Shown: one piece after another, positions 1 through 64,000 of the stretch | How positions within the stretch are numbered: position 1 is the first letter of the stretch | Layout of the letters: each line of letters begins with the position of its first letter | Assembly: GCA_029560465.1 (NCBI GenBank) | Contig: JAKQKX010000045.1 | Coordinates: 152,260 to 216,259, forward strand | Reading direction: 5' to 3' | DNA: 64,000 bases | Source: Candidatus Omnitrophota bacterium | Lineage (GTDB): Bacteria > Omnitrophota > Gorgyraeia > Zapsychrales > JANLHA01 | The notes under the pieces: model-generated | Told to the model about the DNA's origin: nothing | The model's input: the letters and a program-made list of their open reading frames with translations, nothing else | Databases searched by the model: none | Position numbers and translations under genes: made by a program

Positions 1-213
1 TGTGTCGTCCACCCCTCCGGTGTCCAGGAAGACCACCGGGCCGACGGGGATCAACTCCATCACTTTTTCAACAACGTCCGTTGTGGTCCCTGGGATGCTG
101 GACGTTATGGCGACGTCCTGTCCCGCGACCATATTCAGGAAACTGGATTTCCCGACGTTCGTTCGTCCGAACAAGCCTAATTGCAACCTTAACGATTTTG
201 GAGTCCTTGTCAT
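1..213 (-). CDS. hydF: [FeFe]-hydrogenase maturation GTPase HydF, N-terminal fragment (the gene runs off the left edge of the window)
   Basis: The minus-strand frame from ATG at 213 reads MTRTPKSLRLQLGLFGRTNVGKSSFLNMVAGQDVAITSSIPGTTTDVVEKVMELIPVGPVVFLDTGGVDD. This carries the G1 P-loop GxxNVGKSS, the G2 TTD and the G3 DTGG, typical of the HydF/EngA family. It is adjacent to hydA. The ORF track missed it because it is partial and in a different frame from the listed 68..256 ORF. Confidence 0.6.
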   Translation of the reverse strand, partial: MTRTPKSLRLQLGLFGRTNVGKSSFLNMVAGQDVAITSSIPGTTTDVVEKVMELIPVGPVVFLDTGGVDDT

Positions 214-262
214 CTTTCATGTCCTCTCGGATAAAAAACATTATACGCACCGTCAATACGGG

Positions 263-646
263 TTATTTCACATATTTTTCAACGGCTGCCAGAAATTTCT
301 CCGGCTGAATCGGTTTTTCAATCACCGCTTTGACCGGCAACCAGACCTCATCCGGTTCATATTTAAACATCACTCCCGTCTCCTTGCGGATCCCCGTCAC
401 CACAATGACCGGGATATTCCTGGTGGAGGGCTCTTCGTGCAGACGGCGGGAAATATCAAAGCCTTCCGTCTCATGCGTCATCATGACATCCAGAAGGATA
501 AGGTTCGGATTCTCTGTTTTGGCCTTTTGAAAGCCCAATTCACCGTTAATGGCGTGAATCAATGTGTACCCTTTTGTGGCAACAAGGTCGGTCACGGCTT
601 GCGCAAAATCCTGGTCGTCATCAACCATCAATATTTTCTTTGCCAT
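263..646 (-). CDS. Stand-alone CheY-like receiver (REC) domain protein. The start is most likely MAKK at 646, which has an AAGGAGG RBS 6 nt upstream. The listed ORF extends to 661.
   Basis: Acidic pocket DDD, phospho-acceptor D in LILLDVMM, T in VVTGI and K in IEKPI are all present, with no output domain. It is a paralog of the N-terminus of the HydC fusion. The stop of hydA and the ATG at 661 overlap as ATGA. Confidence 0.8.
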   Translation of the reverse strand: MAKKILMVDDDQDFAQAVTDLVATKGYTLIHAINGELGFQKAKTENPNLILLDVMMTHETEGFDISRRLHEEPSTRNIPVIVVTGIRKETGVMFKYEPDEVWLPVKAVIEKPIQPEKFLAAVEKYVK

Positions 647-657
647 TCTGTCCTCCT

Positions 658-2403
658 TCATTTTTTATATTCTGGCCTCGGAATATATTTCGTATGCAGC
701 AGGTGATGCGCCTTTTCGCCCAGAGGCTCTTGCAAAAATTCGGCGTAAAGCTGCTTAATATAAGGATTCTCATGGCTGTAACGCACGCTGCACTGTTCGT
801 CATCATCATACAATCCTTGAGCCCTGGCCGCCCGCACTTCGTCGTTCACGCCATAAGGCTGCCCGCCACCGCCGACGCATCCGCCCGGGCAGGCCATGAC
901 CTCAATAAAATGGTACGGAACCGGTTCGCCCTTCTTTTGCGCCGTACGGACTTTATCTAACACATACTCCACGTTCAACAACCCGTGAGCCACCGCAATT
1001 TTTACCTCGGTGCCATGGATGAAAACCGAAGTTTCCTTCACGCCTTTCAGCCCCCGGACATTGCGGAAATTAACATCCTTAAGATTTTCTTTCGTGATAA
1101 GATAATACGCCGTGCGTAACGCGGCCTCCATCACTCCCCCCGTGGCGCCGAAAATGACCCCGGCCCCGGAATAATCCCCCATCAGATGGTCCGGGTCTTC
1201 CTCCGGGAGCTCATTAAAATCAATCCCCATCTGTTTAATCATACGGATTAATTCCCTCGTCGTCAAGACGATATCCGTATCCTGGAATCCAGAGGCAGAC
1301 ATATCATTGCTGCGGGTGATCTCGTATTTCTTGGCGGTGCAGGGCATGATCGACACCATAAAAATCTTGGCCGGATCTATCCCTGCCTTCTGGGGATAAT
1401 ACGTCTTCGCCAGCGTCCCCATCATGCCCTGGGGCGACTTGGCCGAGGAGAAATGCTCGATCATGTCGGCCTGAAATTTCTCCATAAAATCCACCCAGGA
1501 CGGGCAGCACGTGGTGATAAGAGGCAGCGGCCCTTTTTTATAAAGGAACCGCTCCACAAATTCGCTGGCCTCCTCCATAATGGTGACATCCGCCGAAAAA
1601 TTCGTATCAAAAACCGCCTTAAACCCCATGCGCCGCAGGAGCGCATAAATTTTCCTGGTCAGGTTCGTCCCCGGGGGAAACCCGAACCCTTCTCCAAGGG
1701 CGACCCGCACAGAAGGGGCGATCTGGACAATGCAGATTTTATCAGGATCCTGCAGGGCGTCCCAAACCTGTTTCGTCTGGTCGTGTTCAAAAATCGCGCC
1801 GGTCGGGCAATGTGCGGAGCACTGGCCGCAGCGGACGCAAGGCGAATCACTCAAGCGGATGTCTCCAGCCGGAGCGAAACGGGTGTTCACCCCCCTTTCC
1901 AGGAACGACAGGGCCCAAACGTTCTGGGTCTCCTGGCAGACGCTCACACAACGGCCGCATTTGATACACTTGCTCGGCTCCAGGACAAGCGTCCCCGTGC
2001 TGGTGTCTTTCGGGATATCCCGGATGATCTTGTCAAAAGATTCCTCCCGGATCCCGAAATCCGCCATAATTGTCTGCAACTCACAATTTTTATTGCGGCC
2101 GCAGATCAGGCAGTCGTTCGGATGATTGGATAAAATCATTTCTATGACCGTGCGCCGTACCGCAACGATTTCCGGATCATGGGTGATGATATCCATCCCG
2201 TCTTCAATCGGCGTACAACAGGACCGCAGCATCTTCGCCGTCCCTTTCACTCTGACAATACAGATCCCGCAGGCCGCCGTCGGCTTGATGTCAGGATGGT
2301 AACACAACGTCGGGATCTTCACCTGAATAAGCTTAGCGGCTTCCAGGATCGTCATCCCCGGCTCAAACTCCACAGGGATATTATTAATAACCGCTTTTCC
2401 CAT
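658..2403 (-). CDS. hydA: [FeFe]-hydrogenase catalytic subunit HydA (group A3, bifurcating-type, ~580 aa)
   Basis: N-terminal 2Fe-2S ferredoxin-like Cys (CYHPDIKPTAACGIC) plus 4Fe-4S motifs (CIKCGRCVSVC, CVRCGQCSAHCP). H-cluster motifs L1 TTCCPSW, L2 MPCTAKKYE and L3 EVMACPGGCVGGGGQP are present. Confidence 0.92.
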   Translation of the reverse strand: MGKAVINNIPVEFEPGMTILEAAKLIQVKIPTLCYHPDIKPTAACGICIVRVKGTAKMLRSCCTPIEDGMDIITHDPEIVAVRRTVIEMILSNHPNDCLICGRNKNCELQTIMADFGIREESFDKIIRDIPKDTSTGTLVLEPSKCIKCGRCVSVCQETQNVWALSFLERGVNTRFAPAGDIRLSDSPCVRCGQCSAHCPTGAIFEHDQTKQVWDALQDPDKICIVQIAPSVRVALGEGFGFPPGTNLTRKIYALLRRMGFKAVFDTNFSADVTIMEEASEFVERFLYKKGPLPLITTCCPSWVDFMEKFQADMIEHFSSAKSPQGMMGTLAKTYYPQKAGIDPAKIFMVSIMPCTAKKYEITRSNDMSASGFQDTDIVLTTRELIRMIKQMGIDFNELPEEDPDHLMGDYSGAGVIFGATGGVMEAALRTAYYLITKENLKDVNFRNVRGLKGVKETSVFIHGTEVKIAVAHGLLNVEYVLDKVRTAQKKGEPVPYHFIEVMACPGGCVGGGGQPYGVNDEVRAARAQGLYDDDEQCSVRYSHENPYIKQLYAEFLQEPLGEKAHHLLHTKYIPRPEYKK

Positions 2404-2433
2404 AATGACTCCTTCTACCCGGGATGCCCGGGC

Positions 2434-4242
2434 CTATCGATCAATCGCTTTAAATTTACACACCTCATAACACTGCCCGCAATGGATGCATTTCTCCTGA
2501 TGAATCAAATACGGCTCCTCACGGCTGCCGGTGATCGCCCCAGCGGGGCAATGGCGCAGGCATAACCCGCAGCGCTTGCAACGCTCGCTCACAATGACAT
2601 AATGATAAAGCCCCCGGCATTTACCCGCCGGGCAGGTTTTATCATGCACATGGCGGTCATATTCCTCTTTAAAATACTTCAGCGTGGACAGGACCGGATT
2701 GGCAGCGGTTTGCCCGAGCCCGCACAGCGACGCCTTCTGCATGGCCAGCGAAAGCCGGCGCAACTTCGCGATGTCGTCCTCCTCGGCCTTCCCTTCGGCG
2801 ATCTTCTCAAGGATCCTCAGCATTTGAGTTCCCCCGATCCGGCAGGGGGCGCACTTCCCGCAGGACTCCTCGACGCAAAAACCCAAATAAAATTTGGCGA
2901 TATCGATCATGCAGTCATCTTCGTCCATGACAATCATCCCTCCGGACCCCATAATCGAGCCCAGCTTCTGAAGATTCTCATAATCAACGGGGGTATCAAG
3001 CAGGTGCGCCGGGATGACTCCGCCCGAAGGGCCACCGGTCTGCACCGCTTTGATTTGCTTGTCATTCAAAATCCCTCCCCCGATATCGTAAACGATCTCC
3101 CGGATGGTCATCCCCATGGGCACTTCAATCAGTCCGGTGTTCTTCACTTTCCCGGTCAGGGCAAAGACCTTGGTCCCTTTCGATTTCTCGGTACCGATCG
3201 ACGCAAACCAGCTGCCGCCGTTATGAATAATCGCCGGGATATTCGCCAGCGTTTCAACGTTATTGATCACAGTCGGTTTTCCCCACAACCCTTTAACCGA
3301 CGGATAGGGAGGCCGCGGGACAGGGCAGCCCCGTTTACCTTCGATAGAAGCGATCAGCGCCGTCTCTTCCCCGCAAACAAACGCGCCCGCGCCCAAACGG
3401 ACTTCCAAATTAAAAGAAAAAGACGTCCCGAGGATATTCTGCCCCAGAAACTTCCTGTCCCGTGCCTGCTCGATGGCCTTGCTGATCCGTTTAATCGCCA
3501 GCGGATATTCCGCCCGGATATAAAGGAAACCCTTGGTCGCCCCGACGGTATAACCGGCAATCATCATCCCTTCCAGCACGGAGTGCGGGTCCCCCTCGAG
3601 GACACTGCGGTCCATGTAAGCCCCCGGGTCCCCCTCGTCGCCATTACAGATAATATATTTCTGATCCGCTTCGACTTTTCTGGCGAAATTCCATTTCATC
3701 CAGGTCGGGAACCCCCCGCCGCCCCTTCCCCTCAGGCCGCTGGTTTTCAACTCTTCAACCACGTCCTCCGCCGAATAATCTTTCAACACTTTCTTAAACG
3801 CGGCATAGCCGTCATGATCAATATAATCGTCAATATTTTCGGGATCAATCACCCCGCAGTTCCGAAGCACGATCCGCACCTGCTTGGGGGAGACTTCCAT
3901 GACATACTTCTTAAGGGCCTCATGCGAGGGATTCGCCTCCACGATGTGCTTCTGCAAGATTTCAAGCGCAATAGACGGAGTCACCCCCCCGTACAAAATC
4001 CGGGGCCCCCCGGGAGAGGAGACCTCCATCAAAGGTTCGGCATAACACATCCCGGCACAACCGCACTGCGTCAGGGAAACTTCGAGCCCTTGCGCCGCGA
4101 TCTCTTTTTCTAAAGCCTTAAAAACATCTCTGGCTCCGGCGGCAATTCCGCAGGAGCTCAGGCCGACCGCGATTTTGTTTATTTTTTTGTTCTTTGCGGC
4201 ATTCGAGTCCGCTGAACGGACAGAAAATTTCATAAACTTCAC
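2434..4242 (-). CDS. hydB: NuoF-like NAD(P)H/FMN subunit HydB of a multimeric [FeFe]-hydrogenase
   Basis: N-terminal thioredoxin-like 2Fe-2S (SSCGIAAG...CGCAGMC). NuoF core: GRGGGGFPT, NGDEGDPGAY, ESCGKCAPCR. Two C-terminal 4Fe-4S ferredoxin motifs (CKRCGLCLRHCP, CIHCGQCYEVC). Confidence 0.9.
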   Translation of the reverse strand: MKFMKFSVRSADSNAAKNKKINKIAVGLSSCGIAAGARDVFKALEKEIAAQGLEVSLTQCGCAGMCYAEPLMEVSSPGGPRILYGGVTPSIALEILQKHIVEANPSHEALKKYVMEVSPKQVRIVLRNCGVIDPENIDDYIDHDGYAAFKKVLKDYSAEDVVEELKTSGLRGRGGGGFPTWMKWNFARKVEADQKYIICNGDEGDPGAYMDRSVLEGDPHSVLEGMMIAGYTVGATKGFLYIRAEYPLAIKRISKAIEQARDRKFLGQNILGTSFSFNLEVRLGAGAFVCGEETALIASIEGKRGCPVPRPPYPSVKGLWGKPTVINNVETLANIPAIIHNGGSWFASIGTEKSKGTKVFALTGKVKNTGLIEVPMGMTIREIVYDIGGGILNDKQIKAVQTGGPSGGVIPAHLLDTPVDYENLQKLGSIMGSGGMIVMDEDDCMIDIAKFYLGFCVEESCGKCAPCRIGGTQMLRILEKIAEGKAEEDDIAKLRRLSLAMQKASLCGLGQTAANPVLSTLKYFKEEYDRHVHDKTCPAGKCRGLYHYVIVSERCKRCGLCLRHCPAGAITGSREEPYLIHQEKCIHCGQCYEVCKFKAIDR

Positions 4243-4263
4243 CTTTCTGCTGGGGTATCAGCC

Positions 4264-5118
4264 TTATTCATATTGTGATAGAATGTCAACAATATCCTTC
4301 TTATTGACCTTCCCGTATATTTTGTCATCAATCATCATGACGGGAGAAAGGCCACAGCACCCTAAGCACCGGACGGGTTGAATGAAAAAAAGCCCGTCCG
4401 GCGTGGTTTCGCCCTCATTCACATGCAGGAACTCCTTCAGTTCCTGAAGGAGTTCCGCCCCGCCTTTCAAATAACAGGCCGTTCCAATACACACGGAAAT
4501 CAAATGTTTTCCAGGCGGCGTCAATTTAAAATAATTATAAAAAGTGATCACTTCATAGATACGGGCCAACGGGATGTCCAGGATGCGGCTCAACTCAAAC
4601 GACACTTCCCGGGGTATGTAGCCGTGGATGTTCTGAATTTCATGCAGGATCATAATCAGGTTGCCGTCCATGCCCTTCCATTTGGAAGCGATGTCAGCAA
4701 TTCCGCCGACAAATTGGCGATGCTCCTCTCCGGAACGACGGATAAACATCTGCACGACTTTGAGCAGACGTTCTGGAGTCACCGGTTTTTCCAACACCAT
4801 CTTCACAGGCAGCGCCTGCTCATCCGGCTTGAGTTCAACGGGGAAACTTTTGTCCCGCTTCGCCCCGGTAATCATAACCACCGGGATATCCTGAACCGCC
4901 GCGTCCAGGGCGAACGCCTTGGCGGTTTCCGCTCCTTCCGTCTCATACGTCATCATCATGTCCAGCAGGACCAAATCCGGAGAGACGTCTTTCACCTTTT
5001 GAAAACCTTCCAGGCCATTCGTTGCGGAGAGCACCTCGTAACCGCTCGCTTCCAGCAGGAGTGTGGTCGCCTCAAGAAAATCCTGGTCATCGTCAATAAG
5101 CAAAATTTTGTTTTTCAT
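4264..5118 (-). CDS. hydC: HydC-like NuoE-type [2Fe-2S] subunit with an N-terminal CheY-like receiver domain (REC::NuoE fusion)
   Basis: Residues 1-120 form a REC (DDD, LVLLDMMM, VMITGA, LEKP). Residues ~150-284 are a NuoE/24 kDa thioredoxin-like fold with 2Fe-2S ligands (SVCIGTAC ... RCLGCCG). Gene order C-B-A is as in hydCBA operons. Confidence 0.85.
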   Translation of the reverse strand: MKNKILLIDDDQDFLEATTLLLEASGYEVLSATNGLEGFQKVKDVSPDLVLLDMMMTYETEGAETAKAFALDAAVQDIPVVMITGAKRDKSFPVELKPDEQALPVKMVLEKPVTPERLLKVVQMFIRRSGEEHRQFVGGIADIASKWKGMDGNLIMILHEIQNIHGYIPREVSFELSRILDIPLARIYEVITFYNYFKLTPPGKHLISVCIGTACYLKGGAELLQELKEFLHVNEGETTPDGLFFIQPVRCLGCCGLSPVMMIDDKIYGKVNKKDIVDILSQYE

Positions 5119-5142
5119 AACAAACCTCTTCTATGGTTATTT

Positions 5143-6978
5143 TTATGCTGAGGGAATCGTAAATCGGAACTGGTTCCCTTCCAACCCCGGCTCAACGGTT
5201 AATGTCCCGCCGTGCCGCAGAATGATCTCTTTCGTAATAAAAAGGCCGATCCCTGTCCCCTTCACTTTTTCCATTCCCCGGTAAACCACGCGCGAAAATT
5301 TTTTAAACAACTTTTGCCTGTCGACTTCCGCGATCGGCATCCCGTCATTGTAAACGGTAACTTCCACACCGTTATCGACGGCGTGCGCCCGGACACGGAT
5401 TTCTCCGTTTTCCTTGCCGTACTTCACCGCGTTGCTCAAGAGGTTGTTAACAACAATCTGCATGAGGCCGGGATCCGCGTGAATCATAAGATCCTGGGGA
5501 ACGTCGCAAGAGATCCTCATCTTCTTTTCGTCCGCCTGCTGGGTGAACGTGTCGACCGCGCTTTCCAGGACATGCTCTTTAAGCAGGATATCCTGTTTAT
5601 CGATCGTCATTTCATCCTTCTCGATACGGCTGAGGTTCAAAAAATTCTTGACCGTGATCGCGAGATAATCCAAGTTCCGGGCCATGGACTTCAAAACCCG
5701 GCTTTGTCTTTCGTTCACCGGCCCCAGGATGCCTTTCTGCAACAAATAGGTATTCAGGACGATCGAGGACAGGATCCCCTTCAGTTCATGCGACACAAAG
5801 CCGATCAGGTCCAGATAACGCTTGTTCAGCACAGCCAACTTGTCATTGGTTTCCGCCAGGGTCTGCTCCCGCTCCGAAAGTTTTTCAATCATGTCGTCAA
5901 AGGCCAGAGTTAACGTCTTGACTTCTTTAATATTAGAGTCGGCCGGGACCAGGGTTTTCATGTCTCCCTGTGCGATTTTTTTGCTCTTCTCCGCCAAGGC
6001 GGTCAAAGGCCGGATCATAACATTCGTCAATAAAAACGAAACCCCCAACGTGGGCAAAGCCGTCAAAAGGATGATGGTCAAGAGGCTCAAAAACATCCTG
6101 TTTTGAACCGCGACAAACGGCTTTTCCAGGATCCCGACGTAAAGAATCCCGATAATCTTCCCCCGGATATCTTTGATCGGCTCATAGGCCGTCAAGTACC
6201 AGTCGGTGACCACAAAGGCCCGGTCACTCCAGGTCTTCTTCTGTTCCACGACTTTATGATACACTTCCTCGGAAACTTGCGTGCCGATCGCCCGGCGCCC
6301 ATCATCGTCCAGGACATTCGTCGCCACGCGGATATCACCCTGAAAGATAGTGACGGTTCCAACCGGTTTGCCTTCGTATAATTCCCGGTCAAAGACCGCA
6401 TTGTTGATCCGGTCAATCAAGGCAAAATTTTTATTGATGATCCAACCGCCGCACAGGACTTTATCGATCCGCCCTTGGTGATCCAAAAACGGCCGGGCAT
6501 ACTCAAGCCCTAGCGCCGTGTCCAAAACCTTGACATCAGATTTACGGGCCTTGGGGGTGATCTGTCGGACCTTGATCGTGAAATCCTGGGGCTGCTCTTT
6601 TAATTCCGCGGAAGACAACACCCGGGTCCCCCCAAACGTGCGGCCCTCCTGAAACGCGGCCTGGACGATTTCGCTAGGAAAAGTTTGGGCCCGGTCGCGG
6701 TCAATCCAGTACAGATAATCTAAATGTAAACTGTTTTTTAAAGCCTGAATATCGTCATCCCTTTCAATCAGGGTAAACGTCAGGGCGATTGATTTCAGAT
6801 AATCCTCATAAACACTCCGGACCGTTTTTAATTTCTGCTGCACTTCCTTTTGCGCTTCATCAACGACAGCCGTCTTAAGCACAAAAAAACTGTACAGGGA
6901 CATGCAAACGCCCCAAAAAATGATCAACGCCAGTAAAAGCAGGACAATATACGTTCGCAGACGGATAACGGCCTTCAT
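5143..6978 (-). CDS. Sensor histidine kinase: TM - extracytoplasmic Cache-like sensor (~260 aa) - TM - HAMP - HisKA - HATPase_c
   Basis: TM1 at aa 10-33 and TM2 at ~297-320. Cache-type segment with DWYLTAYEP and GILYVGI. H-box GFVSHELKG. N-box LLSNAVKYG. G1 VYNDGMPI. G2 GTGIGLFI. The start ATG overlaps the rex stop as ATGA. Confidence 0.85.
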   Translation of the reverse strand: MKAVIRLRTYIVLLLLALIIFWGVCMSLYSFFVLKTAVVDEAQKEVQQKLKTVRSVYEDYLKSIALTFTLIERDDDIQALKNSLHLDYLYWIDRDRAQTFPSEIVQAAFQEGRTFGGTRVLSSAELKEQPQDFTIKVRQITPKARKSDVKVLDTALGLEYARPFLDHQGRIDKVLCGGWIINKNFALIDRINNAVFDRELYEGKPVGTVTIFQGDIRVATNVLDDDGRRAIGTQVSEEVYHKVVEQKKTWSDRAFVVTDWYLTAYEPIKDIRGKIIGILYVGILEKPFVAVQNRMFLSLLTIILLTALPTLGVSFLLTNVMIRPLTALAEKSKKIAQGDMKTLVPADSNIKEVKTLTLAFDDMIEKLSEREQTLAETNDKLAVLNKRYLDLIGFVSHELKGILSSIVLNTYLLQKGILGPVNERQSRVLKSMARNLDYLAITVKNFLNLSRIEKDEMTIDKQDILLKEHVLESAVDTFTQQADEKKMRISCDVPQDLMIHADPGLMQIVVNNLLSNAVKYGKENGEIRVRAHAVDNGVEVTVYNDGMPIAEVDRQKLFKKFSRVVYRGMEKVKGTGIGLFITKEIILRHGGTLTVEPGLEGNQFRFTIPSA

Positions 6979-7631
6979 GCTTTGCCCCCCCGATTATTCA
7001 GGGCATTAACAAAATACAACAGGAATTCCAGTTCAACCCCTAAATTCACGTCATGGATAACGCATGACCGTTGAGCCATAAGATGAACCGGGGCAAAATT
7101 CAACACGCCTTCAACCCCTCCCCGGACCATAACGTCCAAAACCAGTTGTGCCGCGTCAGCCGGAACCGCAAGGATGCCCACTTTAATATTGCGGTTGGAA
7201 ATATAGCCCTCGCATTCTGAGAATGGATAAACCGGGATATTCCCCTGAACACCGCATTTCACGGGATCAATGTCAAACCCCGCTCTTATACAGATCCCCT
7301 CTTTTTCAAACCCTTTATAATTGCTGAGGGCAATCCCCAAGTGTCCCATGCCGGCTATTATAACATCCTGACCGGGTTGGGAACCGAGAATTCTCTGAAT
7401 TATACCCAAAAGATCAGAGACACTATAACCGCCTCTTTTGTTCCCCATGATGCCAAATAACGAAAAATCCTTCCGCACTTGCGCGGCCGTAATCCCGATC
7501 GCGTCTGCCAGTTCATTAGAGTAAACCCGGTCAGAACCGGAAGCTAAAACTTTCTTAAGCACATATTTATATTGCACCAACCGAGGGATACTATTTTTAT
7601 TAACTCCTGCGATCTTCTGAGGCAAATTCAT
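6975..7631 (-). CDS. rex: Redox-sensing transcriptional repressor Rex (NADH/NAD+ sensor)
   Basis: Winged-helix N-terminus with AAQVRKDFSLFG, a Rossmann fold GMGHLGIAL, and C-terminal LNFAPV...VELEFLLYF. Collinear with the B. subtilis/Thermus Rex family. It is the first gene of the hydrogenase transcription unit. Confidence 0.85.
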   Translation of the reverse strand: MNLPQKIAGVNKNSIPRLVQYKYVLKKVLASGSDRVYSNELADAIGITAAQVRKDFSLFGIMGNKRGGYSVSDLLGIIQRILGSQPGQDVIIAGMGHLGIALSNYKGFEKEGICIRAGFDIDPVKCGVQGNIPVYPFSECEGYISNRNIKVGILAVPADAAQLVLDVMVRGGVEGVLNFAPVHLMAQRSCVIHDVNLGVELEFLLYFVNALNNRGGKA

Positions 7632-7646
7632 TTTCTTGGCCCCTTT

Positions 7647-7664
7647 TTGTGAAAACTATCACAT
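7647..7664. promoter_or_regulatory. Candidate Rex operator (ROP) TTGTGAAAACTATCACAT in the rex 5' leader
   Basis: Matches the Rex consensus TTGTGAA-n4-TTCACAA at 12 of 14 specified positions. It lies 16 bp upstream of the rex ATG (7631), between the upstream terminator and the rex RBS AAGGGG. Confidence 0.45.
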
Positions 7665-7704
7665 AAAAAGAAAAAAAAGAAACCGATTTATGACATATCG
7701 GTTT
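7665..7704 (-). terminator. Rho-independent terminator of the upstream PAS-LuxR gene (hairpin flanked by T-runs on both strands)
   Basis: Perfect 8-bp inverted repeat AAACCGAT-n9-ATCGGTTT (7680-7704). On the minus strand it is followed by TCTTTTTTTTCTTTTT, and on the plus strand by TTTTTAT. Confidence 0.6.
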
Positions 7705-7804
7705 TTATGCCAAATAAAAATTGATAATATGATATCTTATTTTCTAATTATTGCAACAGATTTTAATCAGTAATATTTCGGTTATAAAATATACCTGAAA
7801 CGTC

Positions 7805-8725
7805 TCACAACCGTTGCAAAAACGACGTTAAATTAATTTTTTGATGGGACAGACCCAGCTTGCGCCGGATATTTTTCCGGTGCATTTCTATGGTGTTAAA
7901 CGACAGTCCCAACAACCCGGCCATTTCTTTCCCGCTCAAGCCGCTTTTAATCATATGACAAATCTCAATTTCCCGGGTCGTCAACCCATATCCAGGACAG
8001 GACAATTTCCTGCCAAAAGCCGACGTCATCTGTTCAAGAGCTTGCTGAAGAAGAATAAGATTTTTTTCTGATTTATTTTTGAGTTTTATCTTTTTAACCA
8101 TGGGTAATAAAACATGCTGGACATTCCCCATCACGTTTTCCTGGATCTTTCTTTTTTCCGTCTCGACCTGTTCCAGGATATCCTGCAAATCCACGTTCTT
8201 CTGTTCCAAAGCCGCCTTCTGCTTCCCAAGGCGCTGTTCCGACTCTTTTAACGCCGCTTCCACCTTTTTAATATCTGTGACATCCCGGATAATTTCAATC
8301 GCCCCGACAACCTGTCCACCGGGGTCACGCAAAAGACTGGCTCGTCCCCAAATGAACACGTTTTTCCCCTTCAGGCGGGCAGTCGTGGTCTCCGCTTCCA
8401 GGGCGTCTATCGTCTTCTTCGTAATCCGATAACGCTGCGCAACTTCTTCTTGCCCCTCCAGGAGAAGATCAATGAGAATCGGGCGGCGCTGGCCGTAGAA
8501 AGGAAGCGCGTATTCATAGCGCCCTTTCCCCAGGATCGCTGCCCGGGGCACCCCGGTTAACCGTTCCATTTCCCGATTCCAGGCGACCACGATTTTCTCC
8601 CGGTCAATAACAAAACAGGAATCCGGAAGACAATCCACAAAATTAGAGAATGGCCCGGAAAAATCCTGAAAGGCTTCCGGACACGGGGACTTCCGTTTCG
8701 ACTTTTTAAGCATCGGCTTAAGCAT
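7805..8725 (-). CDS. PAS-domain / coiled-coil / LuxR-type HTH transcriptional regulator
   Basis: N-terminal PAS-like region, central coiled coil (EAALKESEQRLGKQKAALEQKNVDLQDILEQ) and a C-terminal GerE/LuxR HTH (LTTREIEICHMIKSGLSGKEMAGLLGLSFNTIEMHRKNIRRKLG). Confidence 0.8.
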   Translation of the reverse strand: MLKPMLKKSKRKSPCPEAFQDFSGPFSNFVDCLPDSCFVIDREKIVVAWNREMERLTGVPRAAILGKGRYEYALPFYGQRRPILIDLLLEGQEEVAQRYRITKKTIDALEAETTTARLKGKNVFIWGRASLLRDPGGQVVGAIEIIRDVTDIKKVEAALKESEQRLGKQKAALEQKNVDLQDILEQVETEKRKIQENVMGNVQHVLLPMVKKIKLKNKSEKNLILLQQALEQMTSAFGRKLSCPGYGLTTREIEICHMIKSGLSGKEMAGLLGLSFNTIEMHRKNIRRKLGLSHQKINLTSFLQRL

Positions 8726-8743
8726 GCGCGTTTATCTTACCGC

Positions 8744-9751
8744 TTACGGCAAGGCGGTTTTGTGAGAATCTTGAATATTATATAAAGCGTTAAAAAGCAA
8801 GACATCAACATATGTCTGCAATAACGCCTGGGCGGTTTCGTCCTCCAGCAGGCCCTTCGCCTTATCACGATAATATTGGCGGATATCCTGGAATGAAGCC
8901 CCTCCGCCAGAGGGGAAAGCCTCCTGTATTCGGCTCATATCGTCTTTGAGCTGATGAAGTGTCCCTTGGGGGATGCCCATCGGCTCGCAATAAATTTCAA
9001 CCCAACGAAAATACTCCGCCAAAGGCTGCCGCACGCCTTCAGTATCCCCCTCTTTAATCGCCCGGAGGATCCTTTCGCTTAAAACAAACGCGTGCCCCTG
9101 GTAGCCTGTCTTGACCATGTCTTCGTAGGTTTCCTGTTCCCCGGGAGACATCCCCTCTCCCTTGCGCAATAACTGCAGCCCCTGATAAAACTCCCCTTTC
9201 TGCATCAAATCTGACGATTCTTTGAAAGCCTGCGCGTAGGGGCTGCTGTCTGCTCGGGACATGTCCCGGAGCCTGCCAAGCTGAGTGAGTCCAGTCACCT
9301 TTGTCATCGTCAGCCAGTTAAAAACCCCGACCACAACCGCCAAAGACACCATCATAGGGAACCCGAGCCGCCGGGTCGCGGCGGGATGCCATAGGACGTG
9401 TTTCATCCGCATCCCCTCCAATATTTTTTTATGAATGGTGTAGATTTTAAAAAACACAAAAATATTCAAGCCCGGGAAAAACATCAACACCGTCCATAGA
9501 CCCGGCGACAGCGCCGTGTTCCCGCTCTTGTAAAAACCGGCGGTCAACTGATGGGCATAGAAAAGCAGGTTGAAAAGGATGAACACAAAAAATACGGCGA
9601 CAACCGGGCGTTCCGATGGGCTGAACCCCCGCACGATGGAAAAAATCACGAGTCCCGCGGCAAAGACAGCATATAAAAAAAAGGCTTTAAGGAAATCCCC
9701 CCATATTTTAATATAATTATCTTTATCAAACGTCGTGGTATTATTGATCAT
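8744..9751 (-). CDS. Hypothetical membrane protein (about 4 N-terminal TM helices plus a ~200-aa soluble domain)
   Basis: Long ORF with consistent codon usage and hydrophobic N-terminal segments. The 19-bp gap to the PAS-LuxR gene suggests co-transcription. No motif recognised. Confidence 0.55.
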   Translation of the reverse strand: MINNTTTFDKDNYIKIWGDFLKAFFLYAVFAAGLVIFSIVRGFSPSERPVVAVFFVFILFNLLFYAHQLTAGFYKSGNTALSPGLWTVLMFFPGLNIFVFFKIYTIHKKILEGMRMKHVLWHPAATRRLGFPMMVSLAVVVGVFNWLTMTKVTGLTQLGRLRDMSRADSSPYAQAFKESSDLMQKGEFYQGLQLLRKGEGMSPGEQETYEDMVKTGYQGHAFVLSERILRAIKEGDTEGVRQPLAEYFRWVEIYCEPMGIPQGTLHQLKDDMSRIQEAFPSGGGASFQDIRQYYRDKAKGLLEDETAQALLQTYVDVLLFNALYNIQDSHKTALP

Positions 9752-9847
9752 ACCCCCTCATTTCATGACCCGCCTCACCATGCCCGTTCCCCATGTTTCA
9801 TGCCGGATTATGGAATTCCCAGGACCCGCGGACACACAACGCCCGGC

Positions 9848-11332
9848 TTATCTTTCCATAATCCAAATCACCGGAAAAACCCGCCCCCGGCCTTTTGATG
9901 AATAATACCTCATACGGCCCGAAGCCGCAACCTCACGAAACCCCTCTTGCTTGAGAAAACGCAGCAAAGACGGGTCATACGGGTCCACAAGCAGATTATC
10001 AGGCCGGCCCCAATTATCCAAAACAACCATCATGGAGCCGTGATGGGTTCCCATCAACGCATCGCGGGCTTCCTCCTGCAACGGCCAGTGTATAATTTGC
10101 CCCCCAAAATCCTTAAATTCAATCCCGGTATAATACCGCACCAAATCCGGCGAGCTGGCGACAATAAGGGTGTCTGGGGTCGCGGCCTTTTTTATCTCCT
10201 GCGCCGCAGCCTGAAACCCGACATAAAAATGGGTCTCCTCCTCCAACATAGATGCCAGTTCAGGATAAGCGAAAACAGCAAAAGCGCAAACATATAAAAC
10301 AACCATCACATTGGCCAGCCGCTTTCCTTCCTGGGAACGGAAAATGCTTCGCGCGCCTTGGTACATCCCGAAAGACAATAAAATGAGAAGCGCGGGAAGA
10401 TAAACCATGCTATACCGGCTGGTTTTCTCGGCGGCCAAGGAAAAAATGGCGGCGAAAACAAGAACCCACAGAACCAAAAGCAAACAAGCCCTCCTGTCCT
10501 TTTTCCATGAAAAAAAAACGCCGGCAGCGCAGAAGAACAAGGCAAAAGGGAAATCCAACAACAGCGGGAGGTCCAGCCCATAGAACCAGGCCGAAGAATT
10601 CCCGGATGTATTAATAACAACCGCAGACACGTTCCCCCAGGCCCGCCCTAATTGAATATAATTATTGATAAGCAGCCCCATCACAACGGCGAGAATGATT
10701 CCAAGGGGGAGGAAAACTTTTTGAAGCCGCTGTTTGATTCCCAACGCATCAAAACCCGCCAGGTAAAAAATAAAGATAACCGGGATAACCAACAACGCCG
10801 ACCACTTCAGGAGAATAGCCACGCACCCGGCGAGCCCGACCCTAAACCCGGAACAGGGGTCCGCCGACCGGCTCGCCCGGATAAGTTCGAAAGCCAGCCA
10901 CATCATAACGGTCATCAGCAACCCATCAATGAGAATTTTTGGTGAAAACTTAACATAAACACTATTGGTGGCCAGCAGGACCGCGCTTAAGAATCCCACG
11001 ACGGCATTAAACAGTTTCTTCCCAAGAGCATAAATCATCCCGATTCCGGACAAACTGATCAGGACGGCCATCAAACGGCAGCCAGCGAGCGACCGCCCGA
11101 AAACAGCCAAAAAAACTGAAAATAACGGCGGATGGGTGTTTATGATTCCCCTCGAAAAAAGGATGGAAGGGTTTTCCGCAATACGCTGCGCGTACCAGGC
11201 GTACTCGGCTTCGTCGGCCCACAAGCGTTCCGCGAATCCGTACCTCATCCTTAACTGCAGCGACATCAATAAAATCCCGGCCAGCAAAAAAAGCAGGACC
11301 GACTCCCTGAACGCAACATTGAATAATTTCAT
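9848..11332 (-). CDS. GT-C fold glycosyltransferase, ArnT/PMT family (COG1807-like)
   Basis: ~12 TM helices with the first-loop acidic motif RLWADEAEYAWYAQRI (the DE motif of PMT/ArnT) and a C-terminal soluble domain. Confidence 0.7.
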   Translation of the reverse strand: MKLFNVAFRESVLLFLLAGILLMSLQLRMRYGFAERLWADEAEYAWYAQRIAENPSILFSRGIINTHPPLFSVFLAVFGRSLAGCRLMAVLISLSGIGMIYALGKKLFNAVVGFLSAVLLATNSVYVKFSPKILIDGLLMTVMMWLAFELIRASRSADPCSGFRVGLAGCVAILLKWSALLVIPVIFIFYLAGFDALGIKQRLQKVFLPLGIILAVVMGLLINNYIQLGRAWGNVSAVVINTSGNSSAWFYGLDLPLLLDFPFALFFCAAGVFFSWKKDRRACLLLVLWVLVFAAIFSLAAEKTSRYSMVYLPALLILLSFGMYQGARSIFRSQEGKRLANVMVVLYVCAFAVFAYPELASMLEEETHFYVGFQAAAQEIKKAATPDTLIVASSPDLVRYYTGIEFKDFGGQIIHWPLQEEARDALMGTHHGSMMVVLDNWGRPDNLLVDPYDPSLLRFLKQEGFREVAASGRMRYYSSKGRGRVFPVIWIMER

Positions 11333-11359
11333 CGCTCCGGCACTCCCCGGCTCAGCGGC

Positions 11360-11635
11360 TCATTCTTCCATATAACCAAGACATTCGCATTGCGGGCCAG
11401 ACAGGATATTCCACTGAAATGAATACCCCGGGAACCCATCTTCCTTGCACTTCGCCTGGCATTGATTGGCCCGCGCCTCGGACTCGGTATTTTTTTTATA
11501 AGCGAAATGCAACAAATACAGGGTGACAGGCACGATAATAACAACCATAAGGACCGTCCGGACCGATGCCGCCTGAAATTTTTTCTGCATATGCGCCTCC
11601 CTTTCCTGTTTTTTAAAATCATCAACCGTGAACAT
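11360..11635 (-). CDS. Small hypothetical membrane protein with a Cys-rich C-terminus
   Basis: 91-aa ORF with one TM helix (TVLMVVIIVPVTLYLLHF) and CQAKC...CEC. It overlaps an alternative-frame ORF, 11329..11625. Confidence 0.3.
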   Translation of the reverse strand: MFTVDDFKKQEREAHMQKKFQAASVRTVLMVVIIVPVTLYLLHFAYKKNTESEARANQCQAKCKEDGFPGYSFQWNILSGPQCECLGYMEE

Positions 11636-11993
11636 CCCTTCCCAAGGATAATTTTTCCCGGCTAACCCTCTTATTGTACCAACTCCTTCATGATATACAA
11701 CAGGATATCAAAAAACAAAATCCCCCTTGTGCCCCGCCTTGGATGATATAAATAATGCGGGATCAGGATCATCGTTAAAATAACGCTTTTATTCAAACTA
11801 TTTGTACTATCATTCCTTTAATTTTACTATGGCGGGCTCACGGGGACCAAGCGAAAAACGGTCTGAAAATGAAAAGCAACCGCTGATGAACGCCTGATGA
11901 AACCGGGCAACACTAAGCACCGGGAGCCGGCGGCTCCCGGTGGATATGAGCCGGCGCTGAAAGCTAAGGATATACGGAGCGGCTGAAGAAGAA

Positions 11994-12530
11994 CTAATCT
12001 TTTTGTTTCTTTTCTATCTGAATGTCCTTGGGGAAAGGATGCCCTTGCCCCTGCTCGCAAAATTCCTTAAGACTCAGCAGATAAAGCGCCCATTTTGTAT
12101 TACATTGCGCAAAAAAACCCGTTTGTTCTTCCCATCCCGACTGAGCGAAGAACAAATCCGTCCCCCCATCCAGGTCTTCCATCTCAAAGGTTAGAATGGT
12201 GTCTTTCCAGGCATCCACGCCGTCCACGCATTTCCACTTGATAAATTCATCCGGGATAAGCTCCAAGACTTCCATAACCGGGCCCTGATCCGGGAAACGG
12301 AATGTCAATTGTTTCCCTTCCTGGCTCACGCCGTCAACATGGTTCGTCCACCACCCCTTTAAGCCATCAACTGTAGAAACGGCCTGGAACACTTTCGCCC
12401 CCGGAGCATTAATGTTAAGCCTATGAACAATGTCTGTCATGCCACTGCCTTTCTTTGAACGATTTTCAACCAATGCGCCTCTTTCATGAAGCGCAATTCC
12501 CTCTCTTACCTTAATAAGATTATCACTCAA
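11994..12530 (-). CDS. SRPBCC superfamily protein (AHSA1 / polyketide cyclase-like). The likely true start is Met31 at 12440.
   Basis: MTDIVHRLNINAPGAKVFQAVSTVDGLKGWWT is typical of the AHSA1/SRPBCC N-terminus; the domain is ~150 aa. Confidence 0.65.
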   Translation of the reverse strand: MSDNLIKVREGIALHERGALVENRSKKGSGMTDIVHRLNINAPGAKVFQAVSTVDGLKGWWTNHVDGVSQEGKQLTFRFPDQGPVMEVLELIPDEFIKWKCVDGVDAWKDTILTFEMEDLDGGTDLFFAQSGWEEQTGFFAQCNTKWALYLLSLKEFCEQGQGHPFPKDIQIEKKQKD

Positions 12531-12839
12531 ACCCTCTGGGCGCGCTTCCGCCCCCCTATAACCCGCCCTCTCCTTTTAACGCCATAATTTAATCAAGCAA
12601 GTGTATCACAGAGTTGTCTCATTTTGAATCAGTATTTTCCAGAATCAGGGAAATGCTCTTTTAAATCACGGTTCTGGGCCCCCGGCTCCATATCCCCCCA
12701 GGTAATAAGCATAACATATAGCACCCTTAACCCCCAATGGCCTCTTTTAAAAAATATTTAACCTGAAAATTATTGCCGAAACTCCCCGGGAAACTTATAA
12801 TAAAAAATTATATAATTTTATCTTATTTTAAATCTTTAT

Positions 12840-14414
12840 ATGCAAATAAAAATAAAACATCTGAATTCCCCGCTGCCCTTTTCAGCAGAAATATTCAAAG
12901 AGTTCCTATTCCCTCTTATCCTGGCCGCTTTAATGCTGTTTCACGGCCTGTCCCTCATAAGCAAAGGCCCCTACCATGTAGACTGTCTCGGGTTAACCGT
13001 GGCCGCCGAAAAATCGCTGGAGACCCACAAACTTCATTTTAACGCCGGACACGGATATCCGCTCATACTGTTCCTCAGCATAATTTTTATCAGCATAGCC
13101 AACGTTTTTAATGTCGCGGATCCGGTTACCGCTGTTAACTTTATGAACGTCTTTTTCAGCTCAATCAGCGTCATTCCCTTCTTCTTCTTCCTTAAAAACT
13201 TGTTTAACGCCAAGACCGCTATCCTGGCATCCCTGTTGTTATGCATTAACCCGCTCTTCCTATCCACGTCTATTTACGGCAACAGCCATTCTCCTTTTTT
13301 ATTTTTCATGTTCGCCTCCCTTGGGCTGCTCACGATTTTCTTCAAATCCCATTCGACGAAGCACCTGGCCTTAAGCGCCCTCTTTTTCGGCTTATCCGGG
13401 GCCGCCCGAATCCAGGACATGGCCGCCATGATTATCCCGATGAGCTTTCTTTATGTCCTTCTGGCCCACCATTCGCCGATGAGCGTCCCGCGCAAGAAAA
13501 CGACATTTTTCTCGAAGCGCTTTCTTCTGGCTGTCCTCCTGGCCCTGCTCACCCTAACGCTCTTTTATGCCGCGGTCTTCACGAGCCGAGGGGTGAATTA
13601 TTTTAATAAAGGGTTCTTTCAATACCGCCTGCTGGACCCTTTCGCAGGATTGATCTCTGAATATCTAAAAATAAGTTTCGATTATCTTATTTCCAATTTC
13701 TCCTACTTGGGCCTCCTGGTTGTTATCGGGGGATTGATTATCCTGGCTTTTGAAAGCCGGCAAAAATTCTGGTTCCTGCTGCTCTGGTTTACAATCCCCT
13801 TCTTAGCTTTCGGCAATTCATTCTTCATTACCCCCCGCTTTCTCTTAACGAGCTTTGTCGCCCTTGTCATCAGCCAGGGATATCTGTTTTCAAAACTAAT
13901 CTCGAACCGCTCAAAACCCGTTGATATCTGCGGGAAAGTCCTGTTCATTCTCGTAGTCATATTGTCTTATCACAATATTTATCCGACGCTGTCTTTCCGG
14001 CACCGCCATGACCTTCTGCCGGAATACGGCCGTTGGATAGCCCGCGTCACGGAGCCAAACGCCAAAATCATCGTGGGCGACGAAAGGGCGTTCATTCAAT
14101 ACTACGGGAACAGGGAGACCATCCATCAAATTGTCACCGACACGACATATTACCAACAACAGGAATCTTTACGGGAAGAACTGCGGGCTTATAAAAAAAA
14201 CCTGGACGCCCTGCTGGACAGCGGGGTCCCGGTCTATATCACGGAAAACGGCCTCTTAAGCAACAATGTCGGGCTCTTTTATTTCTTTATCACGAAATAC
14301 TATAATCTGAGGTACCAGGGGGAAGCGCCCTTCGAAGTATGGCATCGTCGGTGCCTCAAACATCTGGTCATCCGGATCAAACTCTACCGTCTCACCCCAA
14401 AACCGACCTCATAA
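12840..14414 (+). CDS. Polytopic membrane protein, putative GT-C-type glycosyltransferase
   Basis: More than 10 TM helices over the first ~370 aa, then a ~150-aa soluble C-terminal domain. This architecture resembles its neighbours. It is the only long plus-strand gene in this block. Confidence 0.45.
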   Translation: MQIKIKHLNSPLPFSAEIFKEFLFPLILAALMLFHGLSLISKGPYHVDCLGLTVAAEKSLETHKLHFNAGHGYPLILFLSIIFISIANVFNVADPVTAVNFMNVFFSSISVIPFFFFLKNLFNAKTAILASLLLCINPLFLSTSIYGNSHSPFLFFMFASLGLLTIFFKSHSTKHLALSALFFGLSGAARIQDMAAMIIPMSFLYVLLAHHSPMSVPRKKTTFFSKRFLLAVLLALLTLTLFYAAVFTSRGVNYFNKGFFQYRLLDPFAGLISEYLKISFDYLISNFSYLGLLVVIGGLIILAFESRQKFWFLLLWFTIPFLAFGNSFFITPRFLLTSFVALVISQGYLFSKLISNRSKPVDICGKVLFILVVILSYHNIYPTLSFRHRHDLLPEYGRWIARVTEPNAKIIVGDERAFIQYYGNRETIHQIVTDTTYYQQQESLREELRAYKKNLDALLDSGVPVYITENGLLSNNVGLFYFFITKYYNLRYQGEAPFEVWHRRCLKHLVIRIKLYRLTPKPTS

Positions 14415-14470
14415 CCCCACCCGGACGTACGGCCCTGGCCTCTCACTAATAAAAAAGCATCCCTATCCTA

Positions 14471-16102
14471 TTAATGGGCCAAATTGAACAACCTCAGAAT
14501 GCCGCGGACCCGGCCATCCCCGGCGTACTGCATATAAACGGCATACCCGTTCTCCAGCTGGGGATGCATGCCTTCCAAGGCGACACAATATTCGTTTAAA
14601 AATAACGGGAATGTCAAAAGAAGCGTTATGATGGCCAAAATATAAGGTGCGGCTCGTTTTTCATGGACGACGGTTTGAACGGTTGAAGCGCAAAAAATCA
14701 TAATCAACGCTAATGCCGGCAGGCTTCCCCTCATCACCAAATCATTCCAGTTGCCGCCGTGAAAAGCCGAAATAACGAAAATCGACAAGAACGAAAACCC
14801 GATAATGGGCGGGAAACTTCGTCGGATCATATAATAAGCAACGCCGAGCATAAAGGCCGGGTAAAACTCAATAAAATGGAAAAGGAAGAAATCATAAAGT
14901 TTCGCCCGCGTCAATAATATATCAAACCCCTCCGCTTCAACCTTTGTGCTGTAAAACAGAAAAATGGCCGCGGTGACAAAAAGCCCGGAAAGGATATTCA
15001 TCGAGTTCGCAGAAAAGAACTCCCCCGCCTGTTTGAAGGATAACGACCGGCGCACCCCGATAAGCCGGGACACACAAAAATAAGCCAAAAACGGGATGCT
15101 CCCGACCCAGGCCAGGCTGGCTCCTGAAAGCAAAAAAACGGTCCATAAACAAAACGGGAACAGGGAAAAATTCTTCCTGAACAGCGCGAGGAAAACAACC
15201 CCCAAAAAAGTGACAACAAGTTGATGCGGGACCCACGACCAGGCGCTGATAAAAGAGCTGATCTGCGCGTTATATTGTGCCGCCCCCCATTCCGCGTGGC
15301 CGACAAGCCAGGTCCTTTTGGCAATCCAGATAAACCAATAATCCATTCCGGCAAAAAACACAAGGGCGGGATAAAAAAGGCCCCAAGGCCCATTATCGGC
15401 GGGCCGAAAAAGCTCCCGGCACACGACCGGCAACAAAAGGAATATAATCGCGACCCCCAGCAGGTTCCATATCAAAAACGAAGTCGATAAAAATCCCCAA
15501 ATGGACGGCGCCGGCAAAGAAGAAACGAGCCCCCCCAACAATTTGCACACATAAACCCCGGGCAGGTACATCGCGTAATAATAAACCAACCGCGTGCCCG
15601 GGACGACCTGCCCGGAACAGTCAAAGCCCGTGCACAACAGCGGGTCCCAGGGGCAATCATACAAACTCATCAGGACGCTGCGGTGTTTATGCCAATCCCC
15701 CACAACGCTGAGGTCAAAAAATACCGCCCCGTGGTTCAAGGCCAACAACGCGATGCTCATGAGAAACCAATCCAGCCTCAATTTATATTCATGGCCCGGG
15801 CGCAGCAACGTTTCGCTCTTCACGATTCTTCTGACAGCGTTAAAAAAGCCATACACTATTAAAAGGCACAGCACGGCGCGTTGAAGCAGGGACAACGGCA
15901 AGGAAAAACAGAACAGCGCCGACGGGATCGTCAAGTACGCCAGGCCCGCGCAGAGGATTTTCCTTATCTGGTCAACCCCCACGGCACATTCACGCTTCAA
16001 TCCGCATAATAAAGACAGAAGGACTCCGAGAAAAATGCCCCGGAACATCTGGAAACTAACGAAAAATCGGATCATGGCAATGGTGTCATTTGTTCGGTTC
16101 AA
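14471..16102 (-). CDS. Polytopic integral membrane protein (>=12 TM), function unknown, possibly a GT-C or polymerase-like protein
   Basis: 543-aa ORF that is hydrophobic almost throughout. Its start overlaps the next gene by 4 nt. Confidence 0.45.
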   Translation of the reverse strand: MNRTNDTIAMIRFFVSFQMFRGIFLGVLLSLLCGLKRECAVGVDQIRKILCAGLAYLTIPSALFCFSLPLSLLQRAVLCLLIVYGFFNAVRRIVKSETLLRPGHEYKLRLDWFLMSIALLALNHGAVFFDLSVVGDWHKHRSVLMSLYDCPWDPLLCTGFDCSGQVVPGTRLVYYYAMYLPGVYVCKLLGGLVSSLPAPSIWGFLSTSFLIWNLLGVAIIFLLLPVVCRELFRPADNGPWGLFYPALVFFAGMDYWFIWIAKRTWLVGHAEWGAAQYNAQISSFISAWSWVPHQLVVTFLGVVFLALFRKNFSLFPFCLWTVFLLSGASLAWVGSIPFLAYFCVSRLIGVRRSLSFKQAGEFFSANSMNILSGLFVTAAIFLFYSTKVEAEGFDILLTRAKLYDFFLFHFIEFYPAFMLGVAYYMIRRSFPPIIGFSFLSIFVISAFHGGNWNDLVMRGSLPALALIMIFCASTVQTVVHEKRAAPYILAIITLLLTFPLFLNEYCVALEGMHPQLENGYAVYMQYAGDGRVRGILRLFNLAH

Positions 16103-17832
16103 TCAACGGACCTTATATTCTTAGCCGGGACATAAACCGCCCGGAGAAATTGTGCCTCCTGCTCATTAAAAGAAAACTTAACCACCGAAAAATCCGTGTT
16201 CCCTCCCGGAACCATATCGGTCACGCTCAGCGGCGGCCTCTCTGCGTCAAGATAAACCAAGGTCGGATAGTCGGCGATTTCCGCATCAAGGATAGTGTCC
16301 TGCCCCCATAAGAATTCGGATTTGGGATAGAAATACCTGTAAGAATCATAAAGGTTCGCATATTCAACATGCTCCGAAGCGACGATAATCCTTAACCGGC
16401 CGTTGGGGTCAATCCCGTATTCATCAACGACATCGAGCGTATTATAAATAACCTCATCCCTGATTCCGCTCCTGTACAGTTTCAGGCTTTCATGCAAATT
16501 TCCCCCGGGGATCAAGATTCCAAAACACAGAACCAGCAAAAGGATCTTGGAGGATATGGCCCTCCGGCTCACCAGCCACGGCTCGATTGTGAAAGCCAAC
16601 GTTATCAAGACAGGCGGAATAATGACCAAAGCCCTGTGCAGGCTGTACGGAGGAGCCGGGCTCGCGAACCCGCCAAGCTGTGTCGCCATAAAAACCGTCA
16701 CCACCGCCCAAAGGGATATCCAGAAATCCCGGGGATGAAACATTTTCATCAAAGATACCATAATATAGACGACGACCGGCAAGGGAAGAAACGCCTGGCA
16801 GGAAGGGATAAAAAGGGCTCTTAAAGTGCCGAACAGGTACGGCCACCGCGAATAACCAGGAGCCCAGACTCCGCTTTGACGGAAAAACATATCCGTCCGG
16901 GTGAAAAAAGATGCCGCGCCAAAAACGGTTATAAAGACCACCACGCTTATCCATAGCATCACAGGATAAACGCTGTTCAACCGCTGTTCCTGTTTGATGC
17001 GCAACCCGATCAGCACAATCAGCAACACCCAGGGGGCAAGCCCCGGAGTATACGATGTCGCCAACAATGCTCCGATATAGGCTAAGCTAACCGCCCGTAA
17101 TGGTGTTATGCCCTTCAGGCACAACAGAAACCACCCCGCCGCCTGGAGCGTAAAAGATACCGGCAAGAGCGACTGTTCACAGGAAACCATGACATTAACA
17201 ACGAAGGGGAAGCACAAGAGCGACAGCGCCATCAGAGGCGCGAGAAGCGTCCTCCCTGTTTTATGTTCCTCAAAAGACCTGCTCAACCCGCAATAAAACA
17301 GCATCATCCCGAGCAAGAAAGCCGCCGCGAACCCCGAACGGAGTGCCACAAGATTTCTGCCGAGAAACAAAGACGGCAGCGCGAGAAGAAGGTACTGTCG
17401 GGCGGGATATCCCAAAAAACCTGTTTTCGTGTAATTCAAGTCATGAAATTTAAAAAAGGCGCAGCCGTCCGCCACTTGTTGCGTGCCTTCATGGTTAATG
17501 GACAATCCTCTGGAAGCCGCGATATTAAAAGCGGCCCAGGCAACAAGGAAAAAGACTAATATCCCGCGGAAGTTCTTTCCCAACACATCTTGCCGGAGGG
17601 TTTTATAAATGACATATAAACTGCTGATAAGATAAACACCGCTGTGCACCAGCCAGCACCGGGCAGCCACAAAGGATAAAACACCTGGCCGTAGATAAGC
17701 GCATATCTCAAGCACGGTCAACATCAGGGAGATAAAAAACACACTTGGAAAACTTTTCCTGAAATTATGACTATCGGCAGGCATATGGATATTTCGAATT
17801 TTAGTTAATGGCGGCAGATCATACAACCTCAC
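16099..17832 (-). CDS. Polytopic membrane protein with a C-terminal soluble domain, putative GT-C-type glycosyltransferase
   Basis: ~11 TM helices plus a ~170-aa C-terminal domain, the same architecture as 9848..11332. Confidence 0.45.
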   Translation of the reverse strand: MRLYDLPPLTKIRNIHMPADSHNFRKSFPSVFFISLMLTVLEICAYLRPGVLSFVAARCWLVHSGVYLISSLYVIYKTLRQDVLGKNFRGILVFFLVAWAAFNIAASRGLSINHEGTQQVADGCAFFKFHDLNYTKTGFLGYPARQYLLLALPSLFLGRNLVALRSGFAAAFLLGMMLFYCGLSRSFEEHKTGRTLLAPLMALSLLCFPFVVNVMVSCEQSLLPVSFTLQAAGWFLLCLKGITPLRAVSLAYIGALLATSYTPGLAPWVLLIVLIGLRIKQEQRLNSVYPVMLWISVVVFITVFGAASFFTRTDMFFRQSGVWAPGYSRWPYLFGTLRALFIPSCQAFLPLPVVVYIMVSLMKMFHPRDFWISLWAVVTVFMATQLGGFASPAPPYSLHRALVIIPPVLITLAFTIEPWLVSRRAISSKILLLVLCFGILIPGGNLHESLKLYRSGIRDEVIYNTLDVVDEYGIDPNGRLRIIVASEHVEYANLYDSYRYFYPKSEFLWGQDTILDAEIADYPTLVYLDAERPPLSVTDMVPGGNTDFSVVKFSFNEQEAQFLRAVYVPAKNIRSVD

Positions 17833-17944
17833 GCAGCCCGGGTTTTGACGTTCCTATACGGCTTCTTGCTTCCCCGTCAGGGAGATGCCTTTTTAATACT
17901 GAATTATAACATATTAACGCGGAATCGCGCCGCGTGACGCATCT

Positions 17945-20900
17945 TCATTCATTCTGGAAATGAATAACAGTCCGCACAGGCTGCATCCGCAGCTCTCCAT
18001 CCACTATGAACTCCTCGATTTCATGCGTTGCCCGGTTCACCGTGACCGTGGCCTTGCCGTGATTCCGCAGGGCTTCTTCCACCAAATCCACGTCATGATA
18101 AAATTCCGGGAGGTTCCGGAATGACGCTTCAGGCATCTTGCTTTTCAAACGGTCTTTATTGCCGACGCCGCGCAAAATAATTTTACCGCCGGCTTCCGTT
18201 TGTTTAAAATCGTATATACCCAGCAAATCCTCCAGGAGGTCCTTTTGCGTCACAGCAAAAGGCTGGCCGCCCAGCAAAGCCATGGCCGGGGAATATTTTC
18301 CGAATTCCTGAAAAGGCACTTCGCTGGAAAACGTCTGTCCATCCTGGGTCACGTCCACTTTAATCTGGTCGCCTTCACGGGTCATGCGCTCCTCATCAAT
18401 GCTAGGAATCGGGAACTCCCAGGCTTCAATATTGGAAACACTCCCGTCACGGGTCACAATGGCCGTCCCGGACGTCCTGCCTTGAAGGTCCATCCGCTCG
18501 AATCCCCGTTCCCCCTGGGCCAGCACAATATCCTGCTCAAACGTCGGGCGTTCAACGGCATTCTCCGGCCCGGCCACGATCTTTAACGCGATCCGAATTT
18601 TCGCTTTCCGCCCGTTGGGAATCAAGGCGTTTTTTATCTCTCGAAGCGTGTCTGTTGCGTCTTCCCCCTCCAAAGGCGGGGCTTTAAAGCGCGGCCTCCG
18701 GATCCCTTTCAGGAAAGTCATCCAGTCCGATTCATTGTCTTCCCGGGATAAAGATTTCCCCGAGACCATGGTGAACGTCACGACATTGGTCGACATCGTT
18801 GTGGCGATATGGCAACTATACAATATCCGACCGTTGTAATCATCAATCGAAATCAAGGCCGGATACCCCCCGATGGACGTCCTTTGCCATTTTGACCCGG
18901 GGGATGGTTTTGAGTTTTCTTTATTTTGTTCAATATTGAACTTATCGGCATCCGCAAAATATCCGACGGTCATTGAATAGAAAAAATCAAACAACGGCTG
19001 ATCAGCATAAAACAAAGAAATGGGGTCCTGCATGTCTTTTGAAACTTTCTTTATGTCCTTAGGCTCACCCCACAAAGACCAGGAGTCCCCCGAGGCCGGG
19101 ACATAGCCGTCCGGGACAATAAATTCAAGATTGATGGGGACTAACTGTCCTGTCGTCGCCTCGCTAAAAGAAACCCGCCGCCAACCGGCCGGATCTTCGG
19201 CAGAAGAAACCTGCCCTCTGGGCAAGATGGCTGTTTGAACCTTAGCGTTATTTGCCCGAGGCTTAAAACTTTCTTGCGCCGCCGGGGCTTGTGTCACGCG
19301 CATTTTGCCGGACTCCATCTTTAATTGTTTAAGTAAAGACGGATCAAGCGCGGCGTTAAGGCCCATTAAGCTCTGGATGTCCGCCTCGCATTCCTCAAAC
19401 CGGCTCCCTTTCAGATTGATTTCCAGCCTCAACCGATACGCCTCGACGAAATCCGGATTAAGTTCTATGGCTTTTGAAAGGTCGGCCAAAGGCTGTGCCA
19501 TGTCCTCCATGGCGTAAAAAACCAAAGCGCGCTGATAATACGCTTCGGCAAGCCCGCTGTCAGAGGCGATGGCCTGATCCAAAAGAGAAATCGCCTGGGC
19601 ATATTGCTGGGCAGCGTAAGCCATCTTGCCCAACCCCAAATATCGTAACGGGGATTGAGCATCCAGATGGCCGACTCTTTCATAATCTTCCCGGGCCGCG
19701 CTTTCCTGATTAAGCGCCAAATAAACATCGCCGCGTTTATAATAAAATAACGGGGAGTCGAAAACAACCTCATCCTTGGCGCGAATACCCTTAACCGTTA
19801 ACGGCGGGACGGGCCTGGCCCAGGAACCTTGCGGCAGGACCTCGCTGACCGTCATCTCGCCCTTATACTCCTCGCCTCTGTAAATCTTCAACACATCACC
19901 TGGCTTGAGCCCCCAATCCTGGCCGGCACTCACTTTCACGGCTTCCTTCTTCTTGTCCACCGACAAGACTCGCGGGAATTCCGGCACGCCTGTTTTTTCA
20001 AAATTTTGCTCCAGGCCCCACAAAGGAAAAACCTCTTGAGAAAAAGCGGCTATTTCGTCCTTTTTCCATAACAAAATCACCGTGATGGCTACGCACGCCG
20101 CCAAAAAGAGGATGCCTGCGGCCGTAAAAATCCTTTTGATATTCGGCGTTATCCCGGGAATGCCTTCCATCGGGAGAGGACCGGTGCCGGCGGCCGGGCT
20201 GTCCGGTTGCGGCCGCTTAAAAAAGAAATCACGGACAGGAACGCTTAAAAAAAGCCCCAGGAACCCGCCGGCCAGCAGCATCAATATCATCGCCGGGAAA
20301 TAGTATTGCCAGGTGGCAAAAGAAAAGTATTTCAAATTCTGGGAATAGCCAGAAAACAACAGGCCCAAAAAATATAAAATGACAATAACATAAGCCCAAC
20401 GCTTGCGCCGGGAGAGCCCTCTTGCCAAAAGCCAGAAAAGAACGGAGAAGCCCCCCAATATTCCCCCAACGAGAAAGATCTGCCCAAAAAGCACGGGGAC
20501 ACCCAGAATCTTGTAAAGAATTAACATCCCTGTCATGAAAAGTCCGACAATGCCTATCAGCGCAACAACCCAATAACAGAAAAATATTATGTAGCCAACG
20601 ATAAACCGCGGCCACGGCCTGTCAGGGAAAAACTTAAGCCGAAAGGCAGGATGCCAGGGCAAAAAAATAAAACCCACGGCAATCAGGAATAAGACGGGAA
20701 ACCATTGTAAATACACGTCCGGCCGGGAGCCCAGATCTTCCGTGTCACCCAGGACAGAAGTCAAAAGCACCCAGAAAAGGGTATAAAAATAAAACCCCCA
20801 CCTTTTCGCTTTCCAGAACCCCGCATGCGCGCATAAATTCATCATGATAAAAACCATTCCCCGGGCAAGCAACTGCGCCCGCATGTCGGGCCGGGTGAAA

Positions 20901-21010
20901 CAATTTCCATCGGAAGACAAAGAATTAACAAATCCAAAAATAATACAGGCAAAAACAGCCCCCATGGCGGCCAAAGTCCGCGTGGACCTGTTGACGCTCC
21001 CTGCTTCCAT
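17945..21010 (-). CDS. Large multi-pass membrane protein with TPR repeats and a ~500-aa C-terminal extracytoplasmic domain
   Basis: N-terminal ~300 aa with ~8 TM helices. TPR-like repeats (AYAAQQYAQAISLLDQAIASDSGLAEAYYQRALVFYAMEDMAQPLADLSKAIELNPDFVEAY). No catalytic motif recognised. Confidence 0.65.
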   Translation of the reverse strand: MEAGSVNRSTRTLAAMGAVFACIIFGFVNSLSSDGNCFTRPDMRAQLLARGMVFIMMNLCAHAGFWKAKRWGFYFYTLFWVLLTSVLGDTEDLGSRPDVYLQWFPVLFLIAVGFIFLPWHPAFRLKFFPDRPWPRFIVGYIIFFCYWVVALIGIVGLFMTGMLILYKILGVPVLFGQIFLVGGILGGFSVLFWLLARGLSRRKRWAYVIVILYFLGLLFSGYSQNLKYFSFATWQYYFPAMILMLLAGGFLGLFLSVPVRDFFFKRPQPDSPAAGTGPLPMEGIPGITPNIKRIFTAAGILFLAACVAITVILLWKKDEIAAFSQEVFPLWGLEQNFEKTGVPEFPRVLSVDKKKEAVKVSAGQDWGLKPGDVLKIYRGEEYKGEMTVSEVLPQGSWARPVPPLTVKGIRAKDEVVFDSPLFYYKRGDVYLALNQESAAREDYERVGHLDAQSPLRYLGLGKMAYAAQQYAQAISLLDQAIASDSGLAEAYYQRALVFYAMEDMAQPLADLSKAIELNPDFVEAYRLRLEINLKGSRFEECEADIQSLMGLNAALDPSLLKQLKMESGKMRVTQAPAAQESFKPRANNAKVQTAILPRGQVSSAEDPAGWRRVSFSEATTGQLVPINLEFIVPDGYVPASGDSWSLWGEPKDIKKVSKDMQDPISLFYADQPLFDFFYSMTVGYFADADKFNIEQNKENSKPSPGSKWQRTSIGGYPALISIDDYNGRILYSCHIATTMSTNVVTFTMVSGKSLSREDNESDWMTFLKGIRRPRFKAPPLEGEDATDTLREIKNALIPNGRKAKIRIALKIVAGPENAVERPTFEQDIVLAQGERGFERMDLQGRTSGTAIVTRDGSVSNIEAWEFPIPSIDEERMTREGDQIKVDVTQDGQTFSSEVPFQEFGKYSPAMALLGGQPFAVTQKDLLEDLLGIYDFKQTEAGGKIILRGVGNKDRLKSKMPEASFRNLPEFYHDVDLVEEALRNHGKATVTVNRATHEIEEFIVDGELRMQPVRTVIHFQNE

Positions 21011-21057
21011 AAAACCTCCTGTGTTGAATTATGACAAACCGCTATTCATCAATACAA

Positions 21058-21474
21058 TCAATCCGCCTTCAACAACCGCCAGTTTCTCTCTTTTATAAAT
21101 TCGATGGTCCAAGGATAATCGAATGTCTCTAAATTCCCGATTTTTATAAGGACGGCAATGCCGGCGAACAAGAACTCCACAAAATAAAACATCATAGGGA
21201 AAATCCACCCTACGGCGAACAGGTTCGGGTCCCTGGAATAATAACAAACCAAAAAAGCCACGCCGAAGAATATGATGAGGTACAGGATAAGTGTAATCTG
21301 AAAATTAAATGTTTGCTTGACCTGTTCCCGGACAAAAGGGAATCTTTTCTTGATCGCCCAGACAAACAACGGGAAGAAAGCCAGAGGGACCGGCAGGAAG
21401 AACGAAGCGGGAACGCTTAAATGGCTTGCGATAGCCCACCCCTGACCAGGGAAACCTTTTTTAGACTCTTCCAT
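21058..21474 (-). CDS. DUF4870-like small membrane protein
   Basis: WAIASHLS...FFPLFVWAIKKRFPFVREQVKQTF matches the DUF4870 pattern (A..HLS...P.V.W..KK.DPFVRFHA.QA). It has 3 TM helices. Confidence 0.5.
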   Translation of the reverse strand: MEESKKGFPGQGWAIASHLSVPASFFLPVPLAFFPLFVWAIKKRFPFVREQVKQTFNFQITLILYLIIFFGVAFLVCYYSRDPNLFAVGWIFPMMFYFVEFLFAGIAVLIKIGNLETFDYPWTIEFIKERNWRLLKAD

Positions 21475-21582
21475 GAAACGCTCCTTTTAAATAAAAAATA
21501 ATTTTCTTTTTATCCTCCCTCCCCCGGCCCGGTCATCCTCTGAAAAGTTTTCAAGAGAACAATGGGGCACCTTATTAATTTA

Positions 21583-21630
21583 GCATAAAAACAAAAGCCG
21601 CAAATTATCATTTTCAAATAACTTGCGGCT
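21583..21630 (-). terminator. Rho-independent terminator downstream of 21664..22185
   Basis: Stem AGCCGCAA/TTGCGGCT (21596-21603 / 21623-21630), followed on the minus strand by TTTTGTTTTTATGC. Confidence 0.55.
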
Positions 21631-21663
21631 CCTGATGATCCCGCTCCCGGTCTTTTCTCAAAA

Positions 21664-22185
21664 CTACAGTGTTTGTGCAAACTCGGCGATCACGTCTTCC
21701 GGGACGCCATGGCTCTTCAACACGCGGATGATTTCCTGGACCGCCTCGTCATACAATATCTTGAGTTTAACTTCCAGCTCAAGGGCCTGCTCAGGACCAG
21801 CGGGGAGATTCTTTGATATTTCGGCATACACGTCCGTGATCTTCATGTGATACGCCCTGAGCTCTTCCGGCGGCGTGATTCTTTGTATCGCCTTGTGATA
21901 CTCCGCGTAGCCGGCGGAAACCTTCTTAAGGAGCTCCTCTTGCGACAGGCCGGCCGGGTCGATCTGTGTCGCCGGTAAAATCGTGGTTAACGCTTCCGCC
22001 GCCATCTTATCGGCATAGGGCTTAAAAACACCAACCAGCCATTGGCCCCATTCCGTGGCGGTATCAATTTTATTATAAAAAGCCTCCGCCGCCGGGTTTG
22101 CGTCGAGCGCCCCGGCCCCCCCTTGCGCGAAAGCCGCGCCGCAGGCCAGCATCCCGGCCACTAAAAAAATGAACAATTTCGGCAT
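21664..22185 (-). CDS. Hypothetical secreted protein (signal peptide MPKLFIFLVAGMLACGAAFAQ)
   Basis: Signal peptide and a predicted helical body. No motif recognised. Confidence 0.55.
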   Translation of the reverse strand: MPKLFIFLVAGMLACGAAFAQGGAGALDANPAAEAFYNKIDTATEWGQWLVGVFKPYADKMAAEALTTILPATQIDPAGLSQEELLKKVSAGYAEYHKAIQRITPPEELRAYHMKITDVYAEISKNLPAGPEQALELEVKLKILYDEAVQEIIRVLKSHGVPEDVIAEFAQTL

Positions 22186-22287
22186 ACCTCCATGTCTCCT
22201 TTCTGAATGTGAGTCTTATCTGATTCTGAAAATCATTCTTTCACTTATCCTGCTCTCCGGTTCCTCAGGGGCGCCCCGGGCCCGCTT

Positions 22288-24576
22288 TTATGGCCTCCCT
22301 TCCATGGGGGCACGCTCGAGTTTCTGCCAGTTCCCTTCGAGCTCAATGTTAGGATTAAAGTTAACGTTGTCGCTGACGATATATTCGCCGGCGTTGTTGA
22401 CCCACGCGTCTGTGTATCCGGTCGGGAGCTCAACGGGGCGTTGTTCGACCGGGCTGTAATACTCTTCGACGCCGCGGTTGACCTGGCTCCACGCTTTACT
22501 AATACGGTCCTCGGAGGCCTGCTTGCGTTCCCACGATTGCTGCATCATGTCGCTGATTTCGTTATTGGTCTGGCTGATGATCTGGCTGATTTTGCCGGCG
22601 GTGCGGATCTTGCCCATCTCGATGTTATGGAGCGTCTGGCAGAGCTGCAGGTATTTGTTGAACCACTGCAAATTCGGGCGCACCGAGGCAACCATCGCCT
22701 GCATGATCTTGGTGCGGTCCTCAATCTGGCCTTTGGCCGCCCGGATCCCGTAAGCGCGCTGGCCGATTTGGGTGTAAATGTTATACGCCGGAACGTATAC
22801 TGTCTGCAAAACAGCGTAGAGGTCTTCCTCGACGGGTTGCCCGGCAATGGTGTATTCGACGCGCACCTTCCCCGCGCTATAGGTGTTCTGGTATCCCGGG
22901 ATTGATCCTGTTTCAGCCAAGTCAGCCGCGGCGACAGCTTGTGCCCATGCCGGCAATTCCTGTTCACCTATGATCCGGCATTGCACATCGCCACGGAAAC
23001 GCGGGATGATAATCTCTTGAAGGAACTGCATCACGTCGCTCATGGGGGGCCGCACTTCGTTGCCCATATAGTTTGAGCCGGGACCGAACCCCGTTTCGGC
23101 TAACATCCCGCCCCAGCTGAACCCAAGAGTCGGGAACCCTTCAAGCTGTTCCACCCCGTGAGGGTTGAATGTCCGGATATGCACCGTAGCCGGCATCGAC
23201 GGATGTTGACGCCACTCCATCCCGCCTTCCACCTGCCAACCGACCGGAGCAAGGTAAGTAAGCGCCTCTCCCCCGATTCCTTCCGGGCTATCCATGATGC
23301 TGATTTTCTTGAACCGCATGAAGCCGGCCGAGCCAGATGCCGCCGGCACTGATGATGACACAGGCGCGGCATCCAAACGCGGTTGCGAAAGCGGATTTAA
23401 TTTTGCTGGCGAAGCGGCGAGCGGATTGCCGGCTTTCCGTCCCAACACATACGTCGTGCCGTCACTGACTAATGTCAAGGCCGGCCCTTCTAGCGTCGCC
23501 GTGAACGGGAACCGGTCGCCGCCGCTGGTAAACGTGCCTTCAAGCTTTCCCCCAACCAAGCGCGCAGACAGCGGAAACTTCTGGCCGCCCATTTCAATCG
23601 TACCGGTGTAACGGTCGCCGGTCCCGGTGAGGATGACTGTCATTTCCGCGCACGCGAATGTGCCGGCGTATGAAGCACCCGGCAGCGCGCCACCAATATC
23701 AGCAACGGGCGTGGCGGGCAGCGGGCCCGCGTTGTCGATTGGTTTGACCGCGGTCCGCGCGCGCGATGACCCCTGGACACGTGTCTGAACCGTCACGGGG
23801 AAGCCGCCGGGTTGCTGCATCTGCTGCGCACCTTGCGTTACCGATGCGTTCGTCATGTCGCTCTGTAATGTGTTGCCGGTATCGATTTCCACCAGTGACG
23901 TGTCTTTCATGTCGTTGCGCATTTCGTTCTCGCCTTGCCGTTTGGCGAAGGACAAAACGGTTTCAATCTCCGCGACACGACGGCCGGCATATTCTTTAAC
24001 CGAGACAAACCGGCACTTGACGCTCAATTTATCCTGCGGGCCTATCTGGTAAAACTGACGCATCGCAGCAGTGTCGGGCTCCCATTCTTCTCCGACCGCC
24101 ACAGGCCGCGGCGGGAACGACTCCCGTGAAAACGAGAGGTAGCTTTTCAATTCCATCTCAGCCATTGGATCAGCCGGACCTTTAAAGTCATGCGCAACCT
24201 CACCGCGGGCGTCGCGCGTTAACGTAATGGTCTGCCCGCTAAAAGGAAACGGAATCGGCTGTTTTTGCCCTCCCATCTCCATCAACGTCACGCAGTCGTT
24301 CCCGAACGTAAGCCGCACCGACACCGGCACCCCGTCCTTCACGGCGAGCACAGCCATGGTGCCGCTGCGGGTCTGCCGCATGCTCTGTTGCATCTGTTGC
24401 GGCGGTTGGCCCGGGGATGACATCGTGGTGTTCTGCTGCATCTCGCCGCTCTGCTCAAACGCCCAGCTTTGCCCCTCCCGAAACTGCGGCTTTAAGTCGT
24501 ACGTCTGAGCGGCAGCGGAGATTTCCGTGGCCAACACCCATATAAGCAGTTGACTGATGCCTCTAAGTCGGTTCAT
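22288..24576 (-). CDS. Large hypothetical secreted protein (~760 aa). The start was moved to MNRL at 24576, which has an AGGAG RBS.
   Basis: Signal peptide MNRLRGISQLLIWVLATEISAAAQ. The long GC-rich ORF has many antisense shadow ORFs. No recognised domain. Confidence 0.6.
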   Translation of the reverse strand: MNRLRGISQLLIWVLATEISAAAQTYDLKPQFREGQSWAFEQSGEMQQNTTMSSPGQPPQQMQQSMRQTRSGTMAVLAVKDGVPVSVRLTFGNDCVTLMEMGGQKQPIPFPFSGQTITLTRDARGEVAHDFKGPADPMAEMELKSYLSFSRESFPPRPVAVGEEWEPDTAAMRQFYQIGPQDKLSVKCRFVSVKEYAGRRVAEIETVLSFAKRQGENEMRNDMKDTSLVEIDTGNTLQSDMTNASVTQGAQQMQQPGGFPVTVQTRVQGSSRARTAVKPIDNAGPLPATPVADIGGALPGASYAGTFACAEMTVILTGTGDRYTGTIEMGGQKFPLSARLVGGKLEGTFTSGGDRFPFTATLEGPALTLVSDGTTYVLGRKAGNPLAASPAKLNPLSQPRLDAAPVSSSVPAASGSAGFMRFKKISIMDSPEGIGGEALTYLAPVGWQVEGGMEWRQHPSMPATVHIRTFNPHGVEQLEGFPTLGFSWGGMLAETGFGPGSNYMGNEVRPPMSDVMQFLQEIIIPRFRGDVQCRIIGEQELPAWAQAVAAADLAETGSIPGYQNTYSAGKVRVEYTIAGQPVEEDLYAVLQTVYVPAYNIYTQIGQRAYGIRAAKGQIEDRTKIMQAMVASVRPNLQWFNKYLQLCQTLHNIEMGKIRTAGKISQIISQTNNEISDMMQQSWERKQASEDRISKAWSQVNRGVEEYYSPVEQRPVELPTGYTDAWVNNAGEYIVSDNVNFNPNIELEGNWQKLERAPMEGRP

Positions 24577-24872
24577 TGTCCCCTCTCCTTTCATCTCATC
24601 GCGTGATTTCGCTACAATCACTTGAATCATTATCTGCCCCTCTCCCCGCTTATACCTAAGAAAGGGATTGTTTCCTTAACAATAGTTTCCATTCTACTCC
24701 AAACAAAAACCCATAACAATCTATTCAACAAAATAACATTCTTCTTCCTCCCTAATTCTCGGCTTTCCTGGACATTCGTGACTGATGTTCCAAGGCGGGC
24801 TGTTGAGAACGCACTTCTCTTGCAAATTTTCAGGTCACCGGTTTTTTACGATTCAACGAGCCCTTTAAATTT

Positions 24873-24889
24873 TGGTGGAAACGCGGGGA
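24873..24889. repeat. Degenerate third copy (14/17) of the ssrA 3'-end att core TGGTGGAGGTGCGGGGA, with a shared TTTAAA(A)TTTTGGTGG flank
   Basis: TGGTGGAAACGCGGGGA at 24873-24889. The next ~150 bp has patchy similarity to the ssrA 3' half (CCACCCGG, CCGCCCC). Confidence 0.4.
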
Positions 24890-25158
24890 TCCAGGAAGCC
24901 CGGTTGGAAAATTTTGTTTATTTTCAAACGGCACGTGCCAGCCACCCGGGGCAAGCTTCCTGGTATCTACTGCGTACCAATTGTACAAGGCTCCGCCCCA
25001 AAAAAATTAATCCAGTTTTTTTGATAGGATGAAAGCCCTTGCCTCCAGGGAAGTACTTGGGTGCCGACACGCTTTGAAAAACATTAGGGGAAACGCCGTT
25101 TCGGGGATGGGAATCGATTGTTGTTTGATTTCACAAATAAAAACTTGAATCATCCCAA

Positions 25159-25857
25159 TCAATCCCACCCTGTCGCCGCGTTTGAATAATTCTCTCCGGA
25201 AGTACTATCCGGCGTTGTTTCAGGTTCTATAAGAAAAGCATTTCCTCCGGCTTTGCTCTTTTCTGTTTCCCACCATGCGAGAATTTCCCGCGCGCGTTCT
25301 TCCTGGGTCACTTCTTTAAAAAACGCGTTCCTGCCGAACACATCGGGGGGATAACTATTCCCTAACCCCACAGGATAAGGCCTTGCGCGATACGCTTCTA
25401 TCATGAGAATCGCTTCTTTCCCCACTGTCGATTTATGAGGGAAGGCGGTTAATCCCGGCACAAGGGCAGCGGCCGGCTGATTCGACTTCACATATTTAAT
25501 TAATTCATTCATGTCGGCCCTTCCGATCCACCCCTTATATATTTCTGGTTTTGAAGAACGACTAGGCCCGGCAAGAGGCTGCACGGTCACATTTTGTTTT
25601 GTGGCAAGAAAACGCAATAATTTTAAAGGCCCCGGATGCTTATCTTCTGTAAACAAGAGATAGTAAATAGCGGCAGGCTTGCCTTTCATTTGTTCATGGA
25701 CTGTTTTGCCGATCATTTCTTCATACTCTGTATCCGCGAGGGGTTCAAGGGAAGGGAATTGGGACGATGTGGCTTTTAAGCGGCCAGCGGCAATTATTAA
25801 GAACACGGCCCAAGCAATACACATGGCCACAGTCAGTAATATAAATTTTTTGTTCAT
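25159..25857 (-). CDS. Hypothetical membrane-anchored protein
   Basis: N-terminal TM anchor (FILLTVAMCIAWAVFLIIAAG) plus a soluble domain. Nothing recognised. Confidence 0.5.
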   Translation of the reverse strand: MNKKFILLTVAMCIAWAVFLIIAAGRLKATSSQFPSLEPLADTEYEEMIGKTVHEQMKGKPAAIYYLLFTEDKHPGPLKLLRFLATKQNVTVQPLAGPSRSSKPEIYKGWIGRADMNELIKYVKSNQPAAALVPGLTAFPHKSTVGKEAILMIEAYRARPYPVGLGNSYPPDVFGRNAFFKEVTQEERAREILAWWETEKSKAGGNAFLIEPETTPDSTSGENYSNAATGWD

Positions 25858-26173
25858 GTCGATAACCCCGTCCCATGATCCGGTGATTTCTTCATGTCAC
25901 AGGCTGTGCCCCGAGTGGTGTTGGCGGGCCTATTTTTGTTTCTTATAATTCCTCAATCCCCGGATGGCCGCGGTGTTGTCAGACACAAGGTTCTGCCATC
26001 CTGACCGGGCTTTTTCTCTTGAATCAAACCTAGGAAGGATATTTCCTTTTAAAATTATTCTTCTAACTGCTGAAATCACTGGTCTGATGTAACACCGTTA
26101 GGTGCGGATGACTATCCCCTTTGGGGAACCGGCCCCTTCACTTTTCACTTGTATTAACAGACACACACTCCCG

Positions 26174-27607
26174 TCAATGATATGCGCTCAGAGAAATCTT
26201 AATTAGCCTGTTATTTTTATCAAATATAAAGCTTAAATTCCCATACCCCATCCTGTAATCCATAATGTAATTATTTCCCAAGTATGCCTTTCCCCCTTCA
26301 TAATCTGATCCAAACTTTGTGACAATGGTTTCGACAGTTTCATTGTCACTCACATCACGGATGTCGCCTCCAAAAGAGCTATAATTATCATTTACCTGAT
26401 CATCGTTTTTCAGATATAAAGTCAAATCCAATATCTTGTTTTCTTCGATTATAATCTTTAACCCCTTGCCGGGATATTCGTGACTAACATTAAAAATATT
26501 GTCTTCACTTTTTTGCGGTCTTGTTCCGATTATCCTGACAATCTTATCAATATCCACATATTCATTTATTCGCAAAGACCCGAAATATCCTTTTTTCAAA
26601 TCCACTACTAACCTGTTCTTTTCTTCGACCGGCACCCGTTGCCCATCGTATTTCACCAGTCCTTTCGCCTTCTGTCCAGCCTCAAAATCCAGTTTCGCCT
26701 TACAATCATCAATATTATAGCCAAGAAATTTCCATCCGGGTTCCAGCTTCAAAGCCTCATCAAAAGATGATATTGCAGATGTCCAGTCACCTGCATTAAA
26801 ATAGCGCTCCCCTTCTTCCTTGTGCAACGTCGCATCACGCTGCTCTGGCTTGACCCATTTTCCACGGAACTTCACCAGTCCTTTCGCGATCTGCTGCCTT
26901 TCGAATTCAATGCCCACCTGACATTTAGCTATTTTTTCTTTCACGAAATCGTTATCAGGTTCAAATTCCAGGATCTGTTCGTAGGCTTTAATGGCTTTAT
27001 CATATTCTTGACTGGAAAATGCAGCTTGGGCCTGACTCAAAAACAGCTGAACAAGGTTGTTGCGGCAGTCTTGAATCCTGACTTTTGCGCCACCGTTCCC
27101 CGGGTCGACTCTCAATATCTCTTCATAATCGCTGAACGCCGCATAGAAATCACGACTATCATAGGCCTTGGAAGCTACCTGCATAAGGGTCTGGACCTGA
27201 AATAAACCCACATATTCGGCTGCCTTGGCGGCGAACTTTCCCACCGGGAAAGTCCTCAAATACTCATCCAGGAACTGCTGCGAATCACGTACATTCTTAT
27301 GCTTGAAATAATATTCACCTATCCGGAACAATGACTCTTCGCGATATCTCGAATCCGGATAATATTCGTTGATATGGGTAAATTTCAGGAAGGCAAGTTC
27401 ATCATTACCCTTCCTGAGCGCGCTCACTGCCTGCTTATACAAGGCAGTCCCCTCATCGGCACTGGCCAAACTTGGTCCAACACCAAAAAAGCAAAAGGCC
27501 GCAAGAAAGAAACAAGCTAATATTTCTTTCAGGACACGAAAAAGGGAGCCAAAGGGAATAACATGACCTCCTGAATGCTTCTTTATGACAATAGCAGGTA
27601 AATTCAT
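26174..27607 (-). CDS. TPR-repeat protein with two SH3b-like (KGLVKFRGKWV / KGLVKYDGQRV) modules; predicted exported or lipoprotein
   Basis: N-terminal hydrophobic segment and TPR-like repeats (ALYKQAVSALRKGNDELAFLKF, YDKAIKAYEQILEFEP). The gene is AT-rich (~40 % GC) relative to its surroundings. Confidence 0.55.
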   Translation of the reverse strand: MNLPAIVIKKHSGGHVIPFGSLFRVLKEILACFFLAAFCFFGVGPSLASADEGTALYKQAVSALRKGNDELAFLKFTHINEYYPDSRYREESLFRIGEYYFKHKNVRDSQQFLDEYLRTFPVGKFAAKAAEYVGLFQVQTLMQVASKAYDSRDFYAAFSDYEEILRVDPGNGGAKVRIQDCRNNLVQLFLSQAQAAFSSQEYDKAIKAYEQILEFEPDNDFVKEKIAKCQVGIEFERQQIAKGLVKFRGKWVKPEQRDATLHKEEGERYFNAGDWTSAISSFDEALKLEPGWKFLGYNIDDCKAKLDFEAGQKAKGLVKYDGQRVPVEEKNRLVVDLKKGYFGSLRINEYVDIDKIVRIIGTRPQKSEDNIFNVSHEYPGKGLKIIIEENKILDLTLYLKNDDQVNDNYSSFGGDIRDVSDNETVETIVTKFGSDYEGGKAYLGNNYIMDYRMGYGNLSFIFDKNNRLIKISLSAYH

Positions 27608-27658
27608 AGACCTTATTATATACCACTAACAAAACTAATCAGCCAAACTTCATAAAAA

Positions 27659-27990
27659 TTATCTTGACCTTCCCCAAATCGGTGAACAGTTAGTTAAGAC
27701 AGAACACTTTTTTTCGAACTCAACGGGACTCAGATAACCAAGCGTTGAATGAGCCCGCTTGCGATTATAGAACATTTCCACGTATTCAAAAATCCTTCGT
27801 TTGGCTTATTCCCGGGTCCTGAACTTGTACCGATGAACCAGTTCGACCTCAAGCGTGCGGGAATTCTGCATTCTGGGTCTGCATTCTGGGGACACGACAC
27901 TTAATTCCTTAAGCAATCTGCCCAAATACTTCACCCCAAAACGTTCAGACTGCTCTTTCAAAATTCTCAATAGCTGATTCTGTCCTCTTT
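27659..27990 (-). pseudogene. Degraded C-terminal fragment of an IS3-family transposase OrfB (rve integrase core tail)
   Basis: Minus-strand translation gives ...RTLEVELVHRYKFRTRE* then, after a frameshift, [26 protein letters not shown]. Compare the IS3 OrfB tail TLKVELVH..RF.TREEA...[26 protein letters not shown]. There are internal deletions, a stop and a frameshift. Confidence 0.5.
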
Positions 27991-28349
27991 TTTAAAGAAC
28001 ACATCCTGTCGACGGTTGCCACGCTGTACAACATGATGCAGCAGCCCTCCCACTACCACTCTGGCTATCCTTACCATCTCTTACCACATGTCCTCCTCAA
28101 TTAAGTATTGTGTCCCCGGAATTATGCTTCATTTCATCATACATATCTTTTTCTGATGGAATTTTTTGATTCCGTCCCTTTTGAAATAAATTCTTAATAC
28201 AATTCCTATCTTCATCTCCGGCATTTTGAGCCTAACGCAAAAAATAAGGGGCGTAAGCGAACGCCGGATGGGGCGGGCTTGTCCCGCTCAATTGCTTTGA
28301 GGGCGGCGGCCTTGGGGTTTACTGGTTACGGGCTTCAATTTTACTCTCG

Positions 28350-28556
28350 CTACCTTGTTGTTTGTATTGTTGAGCCGTCGTCTCTCGCGACTTCACCAAA
28401 ATGAGTCAGTGATAAAAGTAGTAATCCCATGAATAAAAAACAAAGCAAGCCAATCACTAAAAGGGCTACAGATAATTTTTTATTCTTTTTTATAAGAAAA
28501 AATGCGCATCCCGCCGCGGCAAATACAATTCCAAGAAGGCCGATAATTATTATCAT
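28350..28556 (-). CDS. Possible small membrane protein (68 aa, 2 TM)
   Basis: Two hydrophobic helices separated by KKNKK. It lies in the island between the IS remnants. Weak. Confidence 0.25.
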   Translation of the reverse strand: MIIIIGLLGIVFAAAGCAFFLIKKNKKLSVALLVIGLLCFLFMGLLLLSLTHFGEVARDDGSTIQTTR

Positions 28557-28683
28557 ATTGTGCTTCTCCTATAACGCCGCAAAGAACAAGCCGAGCCGAG
28601 ATGCTATGCAAAAAACGAGCAAGCCCCCTCGCGGTCTTGTTAATTTGTTTGCTGGCCCTTTCCGCTTCATATGTTATCCACAT

Positions 28684-29121
28684 TCAATAAAGAATGTTAT
28701 CAAAACTGAATGGCTTCGTGCGATAGGTATCCCAAATTTTCGCCGCTTCCTCTTCTGCCCACGCTTCAAAGCCGAGTTTCTTCATCATACACAGTTGGTA
28801 CATTTTCATATTGTGTGGAAAATGTGCTTGATCAGCATAAGGCTGAAAGCGCTCGCATGGGAAATTATCACACTCGTGACAAAAATCGATGCCCTTTTCC
28901 CCGGTGCAGAGGAATATCTCACACGTCTTCTCCGGGTTCAAGAAAGGGATATTGCCTTTCTGAAGGCGGCATCCCTCGCATGTGGCTTTTTCCGGTGGGA
29001 TACCAAGGGCCGTCACCAATTTCTGTAAAATATCAGGATTCTCCTTGGCGAGATAGGCCGGACAGTGAAAACACGGCAATCCGCATGGAGATGTCATTGT
29101 TTTTGCTTTATCCTTGTCCAT
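28684..29121 (-). CDS. Cys-rich DUF3795-family protein
   Basis: The Cys pattern CGLPCFHCPAY...CEGCRLQKG...CEIFLC...FCHECDNFPC matches DUF3795. Confidence 0.55.
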   Translation of the reverse strand: MDKDKAKTMTSPCGLPCFHCPAYLAKENPDILQKLVTALGIPPEKATCEGCRLQKGNIPFLNPEKTCEIFLCTGEKGIDFCHECDNFPCERFQPYADQAHFPHNMKMYQLCMMKKLGFEAWAEEEAAKIWDTYRTKPFSFDNILY

Positions 29122-29328
29122 GGGTATTCCTTCTTTGTTAAGTGTTTAATCCGGGAATCTTAATGATATTTCAGGTCAACATTAAGCTCAGCGCCGGCTG
29201 TAAGACGCCCGTTGGATTTTCTTGTTGGGTCAAGAGGAGTTTTACAAAAACTGGATTAACAAAGAACTCGATCTACACAAAAAAATTCTTGCTTAGCTAG
29301 GGTCATTACAAATTCCTTGGACCATTTA

Positions 29329-29496
29329 TACCGCAATGCCTTCCTTGCGGCAAATCTCCGATATCGGAACATTTCCCCGAAGCCCTTCTAACACAATACG
29401 AATCTTTTCATCCGGCGTGAACTTACGGCGGGTTGCCCTGCGGATTTCTTTAACAACATCTTTCGGCTTGTTCACGGCCTCATTATGGAGCTGAAA
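29329..29496 (-). pseudogene. N-terminal HTH fragment of an IS3-family transposase OrfA, with no start codon and truncated
   Basis: Reads ...RRKFTPDEKIRIVLEGLRGNVPISEICRKEGIAV*. Compare IS3/IS407-group OrfA: F(S/T).E.KI.I(V/L)RE.EAG..V.ELCRKHGIS. It is bounded by an upstream in-frame TGA and has no ATG. Confidence 0.5.
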
Positions 29497-29608
29497 TCAG
29501 GGTTTCTCAACCCTTAAAACTCTCTCTTAATTCAAGACTCCAATCTGTCTCACTTTTGCTGACGAGGAACAGTATTGAACTTCAATAAGTAGCGAGTCCT
29601 TAAAAATT

Positions 29609-29625
29609 TTGGTGGAGGTGCGGGG
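29609..29625. repeat. Exact 17-bp direct repeat of the ssrA 3' end (TGGTGGAGGTGCGGGGA): a putative distal att site of a 1.43-kb islet
   Basis: Identical to 31039-31055, with similar upstream flanks (AAAATTTTGGTGG vs TTTAAAATGGTGG). Confidence 0.6.
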
Positions 29626-29785
29626 ATACAATTAGAGAAGCAGAAAGAGTCCGTTTATTTTCAATGGGTTACATCAAATATCGTCGATAATGATCCCCCA
29701 AATAATTTCCATACGTTATACAACTTTATACAATTTTTTCCTACGTTTTCACTTTCGATGGGCACTTATTGGGCACCAAAGATAT

Positions 29786-30193
29786 CTATTCCAAAAGATA
29801 TCTTTCTTGAATTTCACTCAAATCATTTCCTGCTTTGCCAGTTTTAGTTTGTATATGACGAACAATTGTATCAAAACGAATTTTTGCATTTAAGCGTTCT
29901 TCTAAAGTCTTACGTCTAAAATTCCTCCGTTTCTCTCTATTAAACAAATATTTTAGAGGAGTAATAAGTACGATTCCTCTATTATCAATCTTTTCGTATA
30001 AATCTATTTTGTAATTTTTCGTAAAAACAACAATTAAATATTCAATATATAATGACATTGCATTAACAACACTGGCTACCTGCTTAAATTTAAAGTATTC
30101 AACATCACTCCATCTGACAGTATGCATTGAAGTCTTAATGCAATCGGCATAAACAAATCCATCTCCAAATTTTAAACCACTACTAGATGTCAT
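29786..30193 (-). CDS. Hypothetical protein (135 aa), AT-rich islet cargo
   Basis: ORF in a ~35 % GC segment, codirectional with and 104 bp downstream of 30298..30846. No recognisable motif. Confidence 0.5.
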   Translation of the reverse strand: MTSSSGLKFGDGFVYADCIKTSMHTVRWSDVEYFKFKQVASVVNAMSLYIEYLIVVFTKNYKIDLYEKIDNRGIVLITPLKYLFNREKRRNFRRKTLEERLNAKIRFDTIVRHIQTKTGKAGNDLSEIQERYLLE

Positions 30194-30297
30194 CTGTTTT
30201 CTTTAGCCTCCAAGATATAACAATACCCAAAGATCCTCGGCAATAGTAAGGCTGTGAATTATGCCATACGAGACTTGCGACTATTTTTTAAATCATA

Positions 30298-30846
30298 CTA
30301 GTCCTTATTTTTTACTAAGTCGACAATCACCCCGCCCTTTTCCTCAAAGCAATCTATTCTAATTGGCATTAATGCACCATTTGCCACATAATCTTTAATA
30401 AAACCTGATTTCTCTTTAGGCAAACTATATGCAGAGATGAGCGGGGTCAACCCGGTCTTTTCTGAAAGAGTTTCGACATGATCCGGGGCATCCCGCCGGG
30501 AGACCCTGATAAAGTTTCCTCTCTTATCTTGAAACAAAAGATAGTCATCAGCATTTGCATGAAAAACCCCGCTATGATTACACGGTCTCAGCACTCTCTC
30601 CACAACAACCTCCGTCCCCTTTGCTATTGAGAAATCATTGTAAACCAAATCCATCTGCAAAGTTGAACCCGTTCCTGCACATACGCCAATAAAGGGAAAT
30701 TCCATCGCCTCAAGACCTAGAAGAGAAATAAACGGTTCTTTAGATTCAGCGTACAAATACCTACCACCTATACCGACTTCACGCAGAATATTTTTATAGA
30801 CCTTCTCATATTCGGGCTTTGAAGTATATTTTAATTTTCTCGTCAT
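30298..30846 (-). CDS. Hypothetical protein (~182 aa from ATG 30846), AT-rich islet cargo
   Basis: ATG at 30846 is preceded by AAGGTG-n7. The listed ORF begins at a TTG at 30870 inside the terminator hairpin. No recognisable motif. Confidence 0.5.
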   Translation of the reverse strand: MTRKLKYTSKPEYEKVYKNILREVGIGGRYLYAESKEPFISLLGLEAMEFPFIGVCAGTGSTLQMDLVYNDFSIAKGTEVVVERVLRPCNHSGVFHANADDYLLFQDKRGNFIRVSRRDAPDHVETLSEKTGLTPLISAYSLPKEKSGFIKDYVANGALMPIRIDCFEEKGGVIVDLVKNKD

Positions 30847-30861
30847 TTTTGAGCACCTTAA

Positions 30862-30895
30862 AAAAGGCAACTCCTAAAAACGGGAGTTGCCTTAA
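30862..30895 (-). terminator. Strong hairpin (11-bp perfect stem AAGGCAACTCC / GGAGTTGCCTT) followed by TTTTT on the minus strand, located between ssrA and the islet cargo genes
   Basis: Perfect inverted repeat at 30865-30875 / 30883-30893 with T-run on the minus strand. It separates ssrA from the cargo operon. Confidence 0.5.
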
Positions 30896-31038
30896 AATTA
30901 CAAAATTAATTGTTCCAATATTTCCTCATTTTTTCATTCTCTCAGCACGGGCACCTTTTGGGCACCACTACATCAAGGAAATAGCAACACTTCTGTAAGT
31001 TGCTGTCAATTTTTATATTTACAACACTAAGATTTAAA

Positions 31039-31427
31039 ATGGTGGAGGTGCGGGGAATCGAACCCCGGTCCTTCAGTTGCTTCCCATAAGCCTCTACATG
31101 CGTAGTTTGTCTTTAAGTGTCGCCTGAAACCACCCGGCAAACAGGGCTGTTTCAGGCCATCCTCCTTAAATTTCGCCGCCGCCCCGAAGGCGCTGGCCGC
31201 GGCTAGCCTGCTGAATGTCCTCTTATAAACCCACAGGCCTGGCTAATAAGAGGGCTTTACTTTTTTATTAAGCAAAGACTGGTTGGGCTTCGGCTAAAAT
31301 AGCCTCTGCCTCGGCAACAACACTGTAAGTGCCATTTGTTTTGTGCCCGGATGATTAACGAGGCCAACCTGGCGTCCTCGGCATGCCACCTATGGTCTCT
31401 CAACTTAAGTCGAGACCAATCACCCCC
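31039..31427 (-). ncRNA. ssrA: tmRNA (SsrA)
   Basis: The minus strand reads 5' GGGGGUGAUUGGUCUCGACUU... and ends ...GGACCGGGGUUCGAUUCCCCGCACCUCCACCA (tRNA-Ala-like T-arm/acceptor plus CCA). The internal reading frame ...AEAEAILAEAQPVFA ends with tandem UAA UAA. smpB is immediately upstream. Confidence 0.85.
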
Positions 31428-31521
31428 ACATAAAATTTTTCAGCTAAGCACACTCAATTATATACCCAAACGCGCCCCGCTGCAAATACCCGCCCGGCAA
31501 GCCCCCGGCCCTGCCATGAGG

Positions 31522-31989
31522 CTACCTGGCGCGTTTCACCACCCGCAACGACTGCCTTAAAGACCGCTCAATATCGCGCTTCTTCATCGATTCCCTCTTA
31601 TCATACAATTTCTTCCCGGTCCCCAACGCGAGTTCAATTTTAACTAACCCGCGATTATTCAAATAAATCTTTGTCGGCACCAGAACCTTGCCCCGCTCGG
31701 CCACCTCGGAAACGATCTTGCGGATCTCCCGCTTGTGCATAAGCAGTTTTCTCGCCCGGTCCGGGTCCTCATTCATGTAACTGGCTTCCTTATAAGGATT
31801 GATGTGCAGGTTGTATAAAAACACCTCGCCGTCTTCGATCTTCGCGAAGCTGTCCTTGAAATTCACCAGCCCCGCGCGCACAGCCTTCACTTCCCCGCCT
31901 TTAAGCTCAATCCCGCATTCCCAGTTCTGGCTTAAAAAATAATTATGATACGCTTTTTTATTCGTGGCGACCGGTTTAGACATGATCAA
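31522..31989 (-). CDS. smpB: SsrA-binding protein SmpB
   Basis: KKAYHNYFL...GIELKGGEVK...LLMHKREI...LVP...YL..RG..K.ELALGTGKK are canonical SmpB motifs. Confidence 0.9.
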   Translation of the reverse strand: MIMSKPVATNKKAYHNYFLSQNWECGIELKGGEVKAVRAGLVNFKDSFAKIEDGEVFLYNLHINPYKEASYMNEDPDRARKLLMHKREIRKIVSEVAERGKVLVPTKIYLNNRGLVKIELALGTGKKLYDKRESMKKRDIERSLRQSLRVVKRAR

Positions 31990-32942
31990 TAGGAATTCGT
32001 AATAAAATTATAAATGGTTAACACGACGGGAATCGTCAAAACGCTGATCAGGGAATCCCAGAAAATCCCCTGGTTGATGAGTTCCGAATCGACTTTATAA
32101 TAACGGATCATCATCGACAGGGACACCGCGCTGGGCACCGCGGCCTGAACCACCAGCATAAACCCGGCGACGTACGGGAGCGCCAGCGCTTTCACCGCCA
32201 CCAAAGCCAGCGCCGGAAGGAGGATGAGTTTGCCGAAAATCAAATACCGCATATCCGTCTTATCCACCGCCTGCAGATTGGTCTTGGCCAGGTTGCCGCC
32301 GGTCACGATCATGGACAACGGCAACGCGCAATCGGAAAACATCTTCACGGGCTTGATCACCGCCGGAGGCACCCAGCGGTGCCAGCCCAGCATGATCAAC
32401 AGCAGGCTGGCCACAGTGGTGACAAACGGCGGGTTCAGCAGCCGCCCCCAGTAAATGGTTTTGTCTTTATGGCTGGTCAAAAGCCACACCCCCAGGGACC
32501 AGACCGCGAAGTCAAAGCCCATGATCATCAGGAAAATCGTGACGGTCAGGGACTCCGCCCGCTGGCCATCGAACAAAGACGCCACCAGCATAAGCGGGAT
32601 ATACCCGTAATTCGCGAAAGCCATCAGCGCGGTGAAATGGCTCTGGTTCCGGCATCCCTTGTTAAACACCAAAAGCGCGCGGCTGACGGCAACGCCCGAC
32701 AGCACAATGCCGACGCTCAAAAGCGGGTACCCCCACCAATACGTGTAATCGCTAAAATGAAAATGCTGCGTCAGGTGATAAAAGATCATCTGCGGCAGAA
32801 ACACCTTCACCAGCAGATTGGACAGCATATCCAGCCCCGGATCATCCAGCAGGGATGTTTTAACCAGGGCGAACCCCACCCCGGCCATCAAAAGAATCTG
32901 GATCGTCGCGACCAGCGTCGCCTGAAATGTTTCTAGTAACAT
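31986..32942 (-). CDS. AEC-family (auxin efflux carrier-type) membrane transporter
   Basis: ~10 TM helices in a 318-aa ORF with the AEC/MDR-permease pattern (LVKVFLPQMIF ... GNLAKT ...). Confidence 0.7.
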   Translation of the reverse strand: MLLETFQATLVATIQILLMAGVGFALVKTSLLDDPGLDMLSNLLVKVFLPQMIFYHLTQHFHFSDYTYWWGYPLLSVGIVLSGVAVSRALLVFNKGCRNQSHFTALMAFANYGYIPLMLVASLFDGQRAESLTVTIFLMIMGFDFAVWSLGVWLLTSHKDKTIYWGRLLNPPFVTTVASLLLIMLGWHRWVPPAVIKPVKMFSDCALPLSMIVTGGNLAKTNLQAVDKTDMRYLIFGKLILLPALALVAVKALALPYVAGFMLVVQAAVPSAVSLSMMIRYYKVDSELINQGIFWDSLISVLTIPVVLTIYNFITNSY

Positions 32943-33036
32943 AGTAAAGGATTATAACAAGTTCGGCCGTAATGAGCAAAAGATTATTGCAGCGGGTTCC
33001 CAGGAACTCAAACGCCAAAAGGGAGAAAGCCCGGCG

Positions 33037-34485
33037 TCAGCCCGGATGCCTGCGGGGCGGCTTGTAAATATGCGTAGCCGGCCCGAAAAAAGTCTCCGCC
33101 GCTTCCATGACGGTTTCGGACAGGGTGGGATGAGGATGAATACTATCTTTCAGGTCTGCGGCGGCCGCGCCCATTTCAATCGCTAAAACCCCTTCCGCGA
33201 TCATCTCCCCCGCGCCCACACCCGCGATAGCCATCCCCAGAAGGAGGCCGGTTTTGTCATCGACAATCAGTTTGGTCAGGCCGTCTGTCCGGTTCAGCGT
33301 GACCGCCCGCCCGGAAGCGGCCCAGGGGAATTTCAGGACTCTGACTGGCAACCCCTGCTCGACGGCCTGGCTTTCGGTGATACCGCACCAGGCGATCTCA
33401 GGGTCGGTAAAAACAACGGCGGGAATCGCCTTGGGCGGCAAAGCCGCCTGCTGCCCGGCAACCGCCCCGGCCGCGGCCCGGCCTTCATGTGAAGCTTTAT
33501 GAGCCAGCATAGGGTTGCCGACGATATCGCCGATCGCGTAAATAGCCGGGTCATGCGTCTGGCCGGCGGTTTTGACAGCGATAAAGCCCCTGTCGGTCAG
33601 CTGAACCTGGGTGTGTTCCAAACCCAGGCCGGAAGCGTCCGGCTTGCGGCCGATGGCGATAAGGGCCTTGTCATAAATTTCAGAGGACGCCTGCCCCTCC
33701 CTGTCTTCAAAAAACACCTCAACCGCCTCACCCGTATCTTTTAGCCCGCTGACTCTGGTGTTCAGTTTGATGGCTTCAAATTGGGACGCCAACTTTTTCT
33801 TAAGCAGAGCGCTTAAATCCGCGTCCACTCCAGGAAGAAGCCCGGCCGTCATTTCCACCACGGACACGGCGCTTCCCAACTGGGCGTAAACAGTGCCCAG
33901 TTCAAGCCCGATATACCCGCCGCCGATCACCAAAAGTTTCTTCGGGATGCCCGGCAAAGCCAGCGCGGACGTGGAATCCAGAATCTGCGGGGATGCCGGG
34001 GCAAAAGGAAGCGTGATGGGCACGGACCCGGTCGCGATGATCGCGTGTTCAAATTCTATGGTTATTGCGGAGCCGTCCGTAGCAGCCACGGTCACGGACC
34101 GCGAATTTAAAAAGGAAGCGTGCCCCTGGATAAAACGGACCTTCCTTTGCTTGCACAACTGGCCCAGTCCGCCGGTTAATTTGGAAACAACTTTGTCTTT
34201 CCACTGCCGGATACCTTCAACATCCACGCGGGGTTCTCCAAATTCGACGCCGAACTCTTTCGCTTCTTTTGTTTCGGAAATAATACGGGCCACGTGCAGA
34301 AGGGTTTTGGACGGGATACAGCCCCGGTACAGGCAGACGCCTCCGGGATTCTTTTCAGGATCAACACAGGTGACCTCAACCCCCAGGTCAGCGGCGTGAA
34401 AGGCGGCCGCGTAGCCTCCCGGCCCGGCGCCAATAACTAGGAGTTGGGTTTTTAATAATTCCATGTCCGGCCCCGTTTTCAGCAA
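33037..34485 (-). CDS. lpdA: Dihydrolipoyl dehydrogenase
   Basis: FAD motif GAGPGGYAAA, redox-active disulfide GGVCLYRGCIPSK, NAD motif GGGYIGLE and a C-terminal HPHPTLSE interface motif. Confidence 0.88.
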   Translation of the reverse strand: MLKTGPDMELLKTQLLVIGAGPGGYAAAFHAADLGVEVTCVDPEKNPGGVCLYRGCIPSKTLLHVARIISETKEAKEFGVEFGEPRVDVEGIRQWKDKVVSKLTGGLGQLCKQRKVRFIQGHASFLNSRSVTVAATDGSAITIEFEHAIIATGSVPITLPFAPASPQILDSTSALALPGIPKKLLVIGGGYIGLELGTVYAQLGSAVSVVEMTAGLLPGVDADLSALLKKKLASQFEAIKLNTRVSGLKDTGEAVEVFFEDREGQASSEIYDKALIAIGRKPDASGLGLEHTQVQLTDRGFIAVKTAGQTHDPAIYAIGDIVGNPMLAHKASHEGRAAAGAVAGQQAALPPKAIPAVVFTDPEIAWCGITESQAVEQGLPVRVLKFPWAASGRAVTLNRTDGLTKLIVDDKTGLLLGMAIAGVGAGEMIAEGVLAIEMGAAAADLKDSIHPHPTLSETVMEAAETFFGPATHIYKPPRRHPG

Positions 34486-34518
34486 AAAGGGGCCTGGTCA
34501 GCCCCTGGATATTATTAG

Positions 34519-34601
34519 TGCCGAAGGTGGGACTCGAACCCACATGGCCGAGGGCCACACGCCCCTGAAACGTGCGCGTCTACCAATTTCGCCACTTCGG
34601 C
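34519..34601 (-). tRNA. tRNA-Leu(CAG); CCA is not encoded
   Basis: The minus strand reads GCCGAAGUGGCGAAAUUGGUAGACGCGCACGUUUCAGGGGCGUGUGGCCCUCGGCCAUGUGGGUUCGAGUCCCACCUUCGGCA. It has a long variable arm, an anticodon loop UUCAGGG giving CAG, and a GUUCGAGUC T-loop. Confidence 0.8.
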
Positions 34602-34687
34602 AAAAATTCTCTATATTAATTTAAGGCCTTTTTGCCTCGCGGCGGAACCGAGCCTCCTCTGAAATCAAAACTGCGGCTGGCTCATTT

Positions 34688-34709
34688 GCGCCACTTCGGC
34701 AAAAATTTT
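34688..34709. repeat. Direct repeat of the tRNA-Leu 5' end plus flank (GCGCCACTTCGGCAAAAATTTT), ~100 bp upstream of the tRNA
   Basis: 34690-34707 is identical to 34591-34608 (GCCACTTCGGCAAAAATT). The intervening sequence has weak tRNA-like features. It is a possible att remnant or partial tRNA duplication. Confidence 0.4.
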
Positions 34710-34750
34710 CTGCGTAAAATCCGGTGAATCGTAGCTCAAAGTATAGCGGT

Positions 34751-35752
34751 TCACGGGGATTCTGTCAATATTTTCCCTTCTGAAATATCTGTTCCCGCCC
34801 CTTCCGGTCCTAATATGGGGCCGAGGTCCCGCGCGAGCTCTTCCGAAAAACGCGTGGCCCCCTTATAATTCAGATGCTGGGAATTGAAGAACATGTCTTC
34901 CTGCCGGGTGATGCCGGCGGACGAATAATCCAGCAAGGGAAGGCCGTACTGTTGGGCGTACTGGTGATACAGGTTTTTGGCTTCCCGATAATTAACGACA
35001 AAATCATTAAACTCATAATACCCCGGCGCGTAAACCAGGATCAGCCGGATATGTTTCTCCCGGCACAGCCGGATCAAATCTTCAAAAGCCTCCTTCCCCT
35101 CAGGCGTGATCTGGTCGACAATCCCGTGTGGATACAGCTTTTTCACGGTGGCGATGTCGCTCTTTCTGTTCCATGCCATGTCCACGGGGCAATACCCGTT
35201 ATTGCACTGCGGCGGGTCTTCCTGTCCGGTCAGCCCCTGCCAGGCGTCCACCGTGAAAGCCGGGCTCAACAAGGCGAAACTGTACAAGGGAACATACCGG
35301 GCGAGGATAAAATGTTTGGAAATCCGGCTGAGCGGGCGGTAAATTTCCTCTTCATTCAAATAAGGGACAAACTGCCCCGGATTATACGCCCGGGGTTTCC
35401 TCAGCATATTGCGGCCCACCACCTGAATAATGGCCTCCGGCGCCTTGTTGTGTTTTAAATAGACTTTCAACCGGGCCACCTGGATGCTCAGCGAGTTTCC
35501 TTTCAGCGCCAGGTTAAAACATTTTTTCTTAAAATAATCTTCTAGCGTCAGGACATCCACCCCGCACTGGGCCCGGGACGCGCCGGTCACCAGGATGTCC
35601 GCGTTGATCCGGCCGTTGACAATCCGGTTCCAATCGCCGAAGTCCCCGGTTGTCCGCGCCCTGAAGCCTTCCATAAGATAGGAATGCCCGGCCATGGAGA
35701 TGGCCAGGAACAACACCGTAAACGCGGTCATTTCTTTGAGGGCGTGTCTCAT
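34751..35752 (-). CDS. Membrane-anchored partner of the MBOAT protein (DltD/AlgJ-like, putative O-acyltransferase accessory protein)
   Basis: N-terminal TM anchor plus a ~300-aa exported domain. It lies immediately downstream of and codirectional with the MBOAT gene, the genomic context typical of DltB-DltD and AlgI-AlgJ pairs. No catalytic motif confirmed. Confidence 0.4.
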   Translation of the reverse strand: MRHALKEMTAFTVLFLAISMAGHSYLMEGFRARTTGDFGDWNRIVNGRINADILVTGASRAQCGVDVLTLEDYFKKKCFNLALKGNSLSIQVARLKVYLKHNKAPEAIIQVVGRNMLRKPRAYNPGQFVPYLNEEEIYRPLSRISKHFILARYVPLYSFALLSPAFTVDAWQGLTGQEDPPQCNNGYCPVDMAWNRKSDIATVKKLYPHGIVDQITPEGKEAFEDLIRLCREKHIRLILVYAPGYYEFNDFVVNYREAKNLYHQYAQQYGLPLLDYSSAGITRQEDMFFNSQHLNYKGATRFSEELARDLGPILGPEGAGTDISEGKILTESP

Positions 35753-35755
35753 AAT

Positions 35756-37195
35756 TTAAAATTGGAAATAAATAAATTCAATCCCTTCAAATTTACCCAG
35801 GAAAATAATCATCCAAAACACACAATAATAAAAACTCCACCGGAGCGGCTTGGGCCACCCGGCGATCACATCCCGCAGCCGCCAGCGGGTCTGCAGCCCG
35901 TGTACGAGTAAAATAAGCCCGACGCATCCCAGCGAAACCACAAAATCAAAACTTTTATAAGGGAACCGCGTGCCAATATCAAAAGTCAGCATATTTCTGA
36001 GCAGGATACCCGCCTCGCTCAGGGTCCGGGCCCGGAAACACACCCAGGACAGTAAAACAAGATGATATGTCACCACGGCCTGCAAAAAGCGGCGGAGCCC
36101 GGGATGGCCGTCCAGCCAGAGCCGCCTCTTCATCCGGCCCCGCAGATCTTCCGTCCAGATAGCCCCCAGCATATACAGCCCGTGCAAAGCCCCCCAGGCG
36201 ACAAACGTCCAGTTCGCGCCGTGCCAAAGCCCGCTGACCACGAACACCACCAGGAGGTTAAAATACCACCGCCGGACAGGAACCCGGTTCCCCCCCAGCG
36301 GAATGTATAAATAGTCCCGGAACCAGGTGGACAGGGAAATATGCCAACGCCGCCAGAAATCGGCGATGGACGACGCGAAATACGGCCTCCGGAAATTTTC
36401 CATGATATCAAAACCCATCACTTTGGCCGCGCCGATGGCGATATCCGAGTAACCGGCGAAATCGCAATATATCTGAAAGGCGAAGAAATTGGTGGCCACG
36501 TAAACCGGCAGGCCGCGCCACCCCTGCGGGTCCCCGTAAACAAGGTTCACGAAATGCGCGAGCCGGTCGGCGATCACGATCTTTTGAAAAAAGCCCCACA
36601 GCATCAGCTTGAATCCGTCGCAGGCCCGTTCATAATCAAACTCATGATTTTTAAAAAACTGTGGCAGAAGATGCGTGGCCCGCTCAATGGGGCCGGCGAC
36701 CAGCTGGGGAAAAAACGCCACGTACAGGGCGAACACGCCGAGATGTTTTTGCGGCGCCATCTTCCCCCGGTACACATCCAAGGTGTAACTGAGCGTCTGA
36801 AACGTGTAGAAAGAGATGCCCAACGGGAGCAGGACATCCAGGTGCGGGATGACATAATCCACGCCTGCGGTTTCCAACAGACGGTTCAGGTTTGCGGAGA
36901 AGAAATTAAAATATTTAAAAACCCCCAGAATACCCAAATTAGCGGCCAGGCTCAGCAGTAAAAACAATTTACGCCTTAACGCGCCTCTCCCTTGGGACGG
37001 CGCCACGTTAAGGCCGGCTAAATAATCAACAGCCGTCGACGCCAGCAATAACAGCACATACGGGACATTCCAGACCATATAAAAGGCGTAACTGGCCAAA
37101 AGCAGCCACGCCCAGCGGAAACGGAACGGGAGGAGGAAATAACCCGCGACCACCACGGGGAAGAAAATCACAAATTCTAAAGAATTAAAAAGCAT
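35756..37195 (-). CDS. MBOAT-family membrane-bound O-acyltransferase (DltB/AlgI-like)
   Basis: Polytopic protein with the conserved MBOAT histidine region (FWRRWHISLSTWFRDYLYIPLGGNR ... SGLWHGANWTF). Confidence 0.8.
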   Translation of the reverse strand: MLFNSLEFVIFFPVVVAGYFLLPFRFRWAWLLLASYAFYMVWNVPYVLLLLASTAVDYLAGLNVAPSQGRGALRRKLFLLLSLAANLGILGVFKYFNFFSANLNRLLETAGVDYVIPHLDVLLPLGISFYTFQTLSYTLDVYRGKMAPQKHLGVFALYVAFFPQLVAGPIERATHLLPQFFKNHEFDYERACDGFKLMLWGFFQKIVIADRLAHFVNLVYGDPQGWRGLPVYVATNFFAFQIYCDFAGYSDIAIGAAKVMGFDIMENFRRPYFASSIADFWRRWHISLSTWFRDYLYIPLGGNRVPVRRWYFNLLVVFVVSGLWHGANWTFVAWGALHGLYMLGAIWTEDLRGRMKRRLWLDGHPGLRRFLQAVVTYHLVLLSWVCFRARTLSEAGILLRNMLTFDIGTRFPYKSFDFVVSLGCVGLILLVHGLQTRWRLRDVIAGWPKPLRWSFYYCVFWMIIFLGKFEGIEFIYFQF

Positions 37196-37326
37196 AAAAG
37201 TCAGGTCAGGCGCGTTGTTTCATTGTGGGGTTAAATATTAAAAGTTAAAGCCGGCGCTCTTTCTTAATCAAAAATTATACAAGCCCCGCCATCAATGGGA
37301 AAGGACATTCTTAATTTATACAAAGA

Positions 37327-37384
37327 AAAACCCCCTTGGGCTTTAAGCGTCATCTCGGCACCAAAACGCGCCCAAGGGGGTTTT
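37327..37384 (-). terminator. Rho-independent terminator downstream of the 2058-aa gene
   Basis: 15-bp perfect inverted repeat AAAACCCCCTTGGGC ... GCCCAAGGGGGTTTT with T-runs on both strands. Confidence 0.6.
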
Positions 37385-37413
37385 CATACCCTATTCATGA
37401 AAAAGCCATGAAC

Positions 37414-40400
37414 TTAATTATAATTCAACAAGCTCAACTGATCTTTATCATCAAAGAAAAACTGAACGCCTGTTTTTTCCGATGGCTGGGGTTGACGTTT
37501 CTGTCTCTCTTCCTCAACCGGGACCCTGTGACCGCCCTGCGCCGGGGCTTCCCCCAAGTTTCTGCCCAGCAACATCGGCAGGTTCGGGATAGGCGTAATA
37601 TTGATAATGACCGGCACAAATCCGTCAATATTCATATCCCCAACAGGCTGTTGCGGCAGAGGCAGCGGGATGCCTTTATTATCCCGTTTGATCTGCAGGT
37701 TTAACAGAGCCGGGTTCAAATTGATACCGCCGAGGGGCGATGATTGCGCTTCCAGCTGGCCATTCAGGCGCTGCGCGAAATTCAGGACACCTCCGGCCGA
37801 AACACCCCTGGCCCGTCTTTCCGACCGGAGCAGCTGATTGAGCTGCCGGCCAGCGGTATTTCTCTCGATCGAGCCATTGACAAATCCGTCCAGCAACTCC
37901 CTGGTGGCGCGGTTCTGCAGTTGGAACTTGCCCATGGTTTTTTCCACGACCTGGACCGGAGAAGACACATCTTCTTCTGCGGCAAGGTCCGTTTCCGCCA
38001 ACGGGCCTGCCGTGAGTTCTATCTGCGCCATCGTGTCCATAACCTGCTGCAGGCGCAAAGCTTCTTCGGCCGGGGTGGTTTTCCCAAGCTCTTGTTCAAG
38101 CGCGAAATCCGAAAGAATCGCCCCAACTTCCTCTATAATACCGGCCGCTTCCTTGCGGATCTGCTCTAAAACAACCCGGTCTTCCACCGCTTCAGTTTCC
38201 ACCCTCTGGAGGACCGCTTCGACTTCATTCAAAAGGACATTCAATTTCTCCTTATTTTCCGCGGTCAATTGCAACGGAGATGATTGAGAAACCGTGACCA
38301 AATCCACCAGAGGCATCCTTTCCGCCCGCCCGGCCCCCAGCATCGTCATCTGCAAATCAAGGTCATTATCAATGGATAACGCGACGGAACTGTTGAACAC
38401 CGCGGCGGCCATCTTCAAAATCTGGTCCGCCTTTGCCTTGTCAATCCCATCGATCTCGGTCAATTTATTTTCCGCCTGGTCAAACTGACCGGCCCTCTCC
38501 AGGTCAATGGCCTCTTTTAACGCCCGGTACGAAACGGCGTCAAACAGGCCGTAACCGGCCGCCAAACTGGCGGGCAGCAACCGGAACATGGCGTCTTCTA
38601 TCGGGTAAGCCCCGTCCTGCCATTTAATGCCTATAATCCTGGCCGCCGGCCTTAACGGCGGCATGGCCTCCGGATATTTCAACTGATTGGCCAGCAAAAC
38701 CGTGATCGCCGAATAGGCCCAGGCGTCCTGAAGTCCATAAACTTCCCGGTCAACGGCCAGGACATCCCCGATCAGGTCCAGATCTTCCGTGTCCAGAGTA
38801 ATGCTCTGCAGAACCGGAGAAGATGAAGACAACTGGTCTTTTAAAGCGGCAATCGTGTCGAAATTAAACGGCTTTTCAACCACTTCAAGGAAAAGCCCGC
38901 TCTTCAACCCCGAGCCCTCGTCAACGACGGATAACCGCGCCATCTCCCGGCTGTCCCCAGTCATCAGCACGACCGGCACATCACGCTCGGAACGGATCGT
39001 CCGGGCCATCTGTTCCCCGTTCATCACCGGCATTTGCAGGTCAGTCACAACCAGGCCTATATCCGGATTCTCCCGGAACAGACTCAAACCCTCTTCCCCG
39101 TTGGCCGCGGTGATGATTTCCGCTTCGGTGAAGATATCACCCAACTCGTCCCGCAGCAACAACCTCATGCCGTCGTTGTCATCGACAACAAGAATTTTAT
39201 TAAGAGGAGAAGAAGCCAACCTGCCTTTTAAATCAATGACCGTCTTCAACTGATACGGCTTCTGAATGACTTCGGTGAAAATCCCGCTTTTCAGCCCCGA
39301 GGCCTCGTCCACTTTAGACAGCCGCTCCACTTCACTGTAGTTCCCGGATACCAGGACGACCGGAATATCACGCTCAGAACGGATCGTCCGGGCCATCTGT
39401 TCCCCGTTCATTGCCGGCATTTCAAGATCGGTAACCACGAGATCTATATCCGGATTCTCCCGGAACGTCCTCAACCCCTCTTCGCCGTTCACGGCTGTTA
39501 TAACTTCCGCCCCGGAGAAAATAGTACTAAAAACATCCTTGGTCAAATTTCTCACCTCTTCCGTGTCATCCACGACAAGGATCTTTTTGATGACAGGAGA
39601 AGAGAGAAGCGTGGCTCTGACGAGTTCCGGGATCACCCCCAACTCGGCGGCCACCGCCTCCGGCTCAAGCGACTGGCCCTGCTGACTGCGGGCCTCATAA
39701 TACTCCTTCACCACCGCAGGCGGCACCACCCGCCCGCCCATCAGCAAATCCCTCATCCTTTCCTGGTCCTGACCCCGGATCGGCAGAGGGTTTTCAATTG
39801 CCAACTCCACCAAATCCCGTGCTTGGGCAAAAATCAAACCCCGCACTTTATGCAACCAAACGGCAATGACGGCCACTTGTGACTGATAGACAATTTGCTG
39901 CACCACAAAGTTATCAAACGTCGTCAATCCCAACCCGTTTAACGTGCGCAATTTTTCTCGAATCTGTCCCAAGGCCTCTTCACGGAACGCGTCACCCCGC
40001 ACAGTAATATCACCCAAGCCCCCGGATGTTATTTCAATCAGCTCTTCCGCCTTTGCTTCCTGCTGAGCGCGCAATTCATCCGTCTCATACCCCCACATTT
40101 TAAACGCGTTCGCCACCTGCAAAGACACCCATGGCACCTTCCAGAACTGCCCGCGCTTGCGCACATCGGTGGATGAGGTGTCCATCGGCTGGGTGATGGT
40201 TGACAAGCCCAGCCTTGGTAATCCTCGCGCGTTCAACTCCCCTGCCAGCTTCGCCTCATACGCTTGAAGGAGCGTTTCATCAACCTCTTCACCGACACGC
40301 TGGCTAAAAATAATATTCATTTTCTGAATATCCTTGCGCGCCTGAAACCCTCTTAAGCCCTGCTCTCCGGCCGTCATTTTGTTGAGGAGTTTACGCGGCA

Positions 40401-43400
40401 CATCCGGAGCGAATAACGCCTGATACACAACCCTCCGGGCGTCTTCCGTTTCCAGCCCTGTCCCTTCCAGGTCGCTTAACAATAATTCTTCCGGCTTCCC
40501 TTCCTCTAAATAAGCGCTAAACTTCCCGCTCACCGGCTTGCCTTTCTCGGTATCCAGGTATCCACGTTCCTTTAACCGGTCCACCAGGGCCTGAAACGCG
40601 CTCTCCACCGGCTGCCCTTCCGCGTTAATATATCCCGCGTCAGCAAACATTTGCTGAATCCGCTGGCGCTCCACCGCGTTTTCGATCCCCGCGATCGTGC
40701 TCATAAAATCCGCTTCCGTGATCGCCACTTTCTTTAAGGCATAAAGGTTCGCGTGGTCTGATCCCGCGCCGTAAAACAGATTCATCGGCTGGTTCGCGTT
40801 AAGTTCCGCGAGATAAAAAATTACCGTTTCCCCATCCGCGGAAAACAAGTCCAGCATTTCTTTGGGAAGTGTGGTGTACTGCACAAACGGCTTTAAATAC
40901 TTCTCAAAAATCACCCATGTAAACGCCTCCCGGATCGACAGCGAACTTAAATCCGGTTTCCGGGTCGGGTCGCTGTTGTCGATCATAATCACGACCTTGT
41001 CAATCTTATTCTTAATGATCGCTTCCAGGATCATCCAGATGTGCCCGGATTGCCACGGGTCGCCTTTCATGGGCCAAAACAAGACATTCGGAACCGTCCG
41101 CTCTCCTGTCAGCTTTATCGGGGTCCCCTCCGGCTCTTCCATGGACACCCGCACATTCACCTGTTCCGGGAATATCTCCCGGGCCTTGACCAGCTGCGCA
41201 ACCTGGGCCAACTGATCGGCAAACACCGCGTACGTGTCGTCATTCAGCTCCTGCAGGATCCGCTCTTCCGACACGCCCGTGGTTTCCGCTAAAAACGGCA
41301 CCAGCGACATCATCGTGTCATACGACTGCCCGAAATTGCGCGCCAAGTCCCCCACGACTTCGTCAGTCGACAGCTGTGCAAACTGCTGCGAAACCGGCGA
41401 GGACGGACGAACGACCACCTGGCCCCGCTCCCGCACGATTCTTTCCAAAGCGGTGAAAACATCCAACTGCGGCCAGCGTGAAGGAAAAGTTATCGGTTCC
41501 GCTTTCAGGGTCGCCCTGTCATAGCGGTCCGTTTCTGAAGCCGACAAAGACGCGATCAGAACATCAGCCATGACTCTGGCGTTGGATTTCCTGTTAAATT
41601 CATATTGTGTCCGGGAATGTTCAACAAAGGCCCGGGTTTCGTCGCTCAACTCGGGGAAATAATGCTCGCCGATTTCTTTTAAGGTACGCCCTCCCTGCAC
41701 CATACGGGAAATATCCGCGTTGAGCCTTGACAGAAATGCCGCGGCCTGCGCCTCGGTCACCCCGCCTCTTCCCTGCGACCCCACCACATATCCGAGGTAA
41801 TGACGAACCCGCAACTCCGCGTACTGCTGGCCGAAGGGGCTGAGATCCTGGAACCGGATCGTGCCGGCCGCGATCGGAGACGATAAAGCCGCCTGATCCA
41901 GGAGGGCAAGGTCCGCTTTGTTTAATTTCTCTAAAAGCGCGTCTTCGGCTTTCATTAACGCCTCGGCCAGCCGGAAGCTGTAACTTTCCTCGACGATCTC
42001 ATTGGCCACATCCACTAAAGCCGTCAACTGGGCCCCAATTTTTCCTGCGATATCAGCCGGCAAAGCGTTCCGGCTGGCCCAAAAAAGCACCCCCAGGATC
42101 TTGTTCTCCCGGGCCAGTGCGCTCTCGGCGACTGCACGGTTCGCATCCGCGTAAGAAGATCTGTCGCCGTAATTAAGAGCAACACGTTGAAACTCCTCAA
42201 TATTATCCTGGTACAATTTCAAAATTTCCGGAGACACCACCACCGGCGAAGCCACCACATCCGGGGCTTCAATATCCGCAGCCGTCACAACACTCTTCGC
42301 CGCCAATGTCGCTGAGGGGTTTTCCGCCAGGATCGCCGATACCTGAACCACAGGGCTGGAAATGTTCAAGCCCTGATCTACCCTCGCCCGTAAAGGAGAT
42401 GACAGCGGGATATCCTCAAGGTCCACTGCCCGGACCGCGCTTGACATGGCAGACGCATCAAACCCGCCGGAGAAATATTTACGCGGGATGACCTGTTTCG
42501 TCGACATGTCGTAATCTTCCCGGATATAGTTATAGACCCCCTTCCGGAAAGCCTCTAAATACTGGTCATAAATCTTCTGTTTAACCTCCCGGTCATCAAC
42601 ATCAACCCCTTTAATCTTTCCTTTATTCACATACACCTGGCCGAGCAGGGTCGCCCGCAAATTCTGTTTATACCAGGTCGCTAAAATCATGGAATTGTAG
42701 ATCTGCCGGAGCTTGGCGAAATTTTTTCCTTCATTCACCTCTTTTTCAATCTCCGGCAGGAGGATTTCCCGGACGACATCCGAAGAAACTTTACTTAAAG
42801 TTTTAACATAATCTTCCGTGATCTTGGTCGTGCCGAGTTTCTGGTTATCCAGATTTTTCTCCAAGGCAAGGTAATCTTCTTCCAGCATCACCTTCAAATG
42901 GCTGTCCACGACAAAAGCGCTGCCGTTATGTTCCACGACCAAAGCGTCTTGAGGCACGATCCACACTTTATTAAAGGTGTTGATCGGAATATTGGTTGTG
43001 CCGTATTCCTTGGCCGCGCGGTCGTACACTCTTTGCCAAAATTCCTGACCCAAATCCTGTTCCGGATAAATCAACGACGCGACAAGCTGTTTGAGCATAT
43101 AATCCTGGGCCAGGAGGTCACGGCCCATTTCCGTGAACCCGAACCCTTCGGGGATAATCCGGTCGCTTTCATACGGAGAGAGGTTCACCCACAAATCTTC
43201 TTCAGGGATCGTCAACGTCGCCAGGAAATATTTAATAAGCTTATTAGACTCTTCTTCCAGGTCCTTCCCGGTCAATTCGTCCTTGCCGGAATCAATAATA
43301 AAATCGAATTTCAAAGGGTTTTCTGGGTCGATCTTAATGCCTTTCAGGCATGCTGGCGTGTACACATCGCTTTTCAGCACCATTGACCCGGGCATCGGCA

Positions 43401-43590
43401 GGCCTAGAATCCCTTTCCGGGGTTCCGCGGCCGAAAGTGTCACAGGAGGCAGAATGAGTCCCGCTAAGAAAGAATAACTCATAAATGACACCAAAAGTTT
43501 ATACGGCCATTGGGTACGACAGTTTCGAAAATAGCTAAACATGTGCGTTCTCCTCCTGATTTTTGAGAATTTGAAAATGAAATACGACAA
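37414..43590 (-). CDS. Giant (2058 aa) multidomain protein. It has an N-terminal signal peptide or anchor, a central HxGH/ISSxxIR nucleotidyltransferase-like domain, two tandem CheY-like receiver domains and a long C-terminal region.
   Basis: N-terminus RRR...LLVSFMSYSFLAGLILPPVTLSAAEP. Motifs LFWPMKGDPWQSGHIWMI and LSSLSIREAF correspond to the (H/T)xGH and ISSTxIR motifs of cytidylyl/adenylyltransferases. REC1 is KILVVDDTEE...DLVVTDLEMPAMNGEQ...VVLVSG...IQKP. REC2 is KILVVDDNDG...GLVVTDLQMPVMNGEQ...VVLMTG...VEKP. An S/P/A/V-rich linker lies at ~aa 430-480. Confidence 0.75.
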   Translation of the reverse strand: MSYFIFKFSKIRRRTHMFSYFRNCRTQWPYKLLVSFMSYSFLAGLILPPVTLSAAEPRKGILGLPMPGSMVLKSDVYTPACLKGIKIDPENPLKFDFIIDSGKDELTGKDLEEESNKLIKYFLATLTIPEEDLWVNLSPYESDRIIPEGFGFTEMGRDLLAQDYMLKQLVASLIYPEQDLGQEFWQRVYDRAAKEYGTTNIPINTFNKVWIVPQDALVVEHNGSAFVVDSHLKVMLEEDYLALEKNLDNQKLGTTKITEDYVKTLSKVSSDVVREILLPEIEKEVNEGKNFAKLRQIYNSMILATWYKQNLRATLLGQVYVNKGKIKGVDVDDREVKQKIYDQYLEAFRKGVYNYIREDYDMSTKQVIPRKYFSGGFDASAMSSAVRAVDLEDIPLSSPLRARVDQGLNISSPVVQVSAILAENPSATLAAKSVVTAADIEAPDVVASPVVVSPEILKLYQDNIEEFQRVALNYGDRSSYADANRAVAESALARENKILGVLFWASRNALPADIAGKIGAQLTALVDVANEIVEESYSFRLAEALMKAEDALLEKLNKADLALLDQAALSSPIAAGTIRFQDLSPFGQQYAELRVRHYLGYVVGSQGRGGVTEAQAAAFLSRLNADISRMVQGGRTLKEIGEHYFPELSDETRAFVEHSRTQYEFNRKSNARVMADVLIASLSASETDRYDRATLKAEPITFPSRWPQLDVFTALERIVRERGQVVVRPSSPVSQQFAQLSTDEVVGDLARNFGQSYDTMMSLVPFLAETTGVSEERILQELNDDTYAVFADQLAQVAQLVKAREIFPEQVNVRVSMEEPEGTPIKLTGERTVPNVLFWPMKGDPWQSGHIWMILEAIIKNKIDKVVIMIDNSDPTRKPDLSSLSIREAFTWVIFEKYLKPFVQYTTLPKEMLDLFSADGETVIFYLAELNANQPMNLFYGAGSDHANLYALKKVAITEADFMSTIAGIENAVERQRIQQMFADAGYINAEGQPVESAFQALVDRLKERGYLDTEKGKPVSGKFSAYLEEGKPEELLLSDLEGTGLETEDARRVVYQALFAPDVPRKLLNKMTAGEQGLRGFQARKDIQKMNIIFSQRVGEEVDETLLQAYEAKLAGELNARGLPRLGLSTITQPMDTSSTDVRKRGQFWKVPWVSLQVANAFKMWGYETDELRAQQEAKAEELIEITSGGLGDITVRGDAFREEALGQIREKLRTLNGLGLTTFDNFVVQQIVYQSQVAVIAVWLHKVRGLIFAQARDLVELAIENPLPIRGQDQERMRDLLMGGRVVPPAVVKEYYEARSQQGQSLEPEAVAAELGVIPELVRATLLSSPVIKKILVVDDTEEVRNLTKDVFSTIFSGAEVITAVNGEEGLRTFRENPDIDLVVTDLEMPAMNGEQMARTIRSERDIPVVLVSGNYSEVERLSKVDEASGLKSGIFTEVIQKPYQLKTVIDLKGRLASSPLNKILVVDDNDGMRLLLRDELGDIFTEAEIITAANGEEGLSLFRENPDIGLVVTDLQMPVMNGEQMARTIRSERDVPVVLMTGDSREMARLSVVDEGSGLKSGLFLEVVEKPFNFDTIAALKDQLSSSSPVLQSITLDTEDLDLIGDVLAVDREVYGLQDAWAYSAITVLLANQLKYPEAMPPLRPAARIIGIKWQDGAYPIEDAMFRLLPASLAAGYGLFDAVSYRALKEAIDLERAGQFDQAENKLTEIDGIDKAKADQILKMAAAVFNSSVALSIDNDLDLQMTMLGAGRAERMPLVDLVTVSQSSPLQLTAENKEKLNVLLNEVEAVLQRVETEAVEDRVVLEQIRKEAAGIIEEVGAILSDFALEQELGKTTPAEEALRLQQVMDTMAQIELTAGPLAETDLAAEEDVSSPVQVVEKTMGKFQLQNRATRELLDGFVNGSIERNTAGRQLNQLLRSERRARGVSAGGVLNFAQRLNGQLEAQSSPLGGINLNPALLNLQIKRDNKGIPLPLPQQPVGDMNIDGFVPVIINITPIPNLPMLLGRNLGEAPAQGGHRVPVEEERQKRQPQPSEKTGVQFFFDDKDQLSLLNYN

Positions 43591-43774
43591 GATTTGTCAA
43601 AAAATCTTGGGACAGGGTGATTTGAAAGGGTAGATTAAATATATCATATCTTATTAATAGGGGCAAGTTTCGGATTAAAATTAAATTTTTTGATTTCAAA
43701 GAGTTATGAAAGATATCTATCTTTTGTGAAAAATAAACTCCAAGACAGAGCTTGAACAAAGAAAGGGCGGGATG

Positions 43775-44254
43775 TTAGTAGCTGTTCAGCTTCTCTTGCG
43801 CTATGTGAAAGTCGGCCGTCAGCCCGGCCTTTAAACGCTTTTCCGCTGACTGACCCGCGTTTATTTCCAAGACATACAAAGCCGGCTGAACCGGCCCATA
43901 CACCGGACAAGGGTCGCTTTCGCAAGGAGGGACACGCTCTTCTATATGAATAATGCAGCGATTTTGATCCAGCCAGATAATATCCAGTGGGATTAAGGTG
44001 TCTTTCATCCAAAACCCGTAAGCAGAACTCACCGGAAAAACAAAAAGCATCCCCTGATCCAGGGCCATTTGGGGGCGATGCTGCAGTCCTCTCTGCCGGG
44101 TTCCCGGTGTTAACGCCAGCTCCACCTCATAGCAGTCCCCGGAAAAACACACCCGGTCCTGGGACACCGCGCTCCGGCAGGAAAAAAGCAACGGCAACAC
44201 CAGCACGGCAACAATCCCAAACCGTCTTTGTCGCAGGGCCTTCCTCATAGTCAA
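43775..44254 (-). CDS. DUF192-family protein (exported)
   Basis: GMLFVFP...FWMKDTLIPLDIIWLD matches the DUF192 core. A signal peptide is present. Confidence 0.65.
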   Translation of the reverse strand: MTMRKALRQRRFGIVAVLVLPLLFSCRSAVSQDRVCFSGDCYEVELALTPGTRQRGLQHRPQMALDQGMLFVFPVSSAYGFWMKDTLIPLDIIWLDQNRCIIHIEERVPPCESDPCPVYGPVQPALYVLEINAGQSAEKRLKAGLTADFHIAQEKLNSY

Positions 44255-45036
44255 ATATCATTCCCCGTTAAGTTCAGATAATCCTTGAACCGCAACTCCC
44301 CTGTGATCGCCTGGTGCACGATCCCCATCCTTTCGGAAAGATACGGGTGGGTCCGGAAATAATTAATCGGCTGCGCCGGAGCCCTCTCTCCTTCCTTCTT
44401 CAGGATCTCCAGCACCTTGATCATCTCCTGGGGATCATATCCGGCCTTTTTCATGTATTTCACGGCCAGACGGTCGGCTTCAAACTCATCCTGCCGGGAA
44501 TAAGCAAAAAAGATGCTGGTATAAATCGCGTTCACGCCCACCACGGCGTCCGCGTCCTGGGAGGCGATGGCCAGCCCCTGTAATAACGCATACCCATACA
44601 GACTCTGCATCCTCTTAATTCCATGGCGGGCTGTAATGTGCCCCAGTTCATGGGCGACAACACCCGCGATCTGGTCATCCTTTTCCATCTTATCAATCAA
44701 TCCGCGGAAAACATACACATATCCACCCGGGAGGCTCACCGCGTTGACCTTATCCTCATCAATCACCCGGATCGTGTAAACCAGGTCTTTCCGGTCGACC
44801 ACCGGCACCAGGCGGGCGAGGATCGATTCCATCCTCTGGTTCAGCTCCAGATCACGGCTTATTTCGTAATTCCGCTCGACCTGACGGGCGACAGCGTCCC
44901 CGACATTAATTTCTTTTTCCGTCCCATACATGAGCCGCTCTTCCCGTCCCGTGGCGAGATTATATTCCGAAGCGCAGCCCCCGGCCGCCCAGACGCATCC
45001 CCACAAAAAAATAATCCAACGCGCCTTCCTTCTCAT
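44251..45036 (-). CDS. M48-family zinc metallopeptidase (lipoprotein-type signal). The start was moved to MRRKARW at 45036, where its ATG overlaps the maf stop as ATGA.
   Basis: HEXXH motif AHELGHITARHG and a downstream E, plus a signal peptide with WAAGGCAS. Confidence 0.75.
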   Translation of the reverse strand: MRRKARWIIFLWGCVWAAGGCASEYNLATGREERLMYGTEKEINVGDAVARQVERNYEISRDLELNQRMESILARLVPVVDRKDLVYTIRVIDEDKVNAVSLPGGYVYVFRGLIDKMEKDDQIAGVVAHELGHITARHGIKRMQSLYGYALLQGLAIASQDADAVVGVNAIYTSIFFAYSRQDEFEADRLAVKYMKKAGYDPQEMIKVLEILKKEGERAPAQPINYFRTHPYLSERMGIVHQAITGELRFKDYLNLTGNDI

Positions 45037-45620
45037 AATAAAGACACCCCACATTGTTGAAGCATCCTCCGGAGTTTCGCCATCGGCAAACCGATCACGT
45101 TGGTGTAACAACCTTCAATACGACCAATGAACAAACCGCCCACGCCTTCGATATTATAGCCACCGGCTTTATCCAAAGGAGAAATCTTCCGATGATAACG
45201 GCTGATTTCTTCCGGCGACAAAGGCTGCATAAACACTTTCGTTTTCTCGTAATCCACGATCCGCCGCCCCTTGGCAACATCCACAACCGCGACCCCCGTG
45301 TAAACCCAGTGCGGCAAACGGCATAAACGGAGGAGGACCTCGGCCGCTTCCTGGACGTGACGGGGTTTCCCGACCACGTTTTTATCCCCATCGAACACGA
45401 TGGTATCCGCGGCGATCACAACCCCCTCTTTCAGGCGCGAAGCGACATCGTTCGCTTTCAAAAGGGCGTTGTATTTAACCAAGGCCGGACGGGTCGACGT
45501 CAGGAGATGCCGCTCCTGTACCCGGCTTGGCGAAACTTCAAACGTCAGGCCGGCTTCTCTCAAAAGCTTTTCCCTGCGCTGAGACGCAGACGCTAAAATG
45601 ATTTTAAACGGTGGTTTCAT
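45033..45620 (-). CDS. maf: Maf-family nucleoside triphosphate pyrophosphatase
   Basis: N-terminal ILASASQRR..LL..AGL.F and the full-length Maf pattern. Confidence 0.85.
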   Translation of the reverse strand: MKPPFKIILASASQRREKLLREAGLTFEVSPSRVQERHLLTSTRPALVKYNALLKANDVASRLKEGVVIAADTIVFDGDKNVVGKPRHVQEAAEVLLRLCRLPHWVYTGVAVVDVAKGRRIVDYEKTKVFMQPLSPEEISRYHRKISPLDKAGGYNIEGVGGLFIGRIEGCYTNVIGLPMAKLRRMLQQCGVSLL

Positions 45621-45638
45621 AGGGCTCCTGCCGGCGCA

Positions 45639-46205
45639 TTATTTATCCCGCAAAAAATCAGCGGCCGTAAAAAAAGAAATCAGTTGGCACCCCCGGGCCG
45701 CCAAAGCCTCTTTCGCCCCCTCCTGCCGGTCCACAAGGCAAACCGCGGTGCGGGATTTAAAACCAGCTTGGGCCAGGACATCCAGGGATTGCAAAAAAGC
45801 TTTTCCGGTCGTCGCAACATCATCCACCAACAGGCAGTCCGCCCCTTCCGGCAGCAACGGGCCTTCTATCTGCTGCTGTTTCCCGTGCGCTTTGGGGGCC
45901 TTGCGGATAATAAAAGTTTTCAGGCAACAATTGTCCTGATGGGCTAAAACATTAAGCGCTCCCAAGAGGGGGTCCGCGCCCAGGGTGGGCCCGCCGATAG
46001 CGTCAAAATTCCGCCGCCGGGCGAAATCCCAAATCATCCTGGCGGCATAGTAGACTCCTTCCGACAGGAGCGTGACCCTTCTGGCGTCAATATAGTAATC
46101 GCTTTCTTTACCGGATGATAAAATGATCTTCTCCCGGAAAAAAGCCTGCTCTTTAAGAATGGAAAAAAGCTTCTCTTTGTCCTGCTTGTCTACGGAATGG
46201 CTCAC
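45639..46205 (-). CDS. pyrE: Orotate phosphoribosyltransferase
   Basis: PRPP-binding motif LLVDDVATTGKA and the type I PRTase fold pattern. Confidence 0.85.
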   Translation of the reverse strand: MSHSVDKQDKEKLFSILKEQAFFREKIILSSGKESDYYIDARRVTLLSEGVYYAARMIWDFARRRNFDAIGGPTLGADPLLGALNVLAHQDNCCLKTFIIRKAPKAHGKQQQIEGPLLPEGADCLLVDDVATTGKAFLQSLDVLAQAGFKSRTAVCLVDRQEGAKEALAARGCQLISFFTAADFLRDK

Positions 46206-46232
46206 GGCAAAAAATCCTTTCGTTCAAATGGC

Positions 46233-46580
46233 CTAAGAATAACAGGGCGAGCCGGTTTCCGGGACTTCAAGCCGGCGCCGCTTGATTTCGTTGAACAATC
46301 TGACCCGGAAATAAATCAATTCTTTAAACTTTATGTATTCATTTTTATTAAACCCCGCCGTCCGGCTGAAGGCCGTGCTGGCTTCCAGGTCAACGAGGAC
46401 ATCCACGTAAATTTCCAGCAATTTTTCGTCAGACAAGGCCCGGACCGCCTGTTGGTCAAGGATCGTGACGGAATATAAAAATCCCTGCGCCGCGACCGCG
46501 CTTGAATTTCCAAAAACCAGCGCCATGGCCAAAAGACTGACCCCCGCCAACATCTTTAATCCCGATACGATCTCTTTCAT
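46233..46580 (-). CDS. Hypothetical small secreted protein
   Basis: Signal peptide MKEIVSGLKMLAGVSLLAMALVFGNSSAVAAQ. Nothing else recognised. Confidence 0.4.
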   Translation of the reverse strand: MKEIVSGLKMLAGVSLLAMALVFGNSSAVAAQGFLYSVTILDQQAVRALSDEKLLEIYVDVLVDLEASTAFSRTAGFNKNEYIKFKELIYFRVRLFNEIKRRRLEVPETGSPCYS

Positions 46581-46733
46581 GGATACCCCCCGCGCAAAAA
46601 CCGTTTCAGCATTTTTCTATTTTCTCACCGGTTGCCTGATAAAACAACTTTTTTAAAGATATCTTAGGCCGGGAGAAGTCTGTCCGGGCGATGGAAGATG
46701 TCGGCAGGAGAAGGTTGTCCGCGAGCTCCCCTC

Positions 46734-46916
46734 TCACTTCTTAATACCGCATTTCCTAAAAACCACCATCATCGGGCACCAGTCCGTGAACGCCGATTGA
46801 AAAAGATTGATGCCCACGAAAGCCGTAAACCACAGCCAACGCGTGTCCACATAATGCGCGAGAAGCAAGCTTAAAATGATAACAAACCCGGCTATGCCCC
46901 GCAAGGCTCTTTCCAT
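46734..46916 (-). CDS. DUF2892 (YgaP-like) small membrane protein
   Basis: The pattern R..AG.....L.......W.....GI.L..SAFT.WCP is typical of DUF2892. Confidence 0.45.
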   Translation of the reverse strand: MERALRGIAGFVIILSLLLAHYVDTRWLWFTAFVGINLFQSAFTDWCPMMVVFRKCGIKK

Positions 46917-46963
46917 AGAAACCTCCCCTCTATACCGGCCGAGCCGCCAAAGGCCAGCCCGCC

Positions 46964-48244
46964 TTAAAAACTGTATCGCACCCTCACAAACGCGTTTTTA
47001 TTCTTCGCCATCATCCCAAAATCCGTGATCATATCTTCACCCCACGGGATATTGACCCCGACAACCAGTTTCCACTGATCGGACATATCATACGCGCATG
47101 ACGCCCGGGCATATCCGTCCCTGTCCGAAGGCGACCAGAAATTGAAAAGCCCCAACATCACTGTCTGGTTTTTATAAAGTTTGGTTATCCTCTGGGTCAA
47201 AAGGTGGCGGCGCTCATCCCAGAAATAATCGTACGGAAGAAGCGCGGCCTGGTATTCGGCATAATCGAGCTTCTGCTCATAAAGATACTGCCCCCCGACT
47301 TTAAGGTCATGCCCCAGGTCTTTCTCATAACCCACCATCCCTTTAAACATGGAGTTCTCAACCAGGCGATTGGTCCCGTTGGGGTCTTGGCGCGACCGGT
47401 AATACCCCACTTCCGCGTGGCTTATCCCGCCGGCAAAAGGGCTCCGGACGCTCGCGCCATACGCGTCCAGGCGCTCATAAAAAAGCTGCCGGTTGGCTTC
47501 ATCCAAATAACTCCTCGGCGAAGGGTCAAACCCGCGGTAATAATATAACGCGCCTTCCATGCTGCCGAAAGTCCGGTAGACACGCAGCGCGTATTGCATA
47601 TTCTCCGCCTGCAAAGCCGGTTTAACGGCGTTACGGTCGCTTTCCCTGCCCGCGATCCCTCCCTGAAAACTGTCAAAGAAAGAAAGCCGGTCTCCTTCCG
47701 GCATGGTATTGGGGGTAAAATGGGGGATAACCACAAAATCGATATTGGCTATTTTGGGATAAGCCGAAACGCGCAGGGCATCAGAAGGTTTTTTCAAATA
47801 TTCATCATCCCTGCCGATGTAAAATGAGACGTAATCTTTGGGAAACAAATCATTGATAAAAAGATAATCTCCGGTGCCCCAGGTTAAGACCTGCCGGCCG
47901 GCTTTGATGTCCACGGCGCCGGCCGGGCTAAAAGCGACATGACACTCCCGCACTTCGTAAGAGCCGCTGGCTCCAAAATATTCATCGAGAAGGAAATCGC
48001 CCTTATAAGTCAGCACACCGTTCCAGCGGGACAGCGCGTTCTCCCCCGGGATCCGGTAACGAGTCTTTAACTGCCACCGCTGCTCAAGCATATTATAATT
48101 TTGATGCTTGGTCAGGGAATCACGGCTGACCCTGCCGCCGTACGCTTGCTCGACGAACCCGTGCCATGAAGGAAGATCAACCGCCTGCGCGCAGGCAACG
48201 GTCAAAGAAAAAAACGCCAGGACGGTCAAAAACGCGCGCCGCAT
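46964..48244 (-). CDS. Outer-membrane beta-barrel protein (possibly DUF1302-like), partner of the LolA-like and RND genes
   Basis: Signal peptide, alternating amphipathic strands, and a C-terminal aromatic ...VRVRYSF. Confidence 0.45.
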   Translation of the reverse strand: MRRAFLTVLAFFSLTVACAQAVDLPSWHGFVEQAYGGRVSRDSLTKHQNYNMLEQRWQLKTRYRIPGENALSRWNGVLTYKGDFLLDEYFGASGSYEVRECHVAFSPAGAVDIKAGRQVLTWGTGDYLFINDLFPKDYVSFYIGRDDEYLKKPSDALRVSAYPKIANIDFVVIPHFTPNTMPEGDRLSFFDSFQGGIAGRESDRNAVKPALQAENMQYALRVYRTFGSMEGALYYYRGFDPSPRSYLDEANRQLFYERLDAYGASVRSPFAGGISHAEVGYYRSRQDPNGTNRLVENSMFKGMVGYEKDLGHDLKVGGQYLYEQKLDYAEYQAALLPYDYFWDERRHLLTQRITKLYKNQTVMLGLFNFWSPSDRDGYARASCAYDMSDQWKLVVGVNIPWGEDMITDFGMMAKNKNAFVRVRYSF

Positions 48245-48248
48245 CCCG

Positions 48249-49037
48249 TCACTCCTTCAGCCACTGCTGCGGCGGGTTGCGCAGGAAACGCTCGGTGAAG
48301 ATATCATCCGTTAGCCCCACATCGTAAGCCACCTCGCTGAATTCCGTGATGGTATGAGAATTGGCGTTCAAATCCGCAGCCTTCATCTTGGTGACTGTCG
48401 GGTAACCCTGAATATCTTTGACCTCAAGGGCCTCGATCGTGCGGTACAATTTCCCGGATTTATCGTAATACTCCGCCATCATAGGGACAAAATTATTCTT
48501 GTCTATTTTCATCATGTAATAAGAAAACTCGACGGACGCGGCATCCTTAGGGACATTCTTGATAATGTAGTGCGCGGCATCGCTGGCGGACAATTCGTGA
48601 GTATCCAAGTCCATGGAACGCCCGGATATGTCCTCGTATAAGAATGTCGTCCCCGCGAAGCTCGAGCGCTTGTCGGAGGCGGCGATCCGGCGCACCAGAT
48701 CCATGGCCGGCAGATACAGCCAGCGGTCGTCATCCTTGCCGCCGGCATGCTTCCAGACGATATAGCTCATGCCTTTAACGTCATTGGGCTTATGGAAATA
48801 AACAAAATACTTCTGATCGCCGCCCTCCTGGATATTCAGTTTTAATATGGTCAGCTGGCGCTGCCGGGTGCGGCCCTGGGCGTCGGTCACCACCATCGTG
48901 GCCTTGGCGTTGCCGTCCTTCCCTTGATAATACGAGCGGTTATTCGCCTTAGCGACAATCTCATCAACGGTCAGATCCTGGGCCCACGCCGCGCTCACCC
49001 CAAAAAACATGACCAACAGGACAAAAAATTTTTTCAT
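48249..49037 (-). CDS. LolA-like / DUF1329-type outer-membrane lipoprotein-sorting-like protein. The start was moved to MKKFF at 49037, which has a GGAGG RBS.
   Basis: Signal peptide MKKFFVLLVMFFGVSAAWA. It sits in the conserved triad with an OMP and an RND/MMPL exporter. Confidence 0.5.
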   Translation of the reverse strand: MKKFFVLLVMFFGVSAAWAQDLTVDEIVAKANNRSYYQGKDGNAKATMVVTDAQGRTRQRQLTILKLNIQEGGDQKYFVYFHKPNDVKGMSYIVWKHAGGKDDDRWLYLPAMDLVRRIAASDKRSSFAGTTFLYEDISGRSMDLDTHELSASDAAHYIIKNVPKDAASVEFSYYMMKIDKNNFVPMMAEYYDKSGKLYRTIEALEVKDIQGYPTVTKMKAADLNANSHTITEFSEVAYDVGLTDDIFTERFLRNPPQQWLKE

Positions 49038-49152
49038 ATCCCCTCCCATGTTAAAAGTCAATAATCCTACTCTCCTCGTCATTTCAAAAGCCGGCCCATC
49101 TACCCCCCGATCCACCCGCACAAGAACACCCTCCCGTCCGATACGCCTGGGA

Positions 49153-51657
49153 TCATTTCCGGCACATTTTCTGCCGCGAAACAACCGAACAGACGCCGGA
49201 TAAAACCACGACAATAGCCACGCAAACGATTGTCGTTGTGTTCAGCCTGGCCAGTTCATATCCTAAAAGGACATACGCTACCGTGCAGGCGATAATGCCC
49301 GACATCAAGACGCAGTTCCGGCAGGAGCACACGGCTTTCACTTTCTTGTCTTCAAACACAAGCCACGGGAAACCGGTCACAAGCGCCGGCAATGTCATCA
49401 GCGTGATGACACTGGCGGCGAGCATGATCATAAACATAAAAAATCCCACGGTATTATAGGGGACCAGCGGCGAAGCAAAAAGGGGCAGGAACCCGATCGA
49501 GATCACCATCGCGTTTTTGATCAACGCCCTCGCCGGTGAGCCGAACATCCCTTCGGCCGTCTTAGGCCAGCTCTTATTGTCCGCGTAAAATGCGCGCGCG
49601 CGCTCAATGAAGTGGATGGCGAAATCAACGGCCAAACCCAAAGTCAACGCGGAAAGCACCGCCACGGGCATGTCATACTCCTTCCCCGTGTAACCAAGCA
49701 AACTGTAAATGAAAAGAATGGTGATCGTCAAGGGAAGCATCGACACGAGACCGGTCACGGGAGATTTAAAAAGCACGGTCATCATAAAAAGGACGATCAG
49801 GAAACTCCCCAAAAAGTTCACCAGCATGCCCACGACCATCTTGTCCTGCCATACCATGTTGATATACGTCAAGCCGGCCCAGTTGTAGGTCACGGGGAAC
49901 GGCGCCGGGTGGTTTTGAACGTATTCCTCAACCTGCTTCACCACGGCCGCCATCTGTTTATTGTCGCCGGACGTCAGCTGGAGCCACACATTGACCTTGG
50001 AATAATCGGGCACAACGAAATGCCAGAGGTCATCGGGCTTATGCGAATTCTCGAACGAAATCAGCGTCTGCGCCACGGCTGGAGCCGTCGGGGGGATGAC
50101 ATTGTTCTTTTTATCGCCCCCCAACAGTTCATAATAAACCTTCTTCGTGATGTCCGCCAAAGAGGTTGACTTGCCGACCGTCCCTTTGTCCTGCAGGTGC
50201 TGCTGCAGCCCTTCGATATAACGCAACATCGCCGGTTCCTGGAAGACCTGGGCCTCTTTGTCTTCCGCTTCCATGACCAGGTACACGCTGTAAACCCCGC
50301 CGAAATGCTCATTGAGCACCTTGTCCGCCACCCGGATGGGATGCTTCTTGTTAAACCATTTGGTCGGATTATCATTGATTTCAATATGCGTCATTCCATA
50401 AATAGAAAGGGCCACAACGGCCCCCGAACACCACAAAACCTGTTTCCAGTGTCTGACCGTAAATTTCCCCCACGCCGCAAGGGCGCGGCTTAAGATCCCT
50501 TGCTCAAGGTCATCCTCATGCACCCCGAAATTGCCCATCTTCCTTTCATCAAGAAGAGCGATATAAGCCGGGATCAACAGGACGGTGAGGACCCAGGCCA
50601 GCACGACGCCAAAGGCCACCGCGATCCCGAAAACCTGGACCGGCGGGATCGGGGCAAAAGACAGCGAAAAGAAGCCGGCCGCCGTTGTTAAGGTGGTAAA
50701 AAGATTCGGGCGGTACAGCTCATTCAACACATAAGTAATGGTTTTTTTCTTGTCTTTAAAAGTGCGGTATTTCTCAAAAAATTCATTTAAAATATGGATA
50801 GAATCAAGCACGGAAATCGGCAGGAGGAAAATAGGGATCATGGAGCTCATAATATGGATCGGGAAGCCCAGCCAGACCAAAACGCCCATAGTGATGATCA
50901 CCACGACGACAGCCATGACGAGCGGCATGAGCACCAGGGCCACATGCTTGAAGAACCACCACATCAGGATGAAAATAACCAAAACGGCCAGCGGCGCCGA
51001 GAGCCCCATCTGCCAAAACATCTCAACGCCAAACGCGTCCTCCGCCAAGGGTAGGCCCGTCAGGTGATACTGCTCCACTCCAGGATATTCCTTTAGGATC
51101 TTCTGGATATCCTTGGCGACGCGGTAACTCATGTTCTTCTCTTCAATGGGGACATAAACACACAGCGCCTTCCCGTCGCGGGAAATGAGCGTGTCGTAAA
51201 ACATCGGATTTTCCAAAGCGCGCATTTTGATACGACGGGCTTCCGCCGCGCTGTACGGAGGCGGGCCCATCAGCCAGCGGAAACTGATGGCCCCCGGCCC
51301 GGCCTGTTCCATATCGTCCTTATTGGCGAGGCTCATTAATTCATAGGCAATGACACCGTCAATCTTTTTGATCTCATCCGTGATCCGGTAAACCTTCTCT
51401 AACGTCACCGGATTAAAAACCCCGTCCGGATCCTTTTCATTGACTACCCCGAGGACAACATAGTCATAAATCGTAAATTCCTTTTTAACCTCATGGTTAA
51501 AGACGCGGACAAACTCTTGCTCCGGGAGCATGTTCTCGGGGTCGGTATCCACTTTAACCCGGGCAAACGCTGCCAAAGAAACCAGCACCGCGAACGCGGT
51601 GACAATAAAAACCGTCTTGGGCTTCTTAAGGGCATAGGCAATAAGTTTATTAACCAT
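49153..51657 (-). CDS. RND-superfamily exporter of the MMPL/HpnN type (COG1033)
   Basis: 834 aa with two 6-TM bundles separated by large periplasmic loops. It has the MMPL family pattern. Confidence 0.75.
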   Translation of the reverse strand: MVNKLIAYALKKPKTVFIVTAFAVLVSLAAFARVKVDTDPENMLPEQEFVRVFNHEVKKEFTIYDYVVLGVVNEKDPDGVFNPVTLEKVYRITDEIKKIDGVIAYELMSLANKDDMEQAGPGAISFRWLMGPPPYSAAEARRIKMRALENPMFYDTLISRDGKALCVYVPIEEKNMSYRVAKDIQKILKEYPGVEQYHLTGLPLAEDAFGVEMFWQMGLSAPLAVLVIFILMWWFFKHVALVLMPLVMAVVVVIITMGVLVWLGFPIHIMSSMIPIFLLPISVLDSIHILNEFFEKYRTFKDKKKTITYVLNELYRPNLFTTLTTAAGFFSLSFAPIPPVQVFGIAVAFGVVLAWVLTVLLIPAYIALLDERKMGNFGVHEDDLEQGILSRALAAWGKFTVRHWKQVLWCSGAVVALSIYGMTHIEINDNPTKWFNKKHPIRVADKVLNEHFGGVYSVYLVMEAEDKEAQVFQEPAMLRYIEGLQQHLQDKGTVGKSTSLADITKKVYYELLGGDKKNNVIPPTAPAVAQTLISFENSHKPDDLWHFVVPDYSKVNVWLQLTSGDNKQMAAVVKQVEEYVQNHPAPFPVTYNWAGLTYINMVWQDKMVVGMLVNFLGSFLIVLFMMTVLFKSPVTGLVSMLPLTITILFIYSLLGYTGKEYDMPVAVLSALTLGLAVDFAIHFIERARAFYADNKSWPKTAEGMFGSPARALIKNAMVISIGFLPLFASPLVPYNTVGFFMFMIMLAASVITLMTLPALVTGFPWLVFEDKKVKAVCSCRNCVLMSGIIACTVAYVLLGYELARLNTTTIVCVAIVVVLSGVCSVVSRQKMCRK

Positions 51658-51687
51658 CCCATCCTCCTCTGAAAAAGAGTTAAAAAT

Positions 51688-52059
51688 TTATTTCCGTGCC
51701 GCGCGCCGTTCTGGGGTCTCAACCTTCAAAACCGCGTACGCCCCCCCTCCGATCCGAAGCGGCTTCCCGCAAAGAATCGCTTCCGCTGTTTTTCTGCGGG
51801 CAGATCTGATAATATTTCCGAAAGTCTGTCGGGACACCCTCATTTTTTTCGCCGCGTCAGCCTGATAGAGCCCCTGCCGGTCGGCAAAACACAGCGCCTC
51901 GCATTCATCAACCGTCAAAAGGACTTCTCCGCCTGAAACCAACGGCCCCCCCCGGGGCCTGAAATAGCGCACCTTGGGCTCTTCTCGAACACACCGGCAC
52001 TTTCTCGGCCGGCCGCGGGTTGTCTTGTTCTTTACTGGCATATGCCAATAATATGCCAC
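51688..52059 (-). CDS. DUF134 / UPF0251 putative DNA-binding protein
   Basis: RGRPRKCRCV...P....F.P.G........V.LT.DE.EA....D..GL.Q..AA..M.VSRQTF..I matches the DUF134 consensus. Confidence 0.5.
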   Translation of the reverse strand: MAYYWHMPVKNKTTRGRPRKCRCVREEPKVRYFRPRGGPLVSGGEVLLTVDECEALCFADRQGLYQADAAKKMRVSRQTFGNIIRSARRKTAEAILCGKPLRIGGGAYAVLKVETPERRAARK

Positions 52060-52254
52060 ACGTCTTTTTTTGTCAAGCGATTATTTATGCCCCCTTCATC
52101 CCCTTCGAGGGAGCCTGAGAAAAATTGGAAACGATCAAAAACCTGACGTTCTGCGGGCAAGAAGTTGGACGGCTATATTGATACTTTTGATCCTAACAGG
52201 GATGCGCTAAGAAGCCTGACGGCCGGATCTTCAATCATCGGATCTTCGGGTTTC

Positions 52255-54183
52255 TTAAAATTTTACGGTCAGTTTAGTATATATCGCCCTGCCTGACTGC
52301 TGTGGAAGTGTCGTTATCATGGTCTTCCTGTTAAACTCGACAAAATCATATTCCTGATCCAACAGATTCTGAACATACACATTCCATTCGAGATCTGCCT
52401 TCACCGGCAATTTATAGGTCATGTTGAAATCAACAAGGTCTACGGTATGGGCACTCGGATTATGGACCGCCGCGCTGTTTGCCCGCGGTTCAGAAAAAAT
52501 CGAGTTAAATAAACCGACATTCAAACCAAAATCCGTCATATAAGACAATCCGAATTTAACCATCAAATCCGGAGAATACATAAGATTGTCTTTCTCATCC
52601 TTATACATAAATGAGCCTAAAGCATATAAATTATCGGCTATATTGACTTTCCCTTCCAATTCGACGCCTTCGATCTCATATCCCCCGCCGTTGGAATAGC
52701 TGGCAGGAAGCGCGGTGGTCCGGGTTATGATATCCGTATATCGGCTTCTAAAGAAAGTGATGCTGGCGTCCACTTTCTGGGCGGTATAAAACAATTGCCA
52801 ATCAACAGTGGCAATTTGTTCCGGTTTCAAGCTGGGATTCCCGACCAAAGAAGAAATGGCCATGTATTGTTCAGCCGGGTACGGGGCCCGATAAGCTTCG
52901 CCATATAAAAGCTTAGTACCAAACTTTTTATCAAAATTATATATCCCACCGACACGGACGATAAATTTACCATCAATGCGGTAAGGTTTTACAAATTGCG
53001 TGCCAGCAATTAATTTCAATTTTTCTAAAGGCTTATAATCCACCTGGGTGTAACCGGTGTAATTCCTCTGAAAGTACGTGTCCGAGAAACTTGACCCGCT
53101 CTCCACTTTTGTTAATGTCCGGTCTTCCACCAACCCCCCGGCGATCAAGTTGACTTTTTCAAACAGCGTCCCCTGGGCGTACGCTTCATAAATCCAATCC
53201 AGGAAATCCTCATTATTTTCAATATTGGTATACGTGCTCCAGGGGTTCGCATTCATCGTCAAGTTCGTGTGCACGGCCCAGTCGTCGGAAATCTTGTGGG
53301 CTAATTCCAAATCATTAAAATATTTTCTGCCGATGGTTTTCCCTGCATGCGTCCAATTCGGCACAATTCCGAAATGTGAAACGCTATAATCACTATAAAA
53401 ACTGTTAAGGATAATATCGGTTTTCCCTTCATTGAAATTATATGAATAGTTACCGAAAACCCCAAAGTTCTCCTCGCTATAATTTGTCGAATTGCTCGCC
53501 CCTGTCAGGTCTTTGGCTTCAAACTTCCAGCCTTTTTCATCAAAATACATGAGCGCGGTGTTCAGCGAAATGTTCTGTTTGTCATACAGCAGATTGACTG
53601 TTTCTCTGGCCGCGCCAAATGACCCGACTCCGGTGCTGGCGGAGAACTCGGTATCCTCTTTGATCTTTTTGGTCACGATATTAATGACGCCGTCGAAGGC
53701 GTTGGTTCCGTAAAGCACCGAGCCCGGGCCGCGGATCACCTCAACACGTTCGATAATATCAATCGGAAAATTCGTGTAGACAGCGAAATTAATTCCGCCC
53801 ATCATCCCGTCCCGTACCGGCCGCCCGTTGATCAATAACAGCACGCGGGTATCTAAATGCTGATCAAGGTCCCCTCTCATGGACGTAAGATTCTGTATCC
53901 AGAGATTTGAACTTAGCATTTGAATACTCGGCGCCCGCTGCAGGATATCAAACAAGGTGTTGGCGCCAAAGTCTTTAATCTCTTTTTCCGTGATTACAGT
54001 CACGACGGCCGGGGAATCTTTAACGGCTTCTTCGCGTTTTGAGGCGCCGACAACGACATTTAAAAGTTCTTCCAAAGATAACTCCAACAGTCCTTCCTGA
54101 GAATGCGCAATGTGCGGCATCATAAACAAAGCCAGCATAAAAACGCATAAAATGCGGTCAATCATCCTGACTCTCATCAACAT
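52255..54183 (-). CDS. TonB-dependent outer-membrane receptor
   Basis: Signal peptide, plug domain motifs (VVTVITEKEI, IEVIRGPGSVLYG), a 22-strand barrel length, and a C-terminal ...YTKLTVKF. Confidence 0.75.
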   Translation of the reverse strand: MLMRVRMIDRILCVFMLALFMMPHIAHSQEGLLELSLEELLNVVVGASKREEAVKDSPAVVTVITEKEIKDFGANTLFDILQRAPSIQMLSSNLWIQNLTSMRGDLDQHLDTRVLLLINGRPVRDGMMGGINFAVYTNFPIDIIERVEVIRGPGSVLYGTNAFDGVINIVTKKIKEDTEFSASTGVGSFGAARETVNLLYDKQNISLNTALMYFDEKGWKFEAKDLTGASNSTNYSEENFGVFGNYSYNFNEGKTDIILNSFYSDYSVSHFGIVPNWTHAGKTIGRKYFNDLELAHKISDDWAVHTNLTMNANPWSTYTNIENNEDFLDWIYEAYAQGTLFEKVNLIAGGLVEDRTLTKVESGSSFSDTYFQRNYTGYTQVDYKPLEKLKLIAGTQFVKPYRIDGKFIVRVGGIYNFDKKFGTKLLYGEAYRAPYPAEQYMAISSLVGNPSLKPEQIATVDWQLFYTAQKVDASITFFRSRYTDIITRTTALPASYSNGGGYEIEGVELEGKVNIADNLYALGSFMYKDEKDNLMYSPDLMVKFGLSYMTDFGLNVGLFNSIFSEPRANSAAVHNPSAHTVDLVDFNMTYKLPVKADLEWNVYVQNLLDQEYDFVEFNRKTMITTLPQQSGRAIYTKLTVKF

Positions 54184-54361
54184 CCCCTCTCCTGTCTGGT
54201 TAAACTAAAAATATAAATATCGGGATCAAACGCCTTTTGCAAAATCGGCCCCAGCGTAATGTGATTATTCTATACTCCTAGAAGGCCACACGCACACTTT
54301 TTTGTTTAAATTTTAAAAGAAACCACCTGTCTCTGTACCCATTGACATCACCTCCCACCCC

Positions 54362-55126
54362 ATGTTAGAATCCGTCATGATCAGGGACCTTTATCCGGCC
54401 CTGCTTGACCTTCTGTTCCCCCCTATTTGTATCCTCTGCCGAAGACCTCTTTCCTCATCAAGCAGACCATTTCAATTATGCGACGGCTGTCAGGCCCGCG
54501 TGTTGCCGAACCGGCCTCCCTTTTGTAATTTATGTTCCTGCCCGGTGACAGAAGAAACCGGCCCGCTCTGCCCCAGGTGCCGGCGGACCTCTTACCACTT
54601 TGACCAGGTCTGGGCGTGCGCCCCGTATCATGGCGCCATGAAAGACCTCCTCCACCTGTTCAAATACCGCCAAAAAACTGCCTTACGGTTTTTTTTCGCG
54701 AACCGGATGGCGGCTTTTCTGAAAACGCACGGCATCTCCTTGTCGGCGTTTGATGTCATTCTTCCTGTCCCGCTTCATTCCGCCCGGCTGCGGGAACGCG
54801 GGTATAATCAGTCGGCGCTCCTCGCTCAAGAGCTTTGCCGTCAGGGACAGCGGCCCCTGACGGCCCCCCTTCTCCAACGCGTCCGTAACACGAAGAGTCA
54901 AACCACGTTAAGACAAAAAGAACGCTGGACAAATATTCAGAGCGCCTTTACAATAAAATATCCATTGGCCTTTAAACATAAAAACGTACTGATTGTCGAC
55001 GACCTGTTCACGACCGGAGCCACGACTTCAGAAGCCGCCCGCGTCCTCAAGCAGGCCGGGGCCCGACGGGTCGTTGTCTTGACGTTGGCCATCGCTATTC
55101 AACCAAGCACCGGTTCCTCCGCATGA
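54362..55126 (+). CDS. comF: ComF-family protein (double zinc ribbon plus phosphoribosyltransferase domain)
   Basis: Cys pairs CILCRR...CDGCQ...CNLCSC...CPRCRR and the PRTase motif VLIVDDLFTTGAT. Confidence 0.75.
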   Translation: MLESVMIRDLYPALLDLLFPPICILCRRPLSSSSRPFQLCDGCQARVLPNRPPFCNLCSCPVTEETGPLCPRCRRTSYHFDQVWACAPYHGAMKDLLHLFKYRQKTALRFFFANRMAAFLKTHGISLSAFDVILPVPLHSARLRERGYNQSALLAQELCRQGQRPLTAPLLQRVRNTKSQTTLRQKERWTNIQSAFTIKYPLAFKHKNVLIVDDLFTTGATTSEAARVLKQAGARRVVVLTLAIAIQPSTGSSA

Positions 55127-56214
55127 GAATTATAAGAAACTATGTCCTGCAAGAATGCATCGTGCCCTTTTTCCTCGCCTTAGGGGTGCTCACGTGTGTT
55201 TTTCTCTTGGGAAACCTGATTCAATTGGCCCACATGGTCATCAACAAAGGCGTGAGCCTCATCACGGTCAGCCAGGTTTTCCTCCTGTACATCCCGGTCC
55301 TCTTGGGATACACCTTACCCATCGCCTGCCTGGTCGCGGTGATCCTGGGGTTCAGCCGTTTATCTGCAGACAATGAAATTCTGGCCATGCGGGCCAGCGG
55401 CATCCTTTTGCGGCGGCTGTTCATCCCCCTGTGCGTGGTCGGCGTCATCCTCTCCCTGCTGATGTTCATCCTGAATAACCGGGTCATCCCTTACGCCCAC
55501 CATGAACAGCGCAAACTTCTGAAAGACCTTGGGACGAAAAATCCGACCGCCCTGCTGGAACCCGGTGTTTTTATCCACGCCTTTGACGGCCAAATCCTTT
55601 TCATCCACCGGGTCGAAGACAACCGCATGTACAACATCACCATCTATCAGCCGCAGCCGGACGGCAAGCCGACCCGGACGATCATCGCCAGCCGCGGGGA
55701 ATTCTCCCGCGTCCCCGAAAAAAAACAGATTATCCTCAAATTGATCAACGGCACGTCTGATGAACCGGACCTGAAAAACCCGAATAATTTCTACAAGCTG
55801 AACTTCAACACGCTGTTCGTCACCCTGGACACGGCCCAGGCCGAAGAAAAAATCGACAAAAAACCCAAGAGCATGACGCTGCGGGAACTCAAGTCAGAAG
55901 GCCGCCGCCTGCAGCAGCTTCTCGTCGATACCTCCCGGTTGGAGACCGAGTATTACCGCAAAATCACCTGGTCCTTTTCCCCGCTGGTGTTCGTCACCCT
56001 GGGGTTCCCCCTGGCGGTCATCACCAACAAACGGGAAAAGTCCGCCAATGTCATCATCGCGATCATCGCTGCCGCGGTTTATTATTTGATCACCCTGGGC
56101 TGTGAAGCCCTGAGCATCGAGCAAATCGTTCCCGCCGCGATCATCATGTGGGTCCCCAATATTATCAGCGGCGCGGCAACGCTGTTTCTCAACTACCGGC
56201 TGACCCGGTTTTAA
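55123..56214 (+). CDS. lptF: LPS export ABC permease LptF/LptG (YjgP/YjgQ family)
   Basis: 6-TM protein with a periplasmic beta-jellyroll insert. It is paired with a second paralog immediately downstream. Confidence 0.75.
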   Translation: MRIIRNYVLQECIVPFFLALGVLTCVFLLGNLIQLAHMVINKGVSLITVSQVFLLYIPVLLGYTLPIACLVAVILGFSRLSADNEILAMRASGILLRRLFIPLCVVGVILSLLMFILNNRVIPYAHHEQRKLLKDLGTKNPTALLEPGVFIHAFDGQILFIHRVEDNRMYNITIYQPQPDGKPTRTIIASRGEFSRVPEKKQIILKLINGTSDEPDLKNPNNFYKLNFNTLFVTLDTAQAEEKIDKKPKSMTLRELKSEGRRLQQLLVDTSRLETEYYRKITWSFSPLVFVTLGFPLAVITNKREKSANVIIAIIAAAVYYLITLGCEALSIEQIVPAAIIMWVPNIISGAATLFLNYRLTRF

Positions 56215-56216
56215 CT

Positions 56217-57329
56217 ATGCAAATCCTGGACCGCTATATCATTAAATCCGTTATCTTCACCTTTATCGTGACGTTCTTCACGTTCGGGCTGCTCTTTGTG
56301 CTGGTGGATTCCGCCAGCAACCTTGATGAATTCATCGGGCAAAAAGTGTCTGTCCAGGTTCTGTTCCAGTATTATCTGGCTTATCTTCCGGTCGTGCTGG
56401 TTCAAACAACACCCATGGCCCTGTTGATATCGGTGCTGCTGACGTATTCGACCCTGAACGCCCATAACGAAGTGGTTGTGCTGCGGGCCAGTGGGATGAA
56501 TTTCTGGCGGATCACCCGCCCGGCCCTGGGTTTTGTCGCCGTCATGGCCGCCCTGACGTTCTTCATCAACGAGCGGTACATCCCACAGGCGGAGGAAAAA
56601 ACCAAAAAAATCAAGAACGAGAACCTGATCCTGGAAGTGGACCGCAAGAAAAAAAAGCTGGCGGCGATCAAGAACCTCACGTTTTACGGCCTCAAAAACC
56701 GGCTTTATTTTATCGACACGTTTGACCCTAACCCTGACTCATATAATCTGGAAGGGCTGACAGTCATCGAATATGACCAACAGCAAAATATCAAGGAAAA
56801 GCTGGTAGGCTTAAAGGGGACATGGACCGGGATCGCCTGGAAATGCTTCCAATGTCACGTGACGATTTTTCCAACCGACCCGCAAAGCACGATCAAGGTC
56901 AAAGTGTATGAGGAAAAACTGCTCGACATCAAAGAAACCCCGGAAGATTTCCTCAACCAACGGCTCACCGTGACCGCCATGAATATCGGGCAATTGACGG
57001 ACTACGTCGGCCGCTTTGCCAACAGCGGCGCGAAACGGGCGCTCAATAACCTGAAAGTGGACCTCTACCAAAAATATTCCTTTCCCCTGACCAACATCAT
57101 CATCGTTCTGGTCGGCCTCCCCCTCACGCTCAGCACCGGACGGCGCCGCGCCCAAACATTCTCATCGCTCGGGATAGCCATCGGGATTGGATTTCTTTAT
57201 TACGTGACAAACGCGGTGGGCCTGGCTTTAGGGAAAGGGGGAATCTTCCCTCCCGCAATCGCGGCCTGGATGGCCCCGGTGATCTTCACCGGCACCGCCC
57301 TTTACCTCATCAAATACAAATTCCGGTGA
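56217..57329 (+). CDS. lptG: LPS export ABC permease LptG/LptF (YjgP/YjgQ family). The start was moved to MQILDRY at 56217.
   Basis: The N-terminal MQILDRYIIK is typical of LptF/G. The start follows the lptF stop by 2 nt. Confidence 0.75.
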   Translation: MQILDRYIIKSVIFTFIVTFFTFGLLFVLVDSASNLDEFIGQKVSVQVLFQYYLAYLPVVLVQTTPMALLISVLLTYSTLNAHNEVVVLRASGMNFWRITRPALGFVAVMAALTFFINERYIPQAEEKTKKIKNENLILEVDRKKKKLAAIKNLTFYGLKNRLYFIDTFDPNPDSYNLEGLTVIEYDQQQNIKEKLVGLKGTWTGIAWKCFQCHVTIFPTDPQSTIKVKVYEEKLLDIKETPEDFLNQRLTVTAMNIGQLTDYVGRFANSGAKRALNNLKVDLYQKYSFPLTNIIIVLVGLPLTLSTGRRRAQTFSSLGIAIGIGFLYYVTNAVGLALGKGGIFPPAIAAWMAPVIFTGTALYLIKYKFR

Positions 57330-57372
57330 ACATTTCTGCAAACAATCTGGTGGGCACTAATTTAACCTAGCT

Positions 57373-58818
57373 TTACTGTACCTGGACTTTCAACTGTTCC
57401 AAAAAATCCTCAAATTTTTTCCACCAACCCATATCACCGCTTAAATCAAGCATTCTCACAAGCTCTTTATCCTGAAAGATATTCTCACCAATACTTCGTA
57501 ATTCAGGTACTACTTTTTTTATATTTTCTTTAGAAACTTCGTTAGGGATCTTAAATTTACACGGGTCGGGCTCCCATCGCCTTATAATACGCACTGTAAG
57601 GCATAAAAGATATTTCATCTCGTTTTTTTCTTTGTCAAAATATGTGATAAAATCATCGTTAAAGATTCTATGCTCTATGCCAAAAATAAAGCCAAAAAAT
57701 ATAGCGAGAAAATCAAAATTATCTGGGATTATGGGATTTTTAACCGCCTGGCCACTGCTATATCGCAACTCGTCATAATTAAATATACACTCGACAAAAT
57801 CATACTTTTTATTTCTTAAGGCATAGGCCCCAACTGAAAAAATAATTCTTAACAAAGAATTATATCTGTATATTTTAGCAAACTGGGCAGATTCTTTCTT
57901 TATATCCTCTTCAAACTCATTGTCTGCCGGAGCTACATTTCGAATAACAGTAACAATCTTTTGAAAATCGTCATTCCATTGCGCTGACTGTCTTTGCCTA
58001 CACAAATATTTAATATTGTCTTTTAATTTATAATAACTTGCTGAAAACGGCCCCTGTTCTGCCCCTGCCAAAAGTTCCCGATAATCGCTCAGTTCTTTAC
58101 CATAACCAGGATCCTTCTCCTGCCCCAATGTTTCATCAACCGCTATATGTTGAATACATCTTTTAAATTGCTCAATTCGATTTTTATCAACAAGCTGAAT
58201 AAGTGCCACCCCAAAATACCTATTGAATATCGGCAAAAGCTCGAGATTAAACTTCCATTCGGCCTCCTTTCCGTTCTTAACAGATAAAAAAACAGGTTCT
58301 AAATACCAGTCAGTAAGAAGATCATCTGACACAAGAGCACGCATTTTTTCATTCTCGTTAATTCTTATTATCTTTTCTAGCACAAAATTTACAAAAGCTT
58401 CTCTCCGGATTAATTCATCTCTGAGAGTGTACTTAATAATTTCCAACAAAAAGTCACCCCACACCCCCATAATTTCATCACAGATAAATAAATAACCACT
58501 TTCAACCGCAGCCCTACAAATTCTATCTAGTTGTTCAACAGGAACCGCAAATCCATCCAGATATTCTTCTGATCTATGGATTAAACGAAAACCGCGTAGG
58601 GGATCCTTGGCAAGTGTAGCAAATTGAGAAGATGTAACGATATCCTTAAATCTTGCAAAATCTTTCTCATAATATTCAAACATCTTTAAAATTATTTTCT
58701 TGAATTCGCTTAAGTGCCGGGATATAAACTGCCTGTTCCCTTTCTTGGCTTCATAACAAAGGATATTTCCTATCCCTTGAATAGATTGTAAATACCGTTC
58801 TTTTGTTATAGATTTCAT
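57373..58818 (-). CDS. Hypothetical 481-aa protein in an AT-rich (~35 % GC) inserted cassette
   Basis: Long ORF with very different base composition from its flanks. No recognisable catalytic motif. The gap to the upstream 4-TM gene is 2 nt (58819-58820). Confidence 0.6.
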   Translation of the reverse strand: MKSITKERYLQSIQGIGNILCYEAKKGNRQFISRHLSEFKKIILKMFEYYEKDFARFKDIVTSSQFATLAKDPLRGFRLIHRSEEYLDGFAVPVEQLDRICRAAVESGYLFICDEIMGVWGDFLLEIIKYTLRDELIRREAFVNFVLEKIIRINENEKMRALVSDDLLTDWYLEPVFLSVKNGKEAEWKFNLELLPIFNRYFGVALIQLVDKNRIEQFKRCIQHIAVDETLGQEKDPGYGKELSDYRELLAGAEQGPFSASYYKLKDNIKYLCRQRQSAQWNDDFQKIVTVIRNVAPADNEFEEDIKKESAQFAKIYRYNSLLRIIFSVGAYALRNKKYDFVECIFNYDELRYSSGQAVKNPIIPDNFDFLAIFFGFIFGIEHRIFNDDFITYFDKEKNEMKYLLCLTVRIIRRWEPDPCKFKIPNEVSKENIKKVVPELRSIGENIFQDKELVRMLDLSGDMGWWKKFEDFLEQLKVQVQ

Positions 58819-58820
58819 GT

Positions 58821-59312
58821 TTATTTCAAAAATTCATCCAAATCTTTCAACAAATCTTTTATCAGCACTTCTCTGGACACCACATATTTTCTGGCCGTCA
58901 TTAAGAACTGAATGAAAAGCAAAATTACAAAAATAAACGAAAGGAAATCACTCCACAACAAAAGTGTTTGTGTAATATTCAAAGCATCTTCATTTTTTAT
59001 AAAAAAAAGCAGAAGGCAGGAAAAAACAATATGACCTAAAGCTACTGGCGGTAATAACTTAATAAATACTTCTTCACTAAAGCGTTCACCTATTACGTTA
59101 GATTCATATCTATCAGAAATCCTGCTAACGATATCAAGTGTCACCGGATATGCAATGCCCATAATCGCGGCTTCAAAGGCTATAACTGACTGTAAAAAAC
59201 TACTGTTGGGCATAAACCGGCCTAAGTAACAACCAATAGCGAACCCCAGTAAAGACCCGAAAACTATTTCATAATCATCGGGAATAGGACATTTTTTTGA
59301 CATGGGATTCAA
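58821..59312 (-). CDS. Hypothetical 4-TM membrane protein (163 aa), first gene of the AT-rich cassette
   Basis: Four predicted TM helices. AT-rich. It is followed 2 nt later by the start of the 481-aa gene. Confidence 0.55.
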   Translation of the reverse strand: MNPMSKKCPIPDDYEIVFGSLLGFAIGCYLGRFMPNSSFLQSVIAFEAAIMGIAYPVTLDIVSRISDRYESNVIGERFSEEVFIKLLPPVALGHIVFSCLLLFFIKNEDALNITQTLLLWSDFLSFIFVILLFIQFLMTARKYVVSREVLIKDLLKDLDEFLK

Positions 59313-59403
59313 TAATAATTTAATAAGATCACTCGACCGAACTATTAGAAATTAATCTGTATTTTACTCCTTATTATCTTCCAGCTCTATGACAATATCA
59401 CAT

Positions 59404-60585
59404 TTAGCTTTTATACACCCTGGGGAGGCGGCTGCCCAGGCTACAGAGGATTTCGTAATTGATCGTTCCCGCGTACCCGGCCAGCTCATCGGCTGCAATC
59501 TCCTCCTGCTTCTGTTTGCCAAGGATCACCGCCGTCTGCCCGATCTTCACTCCCGGGACGCGGGACACATCCACGACAATCTGATCCATGGTGACCCGCC
59601 CCAGGAGGGGGCAGCGCTGCCCGTTAACAAGGACCGAAGACTTGTTGGACAAACTGCGGAAATAACCGTCGCTGTACCCGATCGGCAGGACCGCGGCCAC
59701 CAGGTCACACGGCGCGACAAACGTGTGCCCGTAACTGATGCCCTGGCCTTTCAAAACCGTCTTGATAAAGATAATCCGCGTTTTCACGCTCATTGCCGGC
59801 TGGAGCTTAACTTTCTGCGCCAGGCGTATATCGGGGTAAAGCCCGTACAGCATGATCCCGGGGCGGACCAGGTTAAAGATCACCGCTTGGTAATCGATCA
59901 GCCCGGCGCTGTTAGCCGCGTGGACATACGGGACCACCAGTCCCTGCCGGTCAAGGGTCTTGACCAATTCATGCATCTGCGTAACTTGCGTGACCGTATA
60001 GTCCGGATTGCTGTCCGCCAGGGGGAAATGGGTGTAAAGCCCTTTGACGGAAAGGTTCTTAAGACGCATCACGTCCTTAATAAAGCCTTCCGCGCCCCGA
60101 TGCCAAACCCCGAGCCGCCCCATGCCGGTATCAACTTTGATATGAACATCAACCGGCCGGCCGATCTTCTTGGCGTAAGTGTTTAAAGACGACGCCAAGG
60201 ACAGCGTGCAAACCGTCGGGATCAGGTTATAATCCACAATATCCTTAACTTGCGAGGGGAGCGAAGTTTCTAAAAGCAGAATTTTCTTCTTGATGCCGTT
60301 TTTCCTTAAAAGGATGCCTTCCGGGATATCGGACACCCCGAAAAATTCCACGCTCATCCGGTTGAGCATTTGTGCCACCTGAATCATGCCGTGGCCGTAG
60401 GCGTCCGCCTTGATCACGGTCAGGACTTCCGGAAACCGCGCGGCCTTCCTCCCTTTGGCGGGATACGGGAGCAGCTCGACTTGCCGCTCCTGGACCATCT
60501 TCCTGATCTGCTGATAATTATTCCGGATGGCTTTCAAGTCCACCTCCACCCAGGACAAATAATGATGCGCTTGACGCAAGCTCAT
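59404..60585 (-). CDS. alr: Alanine racemase
   Basis: PLP-lysine motif VIKADAYGHG and full-length Alr architecture. Confidence 0.9.
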   Translation of the reverse strand: MSLRQAHHYLSWVEVDLKAIRNNYQQIRKMVQERQVELLPYPAKGRKAARFPEVLTVIKADAYGHGMIQVAQMLNRMSVEFFGVSDIPEGILLRKNGIKKKILLLETSLPSQVKDIVDYNLIPTVCTLSLASSLNTYAKKIGRPVDVHIKVDTGMGRLGVWHRGAEGFIKDVMRLKNLSVKGLYTHFPLADSNPDYTVTQVTQMHELVKTLDRQGLVVPYVHAANSAGLIDYQAVIFNLVRPGIMLYGLYPDIRLAQKVKLQPAMSVKTRIIFIKTVLKGQGISYGHTFVAPCDLVAAVLPIGYSDGYFRSLSNKSSVLVNGQRCPLLGRVTMDQIVVDVSRVPGVKIGQTAVILGKQKQEEIAADELAGYAGTINYEILCSLGSRLPRVYKS

Positions 60586-60588
60586 GGG

Positions 60589-61302
60589 TTACCTCCTCAC
60601 TTGACAATGTTCCGGATATAAATATAAAGGGACAAGGGTGTCTGGGGCATCCGTCTGTTTCCTGGCGATGCGGTCCAATACCAGCGGCAGCATCCTGTTG
60701 GCCCTGGGAAACCACATCCGCTCCTGAGCCCAATGACAGCGAAGGACAGACAAAGAACTCCGGCCCCGGCTCGCATACTCTTCAATGCGGTCTCTATAGA
60801 GCGGCACGGCGTCTCCAAGGAAAATGGTTTCTCCTTTAAGGCGGGGGAGAAAATCATCCAGGCCCGTTAACAGGTACGGGCAAGCCCGTTTCAACCCCCG
60901 CGGGGTCGCCCGGTAAAGGCACGCATAAACCAAATCCCGGCGGGCATCAACCAGCGTCGCGACATAAGGAACGGCCGTGTTTAAAACATTCTGCGCCAGG
61001 GTATCGAGGCTGGGAATCCCGACCACGGGTTTGCCGGACGCCAGGCAAAACGCTTTAACCGTGGCCAAGCCCACCCGCAGGCTGGTGAACGACCCCGGCC
61101 CGGTCCCAATCCCGAAGCCGCTGACATCCCCCAGAGAAATACCGGCCTGTTTAAGCAGACGCTCTATACAGGGGATGATCGAGGATGATAACACCTTATC
61201 CAGCTTAATATTCCTGAACCGTGCCACCGCTCCGCCCCGGCTGACGGCCAGGCTGAAGTTCTTGGTCGACGTATCCATGAGAAGGTAACATTTAGGTTTC
61301 AT
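60589..61302 (-). CDS. tsaB: tRNA threonylcarbamoyladenosine biosynthesis protein TsaB (YeaZ)
   Basis: YeaZ pattern LLMDTST..FSLAV...IGTGPGSFTSLRVG. It is adjacent to tsaE. Confidence 0.8.
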   Translation of the reverse strand: MKPKCYLLMDTSTKNFSLAVSRGGAVARFRNIKLDKVLSSSIIPCIERLLKQAGISLGDVSGFGIGTGPGSFTSLRVGLATVKAFCLASGKPVVGIPSLDTLAQNVLNTAVPYVATLVDARRDLVYACLYRATPRGLKRACPYLLTGLDDFLPRLKGETIFLGDAVPLYRDRIEEYASRGRSSLSVLRCHWAQERMWFPRANRMLPLVLDRIARKQTDAPDTLVPLYLYPEHCQVRR

Positions 61303-61772
61303 GGTGAAAATGCTTTCAATTCCTTAAGCATCCGGGAATAGCGCTCATCCTCCGCCGAAAGCGTTATACGCCGCCGGGTTTCATCGATAAAAACAAATTC
61401 GGTCCTCAAATAGACCTTCGGGATGAGCGGGCCAAACCGCTCCGACCACTCTATAAACGAAACGCCTTCCCCGTAAAGGAAATCGTCATAGCCGATGGCC
61501 GCGATATCGTCCGGTTTCTCCAGGCGGTAAAAATCATAATGATACAGCACAAGCCGCCCGTGATAAATGTTGAGCAAAACAAACGTGGGGCTGTGAATGT
61601 CCCCGGGATCAATGCCCAGCCCTTGAGCCACGCCCCTGACAAAGGTGGTCTTGCCGCTTCCCAGGTCTCCGAACATGCAGATGATGTCCCCCGGGAGAAG
61701 CCGCCGGCCGAGCCTTTGCCCTAAGGCCAAGGTCTCCGCCGCCGATCGCGTTGTCAGTGTGAATGACGCCAT
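61299..61772 (-). CDS. tsaE: tRNA threonylcarbamoyladenosine biosynthesis ATPase TsaE (YjeE)
   Basis: Walker A GDLGSGKTTFVRG, with YjeE length and pattern. Confidence 0.85.
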   Translation of the reverse strand: MASFTLTTRSAAETLALGQRLGRRLLPGDIICMFGDLGSGKTTFVRGVAQGLGIDPGDIHSPTFVLLNIYHGRLVLYHYDFYRLEKPDDIAAIGYDDFLYGEGVSFIEWSERFGPLIPKVYLRTEFVFIDETRRRITLSAEDERYSRMLKELKAFSP

Positions 61773-61775
61773 ACG

Positions 61776-62690
61776 TTAAAAATGAGCAAATCCTTTCCGG
61801 GCGATTTCTCGCACGCAGCCCTGCCTGTCCTTTAAATACACCGCCGGGCTTCCGGGCTGAATCTCTCCTATCCGGATATACCTCCTCCGGGCACTGGGAT
61901 CAAGTTTGCGCAGCTTAACCGCTTTCCGTTTTGGTAAAGAGAACAACAACTCATAATCTTCACCGTCATAAAGCGCTTCCTTTAAAGTAGCCCCTCGCGC
62001 GAGCGGGATTTGGCTCTCCACCAAACAGGCGCGGCAGCCGCTCTCTTCAAGGATATGCCCCAGGTCCGCGGCCAGGCCATCGGAGATGTCAATCATCGCC
62101 GACGGCTTCAGGCCGTTTAAGATTAAAAACCTCGCCTCCTCCACCCGGGGCTTAAACCGCAAATCCTTGCCGCTCTTCCACGCCCGTCCCAAAGGGCCGG
62201 TCACAAAAATCTCATCCCCGGAGGCCGCGCCGCGCCGTAACACCACGTCTTTCAGGCGGGCTTCCCCGGTGAGCGCCACATTAATGGCCAGGCAGCGGCT
62301 TTTGACGGTATCCCCTCCGACGATATTGACTCTGAATTCCCTGGCGCAACCGGTCAGCCCCTTATAGAGCTTTACCAGGGCACTCACTCCCGTCCGGGGA
62401 GGGATGGCGACGGAAACGAGCGCGTGGCGGGGCACCCCGCCCATAGCCGCGATATCGCTGACATTCCGCGCCAGGGCTTTCCGTCCGATCAACTCCGGGG
62501 AGGTCCCGGGTTTAAAATGAACGCCTTCCACCAGCATGTCTGCGGTCATCAATATCTGTTTGCCACGGGTAGGAGCCTTGACCACGGCGGTGTCGTCTCC
62601 GGCGGGAACCAAGACGCAAGCGTCCGCCGGCAGCATGCGTTTGATCCGTTCAATAAATCCGAATTCACCGATTTCTGATAAGGTTTTCAT
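61776..62690 (-). CDS. thiL: Thiamine-monophosphate kinase
   Basis: N-terminal GEFGFIERI and AGDDTAV, and an AIR-synthase-related fold pattern. Confidence 0.85.
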   Translation of the reverse strand: MKTLSEIGEFGFIERIKRMLPADACVLVPAGDDTAVVKAPTRGKQILMTADMLVEGVHFKPGTSPELIGRKALARNVSDIAAMGGVPRHALVSVAIPPRTGVSALVKLYKGLTGCAREFRVNIVGGDTVKSRCLAINVALTGEARLKDVVLRRGAASGDEIFVTGPLGRAWKSGKDLRFKPRVEEARFLILNGLKPSAMIDISDGLAADLGHILEESGCRACLVESQIPLARGATLKEALYDGEDYELLFSLPKRKAVKLRKLDPSARRRYIRIGEIQPGSPAVYLKDRQGCVREIARKGFAHF

Positions 62691-62719
62691 GAGGAAGGAG
62701 ACTCCCCGTTCATATCCGG

Positions 62720-63787
62720 CTAAGGATATGCCCGGCAGCTTTTCGGCTTCTTTCCAAAAACCCGGGAAATGTTGCGTGTAAAAGGCGGCTTGATAATGCC
62801 GTGTTCCGTGATAATGACGGTGATCAAACGGTTCCCGGTGACGTCAAAAGCCGGGTTAAAAACCTTGACTGTCCTGGGCGCCGCGACCTGCCCATTGAAT
62901 CCGCGGACTTCGGAGGCGTCCCGCTCTTCGATCGGAATCTGCGCGCCGCTCTGAAGAGAAAGATCAAACGTTGACCGCGGCGCCACCACATAAAACGGAA
63001 TTTTATGGTGACGCGCCAGGACCGCCAGGCTGTAAGTCCCGATCTTATTCGCCGCATCCCCGTTGGCCGCGATCCGGTCCGCGCCGGTAAAAACCGCCGC
63101 GATACGCTTGTCCCTCATCACCGTCGCCGCCATACTGTCGCAGATGAGCGTGATGTCAATCCGGGCCTTCATAAGCTCCCAGGCGGTCAACCGGGCGCCC
63201 TGCAAAAGCGGCCTGGTCTCGCACGCGTAGACGGAAAAAATTTTCCCTTGTTCCTGGGCCGCGTAAAAAACGCCCAGTGCGGTCCCATAATCCACTGTAG
63301 CCAAAGCTCCGGCATTACAGATGGTCATGACCTTCTCGCCGTCATGGATCAAGGAGGCCCCCCAGCGGCCCATCGACCGGCAGACTTGCCGGTCTTCTTC
63401 ATAAATCAAAAACGCTTCCTCCTTCAGCAGCCGTTTCCACTGCGCGACGCTCGCGCCCGGATTCCGCTCCAAAACCGCCTTCATGCGGTCTAGGGCGTTG
63501 AACAAATTGACGGCTGTCGGCCTCGACGAGCCGATATAGTCACAAACCTGGCGCACCTGCCGGGCGAACTTATCTTGACTAGCCCCCGGAAAATCTTTCA
63601 CCCCCAGCATGACCCCGAACCCGGCCGCCACGCCCAGCGCCGGAGCGCCCCGCACGCTTAAGCGCCGGATGGCGTCCCATAATGTTTTAAGGTCATGGCA
63701 GTCAATATATACGATATCATGCGGAAGCCGCGTCTGGTCAATCAGCTTAATATGGTCTTTCACCCATTGGATGGTCGTGACGGCCAT
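62720..63787 (-). CDS. mtnA: S-methyl-5-thioribose-1-phosphate isomerase (eIF-2B alpha/beta/delta-like family)
   Basis: TRLP...VRGAPALGVAAGFG, C-terminal GADRIAANGD and the active-site C..T pattern of the MtnA/eIF2B family. Confidence 0.8.
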   Translation of the reverse strand: MAVTTIQWVKDHIKLIDQTRLPHDIVYIDCHDLKTLWDAIRRLSVRGAPALGVAAGFGVMLGVKDFPGASQDKFARQVRQVCDYIGSSRPTAVNLFNALDRMKAVLERNPGASVAQWKRLLKEEAFLIYEEDRQVCRSMGRWGASLIHDGEKVMTICNAGALATVDYGTALGVFYAAQEQGKIFSVYACETRPLLQGARLTAWELMKARIDITLICDSMAATVMRDKRIAAVFTGADRIAANGDAANKIGTYSLAVLARHHKIPFYVVAPRSTFDLSLQSGAQIPIEERDASEVRGFNGQVAAPRTVKVFNPAFDVTGNRLITVIITEHGIIKPPFTRNISRVFGKKPKSCRAYP

Positions 63788-63818
63788 GATGATTCCTATC
63801 TCTTATATTAAGCATCAA

Positions 63819-63920
63819 CCGGGCGGGTTAGGACGGATGACGTGAATTAGCATCCCGTTCCTTCATTTGTGGTGTCGGGAACGGGATGCGCTTGAACGGA
63901 ATCCGTCCTAATCCGCCCGG
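63819..63920. repeat. ~100-bp nested perfect palindrome (outer 20-bp and inner 12-bp inverted repeats) flanked by imperfect direct repeats; MITE- or REP-like, or a structured RNA
   Basis: Outer IR CCGGGCGGGTTAGGACGGAT (63819-63838) and ATCCGTCCTAATCCGCCCGG (63901-63920). Inner IR GCATCCCGTTCC (63850-63861) and GGAACGGGATGC (63878-63889). Flanks are ATGATTCCTATCTCT (63788-63802) and ATGATTCTATCTCT (63926-63939). Confidence 0.5.
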
Positions 63921-64000
63921 TCATTATGATTCTATCTCTATCCTGGGAAACAAAGCGTCATGCGCCTTCAGCTCGGTGCCGGGCTTCAAGCCCCCCCACA

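Follow-up and report, generated by a model that had tools for sequence, protein, structure and literature searches.

The operon described here raises the question of where a two-component signal is directed when a complete sensor kinase is encoded within a hydrogenase operon together with receiver domains that carry no DNA-binding output. In the window, i.e., the whole stretch of 64,000 nucleotides from an uncultured Omnitrophota bacterium that has been analyzed, six genes have been confirmed, all on the minus strand, which read from the Rex operator onwards as rex, a Cache/HAMP histidine kinase gene, hydC (a receiver fused to a NuoE-like subunit, REC::NuoE), hydB, hydA and a free receiver gene, followed by the start of hydF. 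The composition proposed in the first-pass annotation has been borne out by Pfam and NCBIfam domains above their thresholds. Neighboring genes overlap or are separated by gaps of 21–49 nt, and the start of the kinase gene shares 4 bp with the rex stop. Only the 5′ part of hydF (1..213, minus strand; translation MTRTPKSLRLQLGLFGRTNVGKSSF...), the gene of the [FeFe]-hydrogenase maturation GTPase, precedes the cut at the window end; full-length HydF orthologues come next in the homologous loci L003, L004, L006 and L010, and the Pfam domains HydF_dimer and HydF_tetramer have been found in L082. The synteny rex-HK-REC::NuoE-hydB-hydA-(REC)-hydF is kept at 61–92% HydC identity. Directly upstream and on the same strand lies a gene for a PAS-LuxR (GerE HTH) one-component regulator without receiver domain (7805..8725, minus strand; Pfam), which is syntenic in L001, L002, L004, L006 and L007, its L016 counterpart being fragmented; it is a conserved neighbor of the hyd genes. 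At 7665..7704 (minus strand; RNA fold z = −3.2), an 8-bp hairpin with a T-run behind it is kept in L001 and L016; it is likely the terminator of this regulator gene and would delimit the hyd transcription unit on its 5′ side. On balance, we regard it as probable that this HydABC-type operon is controlled on two levels, with Rex acting on transcription and the kinase acting post-translationally via the receiver of HydC.

The enzyme itself has been assigned from its subunits. HydA (658..2403, minus strand, 581 aa; Pfam Fe_hyd_lg_C and Fe_hyd_SSU) is the catalytic [FeFe]-hydrogenase subunit, and its translation carries the H-cluster motifs TTCCPSW, MPCTAKKYE and MACPGGCVGGGGQP. The first two were also returned, together with EVMACPGGCVGGGGQP, by a motif test, in which N-terminal Fe-S domains were required besides the signatures L1 TSCCPxW, L2 MPCxxKxxE and L3 ExMxCxxGCxxGGGQP. 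HydA passes the NCBIfam model NF040763, “NADH-dependent [FeFe] hydrogenase, group A6” (796.9 bits, cutoff 765), and its top PDB matches are the bifurcating HydA proteins of A. woodii and T. kivui. HydB (2434..4242, minus strand, 602 aa) is a NuoF-like FMN/NADH subunit (Pfam Complex1_51K, SLBB, NADH_4Fe-4S and two Fer4) of the Bfu type, in which the NuoF core is flanked by a [2Fe-2S] domain at the N-terminus and by a 2x[4Fe-4S] domain at the C-terminus, and its residues 23–601 align over the full length to the Bfu-type subunits 9bov_B, 8oh5_B, 7t2r_B and 7q4v_B. Together with HydC, the subunit set is that of bifurcating-type HydABC (group A3/Bfu), and domain sets and cofactor motifs are the same as in the enzymes of T. 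maritima (7P5H), A. woodii (7Q4V) and T. kivui (8A6T; HydDB group A3/Bfu). By these signatures, the [FeFe]-hydrogenase encoded in the operon is of the HydABC type and would work by electron bifurcation or confurcation. It differs from the solved systems in that about 10–35 residues precede the NuoE fold of their HydC, whereas a receiver of about 125 residues and a linker are found here, and in that the Omnitrophota operon also holds a complete sensor kinase and a free receiver.

Rex control of bifurcating HydABC operons is well known, and the first of the two levels conforms to it. The first operon gene (6975..7631, minus strand) encodes a Rex-type NADH/NAD+ redox-sensing repressor of 218 aa (PF06971, Put_DNA-bind_N; PF02629, CoA_binding), which passes the NCBIfam equivalog NF003996 with 206.6 bits (cutoff 138). 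The perfect operator-like palindrome TGTGA-N6-TCACA (TGTGAAAACTATCACA, 7648..7663) is the single match of Rex type within the 64 kb window, lies 17 nt 5′ of the rex ATG and probably overlaps the promoter −10 region, so that a Rex protein is accompanied by an operator of the TTGTGA-N6-TCACAA type at the promoter. Alignment of the region with L001, L016 and L002 shows the box to be kept there. In most of the fusion-bearing loci that are close relatives, an equivalent box precedes the first gene of the operon by 7–72 nt, and in many of the others the distance is no more than about 130 nt. This conservation supports the transcriptional role that had initially been ascribed to Rex.

The second level starts from a membrane sensor histidine kinase of 611 aa (5143..6978, minus strand; Pfam sCache_3_3, HAMP, HisKA and HATPase_c), which is composed of TM1, a bimodular Cache sensor (residues about 35–295), TM2, HAMP, HisKA and HATPase_c. 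As expected for a two-component kinase, it has the His of the H-box as well as an N/G-box domain for ATP binding, and the motifs FVSHELKG (H-box), NNLLSNAVKY and KGTGIGL are kept in the window protein and 17 orthologues. With HELKG, the H-box is devoid of the T/N phosphatase residue. The sensor had been labeled dCache, which is at odds with Pfam, where sCache_3_3 is matched with 5.6e-34 over profile positions 3–104 of 107; structurally, the label can be defended by the bimodular, dCache-like AF2 model (pLDDT 94). Fold and sequence matches lead to the formate-binding sCache domains 8py0 and 8py1. Residues T208, R217, T220, T233, Y265 and Y280 are invariant in the kinase family, of which T208, R217 and Y265 correspond with identical spacing to T100, R111 and Y160 of R6, and R217, T220 and T233 to R142, T145 and T158 of PacF. 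Accordingly, the kinase shares with the known formate sensors (PacF, Atu0526; 8PY0, 8PY1; PMC11804620) the sCache_3_3 profile, the Arg of the salt-bridge and the hydrogen-bonding Thr and Tyr residues. The known members are chemoreceptors, whereas a histidine kinase is found here. They also possess a pocket Phe, while the position of this pocket-limiting residue (F175 in R6) aligns to the invariant Tyr280. In the kinase, the conserved sensor module is preceded by an additional one of poor conservation, and the formate-like module is the TM2-adjacent one and not the distal one. Because of the Tyr-for-Phe exchange and this placement, formate or a similarly small carboxylate can only tentatively be proposed as the most likely ligand.

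The presumed target of the kinase is encoded directly behind it. HydC (4264–5118, minus strand; Response_reg at residues 5–122, 2Fe-2S_thioredx at residues 142–283) consists of a receiver (residues 1–125, 4744..5118, minus strand; Pfam) and a NuoE-like thioredoxin-fold [2Fe-2S] domain (residues 140–284, 4264..4701, minus strand; PF01257, 3.5e-46), in which the cluster cysteines C210, C215, C251 and C255 are invariant. Among solved structures, it is best matched by the C subunits of the bifurcating enzymes 7t2r, 8a6t, 7q4v and 7p5h (7t2r_C 1e-40, 8a6t_C 3.5e-35). The receiver holds the acidic pocket D9–D11, the acceptor D53, T84 and K111, and its α4 region is swapped for a conserved loop with LPVK; in an alignment of the window HydC with 120 homologues, the catalytic residues are kept in 109–121 of the 121 sequences. 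As PF00072 and PF01257 occur jointly in 120/120 of the best-listed 90%-identity clusters, mostly named Omnitrophota, the REC::NuoE fusion is a conserved family. In the AF2 model, α5 of the receiver runs as one continuous helix into the N-terminal bundle of NuoE, the relative orientation of both domains being uncertain (pTM 0.61). HydC of T. maritima HydABC is peripheral and near the bridge domains, and the NuoE-type cluster is not situated on the main path of the electrons, so that a regulatory or storage function has been suggested for it (PMC9499530).

The free single-domain receiver REC2 (263..661, minus strand; Pfam, motif table and tree) probably starts at the ATG at 646, which sits behind the Shine-Dalgarno sequence AAGGAGG and gives a protein of 127 aa, the same as in the orthologues. 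REC2 carries the receiver residues D14–16, D58, T89 and K116, shares 43% identity as well as the special motifs with the HydC receiver; in the tree, the hydrogenase-linked receivers form one subfamily distinct from CheY-like ones. It is missing from most fusion loci, and REC2-type receivers have been found in kinase-less clusters (the L017 group and L063). One may ask whether the signal runs in the opposite direction, such that phosphorylation or dephosphorylation of the HydC receiver depends on the redox state of its own [2Fe-2S]/FMN module, with the hydrogenase as redox sensor and REC2 or another partner as diffusible output. The continuous α5 helix, the co-encoded free paralogue and the off-path position of the cluster (PMC9499530) would suit such a scheme. 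We consider it improbable, as no REC2 target is evident and the protein is so often absent, and because an extracytoplasmic sensor kinase is already present in the operon, forward signaling is the simpler account.

The link between kinase and HydC receiver has been followed across loci. A kinase is present in 15/18 fusion loci and in 2/61 loci with plain NuoE (Fisher 2e-11, uncorrected for phylogeny), and in 15 Omnitrophota loci the kinase gene is directly followed by REC::NuoE. Split forms, in which a receiver gene lies directly upstream of NuoE, occur in L011, L019, L017, L031, L046 and L049. D53 is kept in 15/15 loci with kinase, and all acceptor-mutant fusions (7/7) are without a kinase directly upstream: D53E in L013 and L082, D53N in L080 and L086, D53H in L083, a degenerate site in L018 and D53Y in the more distant L087. 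Co-occurrence, fused as well as split forms, and the loss of D53 where the upstream kinase is missing have strengthened the initially suspected specific link between both proteins. The same data bear on the idea that the fused domain is a pseudo-receiver with a role in structure or assembly, or is charged by acetyl phosphate, and that the neighboring kinase serves something else. About 10–15% of the family have lost D53 or other catalytic residues and yet keep the domain, the Asp of the mycobacterial complex I receiver subunit is buried (PMC10068793), and receivers without kinase exist, i.e., the intact fused receiver of L015, which has no adjacent kinase, and those of L017-type clusters. As kinase-less receivers (L015, the L017 group, L063) occur, other phosphodonors must exist. 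We nevertheless give this idea little credence, since the set of phospho-acceptor residues is complete in the window protein as well as in about 90% of its family, the association with the kinase is strong, and degeneration is confined to loci that lack the kinase directly upstream.

A further candidate is a branched pathway with mainly transcriptional output, in which the kinase chiefly phosphorylates an unlinked regulator, e.g., of the NtrC type, and the HydC receiver and REC2 act as sinks, insulators or for fine-tuning. Neither receiver protein of the operon has an HTH domain (Pfam), as had been stated initially, and a DNA-binding response regulator has been found neither in the operon nor in the 64 kb window, where the only other regulator is a multidomain protein of 2058 aa. 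The claim that the system has no transcriptional output stands for the Omnitrophota operon and is weakened by the distant locus L088, where the same kinase family adjoins another REC::NuoE in the order sCache_3_3 kinase, REC-sigma54-HTH (NtrC-type) regulator, REC-REC, REC::NuoE. This pairing makes a branch to an unlinked DNA-binding partner possible. The IMG name of the kinase homologues, “NtrC family sensor kinase”, points the same way, and the missing T/N phosphatase residue in HELKG favors sink receivers. Besides the absence of such a regulator from operon and window, no sigma54-type promoter has been detected before rex, the kinase gene or hydC. The direct succession of kinase and REC::NuoE in the 15 Omnitrophota loci likewise argues against the branch, and the loss of D53 tracks the loss of the kinase, which would be unexpected for a mere bystander receiver. 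We therefore judge a mainly transcriptional output to be rather unlikely.

For the favored two-level control, the following sequence of events can be envisaged. Rex would bind the TGTGA-N6-TCACA operator at the promoter and release the operon when NADH/NAD+ rises. On the second level, the Cache module of the membrane kinase would sense a small periplasmic ligand, whereupon the kinase would autophosphorylate on H397 and pass the phosphoryl group to D53 of the HydC receiver. HydC and HydB presumably constitute the peripheral NADH/FMN lobe of HydABC, in which the [2Fe-2S] cluster of HydC should adjoin mobile domains thought to gate bifurcation, and the phosphorylated receiver may alter activity, coupling or assembly of the complex. 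REC2, as a paralogue within the hydrogenase-linked subfamily, would probably act non-covalently on the same complex or serve as a phosphate sink, roles that are suggested by the kinase lacking the T/N phosphatase residue. Post-translational control of the hydrogenase is a well-supported inference.

The REC::NuoE architecture is not confined to hydrogenases, as more distant fusions have been found in other phyla, where they sit in NADH complexes with formate dehydrogenase or of the Hdr type. More speculatively, and with doubt prevailing, the NADH-input module (NuoE/NuoF-like) of flavin-based bifurcating enzymes might directly and repeatedly serve as the target of a His-Asp phosphorelay, both in Omnitrophota hydrogenases and in formate dehydrogenases/Hdr-type complexes of Nitrospirota and other phyla. 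Extracellular formate, sensed by the Cache kinase, would here switch activity or coupling of the hydrogenase via phosphorylation of HydC within seconds and independent of transcription, and would coordinate the disposal of electrons as formate and H2.

To our knowledge, regulation of [FeFe]-hydrogenases is either transcriptional (Rex) or proceeds via HydS-type sensory paralogues. In HydS/group C systems, regulatory modules are likewise genetically linked to bifurcating hydrogenase operons and comprise PAS domains with Ser/Thr kinase and phosphatase partners; neither HydS or a PAS-hydrogenase nor a Ser/Thr kinase/phosphatase has been found in or beside the Omnitrophota operon (translations, Pfam). 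The signal proposed here is instead extracytoplasmic via Cache, uses His-Asp chemistry and targets an enzyme subunit. Direct control of a protein or enzyme by receiver phosphorylation follows the same principle as in CheY, CheB, PleD, RssB and CpdR, and we know of none among these that acts on a redox metalloenzyme complex via an electron-transfer subunit. The searchable literature has yielded no description of a REC::NuoE hydrogenase with kinase, in agreement with the initial impression that this wiring is not a described system. The nearest precedent, by functional analogy, is the orphan receiver MSMEG_2064/Rv3143, a subunit of mycobacterial respiratory complex I that has been called unique to mycobacteria in the complex I work (PMC10068793, PMC9274095). 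It is an output-less receiver from the operon of a complex-I-type NADH enzyme, is physically part of this enzyme, and would share the principle of regulation via protein-protein contact instead of DNA binding. MSMEG_2064 is free-standing, encoded 5′ of nuoA, and binds NuoB, NuoA, NuoC and NuoI near the membrane arm, with a buried Asp and no assigned kinase, whereas the HydC receiver is fused to a NuoE homologue of a soluble hydrogenase and its kinase is encoded beside it.

The operon suggests that the enzyme, besides its genes, is switched by a chemical signal from outside, possibly formate. The HydC receiver with its co-encoded kinase would represent a directly testable post-translational switch for rate or direction of electron-bifurcating enzymes, at a position of HydC that is thought to matter for bifurcation, and the Omnitrophota system would supply both the kinase and the candidate ligand that are lacking for the mycobacterial complex I receiver. 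The principle may hold for anaerobes in general, given that this fusion also turns up in other phyla, within formate-dehydrogenase and Hdr-type complexes. Should formate indeed be the ligand, the system would connect H2 and formate, the two main carriers of electrons between species, in a widespread uncultured phylum.

The hyd operon genes occupy the minus strand of window positions 1-7664, where neighbouring genes overlap or sit close together. The first gene, rex (6975-7631), has been identified by both Pfam and NCBIfam with a score exceeding the NCBIfam equivalog cutoff, and is followed on the same strand by the gene of a 611-aa membrane histidine kinase (5143-6978; Pfam domains sCache_3_3, HAMP, HisKA and HATPase_c) and by hydC (4264-5118), whose 284-aa product joins a receiver (residues 5-122) to a NuoE-type [2Fe-2S] part (residues 142-283). 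Next come hydB (2434-4242; 602 aa), which is NuoF-type with additional N-terminal and C-terminal Fe-S domains, hydA (658-2403; 581 aa) with intact H-cluster motifs, the single-domain receiver REC2 (263-661), for which a start at 646 is likelier because a strong Shine-Dalgarno sequence precedes it, and the 5' part of hydF, starting at 213. HydA scores above the NCBIfam cutoff for 'NADH-dependent [FeFe] hydrogenase, group A6', HydA and HydB have been aligned over their full length to solved bifurcating enzymes (A. woodii, T. kivui, T. maritima and other Bfu-type), and the NuoE part of HydC aligns with the C subunits of such enzymes. Based on these Pfam/NCBIfam identities and Bfu-type alignments, the genes have been correctly described in the first-pass annotation.

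A homologue search across 5.8 billion proteins has returned receiver and NuoE domains together in all 120 of the best clusters listed at 90% identity; where names are given, most read Candidatus Omnitrophota. The window, too, evidently stems from a metagenome-assembled genome of Omnitrophota. The order rex, kinase, REC::NuoE, hydB, hydA, optional receiver and hydF recurs among 79 genome loci, with HydC identities of 61-92%. The acidic pocket, D53 (the predicted phospho-acceptor), T84 and K111 of the receiver are kept in 109-121 of the 121 aligned sequences (window HydC and 120 homologues), and family-specific motifs (DMMM[TS]YKTEG and LPVK..EKP) have been recognized. A pseudo-receiver has been rejected for the window protein, in which every catalytic residue is present, and holds for a minority of its relatives. 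The AF2 model of HydC (pLDDT 84.6) shows a loop in place of receiver helix alpha4 and a helix alpha5 that continues, helical, into the N-terminal bundle of NuoE, the orientation of the two domains being uncertain (pTM 0.61). A fold search with the whole model has yielded separate NuoE-like and receiver-like matches only, and no solved fusion. In the closest genome relative (L001, 92% HydC identity), neither REC2 nor hydF follows hydA, their place being taken by a radical-SAM gene (12659-13759), probably the maturase hydE; with about 6 of 18 fusion loci encoding it, the free receiver is thus an accessory that varies between loci.

A connection between kinase and fused receiver is supported by their co-occurrence: the kinase family is found in 15/18 fusion loci versus 2/61 loci with plain NuoE (Fisher p = 2e-11, kinship of the loci ignored). 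D53 is kept in all 15 kinase-bearing fusion loci, and every examined fusion with a mutated phospho-acceptor site (D53E in L013 and L082, D53N in L080 and L086, D53H in L083, a degenerate site in L018 and D53Y in the distant L087) has no kinase directly upstream. The exception is L015, where the receiver is intact and no kinase adjoins; free receivers have also been found in clusters without a kinase, and other phosphodonors, possibly acetyl phosphate, must therefore exist. The hydrogenase-linked receivers form one clade apart from CheY-like receivers, within which the fused forms are sister to the free ones. Split forms, in which a separate gene for a receiver of this subfamily lies directly 5' of NuoE, occur in L011, L019 and the L017 group, the last of which carries two receiver/NuoE units with hydG and hydE between them. 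Directly 5' of the kinase gene, L011 (1-4328), L019 (1906-5900) and L012 (1-3200) carry a second [FeFe]-hydrogenase cluster, encoding a free receiver (~123 aa), NuoE (~159 aa), NuoF (~400 aa) and HydA (640 aa), so that one kinase is flanked by two receiver-linked hydrogenases in tandem; given its short NuoF without the additional Fe-S domains, the second enzyme is probably non-bifurcating. The H-box of the window kinase (5779-5793, residues 396-400) reads HELKG, as it does in its 17 orthologues with one or two exceptions, and the T/N phosphatase residue (H+4) is thus absent from the Omnitrophota kinase, which fits a putative role of REC2 as phosphate sink.

Beyond this family, an exhaustive HMMER search confirmed by Pfam has added a dozen or more REC::NuoE representatives (32-41% identity) from Thermodesulfovibrionales, Dissulfurispiraceae and one Pseudomonadota genome, several with canonical receivers and some with pseudo-receivers. 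Their neighbours are NuoF-like subunits together with molybdopterin formate dehydrogenases (L087, L090, L091) or with Hdr-type modules (L089), and thus the fused receiver is not hydrogenase-specific; it is a recurrent add-on to the NADH module of Bfu-type enzymes. L091 encodes a 578-aa tandem duplication, REC-NuoE-REC-NuoE (8001-9737), with the NuoF-like subunit and molybdopterin formate dehydrogenase beside it and, on its 5' side, NfnAB-like genes and three REC-AraC regulators. In the Dissulfurispiraceae locus L087, PHP-domain and small HATPase_c-only genes (4526-5795) lie near the formate-dehydrogenase cluster with the D53Y pseudo-receiver, the latter genes recalling the small 'histidine-kinase-like ATPase' genes of Firmicutes hyd operons.

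The locus L088 bears on whether the kinase may act on a DNA-binding partner. It encodes a kinase of the same Cache family, with its ligand-site residues identical and its H-box reading HEINN, and after it, in this order, an NtrC-type REC-sigma54-HTH regulator, REC-REC, REC::NuoE and a NuoF/HdrA-like complex. That L088 is a hydrogenase locus has been rejected, since the match of its 588-aa protein to HydA is confined to the Fe-S part and the protein looks HdrA-like. The gene order strengthens the link between kinase and REC::NuoE; at the same time, it shows a DNA-binding partner to be possible for this kinase family. Within the window, no DNA-binding response regulator of NtrC type has been found, nor a TGGCAC-N5-TTGC sigma54 promoter 5' of rex, the kinase gene or hydC; in L088, the promoter search has given a weak candidate only. 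The only other receiver-containing ORF of the window (37414-43590, minus strand; 2058 aa) has receiver-like stretches at residues ~1333-1428 and ~1464-1551 and probably encodes a giant multidomain signalling protein.

For the sensor (kinase residues 1-340), the AF2 model (pLDDT 94) shows TM1 with a long helix, two alpha/beta modules, and TM2 with HAMP. The two modules support the dCache label initially assigned, and the Pfam 'single-Cache' label has been weighed and set aside in favor of a fold predicted to be dCache-like. The conserved module is the one adjoining TM2, and in the PDB its sequence matches nothing but two formate-bound sCache domains, 8PY0 and 8PY1. In formate sensors, the ligand is held via an Arg salt bridge and hydrogen bonds of Thr and Tyr, and a Phe restricts the pocket size (PMC11804620). 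The contact positions of the sensors R6 and PacF map to kinase residues T208 (R6 T100), R217 (R6 R111, PacF R142), T220 (PacF T145), T233 (PacF T158) and Y265 (R6 Y160), and the size-limiting Phe (R6 F175) to Y280, all six invariant in a 54-sequence family alignment. Based on this correspondence, our best guess for the ligand is formate or some other very small carboxylate, a call that stays tentative owing to the Phe-to-Tyr change at Y280 and the differing module order.

A perfect TGTGA-N6-TCACA palindrome, the sole match in 64 kb, has been located at 7648-7663, 17 nt upstream of the rex start. Related loci carry a like box just 5' of the first cluster gene, be it rex, the kinase gene or hydC, at 7-72 nt in most closely related fusion-bearing loci and within ~130 nt in many others, and no other part of the intergenic alignment is conserved as well as this Rex-type box. 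The predicted Rex autoregulation is the ordinary, already known part of the finding. The hairpin with T-run directly upstream of the box probably terminates the adjoining PAS-LuxR gene, and the hyd unit would therefore begin on the rex side of the hairpin. This gene (7805-8725, minus strand), directly 5' of rex on the same strand, encodes a one-component regulator with a GerE, NarL-type HTH and a PAS domain where a receiver would be; it is syntenic in L001, L002, L004, L006 and L007, is fragmented in L016, and might be a further regulator of the hyd operon. Beside it, as also in L001 and L016, lies the gene of a 335-aa predicted membrane protein (8744-9751, minus strand) with no Pfam match.

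The nearest precedent is the orphan receiver MSMEG_2064/Rv3143, which is a genuine subunit of complex I in mycobacteria, has no known kinase and was described as unique to that group; in contrast, the Omnitrophota receiver is fused to the NuoE homologue, its enzyme is soluble and hydrogen-metabolising, and the gene of a putative cognate kinase adjoins. The Omnitrophota system is not HydS-type. The first-pass annotation did not recognise the wiring as a described system, and the full-text literature searched on receivers or response regulators with NuoE, HydABC, bifurcating hydrogenases and Omnitrophota has yielded no publication on it and no description of REC::NuoE, and PMC11406978 and a Myxococcota preprint have no bearing on the fusion. 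In IMG, the fusion can be seen from the automatic name 'NADH:ubiquinone oxidoreductase subunit E/CheY-like chemotaxis protein', which shows nothing beyond its visibility in databases. Overall, the genes as originally observed have been confirmed, and their interpretation as a direct phosphorelay from the Cache domain to the hydrogenase is partly supported. The finding joins two known kinds, the two-component system with non-DNA output and the complex-I-type enzyme with a receiver among its subunits. The peripheral lobes of T. maritima HydABC consist of HydB and HydC; the HydC cluster, thought by the authors to be likely important for bifurcation, lies 12 Å from the HydB [2Fe-2S] cluster beside mobile bridge domains (PMC9499530). 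The N-terminal HydC receiver would be exposed to the membrane kinase, and its phosphorylation may change electron flow on the NADH side, the movement of the bridge domains or oligomerisation, in either direction.

Follow-up and report, generated by a model that had tools for sequence, protein, structure and literature searches.

A receiver domain fused to the HydC subunit of a predicted electron-bifurcating hydrogenase in Candidatus Omnitrophota: a candidate two-component output acting on an enzyme

The stretch of DNA that was analysed here, a window of 64,000 nucleotides from a Candidatus Omnitrophota bacterium, contains on its minus strand a hydrogenase operon with the gene order rex, Cache-type histidine kinase gene, REC~hydC, hydB, hydA, a gene for a stand-alone receiver (REC) paralog and hydF. 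The REC~hydC gene (4264..5118, minus strand) has an ATG start and specifies a protein of 284 amino acids that combines an N-terminal receiver with a C-terminal HydC module. A sequence-only reading had taken both halves to be the product of one gene, and this assignment was confirmed by an uninterrupted open reading frame without frameshift and by a Pfam scan that placed both halves above threshold, with Response_reg (PF00072) at residues 5-122 (58.6 bits; cut-off 30.2) and 2Fe-2S_thioredx (PF01257, IPR002023) at residues 142-283 (157.1 bits; cut-off 24.8). A comparison of contigs revealed the same 284-aa protein on 17 contigs from several independent samples, and the fusion is therefore not an assembly artefact.

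The first gene of the operon, rex (6975..7631, minus strand), encodes a redox-sensing (NADH/NAD+) transcriptional repressor that was recognised by the NCBIfam Rex equivalog profile NF003996 with 206.6 bits (cut-off 138) and by the Pfam domains Put_DNA-bind_N and CoA_binding. A palindrome resembling a Rex operator, TTGTGAAAACTATCACAT, precedes the rex start codon by 16 nt (7647..7664) and represents the sole match with at most two mismatches to the motif TTGTGAA-N4-TTCACAA in the 64-kb window, with 0.29 matches expected. The related motif TGTGA-N6-TCACA was detected just upstream of rex in the homologous loci L001-3, L005, L006, L010, L012 and L014; in L007 it precedes REC~hydC. The rex stop codon overlaps the start of the sensor histidine kinase gene (5143..6978, minus strand) by 4 nt, and the latter ends 24 nt upstream of REC~hydC. 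The kinase of 611 amino acids was assigned by its Pfam domains and its H-box, N-box and G2 box. It comprises a first transmembrane segment (residues about 10-34), an extracytoplasmic sCache_3_3 domain (117 bits), a second transmembrane segment (about 295-320), a HAMP domain that was also matched by Pfam, a HisKA domain (32.4 bits) and a HATPase_c domain (76.5 bits), and it contains SHELK with His397 as H-box, N516 in the N-box and GTGIGL as G2 box.

Downstream of the fusion gene, hydB (2434..4242, minus strand) encodes a BfuB protein of 602 amino acids with the Pfam domains Complex1_51K, SLBB, NADH_4Fe-4S and two Fer4 domains, and all domains required by the published BfuB definition (PMC9304861) were found. 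The deduced layout consists of an N-terminal [2Fe-2S] domain, the FMN/NADH site, the NuoF [4Fe-4S] cluster, the His/Cys hinge and a C-terminal ferredoxin domain carrying a pair of [4Fe-4S] clusters, and residues 23-600 aligned end to end with B subunits of solved bifurcating enzymes, in the first place with 9bov_B (E = 4e-238), followed by 7t2r_B, 7q4v_B, 8a6t_B and 7p5h_B. The hydA gene (658..2403, minus strand) encodes the catalytic subunit of an [FeFe]-hydrogenase with an H-cluster domain and N-terminal Fe-S domains (Fe_hyd_lg_C, 303.8 bits, and Fe_hyd_SSU), which belongs to group A3 ('A6') according to the NCBIfam profile FeFe_hydrog_A6 (796.9 bits; cut-off 765). As judged from these domains and from the alignment of HydB, the hydrogenase is of the HydABC type and thus predicted to be electron-bifurcating (Bfu-type). 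The slot between hydA and hydF is occupied by a gene for a stand-alone single-domain receiver (263..661, minus strand; Response_reg, 55.6 bits) that probably starts at the ATG at position 646 and then specifies 127 amino acids. This protein is a paralog of the receiver of REC~HydC (43% identity over 127 aa, E = 4e-39), and a free receiver gene is present in the same slot in L003-L006, L010, L015 and L017. The window edge cuts hydF, the gene for the H-cluster maturation GTPase, of which the 5' part (1..213, minus strand) with a translation beginning with MTRTPKSLRLQLGLFGRTNVGKSS is present; the complete counterparts in L001 and L003, behind which radical-SAM maturases are encoded, contain HydF_dimer and HydF_tetramer domains.

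A search of the 64-kb window with the two receivers of the operon detected only one other receiver-bearing open reading frame, a giant one of 2058 aa. Apart from Rex, no DNA-binding domain was found among the operon genes, neither in REC~HydC nor in the free receiver, and an adjoining gene of the PAS-LuxR type lacks a receiver. Since this search detected only the giant open reading frame besides the two receivers, and since Rex is the only DNA-binding protein of the operon, the enzyme subunit suggests itself as the output. Of the elements of a classical two-component system, the locus thus provides an adjoining kinase with an H-box histidine and an ATPase domain, and a DNA-binding response regulator is missing.

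The receiver domain of REC~HydC (4744..5118, minus strand) covers residues 1-125 and has its best PDB match in RR468 of T. maritima (4ja2/3dge_C; E about 1e-11). The residues needed for phospho-acceptance had been named from the sequence, and both their numbering and their motifs proved to be right: the acidic residues D10 and D11 along with D9, D53 in LVLLDMMM as the predicted phospho-acceptor (codon at 4960-4962, minus strand), T84 in VMITGA and K111 in LEKP, where it is followed by P112. The protein thus carries the complete set and differs from pseudo-receivers, which are missing a phosphotransfer residue. Within a family of 121 members, K111 is present in all sequences, D11 in 115, T84 in 113, D53 in 110 and D10 in 109. 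A minority subclade consists of pseudo-receivers with N53 and G10 (P0112, P0109, P0118), H53 (P0114-117, P0120) or E53 (P0028, P0049). The AlphaFold2 model displayed the elements from beta1-alpha1 through beta4 as well as beta5-alpha5, with residues 85-106 lacking a regular alpha4 at a pLDDT of 66-70. Moreover, the segment between beta4 and beta5 comprises 27 residues, and the position K-3 is occupied by Val and not by an aromatic residue. With its modest Pfam score, its irregular alpha4 and this Val, the receiver is atypical. It contains no cysteines.

The two halves are connected by an alpha5/linker helix (4681..4776, minus strand), as residues 115-146 form one continuous helix in the AlphaFold2 model (pLDDT about 86-90) that enters the four-helix bundle of HydC. 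The spacing from K111 to W147 amounts to 36 residues in 118 of the 121 family members and to 37 in the remaining three, the sequence in the middle of the linker being variable. The HydC/BfuC (NuoE-like) module (4264..4704, minus strand; residues 139-284) comprises the helical bundle and a thioredoxin-like [2Fe-2S] domain. Its four cluster ligands C210, C215, C251 and C255, whose codons lie within 4354-4491 on the minus strand, are invariant in all 121 members. The presence of four NuoE-type cysteines had been recognised from the sequence, but the spacing given then, C-x2-C-C for the second pair, has to be corrected to Cx4C-x35-Cx3C, since an alignment to solved HydC and NuoE chains identified C254 as an extra cysteine that is not a ligand and is replaced by Ala in 7t2r_C. 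The solved chains nearest to residues 139-284 are HydC subunits of bifurcating enzymes, namely 7t2r_C (E = 1e-40), followed by 8a6t_C, 7q4v_C and 7p5h_C, and a Foldseek search matched the helical bundle and the thioredoxin-like fold to 9mqx_C, 7t2r_C, 8a6t_C, 7q4v_C and 7p5h_C with a probability of 1.00 and E about 1e-15. No PDB chain spanning both the receiver and the HydC half was found by Foldseek, the matches being confined to single domains with a longest alignment of 156 columns. The NCBIfam equivalogs of complex I and Hox subunits remained below their cut-offs (HoxE, 143.2 versus 224; NuoE NF005722, 130.2 versus 141; TIGR01958, 124.3 versus 142.4). The C-terminal half is accordingly a HydC-type relative and neither a complex I nor a Hox subunit.

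The fusion had been called rare. This description is correct with respect to the literature searched, where a fusion of a receiver with HydC or NuoE is not described, although it may be described elsewhere. It does not apply to sequence space, as all of the best 120 of 1912 homolog matches (clusters), the named ones mostly from Candidatus Omnitrophota, show the two-domain architecture, and REC+NuoE fusions also make up at least 12 further, more remote clusters (50% identity level) from other phyla. Such fusions recur in Thermodesulfovibrionales, Dissulfurispiraceae and metagenome-assembled genomes of Pseudomonadota/Deltaproteobacteria. Some of them are present in Bfu operons of the formate dehydrogenase type (L092, L138, L152), and the distant fused locus L094 contains a sCache_3_3 kinase beside REC~NuoE. 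Additionally, split forms of the 'Rosetta-stone' kind were detected in which a separate receiver gene of 123-127 aa directly precedes a plain nuoE gene (L024, L025 and L039; L008 and L013 show this arrangement in their second operons). Among plain HydC proteins, the closest orthologs (65-69% identity) are encoded in operons without a receiver and without a kinase; receiver and kinase therefore travel together as an add-on module.

The integrity of Asp53 was compared with the presence of the kinase gene in independent fused loci. Where Asp53 is intact, an orthologous Cache-HAMP-HisKA-HATPase kinase gene is located directly upstream in 12 of 12 loci, and where it is replaced (by N, E, E or H; loci L007, L012, L089 and L090/91) the kinase is absent in 4 of 4; this sample of 16 loci includes about three independent losses, and the counts ignore phylogeny. 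The locus L093 (P0087, N53) was left out of the count, as its contig is too short upstream to judge the kinase. A further search for loci with an alignment of the variants lacking Asp53 yielded no additional degenerate loci among the matches listed, almost all of which were plain NuoE proteins, along with L138 and L152. These comparative data argue for real phosphorylation of the receiver at Asp53. Lineages that have lost both Asp53 and the kinase still possess the receiver with a linker of the same length; the receiver therefore has some phosphorylation-independent role.

Enzymatic-output response regulators include the methylesterase CheB, the GGDEF proteins PleD and WspR, the HD-GYP protein RpfG and PP2C-type proteins. 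REC~HydC resembles these proteins in the arrangement of an N-terminal receiver over a non-DNA-binding C-terminal effector in cis and in the adjoining kinase gene, but differs from them in that HydC is an Fe-S electron-transfer subunit that works only within a multi-subunit redox complex, an output class for which the searched literature contains no description. The single-domain receivers CheY, DivK and CpdR bind their targets as separate proteins; the free paralog (263..661) and the split receiver genes of L024, L025 and L039 are of this kind, whereas the receiver of the fusion is covalently tethered to its presumed target by a rigid helix. The FixT protein of Caulobacter is a single-domain receiver that binds an Fe-S cluster and inhibits its kinase (PMC7078487), and like REC~HydC it combines an Fe-S cluster with a receiver fold and with two-component signalling. 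In contrast to FixT, whose cluster is bound by the receiver itself, REC~HydC has its cluster in a domain of its own, which is of the NuoE type and part of a metabolic enzyme. Signalling proteins encoded with hydrogenase genes are furthermore known from the sensory [FeFe]-hydrogenase HydS/HfsB with PAS plus a Ser/Thr kinase and a phosphatase and from the H2 sensor HoxBC-HoxJ-HoxA, with Rex being involved as well (PMC5707799). The inputs of these systems are H2 or the redox state, and their action is thought to proceed via gene expression or Ser/Thr phosphorylation, unlike the predicted His-Asp phosphorelay onto a structural subunit of the enzyme with an extracytoplasmic sensor domain. With the HydC proteins of T. 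maritima (7p5h_C), A. woodii (7q4v_C), T. kivui (8a6t_C) and the NiFe-HydABCSL complex (7t2r_C), the HydC half can be aligned over its full length (E = 1e-30 to 1e-40) and shares the Cx4Cx35Cx3C motif, the four-helix bundle and the thioredoxin-like fold; the partner genes, a bifurcating-type hydB followed by hydA, are also those of HydABC/Bfu systems. A receiver domain, however, is not known from any HydC, BfuC or NuoE protein that has been solved or characterised.

In anaerobic energy conservation, electron bifurcation by flavin and Fe-S centres in HydABC/Bfu enzymes takes a central place. Its mechanism is debated, especially with regard to gating of the ferredoxin branch by movement of the C1 domain of HydC. 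In the solved HydABC structures, the [2Fe-2S] cluster C1 is located beside the FMN in a thioredoxin-like domain that swings 'in' and 'out', a movement that was proposed to gate the low-potential ferredoxin branch, and the N-terminal bundle of HydC lies near the HydB/HydA interface (PMC10021017, PMC9304861). The earlier suggestion that phosphorylation gates electron flow between HydB and HydA is at variance with these structures, in which C1 stands off the chain leading from FMN via B1 and HydA to the H-cluster (PMC10021017, PMC9304861). If phosphorylation affects electron flow, it is more likely to do so at the bifurcation gate, or through the way in which HydC is seated on HydB, than at the transfer from HydB to HydA.

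With moderate confidence, we regard REC~HydC, a HydC subunit with an added phosphorylatable receiver, as the true cis output of a dedicated two-component system, exerting its effect on the enzyme itself. The phosphotransfer, the direction of its effect and the structural route into the enzyme are what we infer in the following scheme. An extracytoplasmic ligand would be perceived by the Cache domain of the membrane kinase and trigger autophosphorylation on His397, from which the phosphoryl group would be transferred to Asp53 of REC~HydC. The free receiver paralog encoded after hydA would probably be phosphorylated too and might serve as competitor, sink or second output. A change of the alpha4-beta5-alpha5 face could be transmitted through the rigid helix of fixed length (residues 115-146) to the four-helix bundle by which HydC is seated on HydB. 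Either this seating or the in/out swing of the thioredoxin-like C1 domain would thereby be shifted, and the H2 reaction coupled to NADH and ferredoxin would be tuned or switched after translation. This phospho-control would come on top of the regulation of operon transcription by Rex in response to NADH/NAD+. Several points count against an output of this kind: the atypical features of the receiver, its persistence in lineages devoid of Asp53 and the kinase, the small number of loci behind the co-variation, and the fact that a metabolic enzyme is abundant and would require phosphorylation in stoichiometric amounts, an unusual task for the kinase of a two-component system. More tentatively, and rather less likely than not, such a His-Asp system may end directly on the gating subunit HydC/BfuC of an electron-bifurcating enzyme, with phosphorylation of Asp53 switching or re-tuning bifurcation after translation via the in/out movement of HydC or its seating on HydB, in a REC-BfuC design that would have been adopted repeatedly across phyla and Bfu types ([FeFe]-hydrogenase and formate dehydrogenase).

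Signalling might also run in the reverse direction, such that the redox state of the HydC cluster, reflecting NADH and FMN, alters the kinetics with which the receiver is phosphorylated or dephosphorylated, or the way it binds the kinase. The hydrogenase would thereby inform the kinase about the redox status, and the real output would be the free receiver or an unlinked regulator. We regard this as unlikely, even though the same operon encodes a second, free receiver and FixT provides a precedent for an Fe-S-binding receiver that controls a kinase (PMC7078487). In L094, an NtrC-type regulator and a REC-REC protein are encoded between the kinase and REC~NuoE, and the fusion is thus compatible with a transcriptional output. 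REC~HydC, however, binds its cluster in the HydC half, at a distance of about 90 residues in sequence from the acidic pocket of a receiver devoid of cysteines; about half of the kinase-positive loci lack the free receiver; and as the search of the window with the two receivers detected only the giant open reading frame besides them, there is no DNA-binding response regulator nearby.

Slightly less probable still is a mainly structural receiver that, in the manner of a pseudo-receiver, assembles, oligomerises or stabilises HydABC, with phosphorylation being irrelevant or vestigial and the kinase having another partner. The low Pfam score and the irregular alpha4 would fit such a module, as would the preservation of the receiver and of the exact linker length in N53, E53 and H53 members without a kinase. 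On the other hand, the window protein and about 90% of the members possess the complete D/D/D/T/K set, Asp53 is strictly coupled to the adjoining kinase, and the closest plain HydC orthologs function without a receiver, which is therefore not needed for assembly as such.

Autophosphorylation with acetyl-phosphate is common among receivers. The receiver of REC~HydC might be phosphorylated mainly by this metabolite and tie the hydrogenase to the acetate-forming flux, the kinase being chiefly a phosphatase or modulator. A metabolite donor would ease the stoichiometric phosphorylation of an abundant enzyme in comparison with a kinase, and a fermentative or acetogenic lifestyle has been predicted for Omnitrophota that possess A3 hydrogenases (PMC10066038). 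We nevertheless consider such a sensor improbable, as the loci without a kinase have lost Asp53 instead of keeping an acceptor for acetyl-phosphate. Finally, that REC and hydC are separate genes joined by a sequencing or assembly frameshift, as the split receiver and nuoE gene pairs in the relatives L024, L025 and L039 might suggest, is effectively refuted by the identical protein on 17 contigs and by more than 120 clusters of fused homologs with fixed linker length.

If phosphorylation of REC~HydC does switch or re-tune bifurcation, the fusion would represent the first natural allosteric switch known on the bifurcating Bfu core as well as a new class of response-regulator output, a redox-enzyme subunit. 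An extracellular cue would then be wired directly to H2 metabolism without a transcriptional step, which is of relevance to the poorly understood and possibly partner-dependent physiology of Omnitrophota. A phospho-controlled HydC, if real, would moreover offer an experimental handle to lock or bias the gate and to compare mechanistic models of bifurcation. Genes of this type are currently annotated only as 'NAD(P)H-dependent oxidoreductase subunit E' or 'response regulator', names that conceal how the two functions are connected.

The REC~hydC gene (4264-5118, minus strand) is a single ATG-started open reading frame of 284 amino acids without interruption or frameshift, so that REC and HydC are encoded by one gene, as the sequence-only reading had proposed. 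Both halves of the deduced protein scored above the respective Pfam cut-offs, residues 5-122 matching Response_reg (58.6 bits, cut-off 30.2) and residues 142-283 matching 2Fe-2S_thioredx (157.1 bits, cut-off 24.8), and the receiver residues D9/D10/D11, D53, T84 and K111-P112 were all present as previously numbered. Among the cysteines C210, C215, C251, C254 and C255, the [2Fe-2S] ligands are C210, C215, C251 and C255, which form the canonical pattern Cx4C-x35-Cx3C, whereas C254 is an extra, non-ligand residue according to an alignment with solved HydC/NuoE chains.

The gene belongs to a minus-strand operon that begins with a Rex-box-like palindrome (7647-7664) located 16 nt upstream of rex (6975-7631), the first gene. 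The start of the next gene (5143-6978) overlaps the rex stop; it encodes a membrane histidine kinase with an extracytoplasmic sCache_3_3 domain, HAMP, HisKA (His397) and HATPase_c. REC~hydC is followed by hydB (2434-4242), then by hydA (658-2403), a free single-domain receiver of 127-132 amino acids (263-661) and the start of hydF (1-213). The free receiver has complete phospho-acceptor residues and is a paralog of the fused REC (43% identity over 127 amino acids, E = 4e-39). HydA represents an NADH-dependent group A6 (A3) [FeFe] hydrogenase (NCBIfam score 796.9, cut-off 765). HydB comprises an N-terminal [2Fe-2S] domain, the FMN/NADH core, a His/Cys hinge and a C-terminal 2x[4Fe-4S] domain, and can be aligned end to end to the B subunits of bifurcating enzymes with known structure (9bov_B at 4e-238, followed by 7t2r_B, 7q4v_B, 8a6t_B and 7p5h_B). 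These features of HydB identify the predicted enzyme as an electron-bifurcating HydABC of the Bfu type as defined in PMC9304861. The Rex box is the sole match in the window at up to two mismatches (0.29 expected), and eight related loci carry TGTGA-N6-TCACA at the corresponding site, which makes control of operon transcription by Rex very probable. In the related locus L007, which is devoid of rex at this place, the motif is located directly upstream of REC~hydC.

A homolog search with REC~HydC in 5.8 billion proteins yielded 1912 matches at E <= 1e-10. Both domains were present in all of the best 120 clusters among these matches (99-52% identity, 277-317 amino acids); apart from one 'Ca. Aureabacteria', the named members belonged almost exclusively to Candidatus Omnitrophota/Omnitrophica. 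An Omnitrophota bacterium is therefore the very likely source of the window. By sequence, REC~HydC represents a conserved family rather than a single case. K111 and the four cysteine ligands were kept in all 121 family members, D11 in 115, T84 in 113, D53 in 110 and D10 in 109.

For the comparison of gene contexts, 80 species-representative loci and the loci of selected homologs were annotated by BLAST/phmmer with the proteins of the window. An orthologous kinase (44-82% identity) was located immediately upstream in all 12 independent fused loci with intact Asp53 (the window, equivalent to L001-L004, and the related loci L005, L006, L008-L011 and L013-L017), against none of the four with Asp53 replaced, i.e. 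L007 (N53 and G10), L012 (E53 and A10), L089 (E53) and L090/L091 (H53 and A84). The uncorrected Fisher value of ~5e-4 overstates the real support, which is nevertheless clear, because the losses are spread over about three lineages. The nearest plain HydC orthologs, which share 65-69% identity with the NuoE half, are encoded in Omnitrophota operons without REC and without kinase (L018-L023, L026 and onward), and the free REC follows hydA in 6/12 kinase-positive loci and in 0/3 kinase-negative loci with enough downstream sequence. Together with the split forms described below, these patterns constitute strong comparative evidence that REC and kinase would be one functional module attached to HydC, in which Asp53 is maintained only where the kinase is present. 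It is therefore probable that the receiver is a genuine phospho-acceptor and that the adjacent kinase is its partner. The retention of REC where both Asp53 and the kinase were lost shows that the domain also has a phosphorylation-independent role.

Other interpretations of the receiver were weighed against this assignment. A feedback or input role of REC~HydC, suggested by analogy with FixT (PMC7078487), seems unlikely, a purely structural domain slightly more so, and a sensor of acetyl-phosphate appears quite improbable. A frameshift or assembly artefact is practically excluded, because 17 contigs from several metagenomes encode the identical protein.

An AlphaFold2 model of REC~HydC based on a 31-sequence alignment (mean pLDDT 84.9, pTM 0.68) contained beta1-alpha1 through beta4 and beta5 of REC, with residues 85-106, the usual alpha4, being irregular (pLDDT 66-70); the beta4-beta5 segment varies from 20 to 27 residues among members. 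The modelled alpha5 is one 32-residue helix (115-146) continuing directly into the helical bundle of HydC. The spacing from K111 to W147 is 36 residues in 118/121 members and 37 in the other three, with a variable sequence in between. According to the model, a rigid helix connects REC with the bundle that anchors the mobile HydC subunit, and such a fixed-length helical connector would be expected if the receiver state were transmitted mechanically. A PDB structure search found no chain spanning both halves; the solved HydC chains are without REC, in contrast to REC~HydC with its N-terminal receiver.

The HydC domain carrying the [2Fe-2S] cluster C1 swings between 'HydC-in', with C1 within 13-17 Å of FMN, and 'HydC-out', 15-18 Å from B3/B4, which was proposed as the step passing electrons to the ferredoxin branch (Katsyv et al., PMC10021017), and C1 was termed 'the gate or switch' between the low- and mid-potential paths (Schut et al., PMC9304861). 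Because C1 lies beside the FMN and off the chain FMN-B1-HydA-H-cluster in solved HydABC complexes, the former suggestion that phosphorylation gates the transfer of electrons between HydB and HydA is at odds with the known wiring. In the best-supported model, each mechanistic step of which is predicted, an external ligand would activate the Cache kinase to autophosphorylate on His397, the phosphoryl group would be passed to Asp53 of REC~HydC, a conformational change would be relayed by alpha5 and the linker into the bundle of HydC, the seating or in/out equilibrium of HydC would shift, and the NADH/ferredoxin-coupled H2 turnover would be switched or re-tuned. Post-translational modulation of the enzyme by phosphorylation is somewhat favoured, and the route via the HydC gate is suggested tentatively. 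This phospho-control would be layered over Rex-controlled transcription, and the free REC paralog might act as phosphate sink, competitor or trans-acting regulator.

In the split form, a separate REC gene (123-127 amino acids) is located immediately upstream of a plain nuoE, as observed in L024, L025, L039 and the second hyd operons of L008 and L013. The latter operons (L008, 741-5348; L013, 1136-5763) lie directly upstream of the fused one and consist of rex, a separate 123-amino-acid REC, nuoE (158-160), a short NuoF (407-409) and HydA (631-665). This NuoF is devoid of the N- and C-terminal Fe-S domains and thus of the non-bifurcating type, so the association of receiver and HydC is not limited to bifurcating enzymes. 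The tandem hydrogenase clusters of L024 (48-13399), L025 and L039 contain several receivers in the order kinase, HydB (1069 amino acids), HydA, NuoE, REC (140), REC (127), plain NuoE, HydB-N, HydB, HydA and REC. The nuoE-adjacent REC shares 54-55% identity with the free paralog and 44-46% with the fused REC, and its closer relationship to the former hints at a possible origin of the fusion. L021 (1700-2545, a Ca. Susulua stagnicola MAG contig), the sole kinase-positive locus without an intact REC, encodes the orthologous kinase, a HydB-N-like peptide fused to the final ~25 residues of REC, an in-frame stop and plain NuoE; this scrambled stretch may reflect decay of REC or, alternatively, a chimeric assembly.

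Clustering at 50% identity reduced the entire family to one representative, and at least 12 other representatives were fusions of REC and 2Fe-2S_thioredx, and one was REC-REC-NuoE. Their named members belong to Thermodesulfovibrionales, Dissulfurispiraceae and Deltaproteobacteria/Pseudomonadota MAGs, and the IMG label of the distant fusions is 'NADH:ubiquinone oxidoreductase subunit E/CheY-like chemotaxis protein'. In L094, an sCache_3_3 kinase, an NtrC-type regulator and a REC-REC protein precede REC~NuoE-NuoF and a HydA-like gene. In L092, L138 and L152, REC~NuoE (30-35% identity) precedes a split HydB-N, a NuoF and an A subunit of the molybdopterin (formate-dehydrogenase) type with 820-840 amino acids; the REC of L092 scores weakly, and PHP and small HATPase_c genes are located nearby. 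The fusion in L095 is accompanied by DRTGG, HATPase_c_2, PHP and a short [FeFe]-hydrogenase-like gene with the H-cluster domain only. These differing contexts indicate that the REC-NuoE architecture, as deduced from sequence, recurs across phyla and Bfu enzyme types.

Automatic annotations already reveal the pair of domains. To our knowledge, no receiver-HydC/NuoE fusion has been described, and neither a description nor a discussion was found in the literature searched, including papers on Omnitrophota, Hydrogenedentota and the Bfu family. Enzyme family and signalling domain are each known; their combination would place a switch on a mechanistically debated subunit in uncultivated organisms.

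The rex operon is immediately preceded by the gene of a PAS-LuxR(GerE) regulator lacking a receiver domain (7805-8725, minus strand; syntenic in L001, L002 and L005), and the region upstream of the operon is flanked by two genes for PMT_2-family (dolichyl-phosphate-mannose-type) membrane glycosyltransferases (9848-11332, minus, and 12840-14414, plus; Pfam names from the L001 gene table). A giant open reading frame of 2058 amino acids (37414-43590, minus) matched solely Response_reg in two stretches, the best at residues 1337-1422 with 100 bits, and Pfam recognised no domain outside these stretches. In L001 (10877-12682), a JGI contig from the same organism, two open reading frames (198 and 381 amino acids) take the place of hydB, which is intact in the window, L003 and L004; the split probably stems from faulty assembly or sequencing of that contig. 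A genuinely separate gene of ~116 amino acids encodes the N-terminal [2Fe-2S] domain of HydB in many relatives, among them L006-L008 and L010.

Follow-up and report, generated by a model that had tools for sequence, protein, structure and literature searches.

The gene for tmRNA (ssrA) in a 64-kb stretch of Candidatus Omnitrophota DNA (hereafter the window) is followed by further copies of its own 3' end, which raises the question of whether the DNA between these copies arrived by integration at ssrA and, if so, which integrase brought it there. Judging from sequence comparisons, the region behind ssrA is probably an array of site-specifically integrated islets (Table 1). The repeated 17-mer, TGGTGGAGGTGCGGGGA, is the reverse complement of the last 17 nt of ssrA, CCA included, and occurs three times in the window, always downstream of ssrA and on one strand. 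An initial annotation of this DNA had described two exact copies and a third matching at 14 of 17 positions, all in the same orientation; these are present, the third precisely where it was reported, but the coordinates given for the two exact copies were one base too low (corrected in Table 1).

That these repeats are chance matches, dispersed repeats unrelated to ssrA, or an artefact of assembly is very improbable. Shuffled sequences yield an expected 0.27 matches per window at the 14/17 level, and copy 3 taken alone is below significance, whereas a second exact 17-mer is expected by chance only ~7e-6 times (arithmetic over 128 kb, representing two strands). A dispersed family fits poorly with the confinement of the 17-mer to three sites, all 3' of ssrA; an artefact fits poorly with an independent assembly (L081), 99.96% identical, that also contains copies 1 and 2; and the same architecture is seen in a relative (L001). 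For copies 1 and 2 such origins were tested and rejected, while copy 3 has independent HMM support and a homologous junction in another relative (L231), as described below.

The strongest case for integration comes from the proximal islet. Islet A (29627-31039, 1.4 kb) separates the 3' end of ssrA from the sequence that used to follow it, and an exact 17-bp direct repeat stands at either end. With smpB as the anchor for locating relatives of the window, three (L002, L231 and L232) were found to have the empty site that the initial annotation led us to expect: ssrA is joined directly to the sequence running from 29609 to 29572 in the window, with flanks 97-99.6% (L231/L232) and ~91% (L002) identical to it. 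L002 and L001 have a complete terminator-like hairpin here, and this short sequence corresponds to its 5' half. The empty site equals the left side of attL joined to the right side of attR, exact to the base, and the islet ends fall precisely at the repeats, the hallmark of conservative site-specific recombination. Islet A is a genuine insertion, and the comparison strongly supports its having entered by site-specific integration at the ssrA 3' end. Elsewhere, the ends of tDNA islands are marked by an intact tDNA and a same-orientation displaced 3' fragment, and their insertion is by tyrosine integrases (Islander/TIGER; PMC4383910); here, full-length ssrA is likewise accompanied by same-strand copies of its 3' end, and occurrence is sporadic among L002, L231, L232 and the window. 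The segments between copies are AT-shifted as had been claimed, with a GC content of 35.6% in islet A and 43.9% between copies 2 and 3, compared with 50.4% in the window as a whole and 52-54% in the flanks. Two observations that might have overturned the initial annotation, namely relatives with the same content but no repeats, or membership of the repeats in a longer dispersed family unrelated to ssrA, were looked for and neither was made.

Table 1. Features of the ssrA region, in window coordinates.
Feature	Coordinates	Strand	Basis
smpB, chromosomal neighbour of ssrA	31522-31989	-	Pfam SmpB E=4.7e-55
ssrA (tmRNA), intact, tag peptide GTYSVVAEAEAILAEAQPVFA	31040-31427	-	ARAGORN; Rfam RF00023 181.6 bits, model positions 1-374
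Core copy 1, 3'-terminal 17 nt of ssrA, attL core	31040-31056	-	exact match
attL arm of islet A	30949-31039	-	left-arm HMM (7 other loci), match 31038-30949, E=1.5e-16; alignment; motif census
Vestigial RBS and start codon GAGGAAATATTG (30927-30916), 6-codon ORF, then hairpin AAGGCAACTCC/GGAGTTGCCTT with T-run (30893-30859)	30859-30927	-	read from sequence
o190, 182 aa from ATG at 30846, first gene of element	30298-30846	-	AF2 model pLDDT 90.7
o135, 135 aa, cargo ORF	29786-30193	-	placed where full-length relatives have the integrase
attR arm of islet A	29627-29779	-	attR-arm HMM (5 other loci), match 29779-29610 with core, E=6.2e-36, 119 bits; alignment
Core copy 2, displaced ssrA 3' fragment, attR core of islet A	29610-29626	-	exact match
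Sequence directly 3' of ssrA in relatives without islet A	29572-29609	-	55 nt of core and flank 100% identical to L231 and L232, 92.7% to L002
DUF3795 cargo gene, window-specific part of region B	28684-29121	-	Pfam E=3.1e-19
IS3-family transposase fragment, last ~48 aa (limits approximate)	27700-27870	-	NCBIfam transpos_IS3 E=4.6e-11, profile 322-369 of 369; Pfam rve_2 E=1.8e-12
477-aa TPR / BamD(YfiO)-like protein, cargo	26174-27607	-	Pfam TPR_2 E=4.8e-18, YfiO E=4.6e-11
trmO-like gene remnant	25930-26145	-	BLAST blocks against L002; sequence reading
o232, 232-aa membrane-anchored protein	25159-25857	-	in all four relatives
Putative decayed attR: TTGAAAATAAAC (24927-24916) and core copy 3 (24889-24873, 14/17)	24873-24927	-	nhmmer E=0.005, HMM positions 118-172
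562-bp segment carrying copy 3	24596-25157	-	missing in L231 and L232, whose o232 directly adjoins the next gene

Islet A retains both attachment arms, as recognized by HMMs built exclusively from loci other than the window. The attL arm contains in order TTGACA (31009-31004), a 17-nt spacer, TGCTAT (30986-30981) and the motif GTGCCCAAAAGGTGCCC (30965-30949), which begins 75 nt from the end of ssrA; the corresponding -10 box is TACTAT in L001 and L006, and a promoter scanner made no call at the promoter-like site of islet A. The attR arm contains GTGCCCAATAAGTGCCC (29776-29760), CATCGAAAGTGAAAACGT, TTGTATAAAGTTGTATAAC (29733-29715), ATCGACG (29688-29682) and TTGAAAATAAAC (29664-29653), which on the + strand begins 43 nt away from the core. 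Arms of the family measure ~90 nt (attL) and ~170 nt (attR). In both, two GTGCCC hexamers are spaced 11 bp apart, and the distance of the pair from the core is fixed: in attL it is 75 nt, and in attR the pair lies 142 nt ahead of the core's terminal CTCCACCA, a spacing identical in L110, L143 and L150. Sequences of the GTGCCCAAAnGGTGCCC type begin 73-75 nt past the ssrA end in L001, L005, L012 and L052, and the 64 kb contain exactly two of them, both inside islet A. Islet A thus has on its left the TTGACA box and GTGCCCAAAnGGTGCCC 73-75 nt after ssrA, and on its right a ~170-nt arm with the GTGCCC pair, CATCGAAAGTGAAAACGT, TTGTATAAAGTTGT and TTGAAAATAAAC followed by the ssrA core; by these features it is a member of an ssrA-targeting element family distributed across the Omnitrophota. 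Conservation of the arms across hosts whose SmpB is just 55-65% identical to that of the window points to a dedicated recombination system.

In attP sites of the lambda type, long arms carrying arm-type integrase sites flank a short core. The Omnitrophota elements share the long arms, the short core and short direct repeats at fixed core distances on both sides, and the family integrase similarly has an N-terminal extension ahead of a SAM-like domain and the catalytic domain; GTGCCC-N5-GTGCCC itself, however, is unrelated to the lambda arm sites. The motif is enriched beside distant tyrosine integrase genes: in scans of viral and metagenome sequences, 45 of 143 occurrences lay downstream of such a gene at no more than 600 nt, in some cases between tRNA-Ala, tRNA-Ser or tmRNA and the integrase. 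We predict that the N-terminal domain of the integrase binds the GTGCCC pairs as arm-type sites, though a regulator might use them as its operator instead.

Full-length members of the family encode a 343-aa tyrosine integrase adjoining attL (Pfam Phage_integrase E=1e-35), found in L052, L006, L039, L086, L012 and L134. In three of these (L052, L006 and L086) the gene order is tmRNA, o190 homologue, integrase, so that the o190 homologue lies between attL and the integrase gene, while in L039 and L134 the integrase gene directly follows the same RBS that is vestigial in islet A (as deduced from translation of the L039 ORF). The statement that no integrase is left in the region was confirmed: tblastn with the family integrases detected neither gene nor remnant in the 64-kb window, even at E<=10, and domain searches of the islet ORFs revealed neither Phage_integrase nor any other mobility domain. 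Islet A therefore has no integrase inside the island, where Islander looks for one, nor beside attL, where the full-length members have theirs. Domain searches placed o135 in no family, the confident AF2 model of o190 had no match in PDB or BFVD, and a simple scanner did not flag the AAGGCAACTCC/GGAGTTGCCTT hairpin.

How islet A came to be without an integrase is less clear-cut than the initial annotation, which invoked decay in place, had suggested. Complete integrase-bearing elements may have integrated successively and each lost its integrase on site, leaving immobile fossils; we think this unlikely, although parts of the locus look the part. Islet A keeps o190 and the vestigial RBS and start codon that an integrase gene follows in L052, L086, L006 and L039, its -10 box is weakened, erosion is evident in copy 3 and its arm, and the IS3 fragment and truncated trmO-like gene testify to ongoing decay further out. 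Against this, the missing remnant is joined by arms in islet A that equal the best of the family (119 bits) and by full arms in at least six further islets that lack an integrase. Members of this type, with intact arms but no integrase, are in fact the commonest form recovered: five loci (L001, L017, L025, L042 and L057) lack the integrase while keeping full arms around unrelated cargo, and one of them (L042) has two such islets in tandem. L001 contains a different integrase-less member at the very site of islet A, and the arms of the two islets are 80% and 68% identical compared with ~95% for ssrA/smpB, which argues for independent arrivals. Decay in place would thus require repeated rapid loss of the integrase, given two different integrase-less members at the same site in ~95% identical genomes and an empty site in a ~99% identical strain.

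Intact arms without an integrase, no remnant, and the parallel in L001 make supply of the integrase in trans a serious alternative, at least as likely as simple decay. We would give roughly even chances, on this comparative evidence, that islet A reached its site, and could still leave it, by an integrase acting in trans, much like a cis-mobilizable element. The donor is hypothetical. The window contains no adjacent integrase-bearing element and no conjugation or mobilization gene, no attP junction of an excised circle was seen, and conjugation or relaxase genes appeared in none of the family members examined. An element in which attL and attR are kept while the integration and transfer genes are gone matches the CIMEs of the ICESt1 family in Streptococcus thermophilus, for which tandem accretion is described (Pavlovic et al. 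2004, as reviewed in PMC5704250). CIMEs are, however, decayed ICEs or IMEs that move with an adjacent functional element, whereas mobilization of islet A is a deduction from its structure.

The distal part of the array is less orderly. Region B, the ~4.7 kb between core copies 2 and 3, is a mosaic, not a single clean islet, to which deletion, allelic exchange and an IS3 fragment have also contributed; just 38 nt 3' of copy 2 are common to the window and its relatives. Its DUF3795 gene is absent at this place from L001, L002 and L231, and a 24-nt inverted repeat (27883-27906 / 28099-28122) adjoins the IS3 fragment, which is the C-terminal end of the transposase. The DUF3795 gene, the IS3 fragment and the TPR protein had been named correctly, but Pfam detected no SH3b domain in the TPR protein. 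The trmO-like remnant keeps its upstream region and last ~30 codons and has lost ~400 bp relative to L002, whose gene matches Pfam TrmO_N (E=1.4e-40). The window allele of o232 is an outlier, at 82-85% nucleotide identity compared with 90-93% among the other alleles.

Copy 3 appears to be the eroded attR core of an older islet. The match is marginal and covers only the last 55 positions of the attR model (Table 1); in addition, the region shares a 61-nt, 70% identical repeat with copy 2, the copy-3 flank AAAATTTAAAGGGCTCG resembles the copy-2 flank, and L231 has a homologous copy-3 junction at 9250 that scores 35 against a shuffle maximum of 21. In L231 this distal junction sits on the other side of o232 relative to the window, so region B needs extra events. 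The patchy similarity to the body of ssrA that had been noted past copy 3 did not withstand alignment: over the 200 nt that follow copy 3, the local score is equalled or exceeded in 289 of 500 shuffles, in-register identity is 23%, and Rfam gives no tmRNA signal there at E<=10. What similarity is retained is that of the family attR arm.

A region of this kind could in principle acquire its strain-specific presence and absence through homologous recombination across ssrA rather than fresh site-specific events. Strain differences would then be mainly allelic replacements anchored on ssrA and the conserved distal genes, and the repeats old scars. Region B lends itself to such an account, lying between sequences ~99-100% identical to L231 and yet differing in its cargo and in o232, whose allele is only 82% identical, with interior breakpoints (29572, 26145 and 25112) away from the core repeats; L002, moreover, has a 4-kb low-GC variable segment with neither repeat nor integrase. 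It fits less well with an islet A that begins and ends exactly at 17-bp repeats, a base-exact empty site, or arms conserved across hosts as distant as their SmpB indicates, and as a general explanation we rate it somewhat below even the in-place loss of integrases. The claim of site-specific integration at ssrA is strongly supported for islet A but does not extend to the distal 4.7 kb as one clean islet.

We hypothesize that the array of site-specifically integrated islets arose as follows. A family tyrosine integrase would recombine ssrA with an attP that contains a copy of the gene's 3' end, so that ssrA would be rebuilt from element DNA and its original 3' fragment displaced to 29610-29626. 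Newer islets would enter beside ssrA and push older ones outward, and islet A would descend from an integrase-bearing element of which o190 and the vestigial RBS and start codon were kept. Later, deletions, the insertion of an IS3 element and allelic exchange with a more divergent strain would have altered the DNA between copies 2 and 3.

Islands at the tmRNA gene are well established, as are their tandem accretion and their derivatives without an integrase, and in that sense the finding is an ordinary one. The tmRNA gene is the most enriched island target, tandem arrays occur (PMC4383910), and 'Traffic at the tmRNA gene' (Williams 2003) is among the works cited there. Tandem ssrA islands in Dehalococcoides, some of them without integration genes, have been read as cis-mobilizable or fixed (2011, PMC3146451). 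The Omnitrophota array resembles these in having several tandem islands 3' of a single-copy ssrA with low-GC, strain-specific content, and, as with islet A, many of the Dehalococcoides islands lack the integration module. They differ in that DsiB is a large serine recombinase in a 6-gene module, whereas here the enzyme is a 343-aa tyrosine recombinase, and in that the Omnitrophota islets are much smaller (~0.8-5 kb) and have arms with paired GTGCCC motifs. It is tempting to speculate that integrase-less islets are the normal form of a cassette system at ssrA, in which cassettes of ~0.8-5 kb share an integrase encoded on a minority of elements, although we consider this no better than a tentative possibility. 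By analogy with an integron array, cassettes with a ~90-nt attL and a ~170-nt attR may be captured, stacked and exchanged across the Omnitrophota, and a much broader clade of tDNA-targeting integrases may use the arm-type GTGCCC-N5-GTGCCC sites.

As far as we could find, this is the first defined ssrA-targeting element family for the Omnitrophota, a phylum known almost solely from MAGs, and it comes with att-arm models that can be searched. Island finders centred on the integrase would miss most of the family, since most members recovered here are without one; Islander accepts an island only if it contains an integrase gene, and its filter would keep such islets out of its catalogues. The GTGCCC-N5-GTGCCC pair is a candidate arm-type site that recurs beside distant tyrosine integrases at tRNA-Ala, tRNA-Ser and tmRNA and, if confirmed in that role, could aid the prediction of att sites for integrase bioprospecting.

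The last 17 nt of ssrA, whose reverse complement is TGGTGGAGGTGCGGGGA, occur exactly at the gene's own end (copy 1) and again downstream (copy 2), with a more distal 14/17 copy (copy 3), all on one strand; shuffled sequence gave a mean of 0.27 matches. The initial annotation had recognized all three, two exact and one degenerate, while placing the exact pair one base too low. This arrangement is not an accident of assembly, because L081 (ENA ERZ761564), assembled independently from a different sample, is 99.96% identical to the window over 28066-35196. The segments between copies are indeed AT-shifted, as had been claimed (35.6% and 43.9% GC, vs 50.4% for the whole window). From the cargo listed for them we recovered DUF3795, a TPR/YfiO-like protein and an IS3 transposase piece (its last ~48 residues), but SH3b was undetected.

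Coordinates and predicted junctions of the ssrA-associated array and other features of the window
Feature	Position	Strand	Remarks
tmRNA gene ssrA, full length	31040-31427	minus	ARAGORN and Rfam
smpB	31522-31989		just upstream of ssrA
Copy 1 of the ssrA 17-mer	31040-31056		exact
Copy 2 of the ssrA 17-mer	29610-29626		exact
Copy 3 of the ssrA 17-mer	24873-24889		14/17
o190	30298-30846	minus	first ORF of islet A
trmO-like gene remnant	25930-26145	minus	upstream region and last ~30 codons kept; ~400 bp deleted vs intact L002 gene
Inverted repeat	27883-27906 / 28099-28122		24 nt, 88%
Second low-GC segment	57373-59312	minus	~35% GC; two ORFs (481 aa, 163 aa)
Junctions of islet A			predicted; attP circle: CATTGAAAATAAACGGACTCTTTCTGCTTCTCTAATTGTATCCCCGCACCTCCACCATTTTAAATCTTAGTGTTGTAAATAT; empty attB: GGTTCGATTCCCCGCACCTCCACCAAAATTTTTAAGGACTCGC

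The proximal islet between copies 1 and 2 (islet A) is a precise insertion at the 3' end of ssrA. A search with SmpB, which showed the organism to be a Candidatus Omnitrophota bacterium, gathered relatives, and two further loci, L231 and L232 (JGI 3300045917 and 3300038673), came from using the distal 780-aa protein as query. In L002, with flanks ~91% identical to the window, the ssrA 3' end is joined straight to the sequence that lies downstream of copy 2. L231 and L232 are much closer (97-99.6% identical flanks), and their junction corresponds to window 29626->29572 with 55/55 nt identical, so that the empty site comprises, base-exact, the left side of attL and the right side of attR. Comparison with related genomes, raised in the initial annotation as a possible refutation of insertion, was thus carried out and favours insertion, with an empty ssrA site in all three. 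The complete chromosome L003 was dropped as an outgroup (its synteny with the window ends at ssrA).

Islet A belongs to a family of elements with a tyrosine integrase. Homologs of its first ORF, o190, are found directly after tmRNA in L052, L006 and L086, each followed by a protein of 343 residues whose domains are Phage_integrase (E=1e-35) and SAM-like, and the same integrase follows the tmRNA genes of L039 and L012. A tblastn search of the 64 kb with the family integrases found no integrase remnant, in keeping with the earlier statement that none is left. The o190 family itself is uncharacterized (~170 aa; 63 representative clusters, homologs P0002-P0070), with H123 invariant and R87, H96, N98 and D122 near-invariant. 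Its AF2 model is confident (pLDDT 90.7, pTM 0.87); Foldseek against PDB or BFVD returned no match at E<=1e-3, and the sequence gave no hit in Pfam, PHROG, NCBIfam or PADLOC. In three elements the gene separates attL from int, and homologs in other places adjoin RM, deaminase, AlkB-like or AbiEii genes; o190 may have an accessory or anti-defence role.

Conservation of the islet ends extends far past the 17-mer. The attL arm, ~90 nt adjoining ssrA, contains a TTGACA box separated by a 17-nt spacer from a -10-like hexamer, and then GTGCCCAAAAGGTGCCC, which begins 75 nt past the end of the gene; this layout is common to L001, L005, L006, L012 and L052. The attR arm, ~170 nt before copy 2, contains a second GTGCCC pair, CATCGAAAGTGAAAACGT, a pair of TTGTATAA, and TTGAAAATAAAC; the motif-to-CTCCACCA spacing is 142 nt, as it also is in L110, L143 and L150. 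Profile HMMs built from other loci only matched the right arm of the window at E=6e-36 and the left arm at E=1.5e-16. Neither the TTGACA/TGCTAT site of attL nor a hairpin at 30893-30859 was flagged by a simple promoter/terminator scanner.

The strict motif occurs twice in 64 kb, both times inside islet A. In viral and metagenome motif scans, 45 of 143 occurrences fell on the downstream side of a distantly related tyrosine integrase gene (23-31% identity), at most 600 nt away; in several of these cases the motif was placed between that integrase gene and one for tRNA-Ala, tRNA-Ser or tmRNA. Many hits of these exact-motif scans were apparently unrelated (for 85 of the 143 the locus lacked an integrase gene), often chance matches, and the scans became informative only once hits were filtered by a neighbouring core or integrase. 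Because the motif recurs beside distant tyrosine integrase genes, we infer that the GTGCCC hexamer pairs are candidate arm-type integrase sites, by analogy with lambda-type att sites; they could alternatively serve as an operator. In L115, L116, L162, L222 and about 40 more loci of those scans, GTGCCCAAAnGGTGCCC has a tDNA 3' end on one side and a convergent, distant tyrosine integrase gene on the other, at offsets of +71 and +73 (tRNA-Ala), +35 (tmRNA) and +156 (tRNA-Ser). It is also present 181 nt past the integrase alignment end in an abundant human-gut element, for which an identity search gave only an unannotated phage record. This distribution suggests that GTGCCCAAAnGGTGCCC is a candidate for a widely shared arm-type site. 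L108, with two motifs 296 nt apart, is neither an attP nor an empty cassette, but an arm start that has been duplicated and is split by a small ORF.

Islet A looks to be derived from an integrase-bearing element, because it has kept o190 as well as a vestigial GAGGAAATATTG (RBS and start codon) that in L039 and L134 runs directly into the integrase gene. The initial annotation had proposed sequential integration at ssrA followed by integrase decay; the insertion holds for islet A, while simple decay in place, compatible as it is with these two retained features, is opposed by three observations. Integrase-less loci with full attR arms (L001, L017, L025, L042 with two in tandem, and L057) carry unrelated cargo, namely a PEP-CTERM protein, HTH_17 with Fic/Doc, TauE, an amino-acid permease, a pilin-like gene and an RND efflux pump. 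In L001, whose ssrA and smpB are ~95% identical to those of the window, the site of islet A is taken up by another integrase-less islet, with arms only 80% and 68% identical to the window's. Finally, the same site is empty in a ~99% identical strain. Such repeated arrival of integrase-less members would be most simply explained by a putative supply of integrase in trans. No attP circle junction was observed. Mobilization in trans has been proposed for CIMEs (PMC5704250), and likewise for Dehalococcoides ssrA islands without integration modules (PMC3146451).

Two of the integrase-less islets merit separate mention. That of L017 (1.1 kb) contains HTH_17 and Fic/Doc proteins alone (11255-11943), which may be a toxin-antitoxin-like pair as sole cassette cargo, and in L042 a c-di-AMP riboswitch (13096-13243) precedes the amino-acid-permease gene.

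Copy 3 matches the independently built attR model (E=0.005) over TTGAAAATAAAC and the core, and has in common with copy 2 a 61-nt repeat of 70% identity. It also has a homologous junction in L231 (15/17 core plus flank, with CGGGCTTCC common to both upstream of the core), which scores 35 where shuffles reached at most 21. The patchy similarity to the ssrA body reported after copy 3 did not hold up: local alignment did not rise above shuffles, and there was no Rfam signal at E<=10.

The region between copies 2 and 3 (region B) does not form a single clean islet. Past copy 2 only 38 nt are common to relatives; L002 and L001 have an entire terminator-like hairpin, of which these nt are the 5' half. 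The interior, which holds an IS3 fragment and the trmO-like remnant, is different in 4/4 relatives. The distal junction is upstream of o232, encoding a membrane-anchored protein, in L231 and downstream of it in the window, and the 562 bp with copy 3 are absent from L231. Despite ~99% identity between the window and L231 flanks, the window o232 is the outlier allele among four relatives. In the simplest history, an older array would have run ssrA / cargo / core / o232 islet / core / chromosome, with each lineage then losing one core, and allelic exchange occurring afterwards. Beside the IS3 fragment an inverted repeat surrounds ~190 bp. A peptide there, RIARVVVGGLLHHVVQRGNRRQDVFF (about 28000-28090, minus strand), may resemble the N-terminus of IS200/RAYT-type Y1 transposases; this Y1/RAYT-like reading was set aside, with no Pfam or NCBIfam hit.

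Outside the window, homologous 'mini-islets' of ~157 bp with ssrA 3'-end copies at their ends are present in L001 (6803-6976), L008 (10897-11069) and L025 (11035-11210). Each has three hairpins, their pairing apparently kept by compensatory changes; hairpin 2 with its T-run is terminator-like, and hairpin 3 resembles an extended T-arm whose end is the core. A further match to the left half is seen at L008 14642 and 15941 and at L150 23 and 1581. The mini-islets may represent a second type of arm, or else an element free of cargo. The second low-GC segment of the window may be another small insertion. Judged by their translations, its neighbours are presumably a permease-like gene on one side and, on the other, an alanine racemase-like ORF (59404-60585).

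The window array is a known kind of ssrA island system, with the same architecture as tDNA islands and tandem ssrA accretion. Unlike the islands recognized by Islander, its islets have no internal integrase, and islet A has the structural half of what defines a CIME. What the present case adds to this known kind is a set of defined att arms, a membership that is mostly integrase-less among the elements recovered, and a candidate arm motif.
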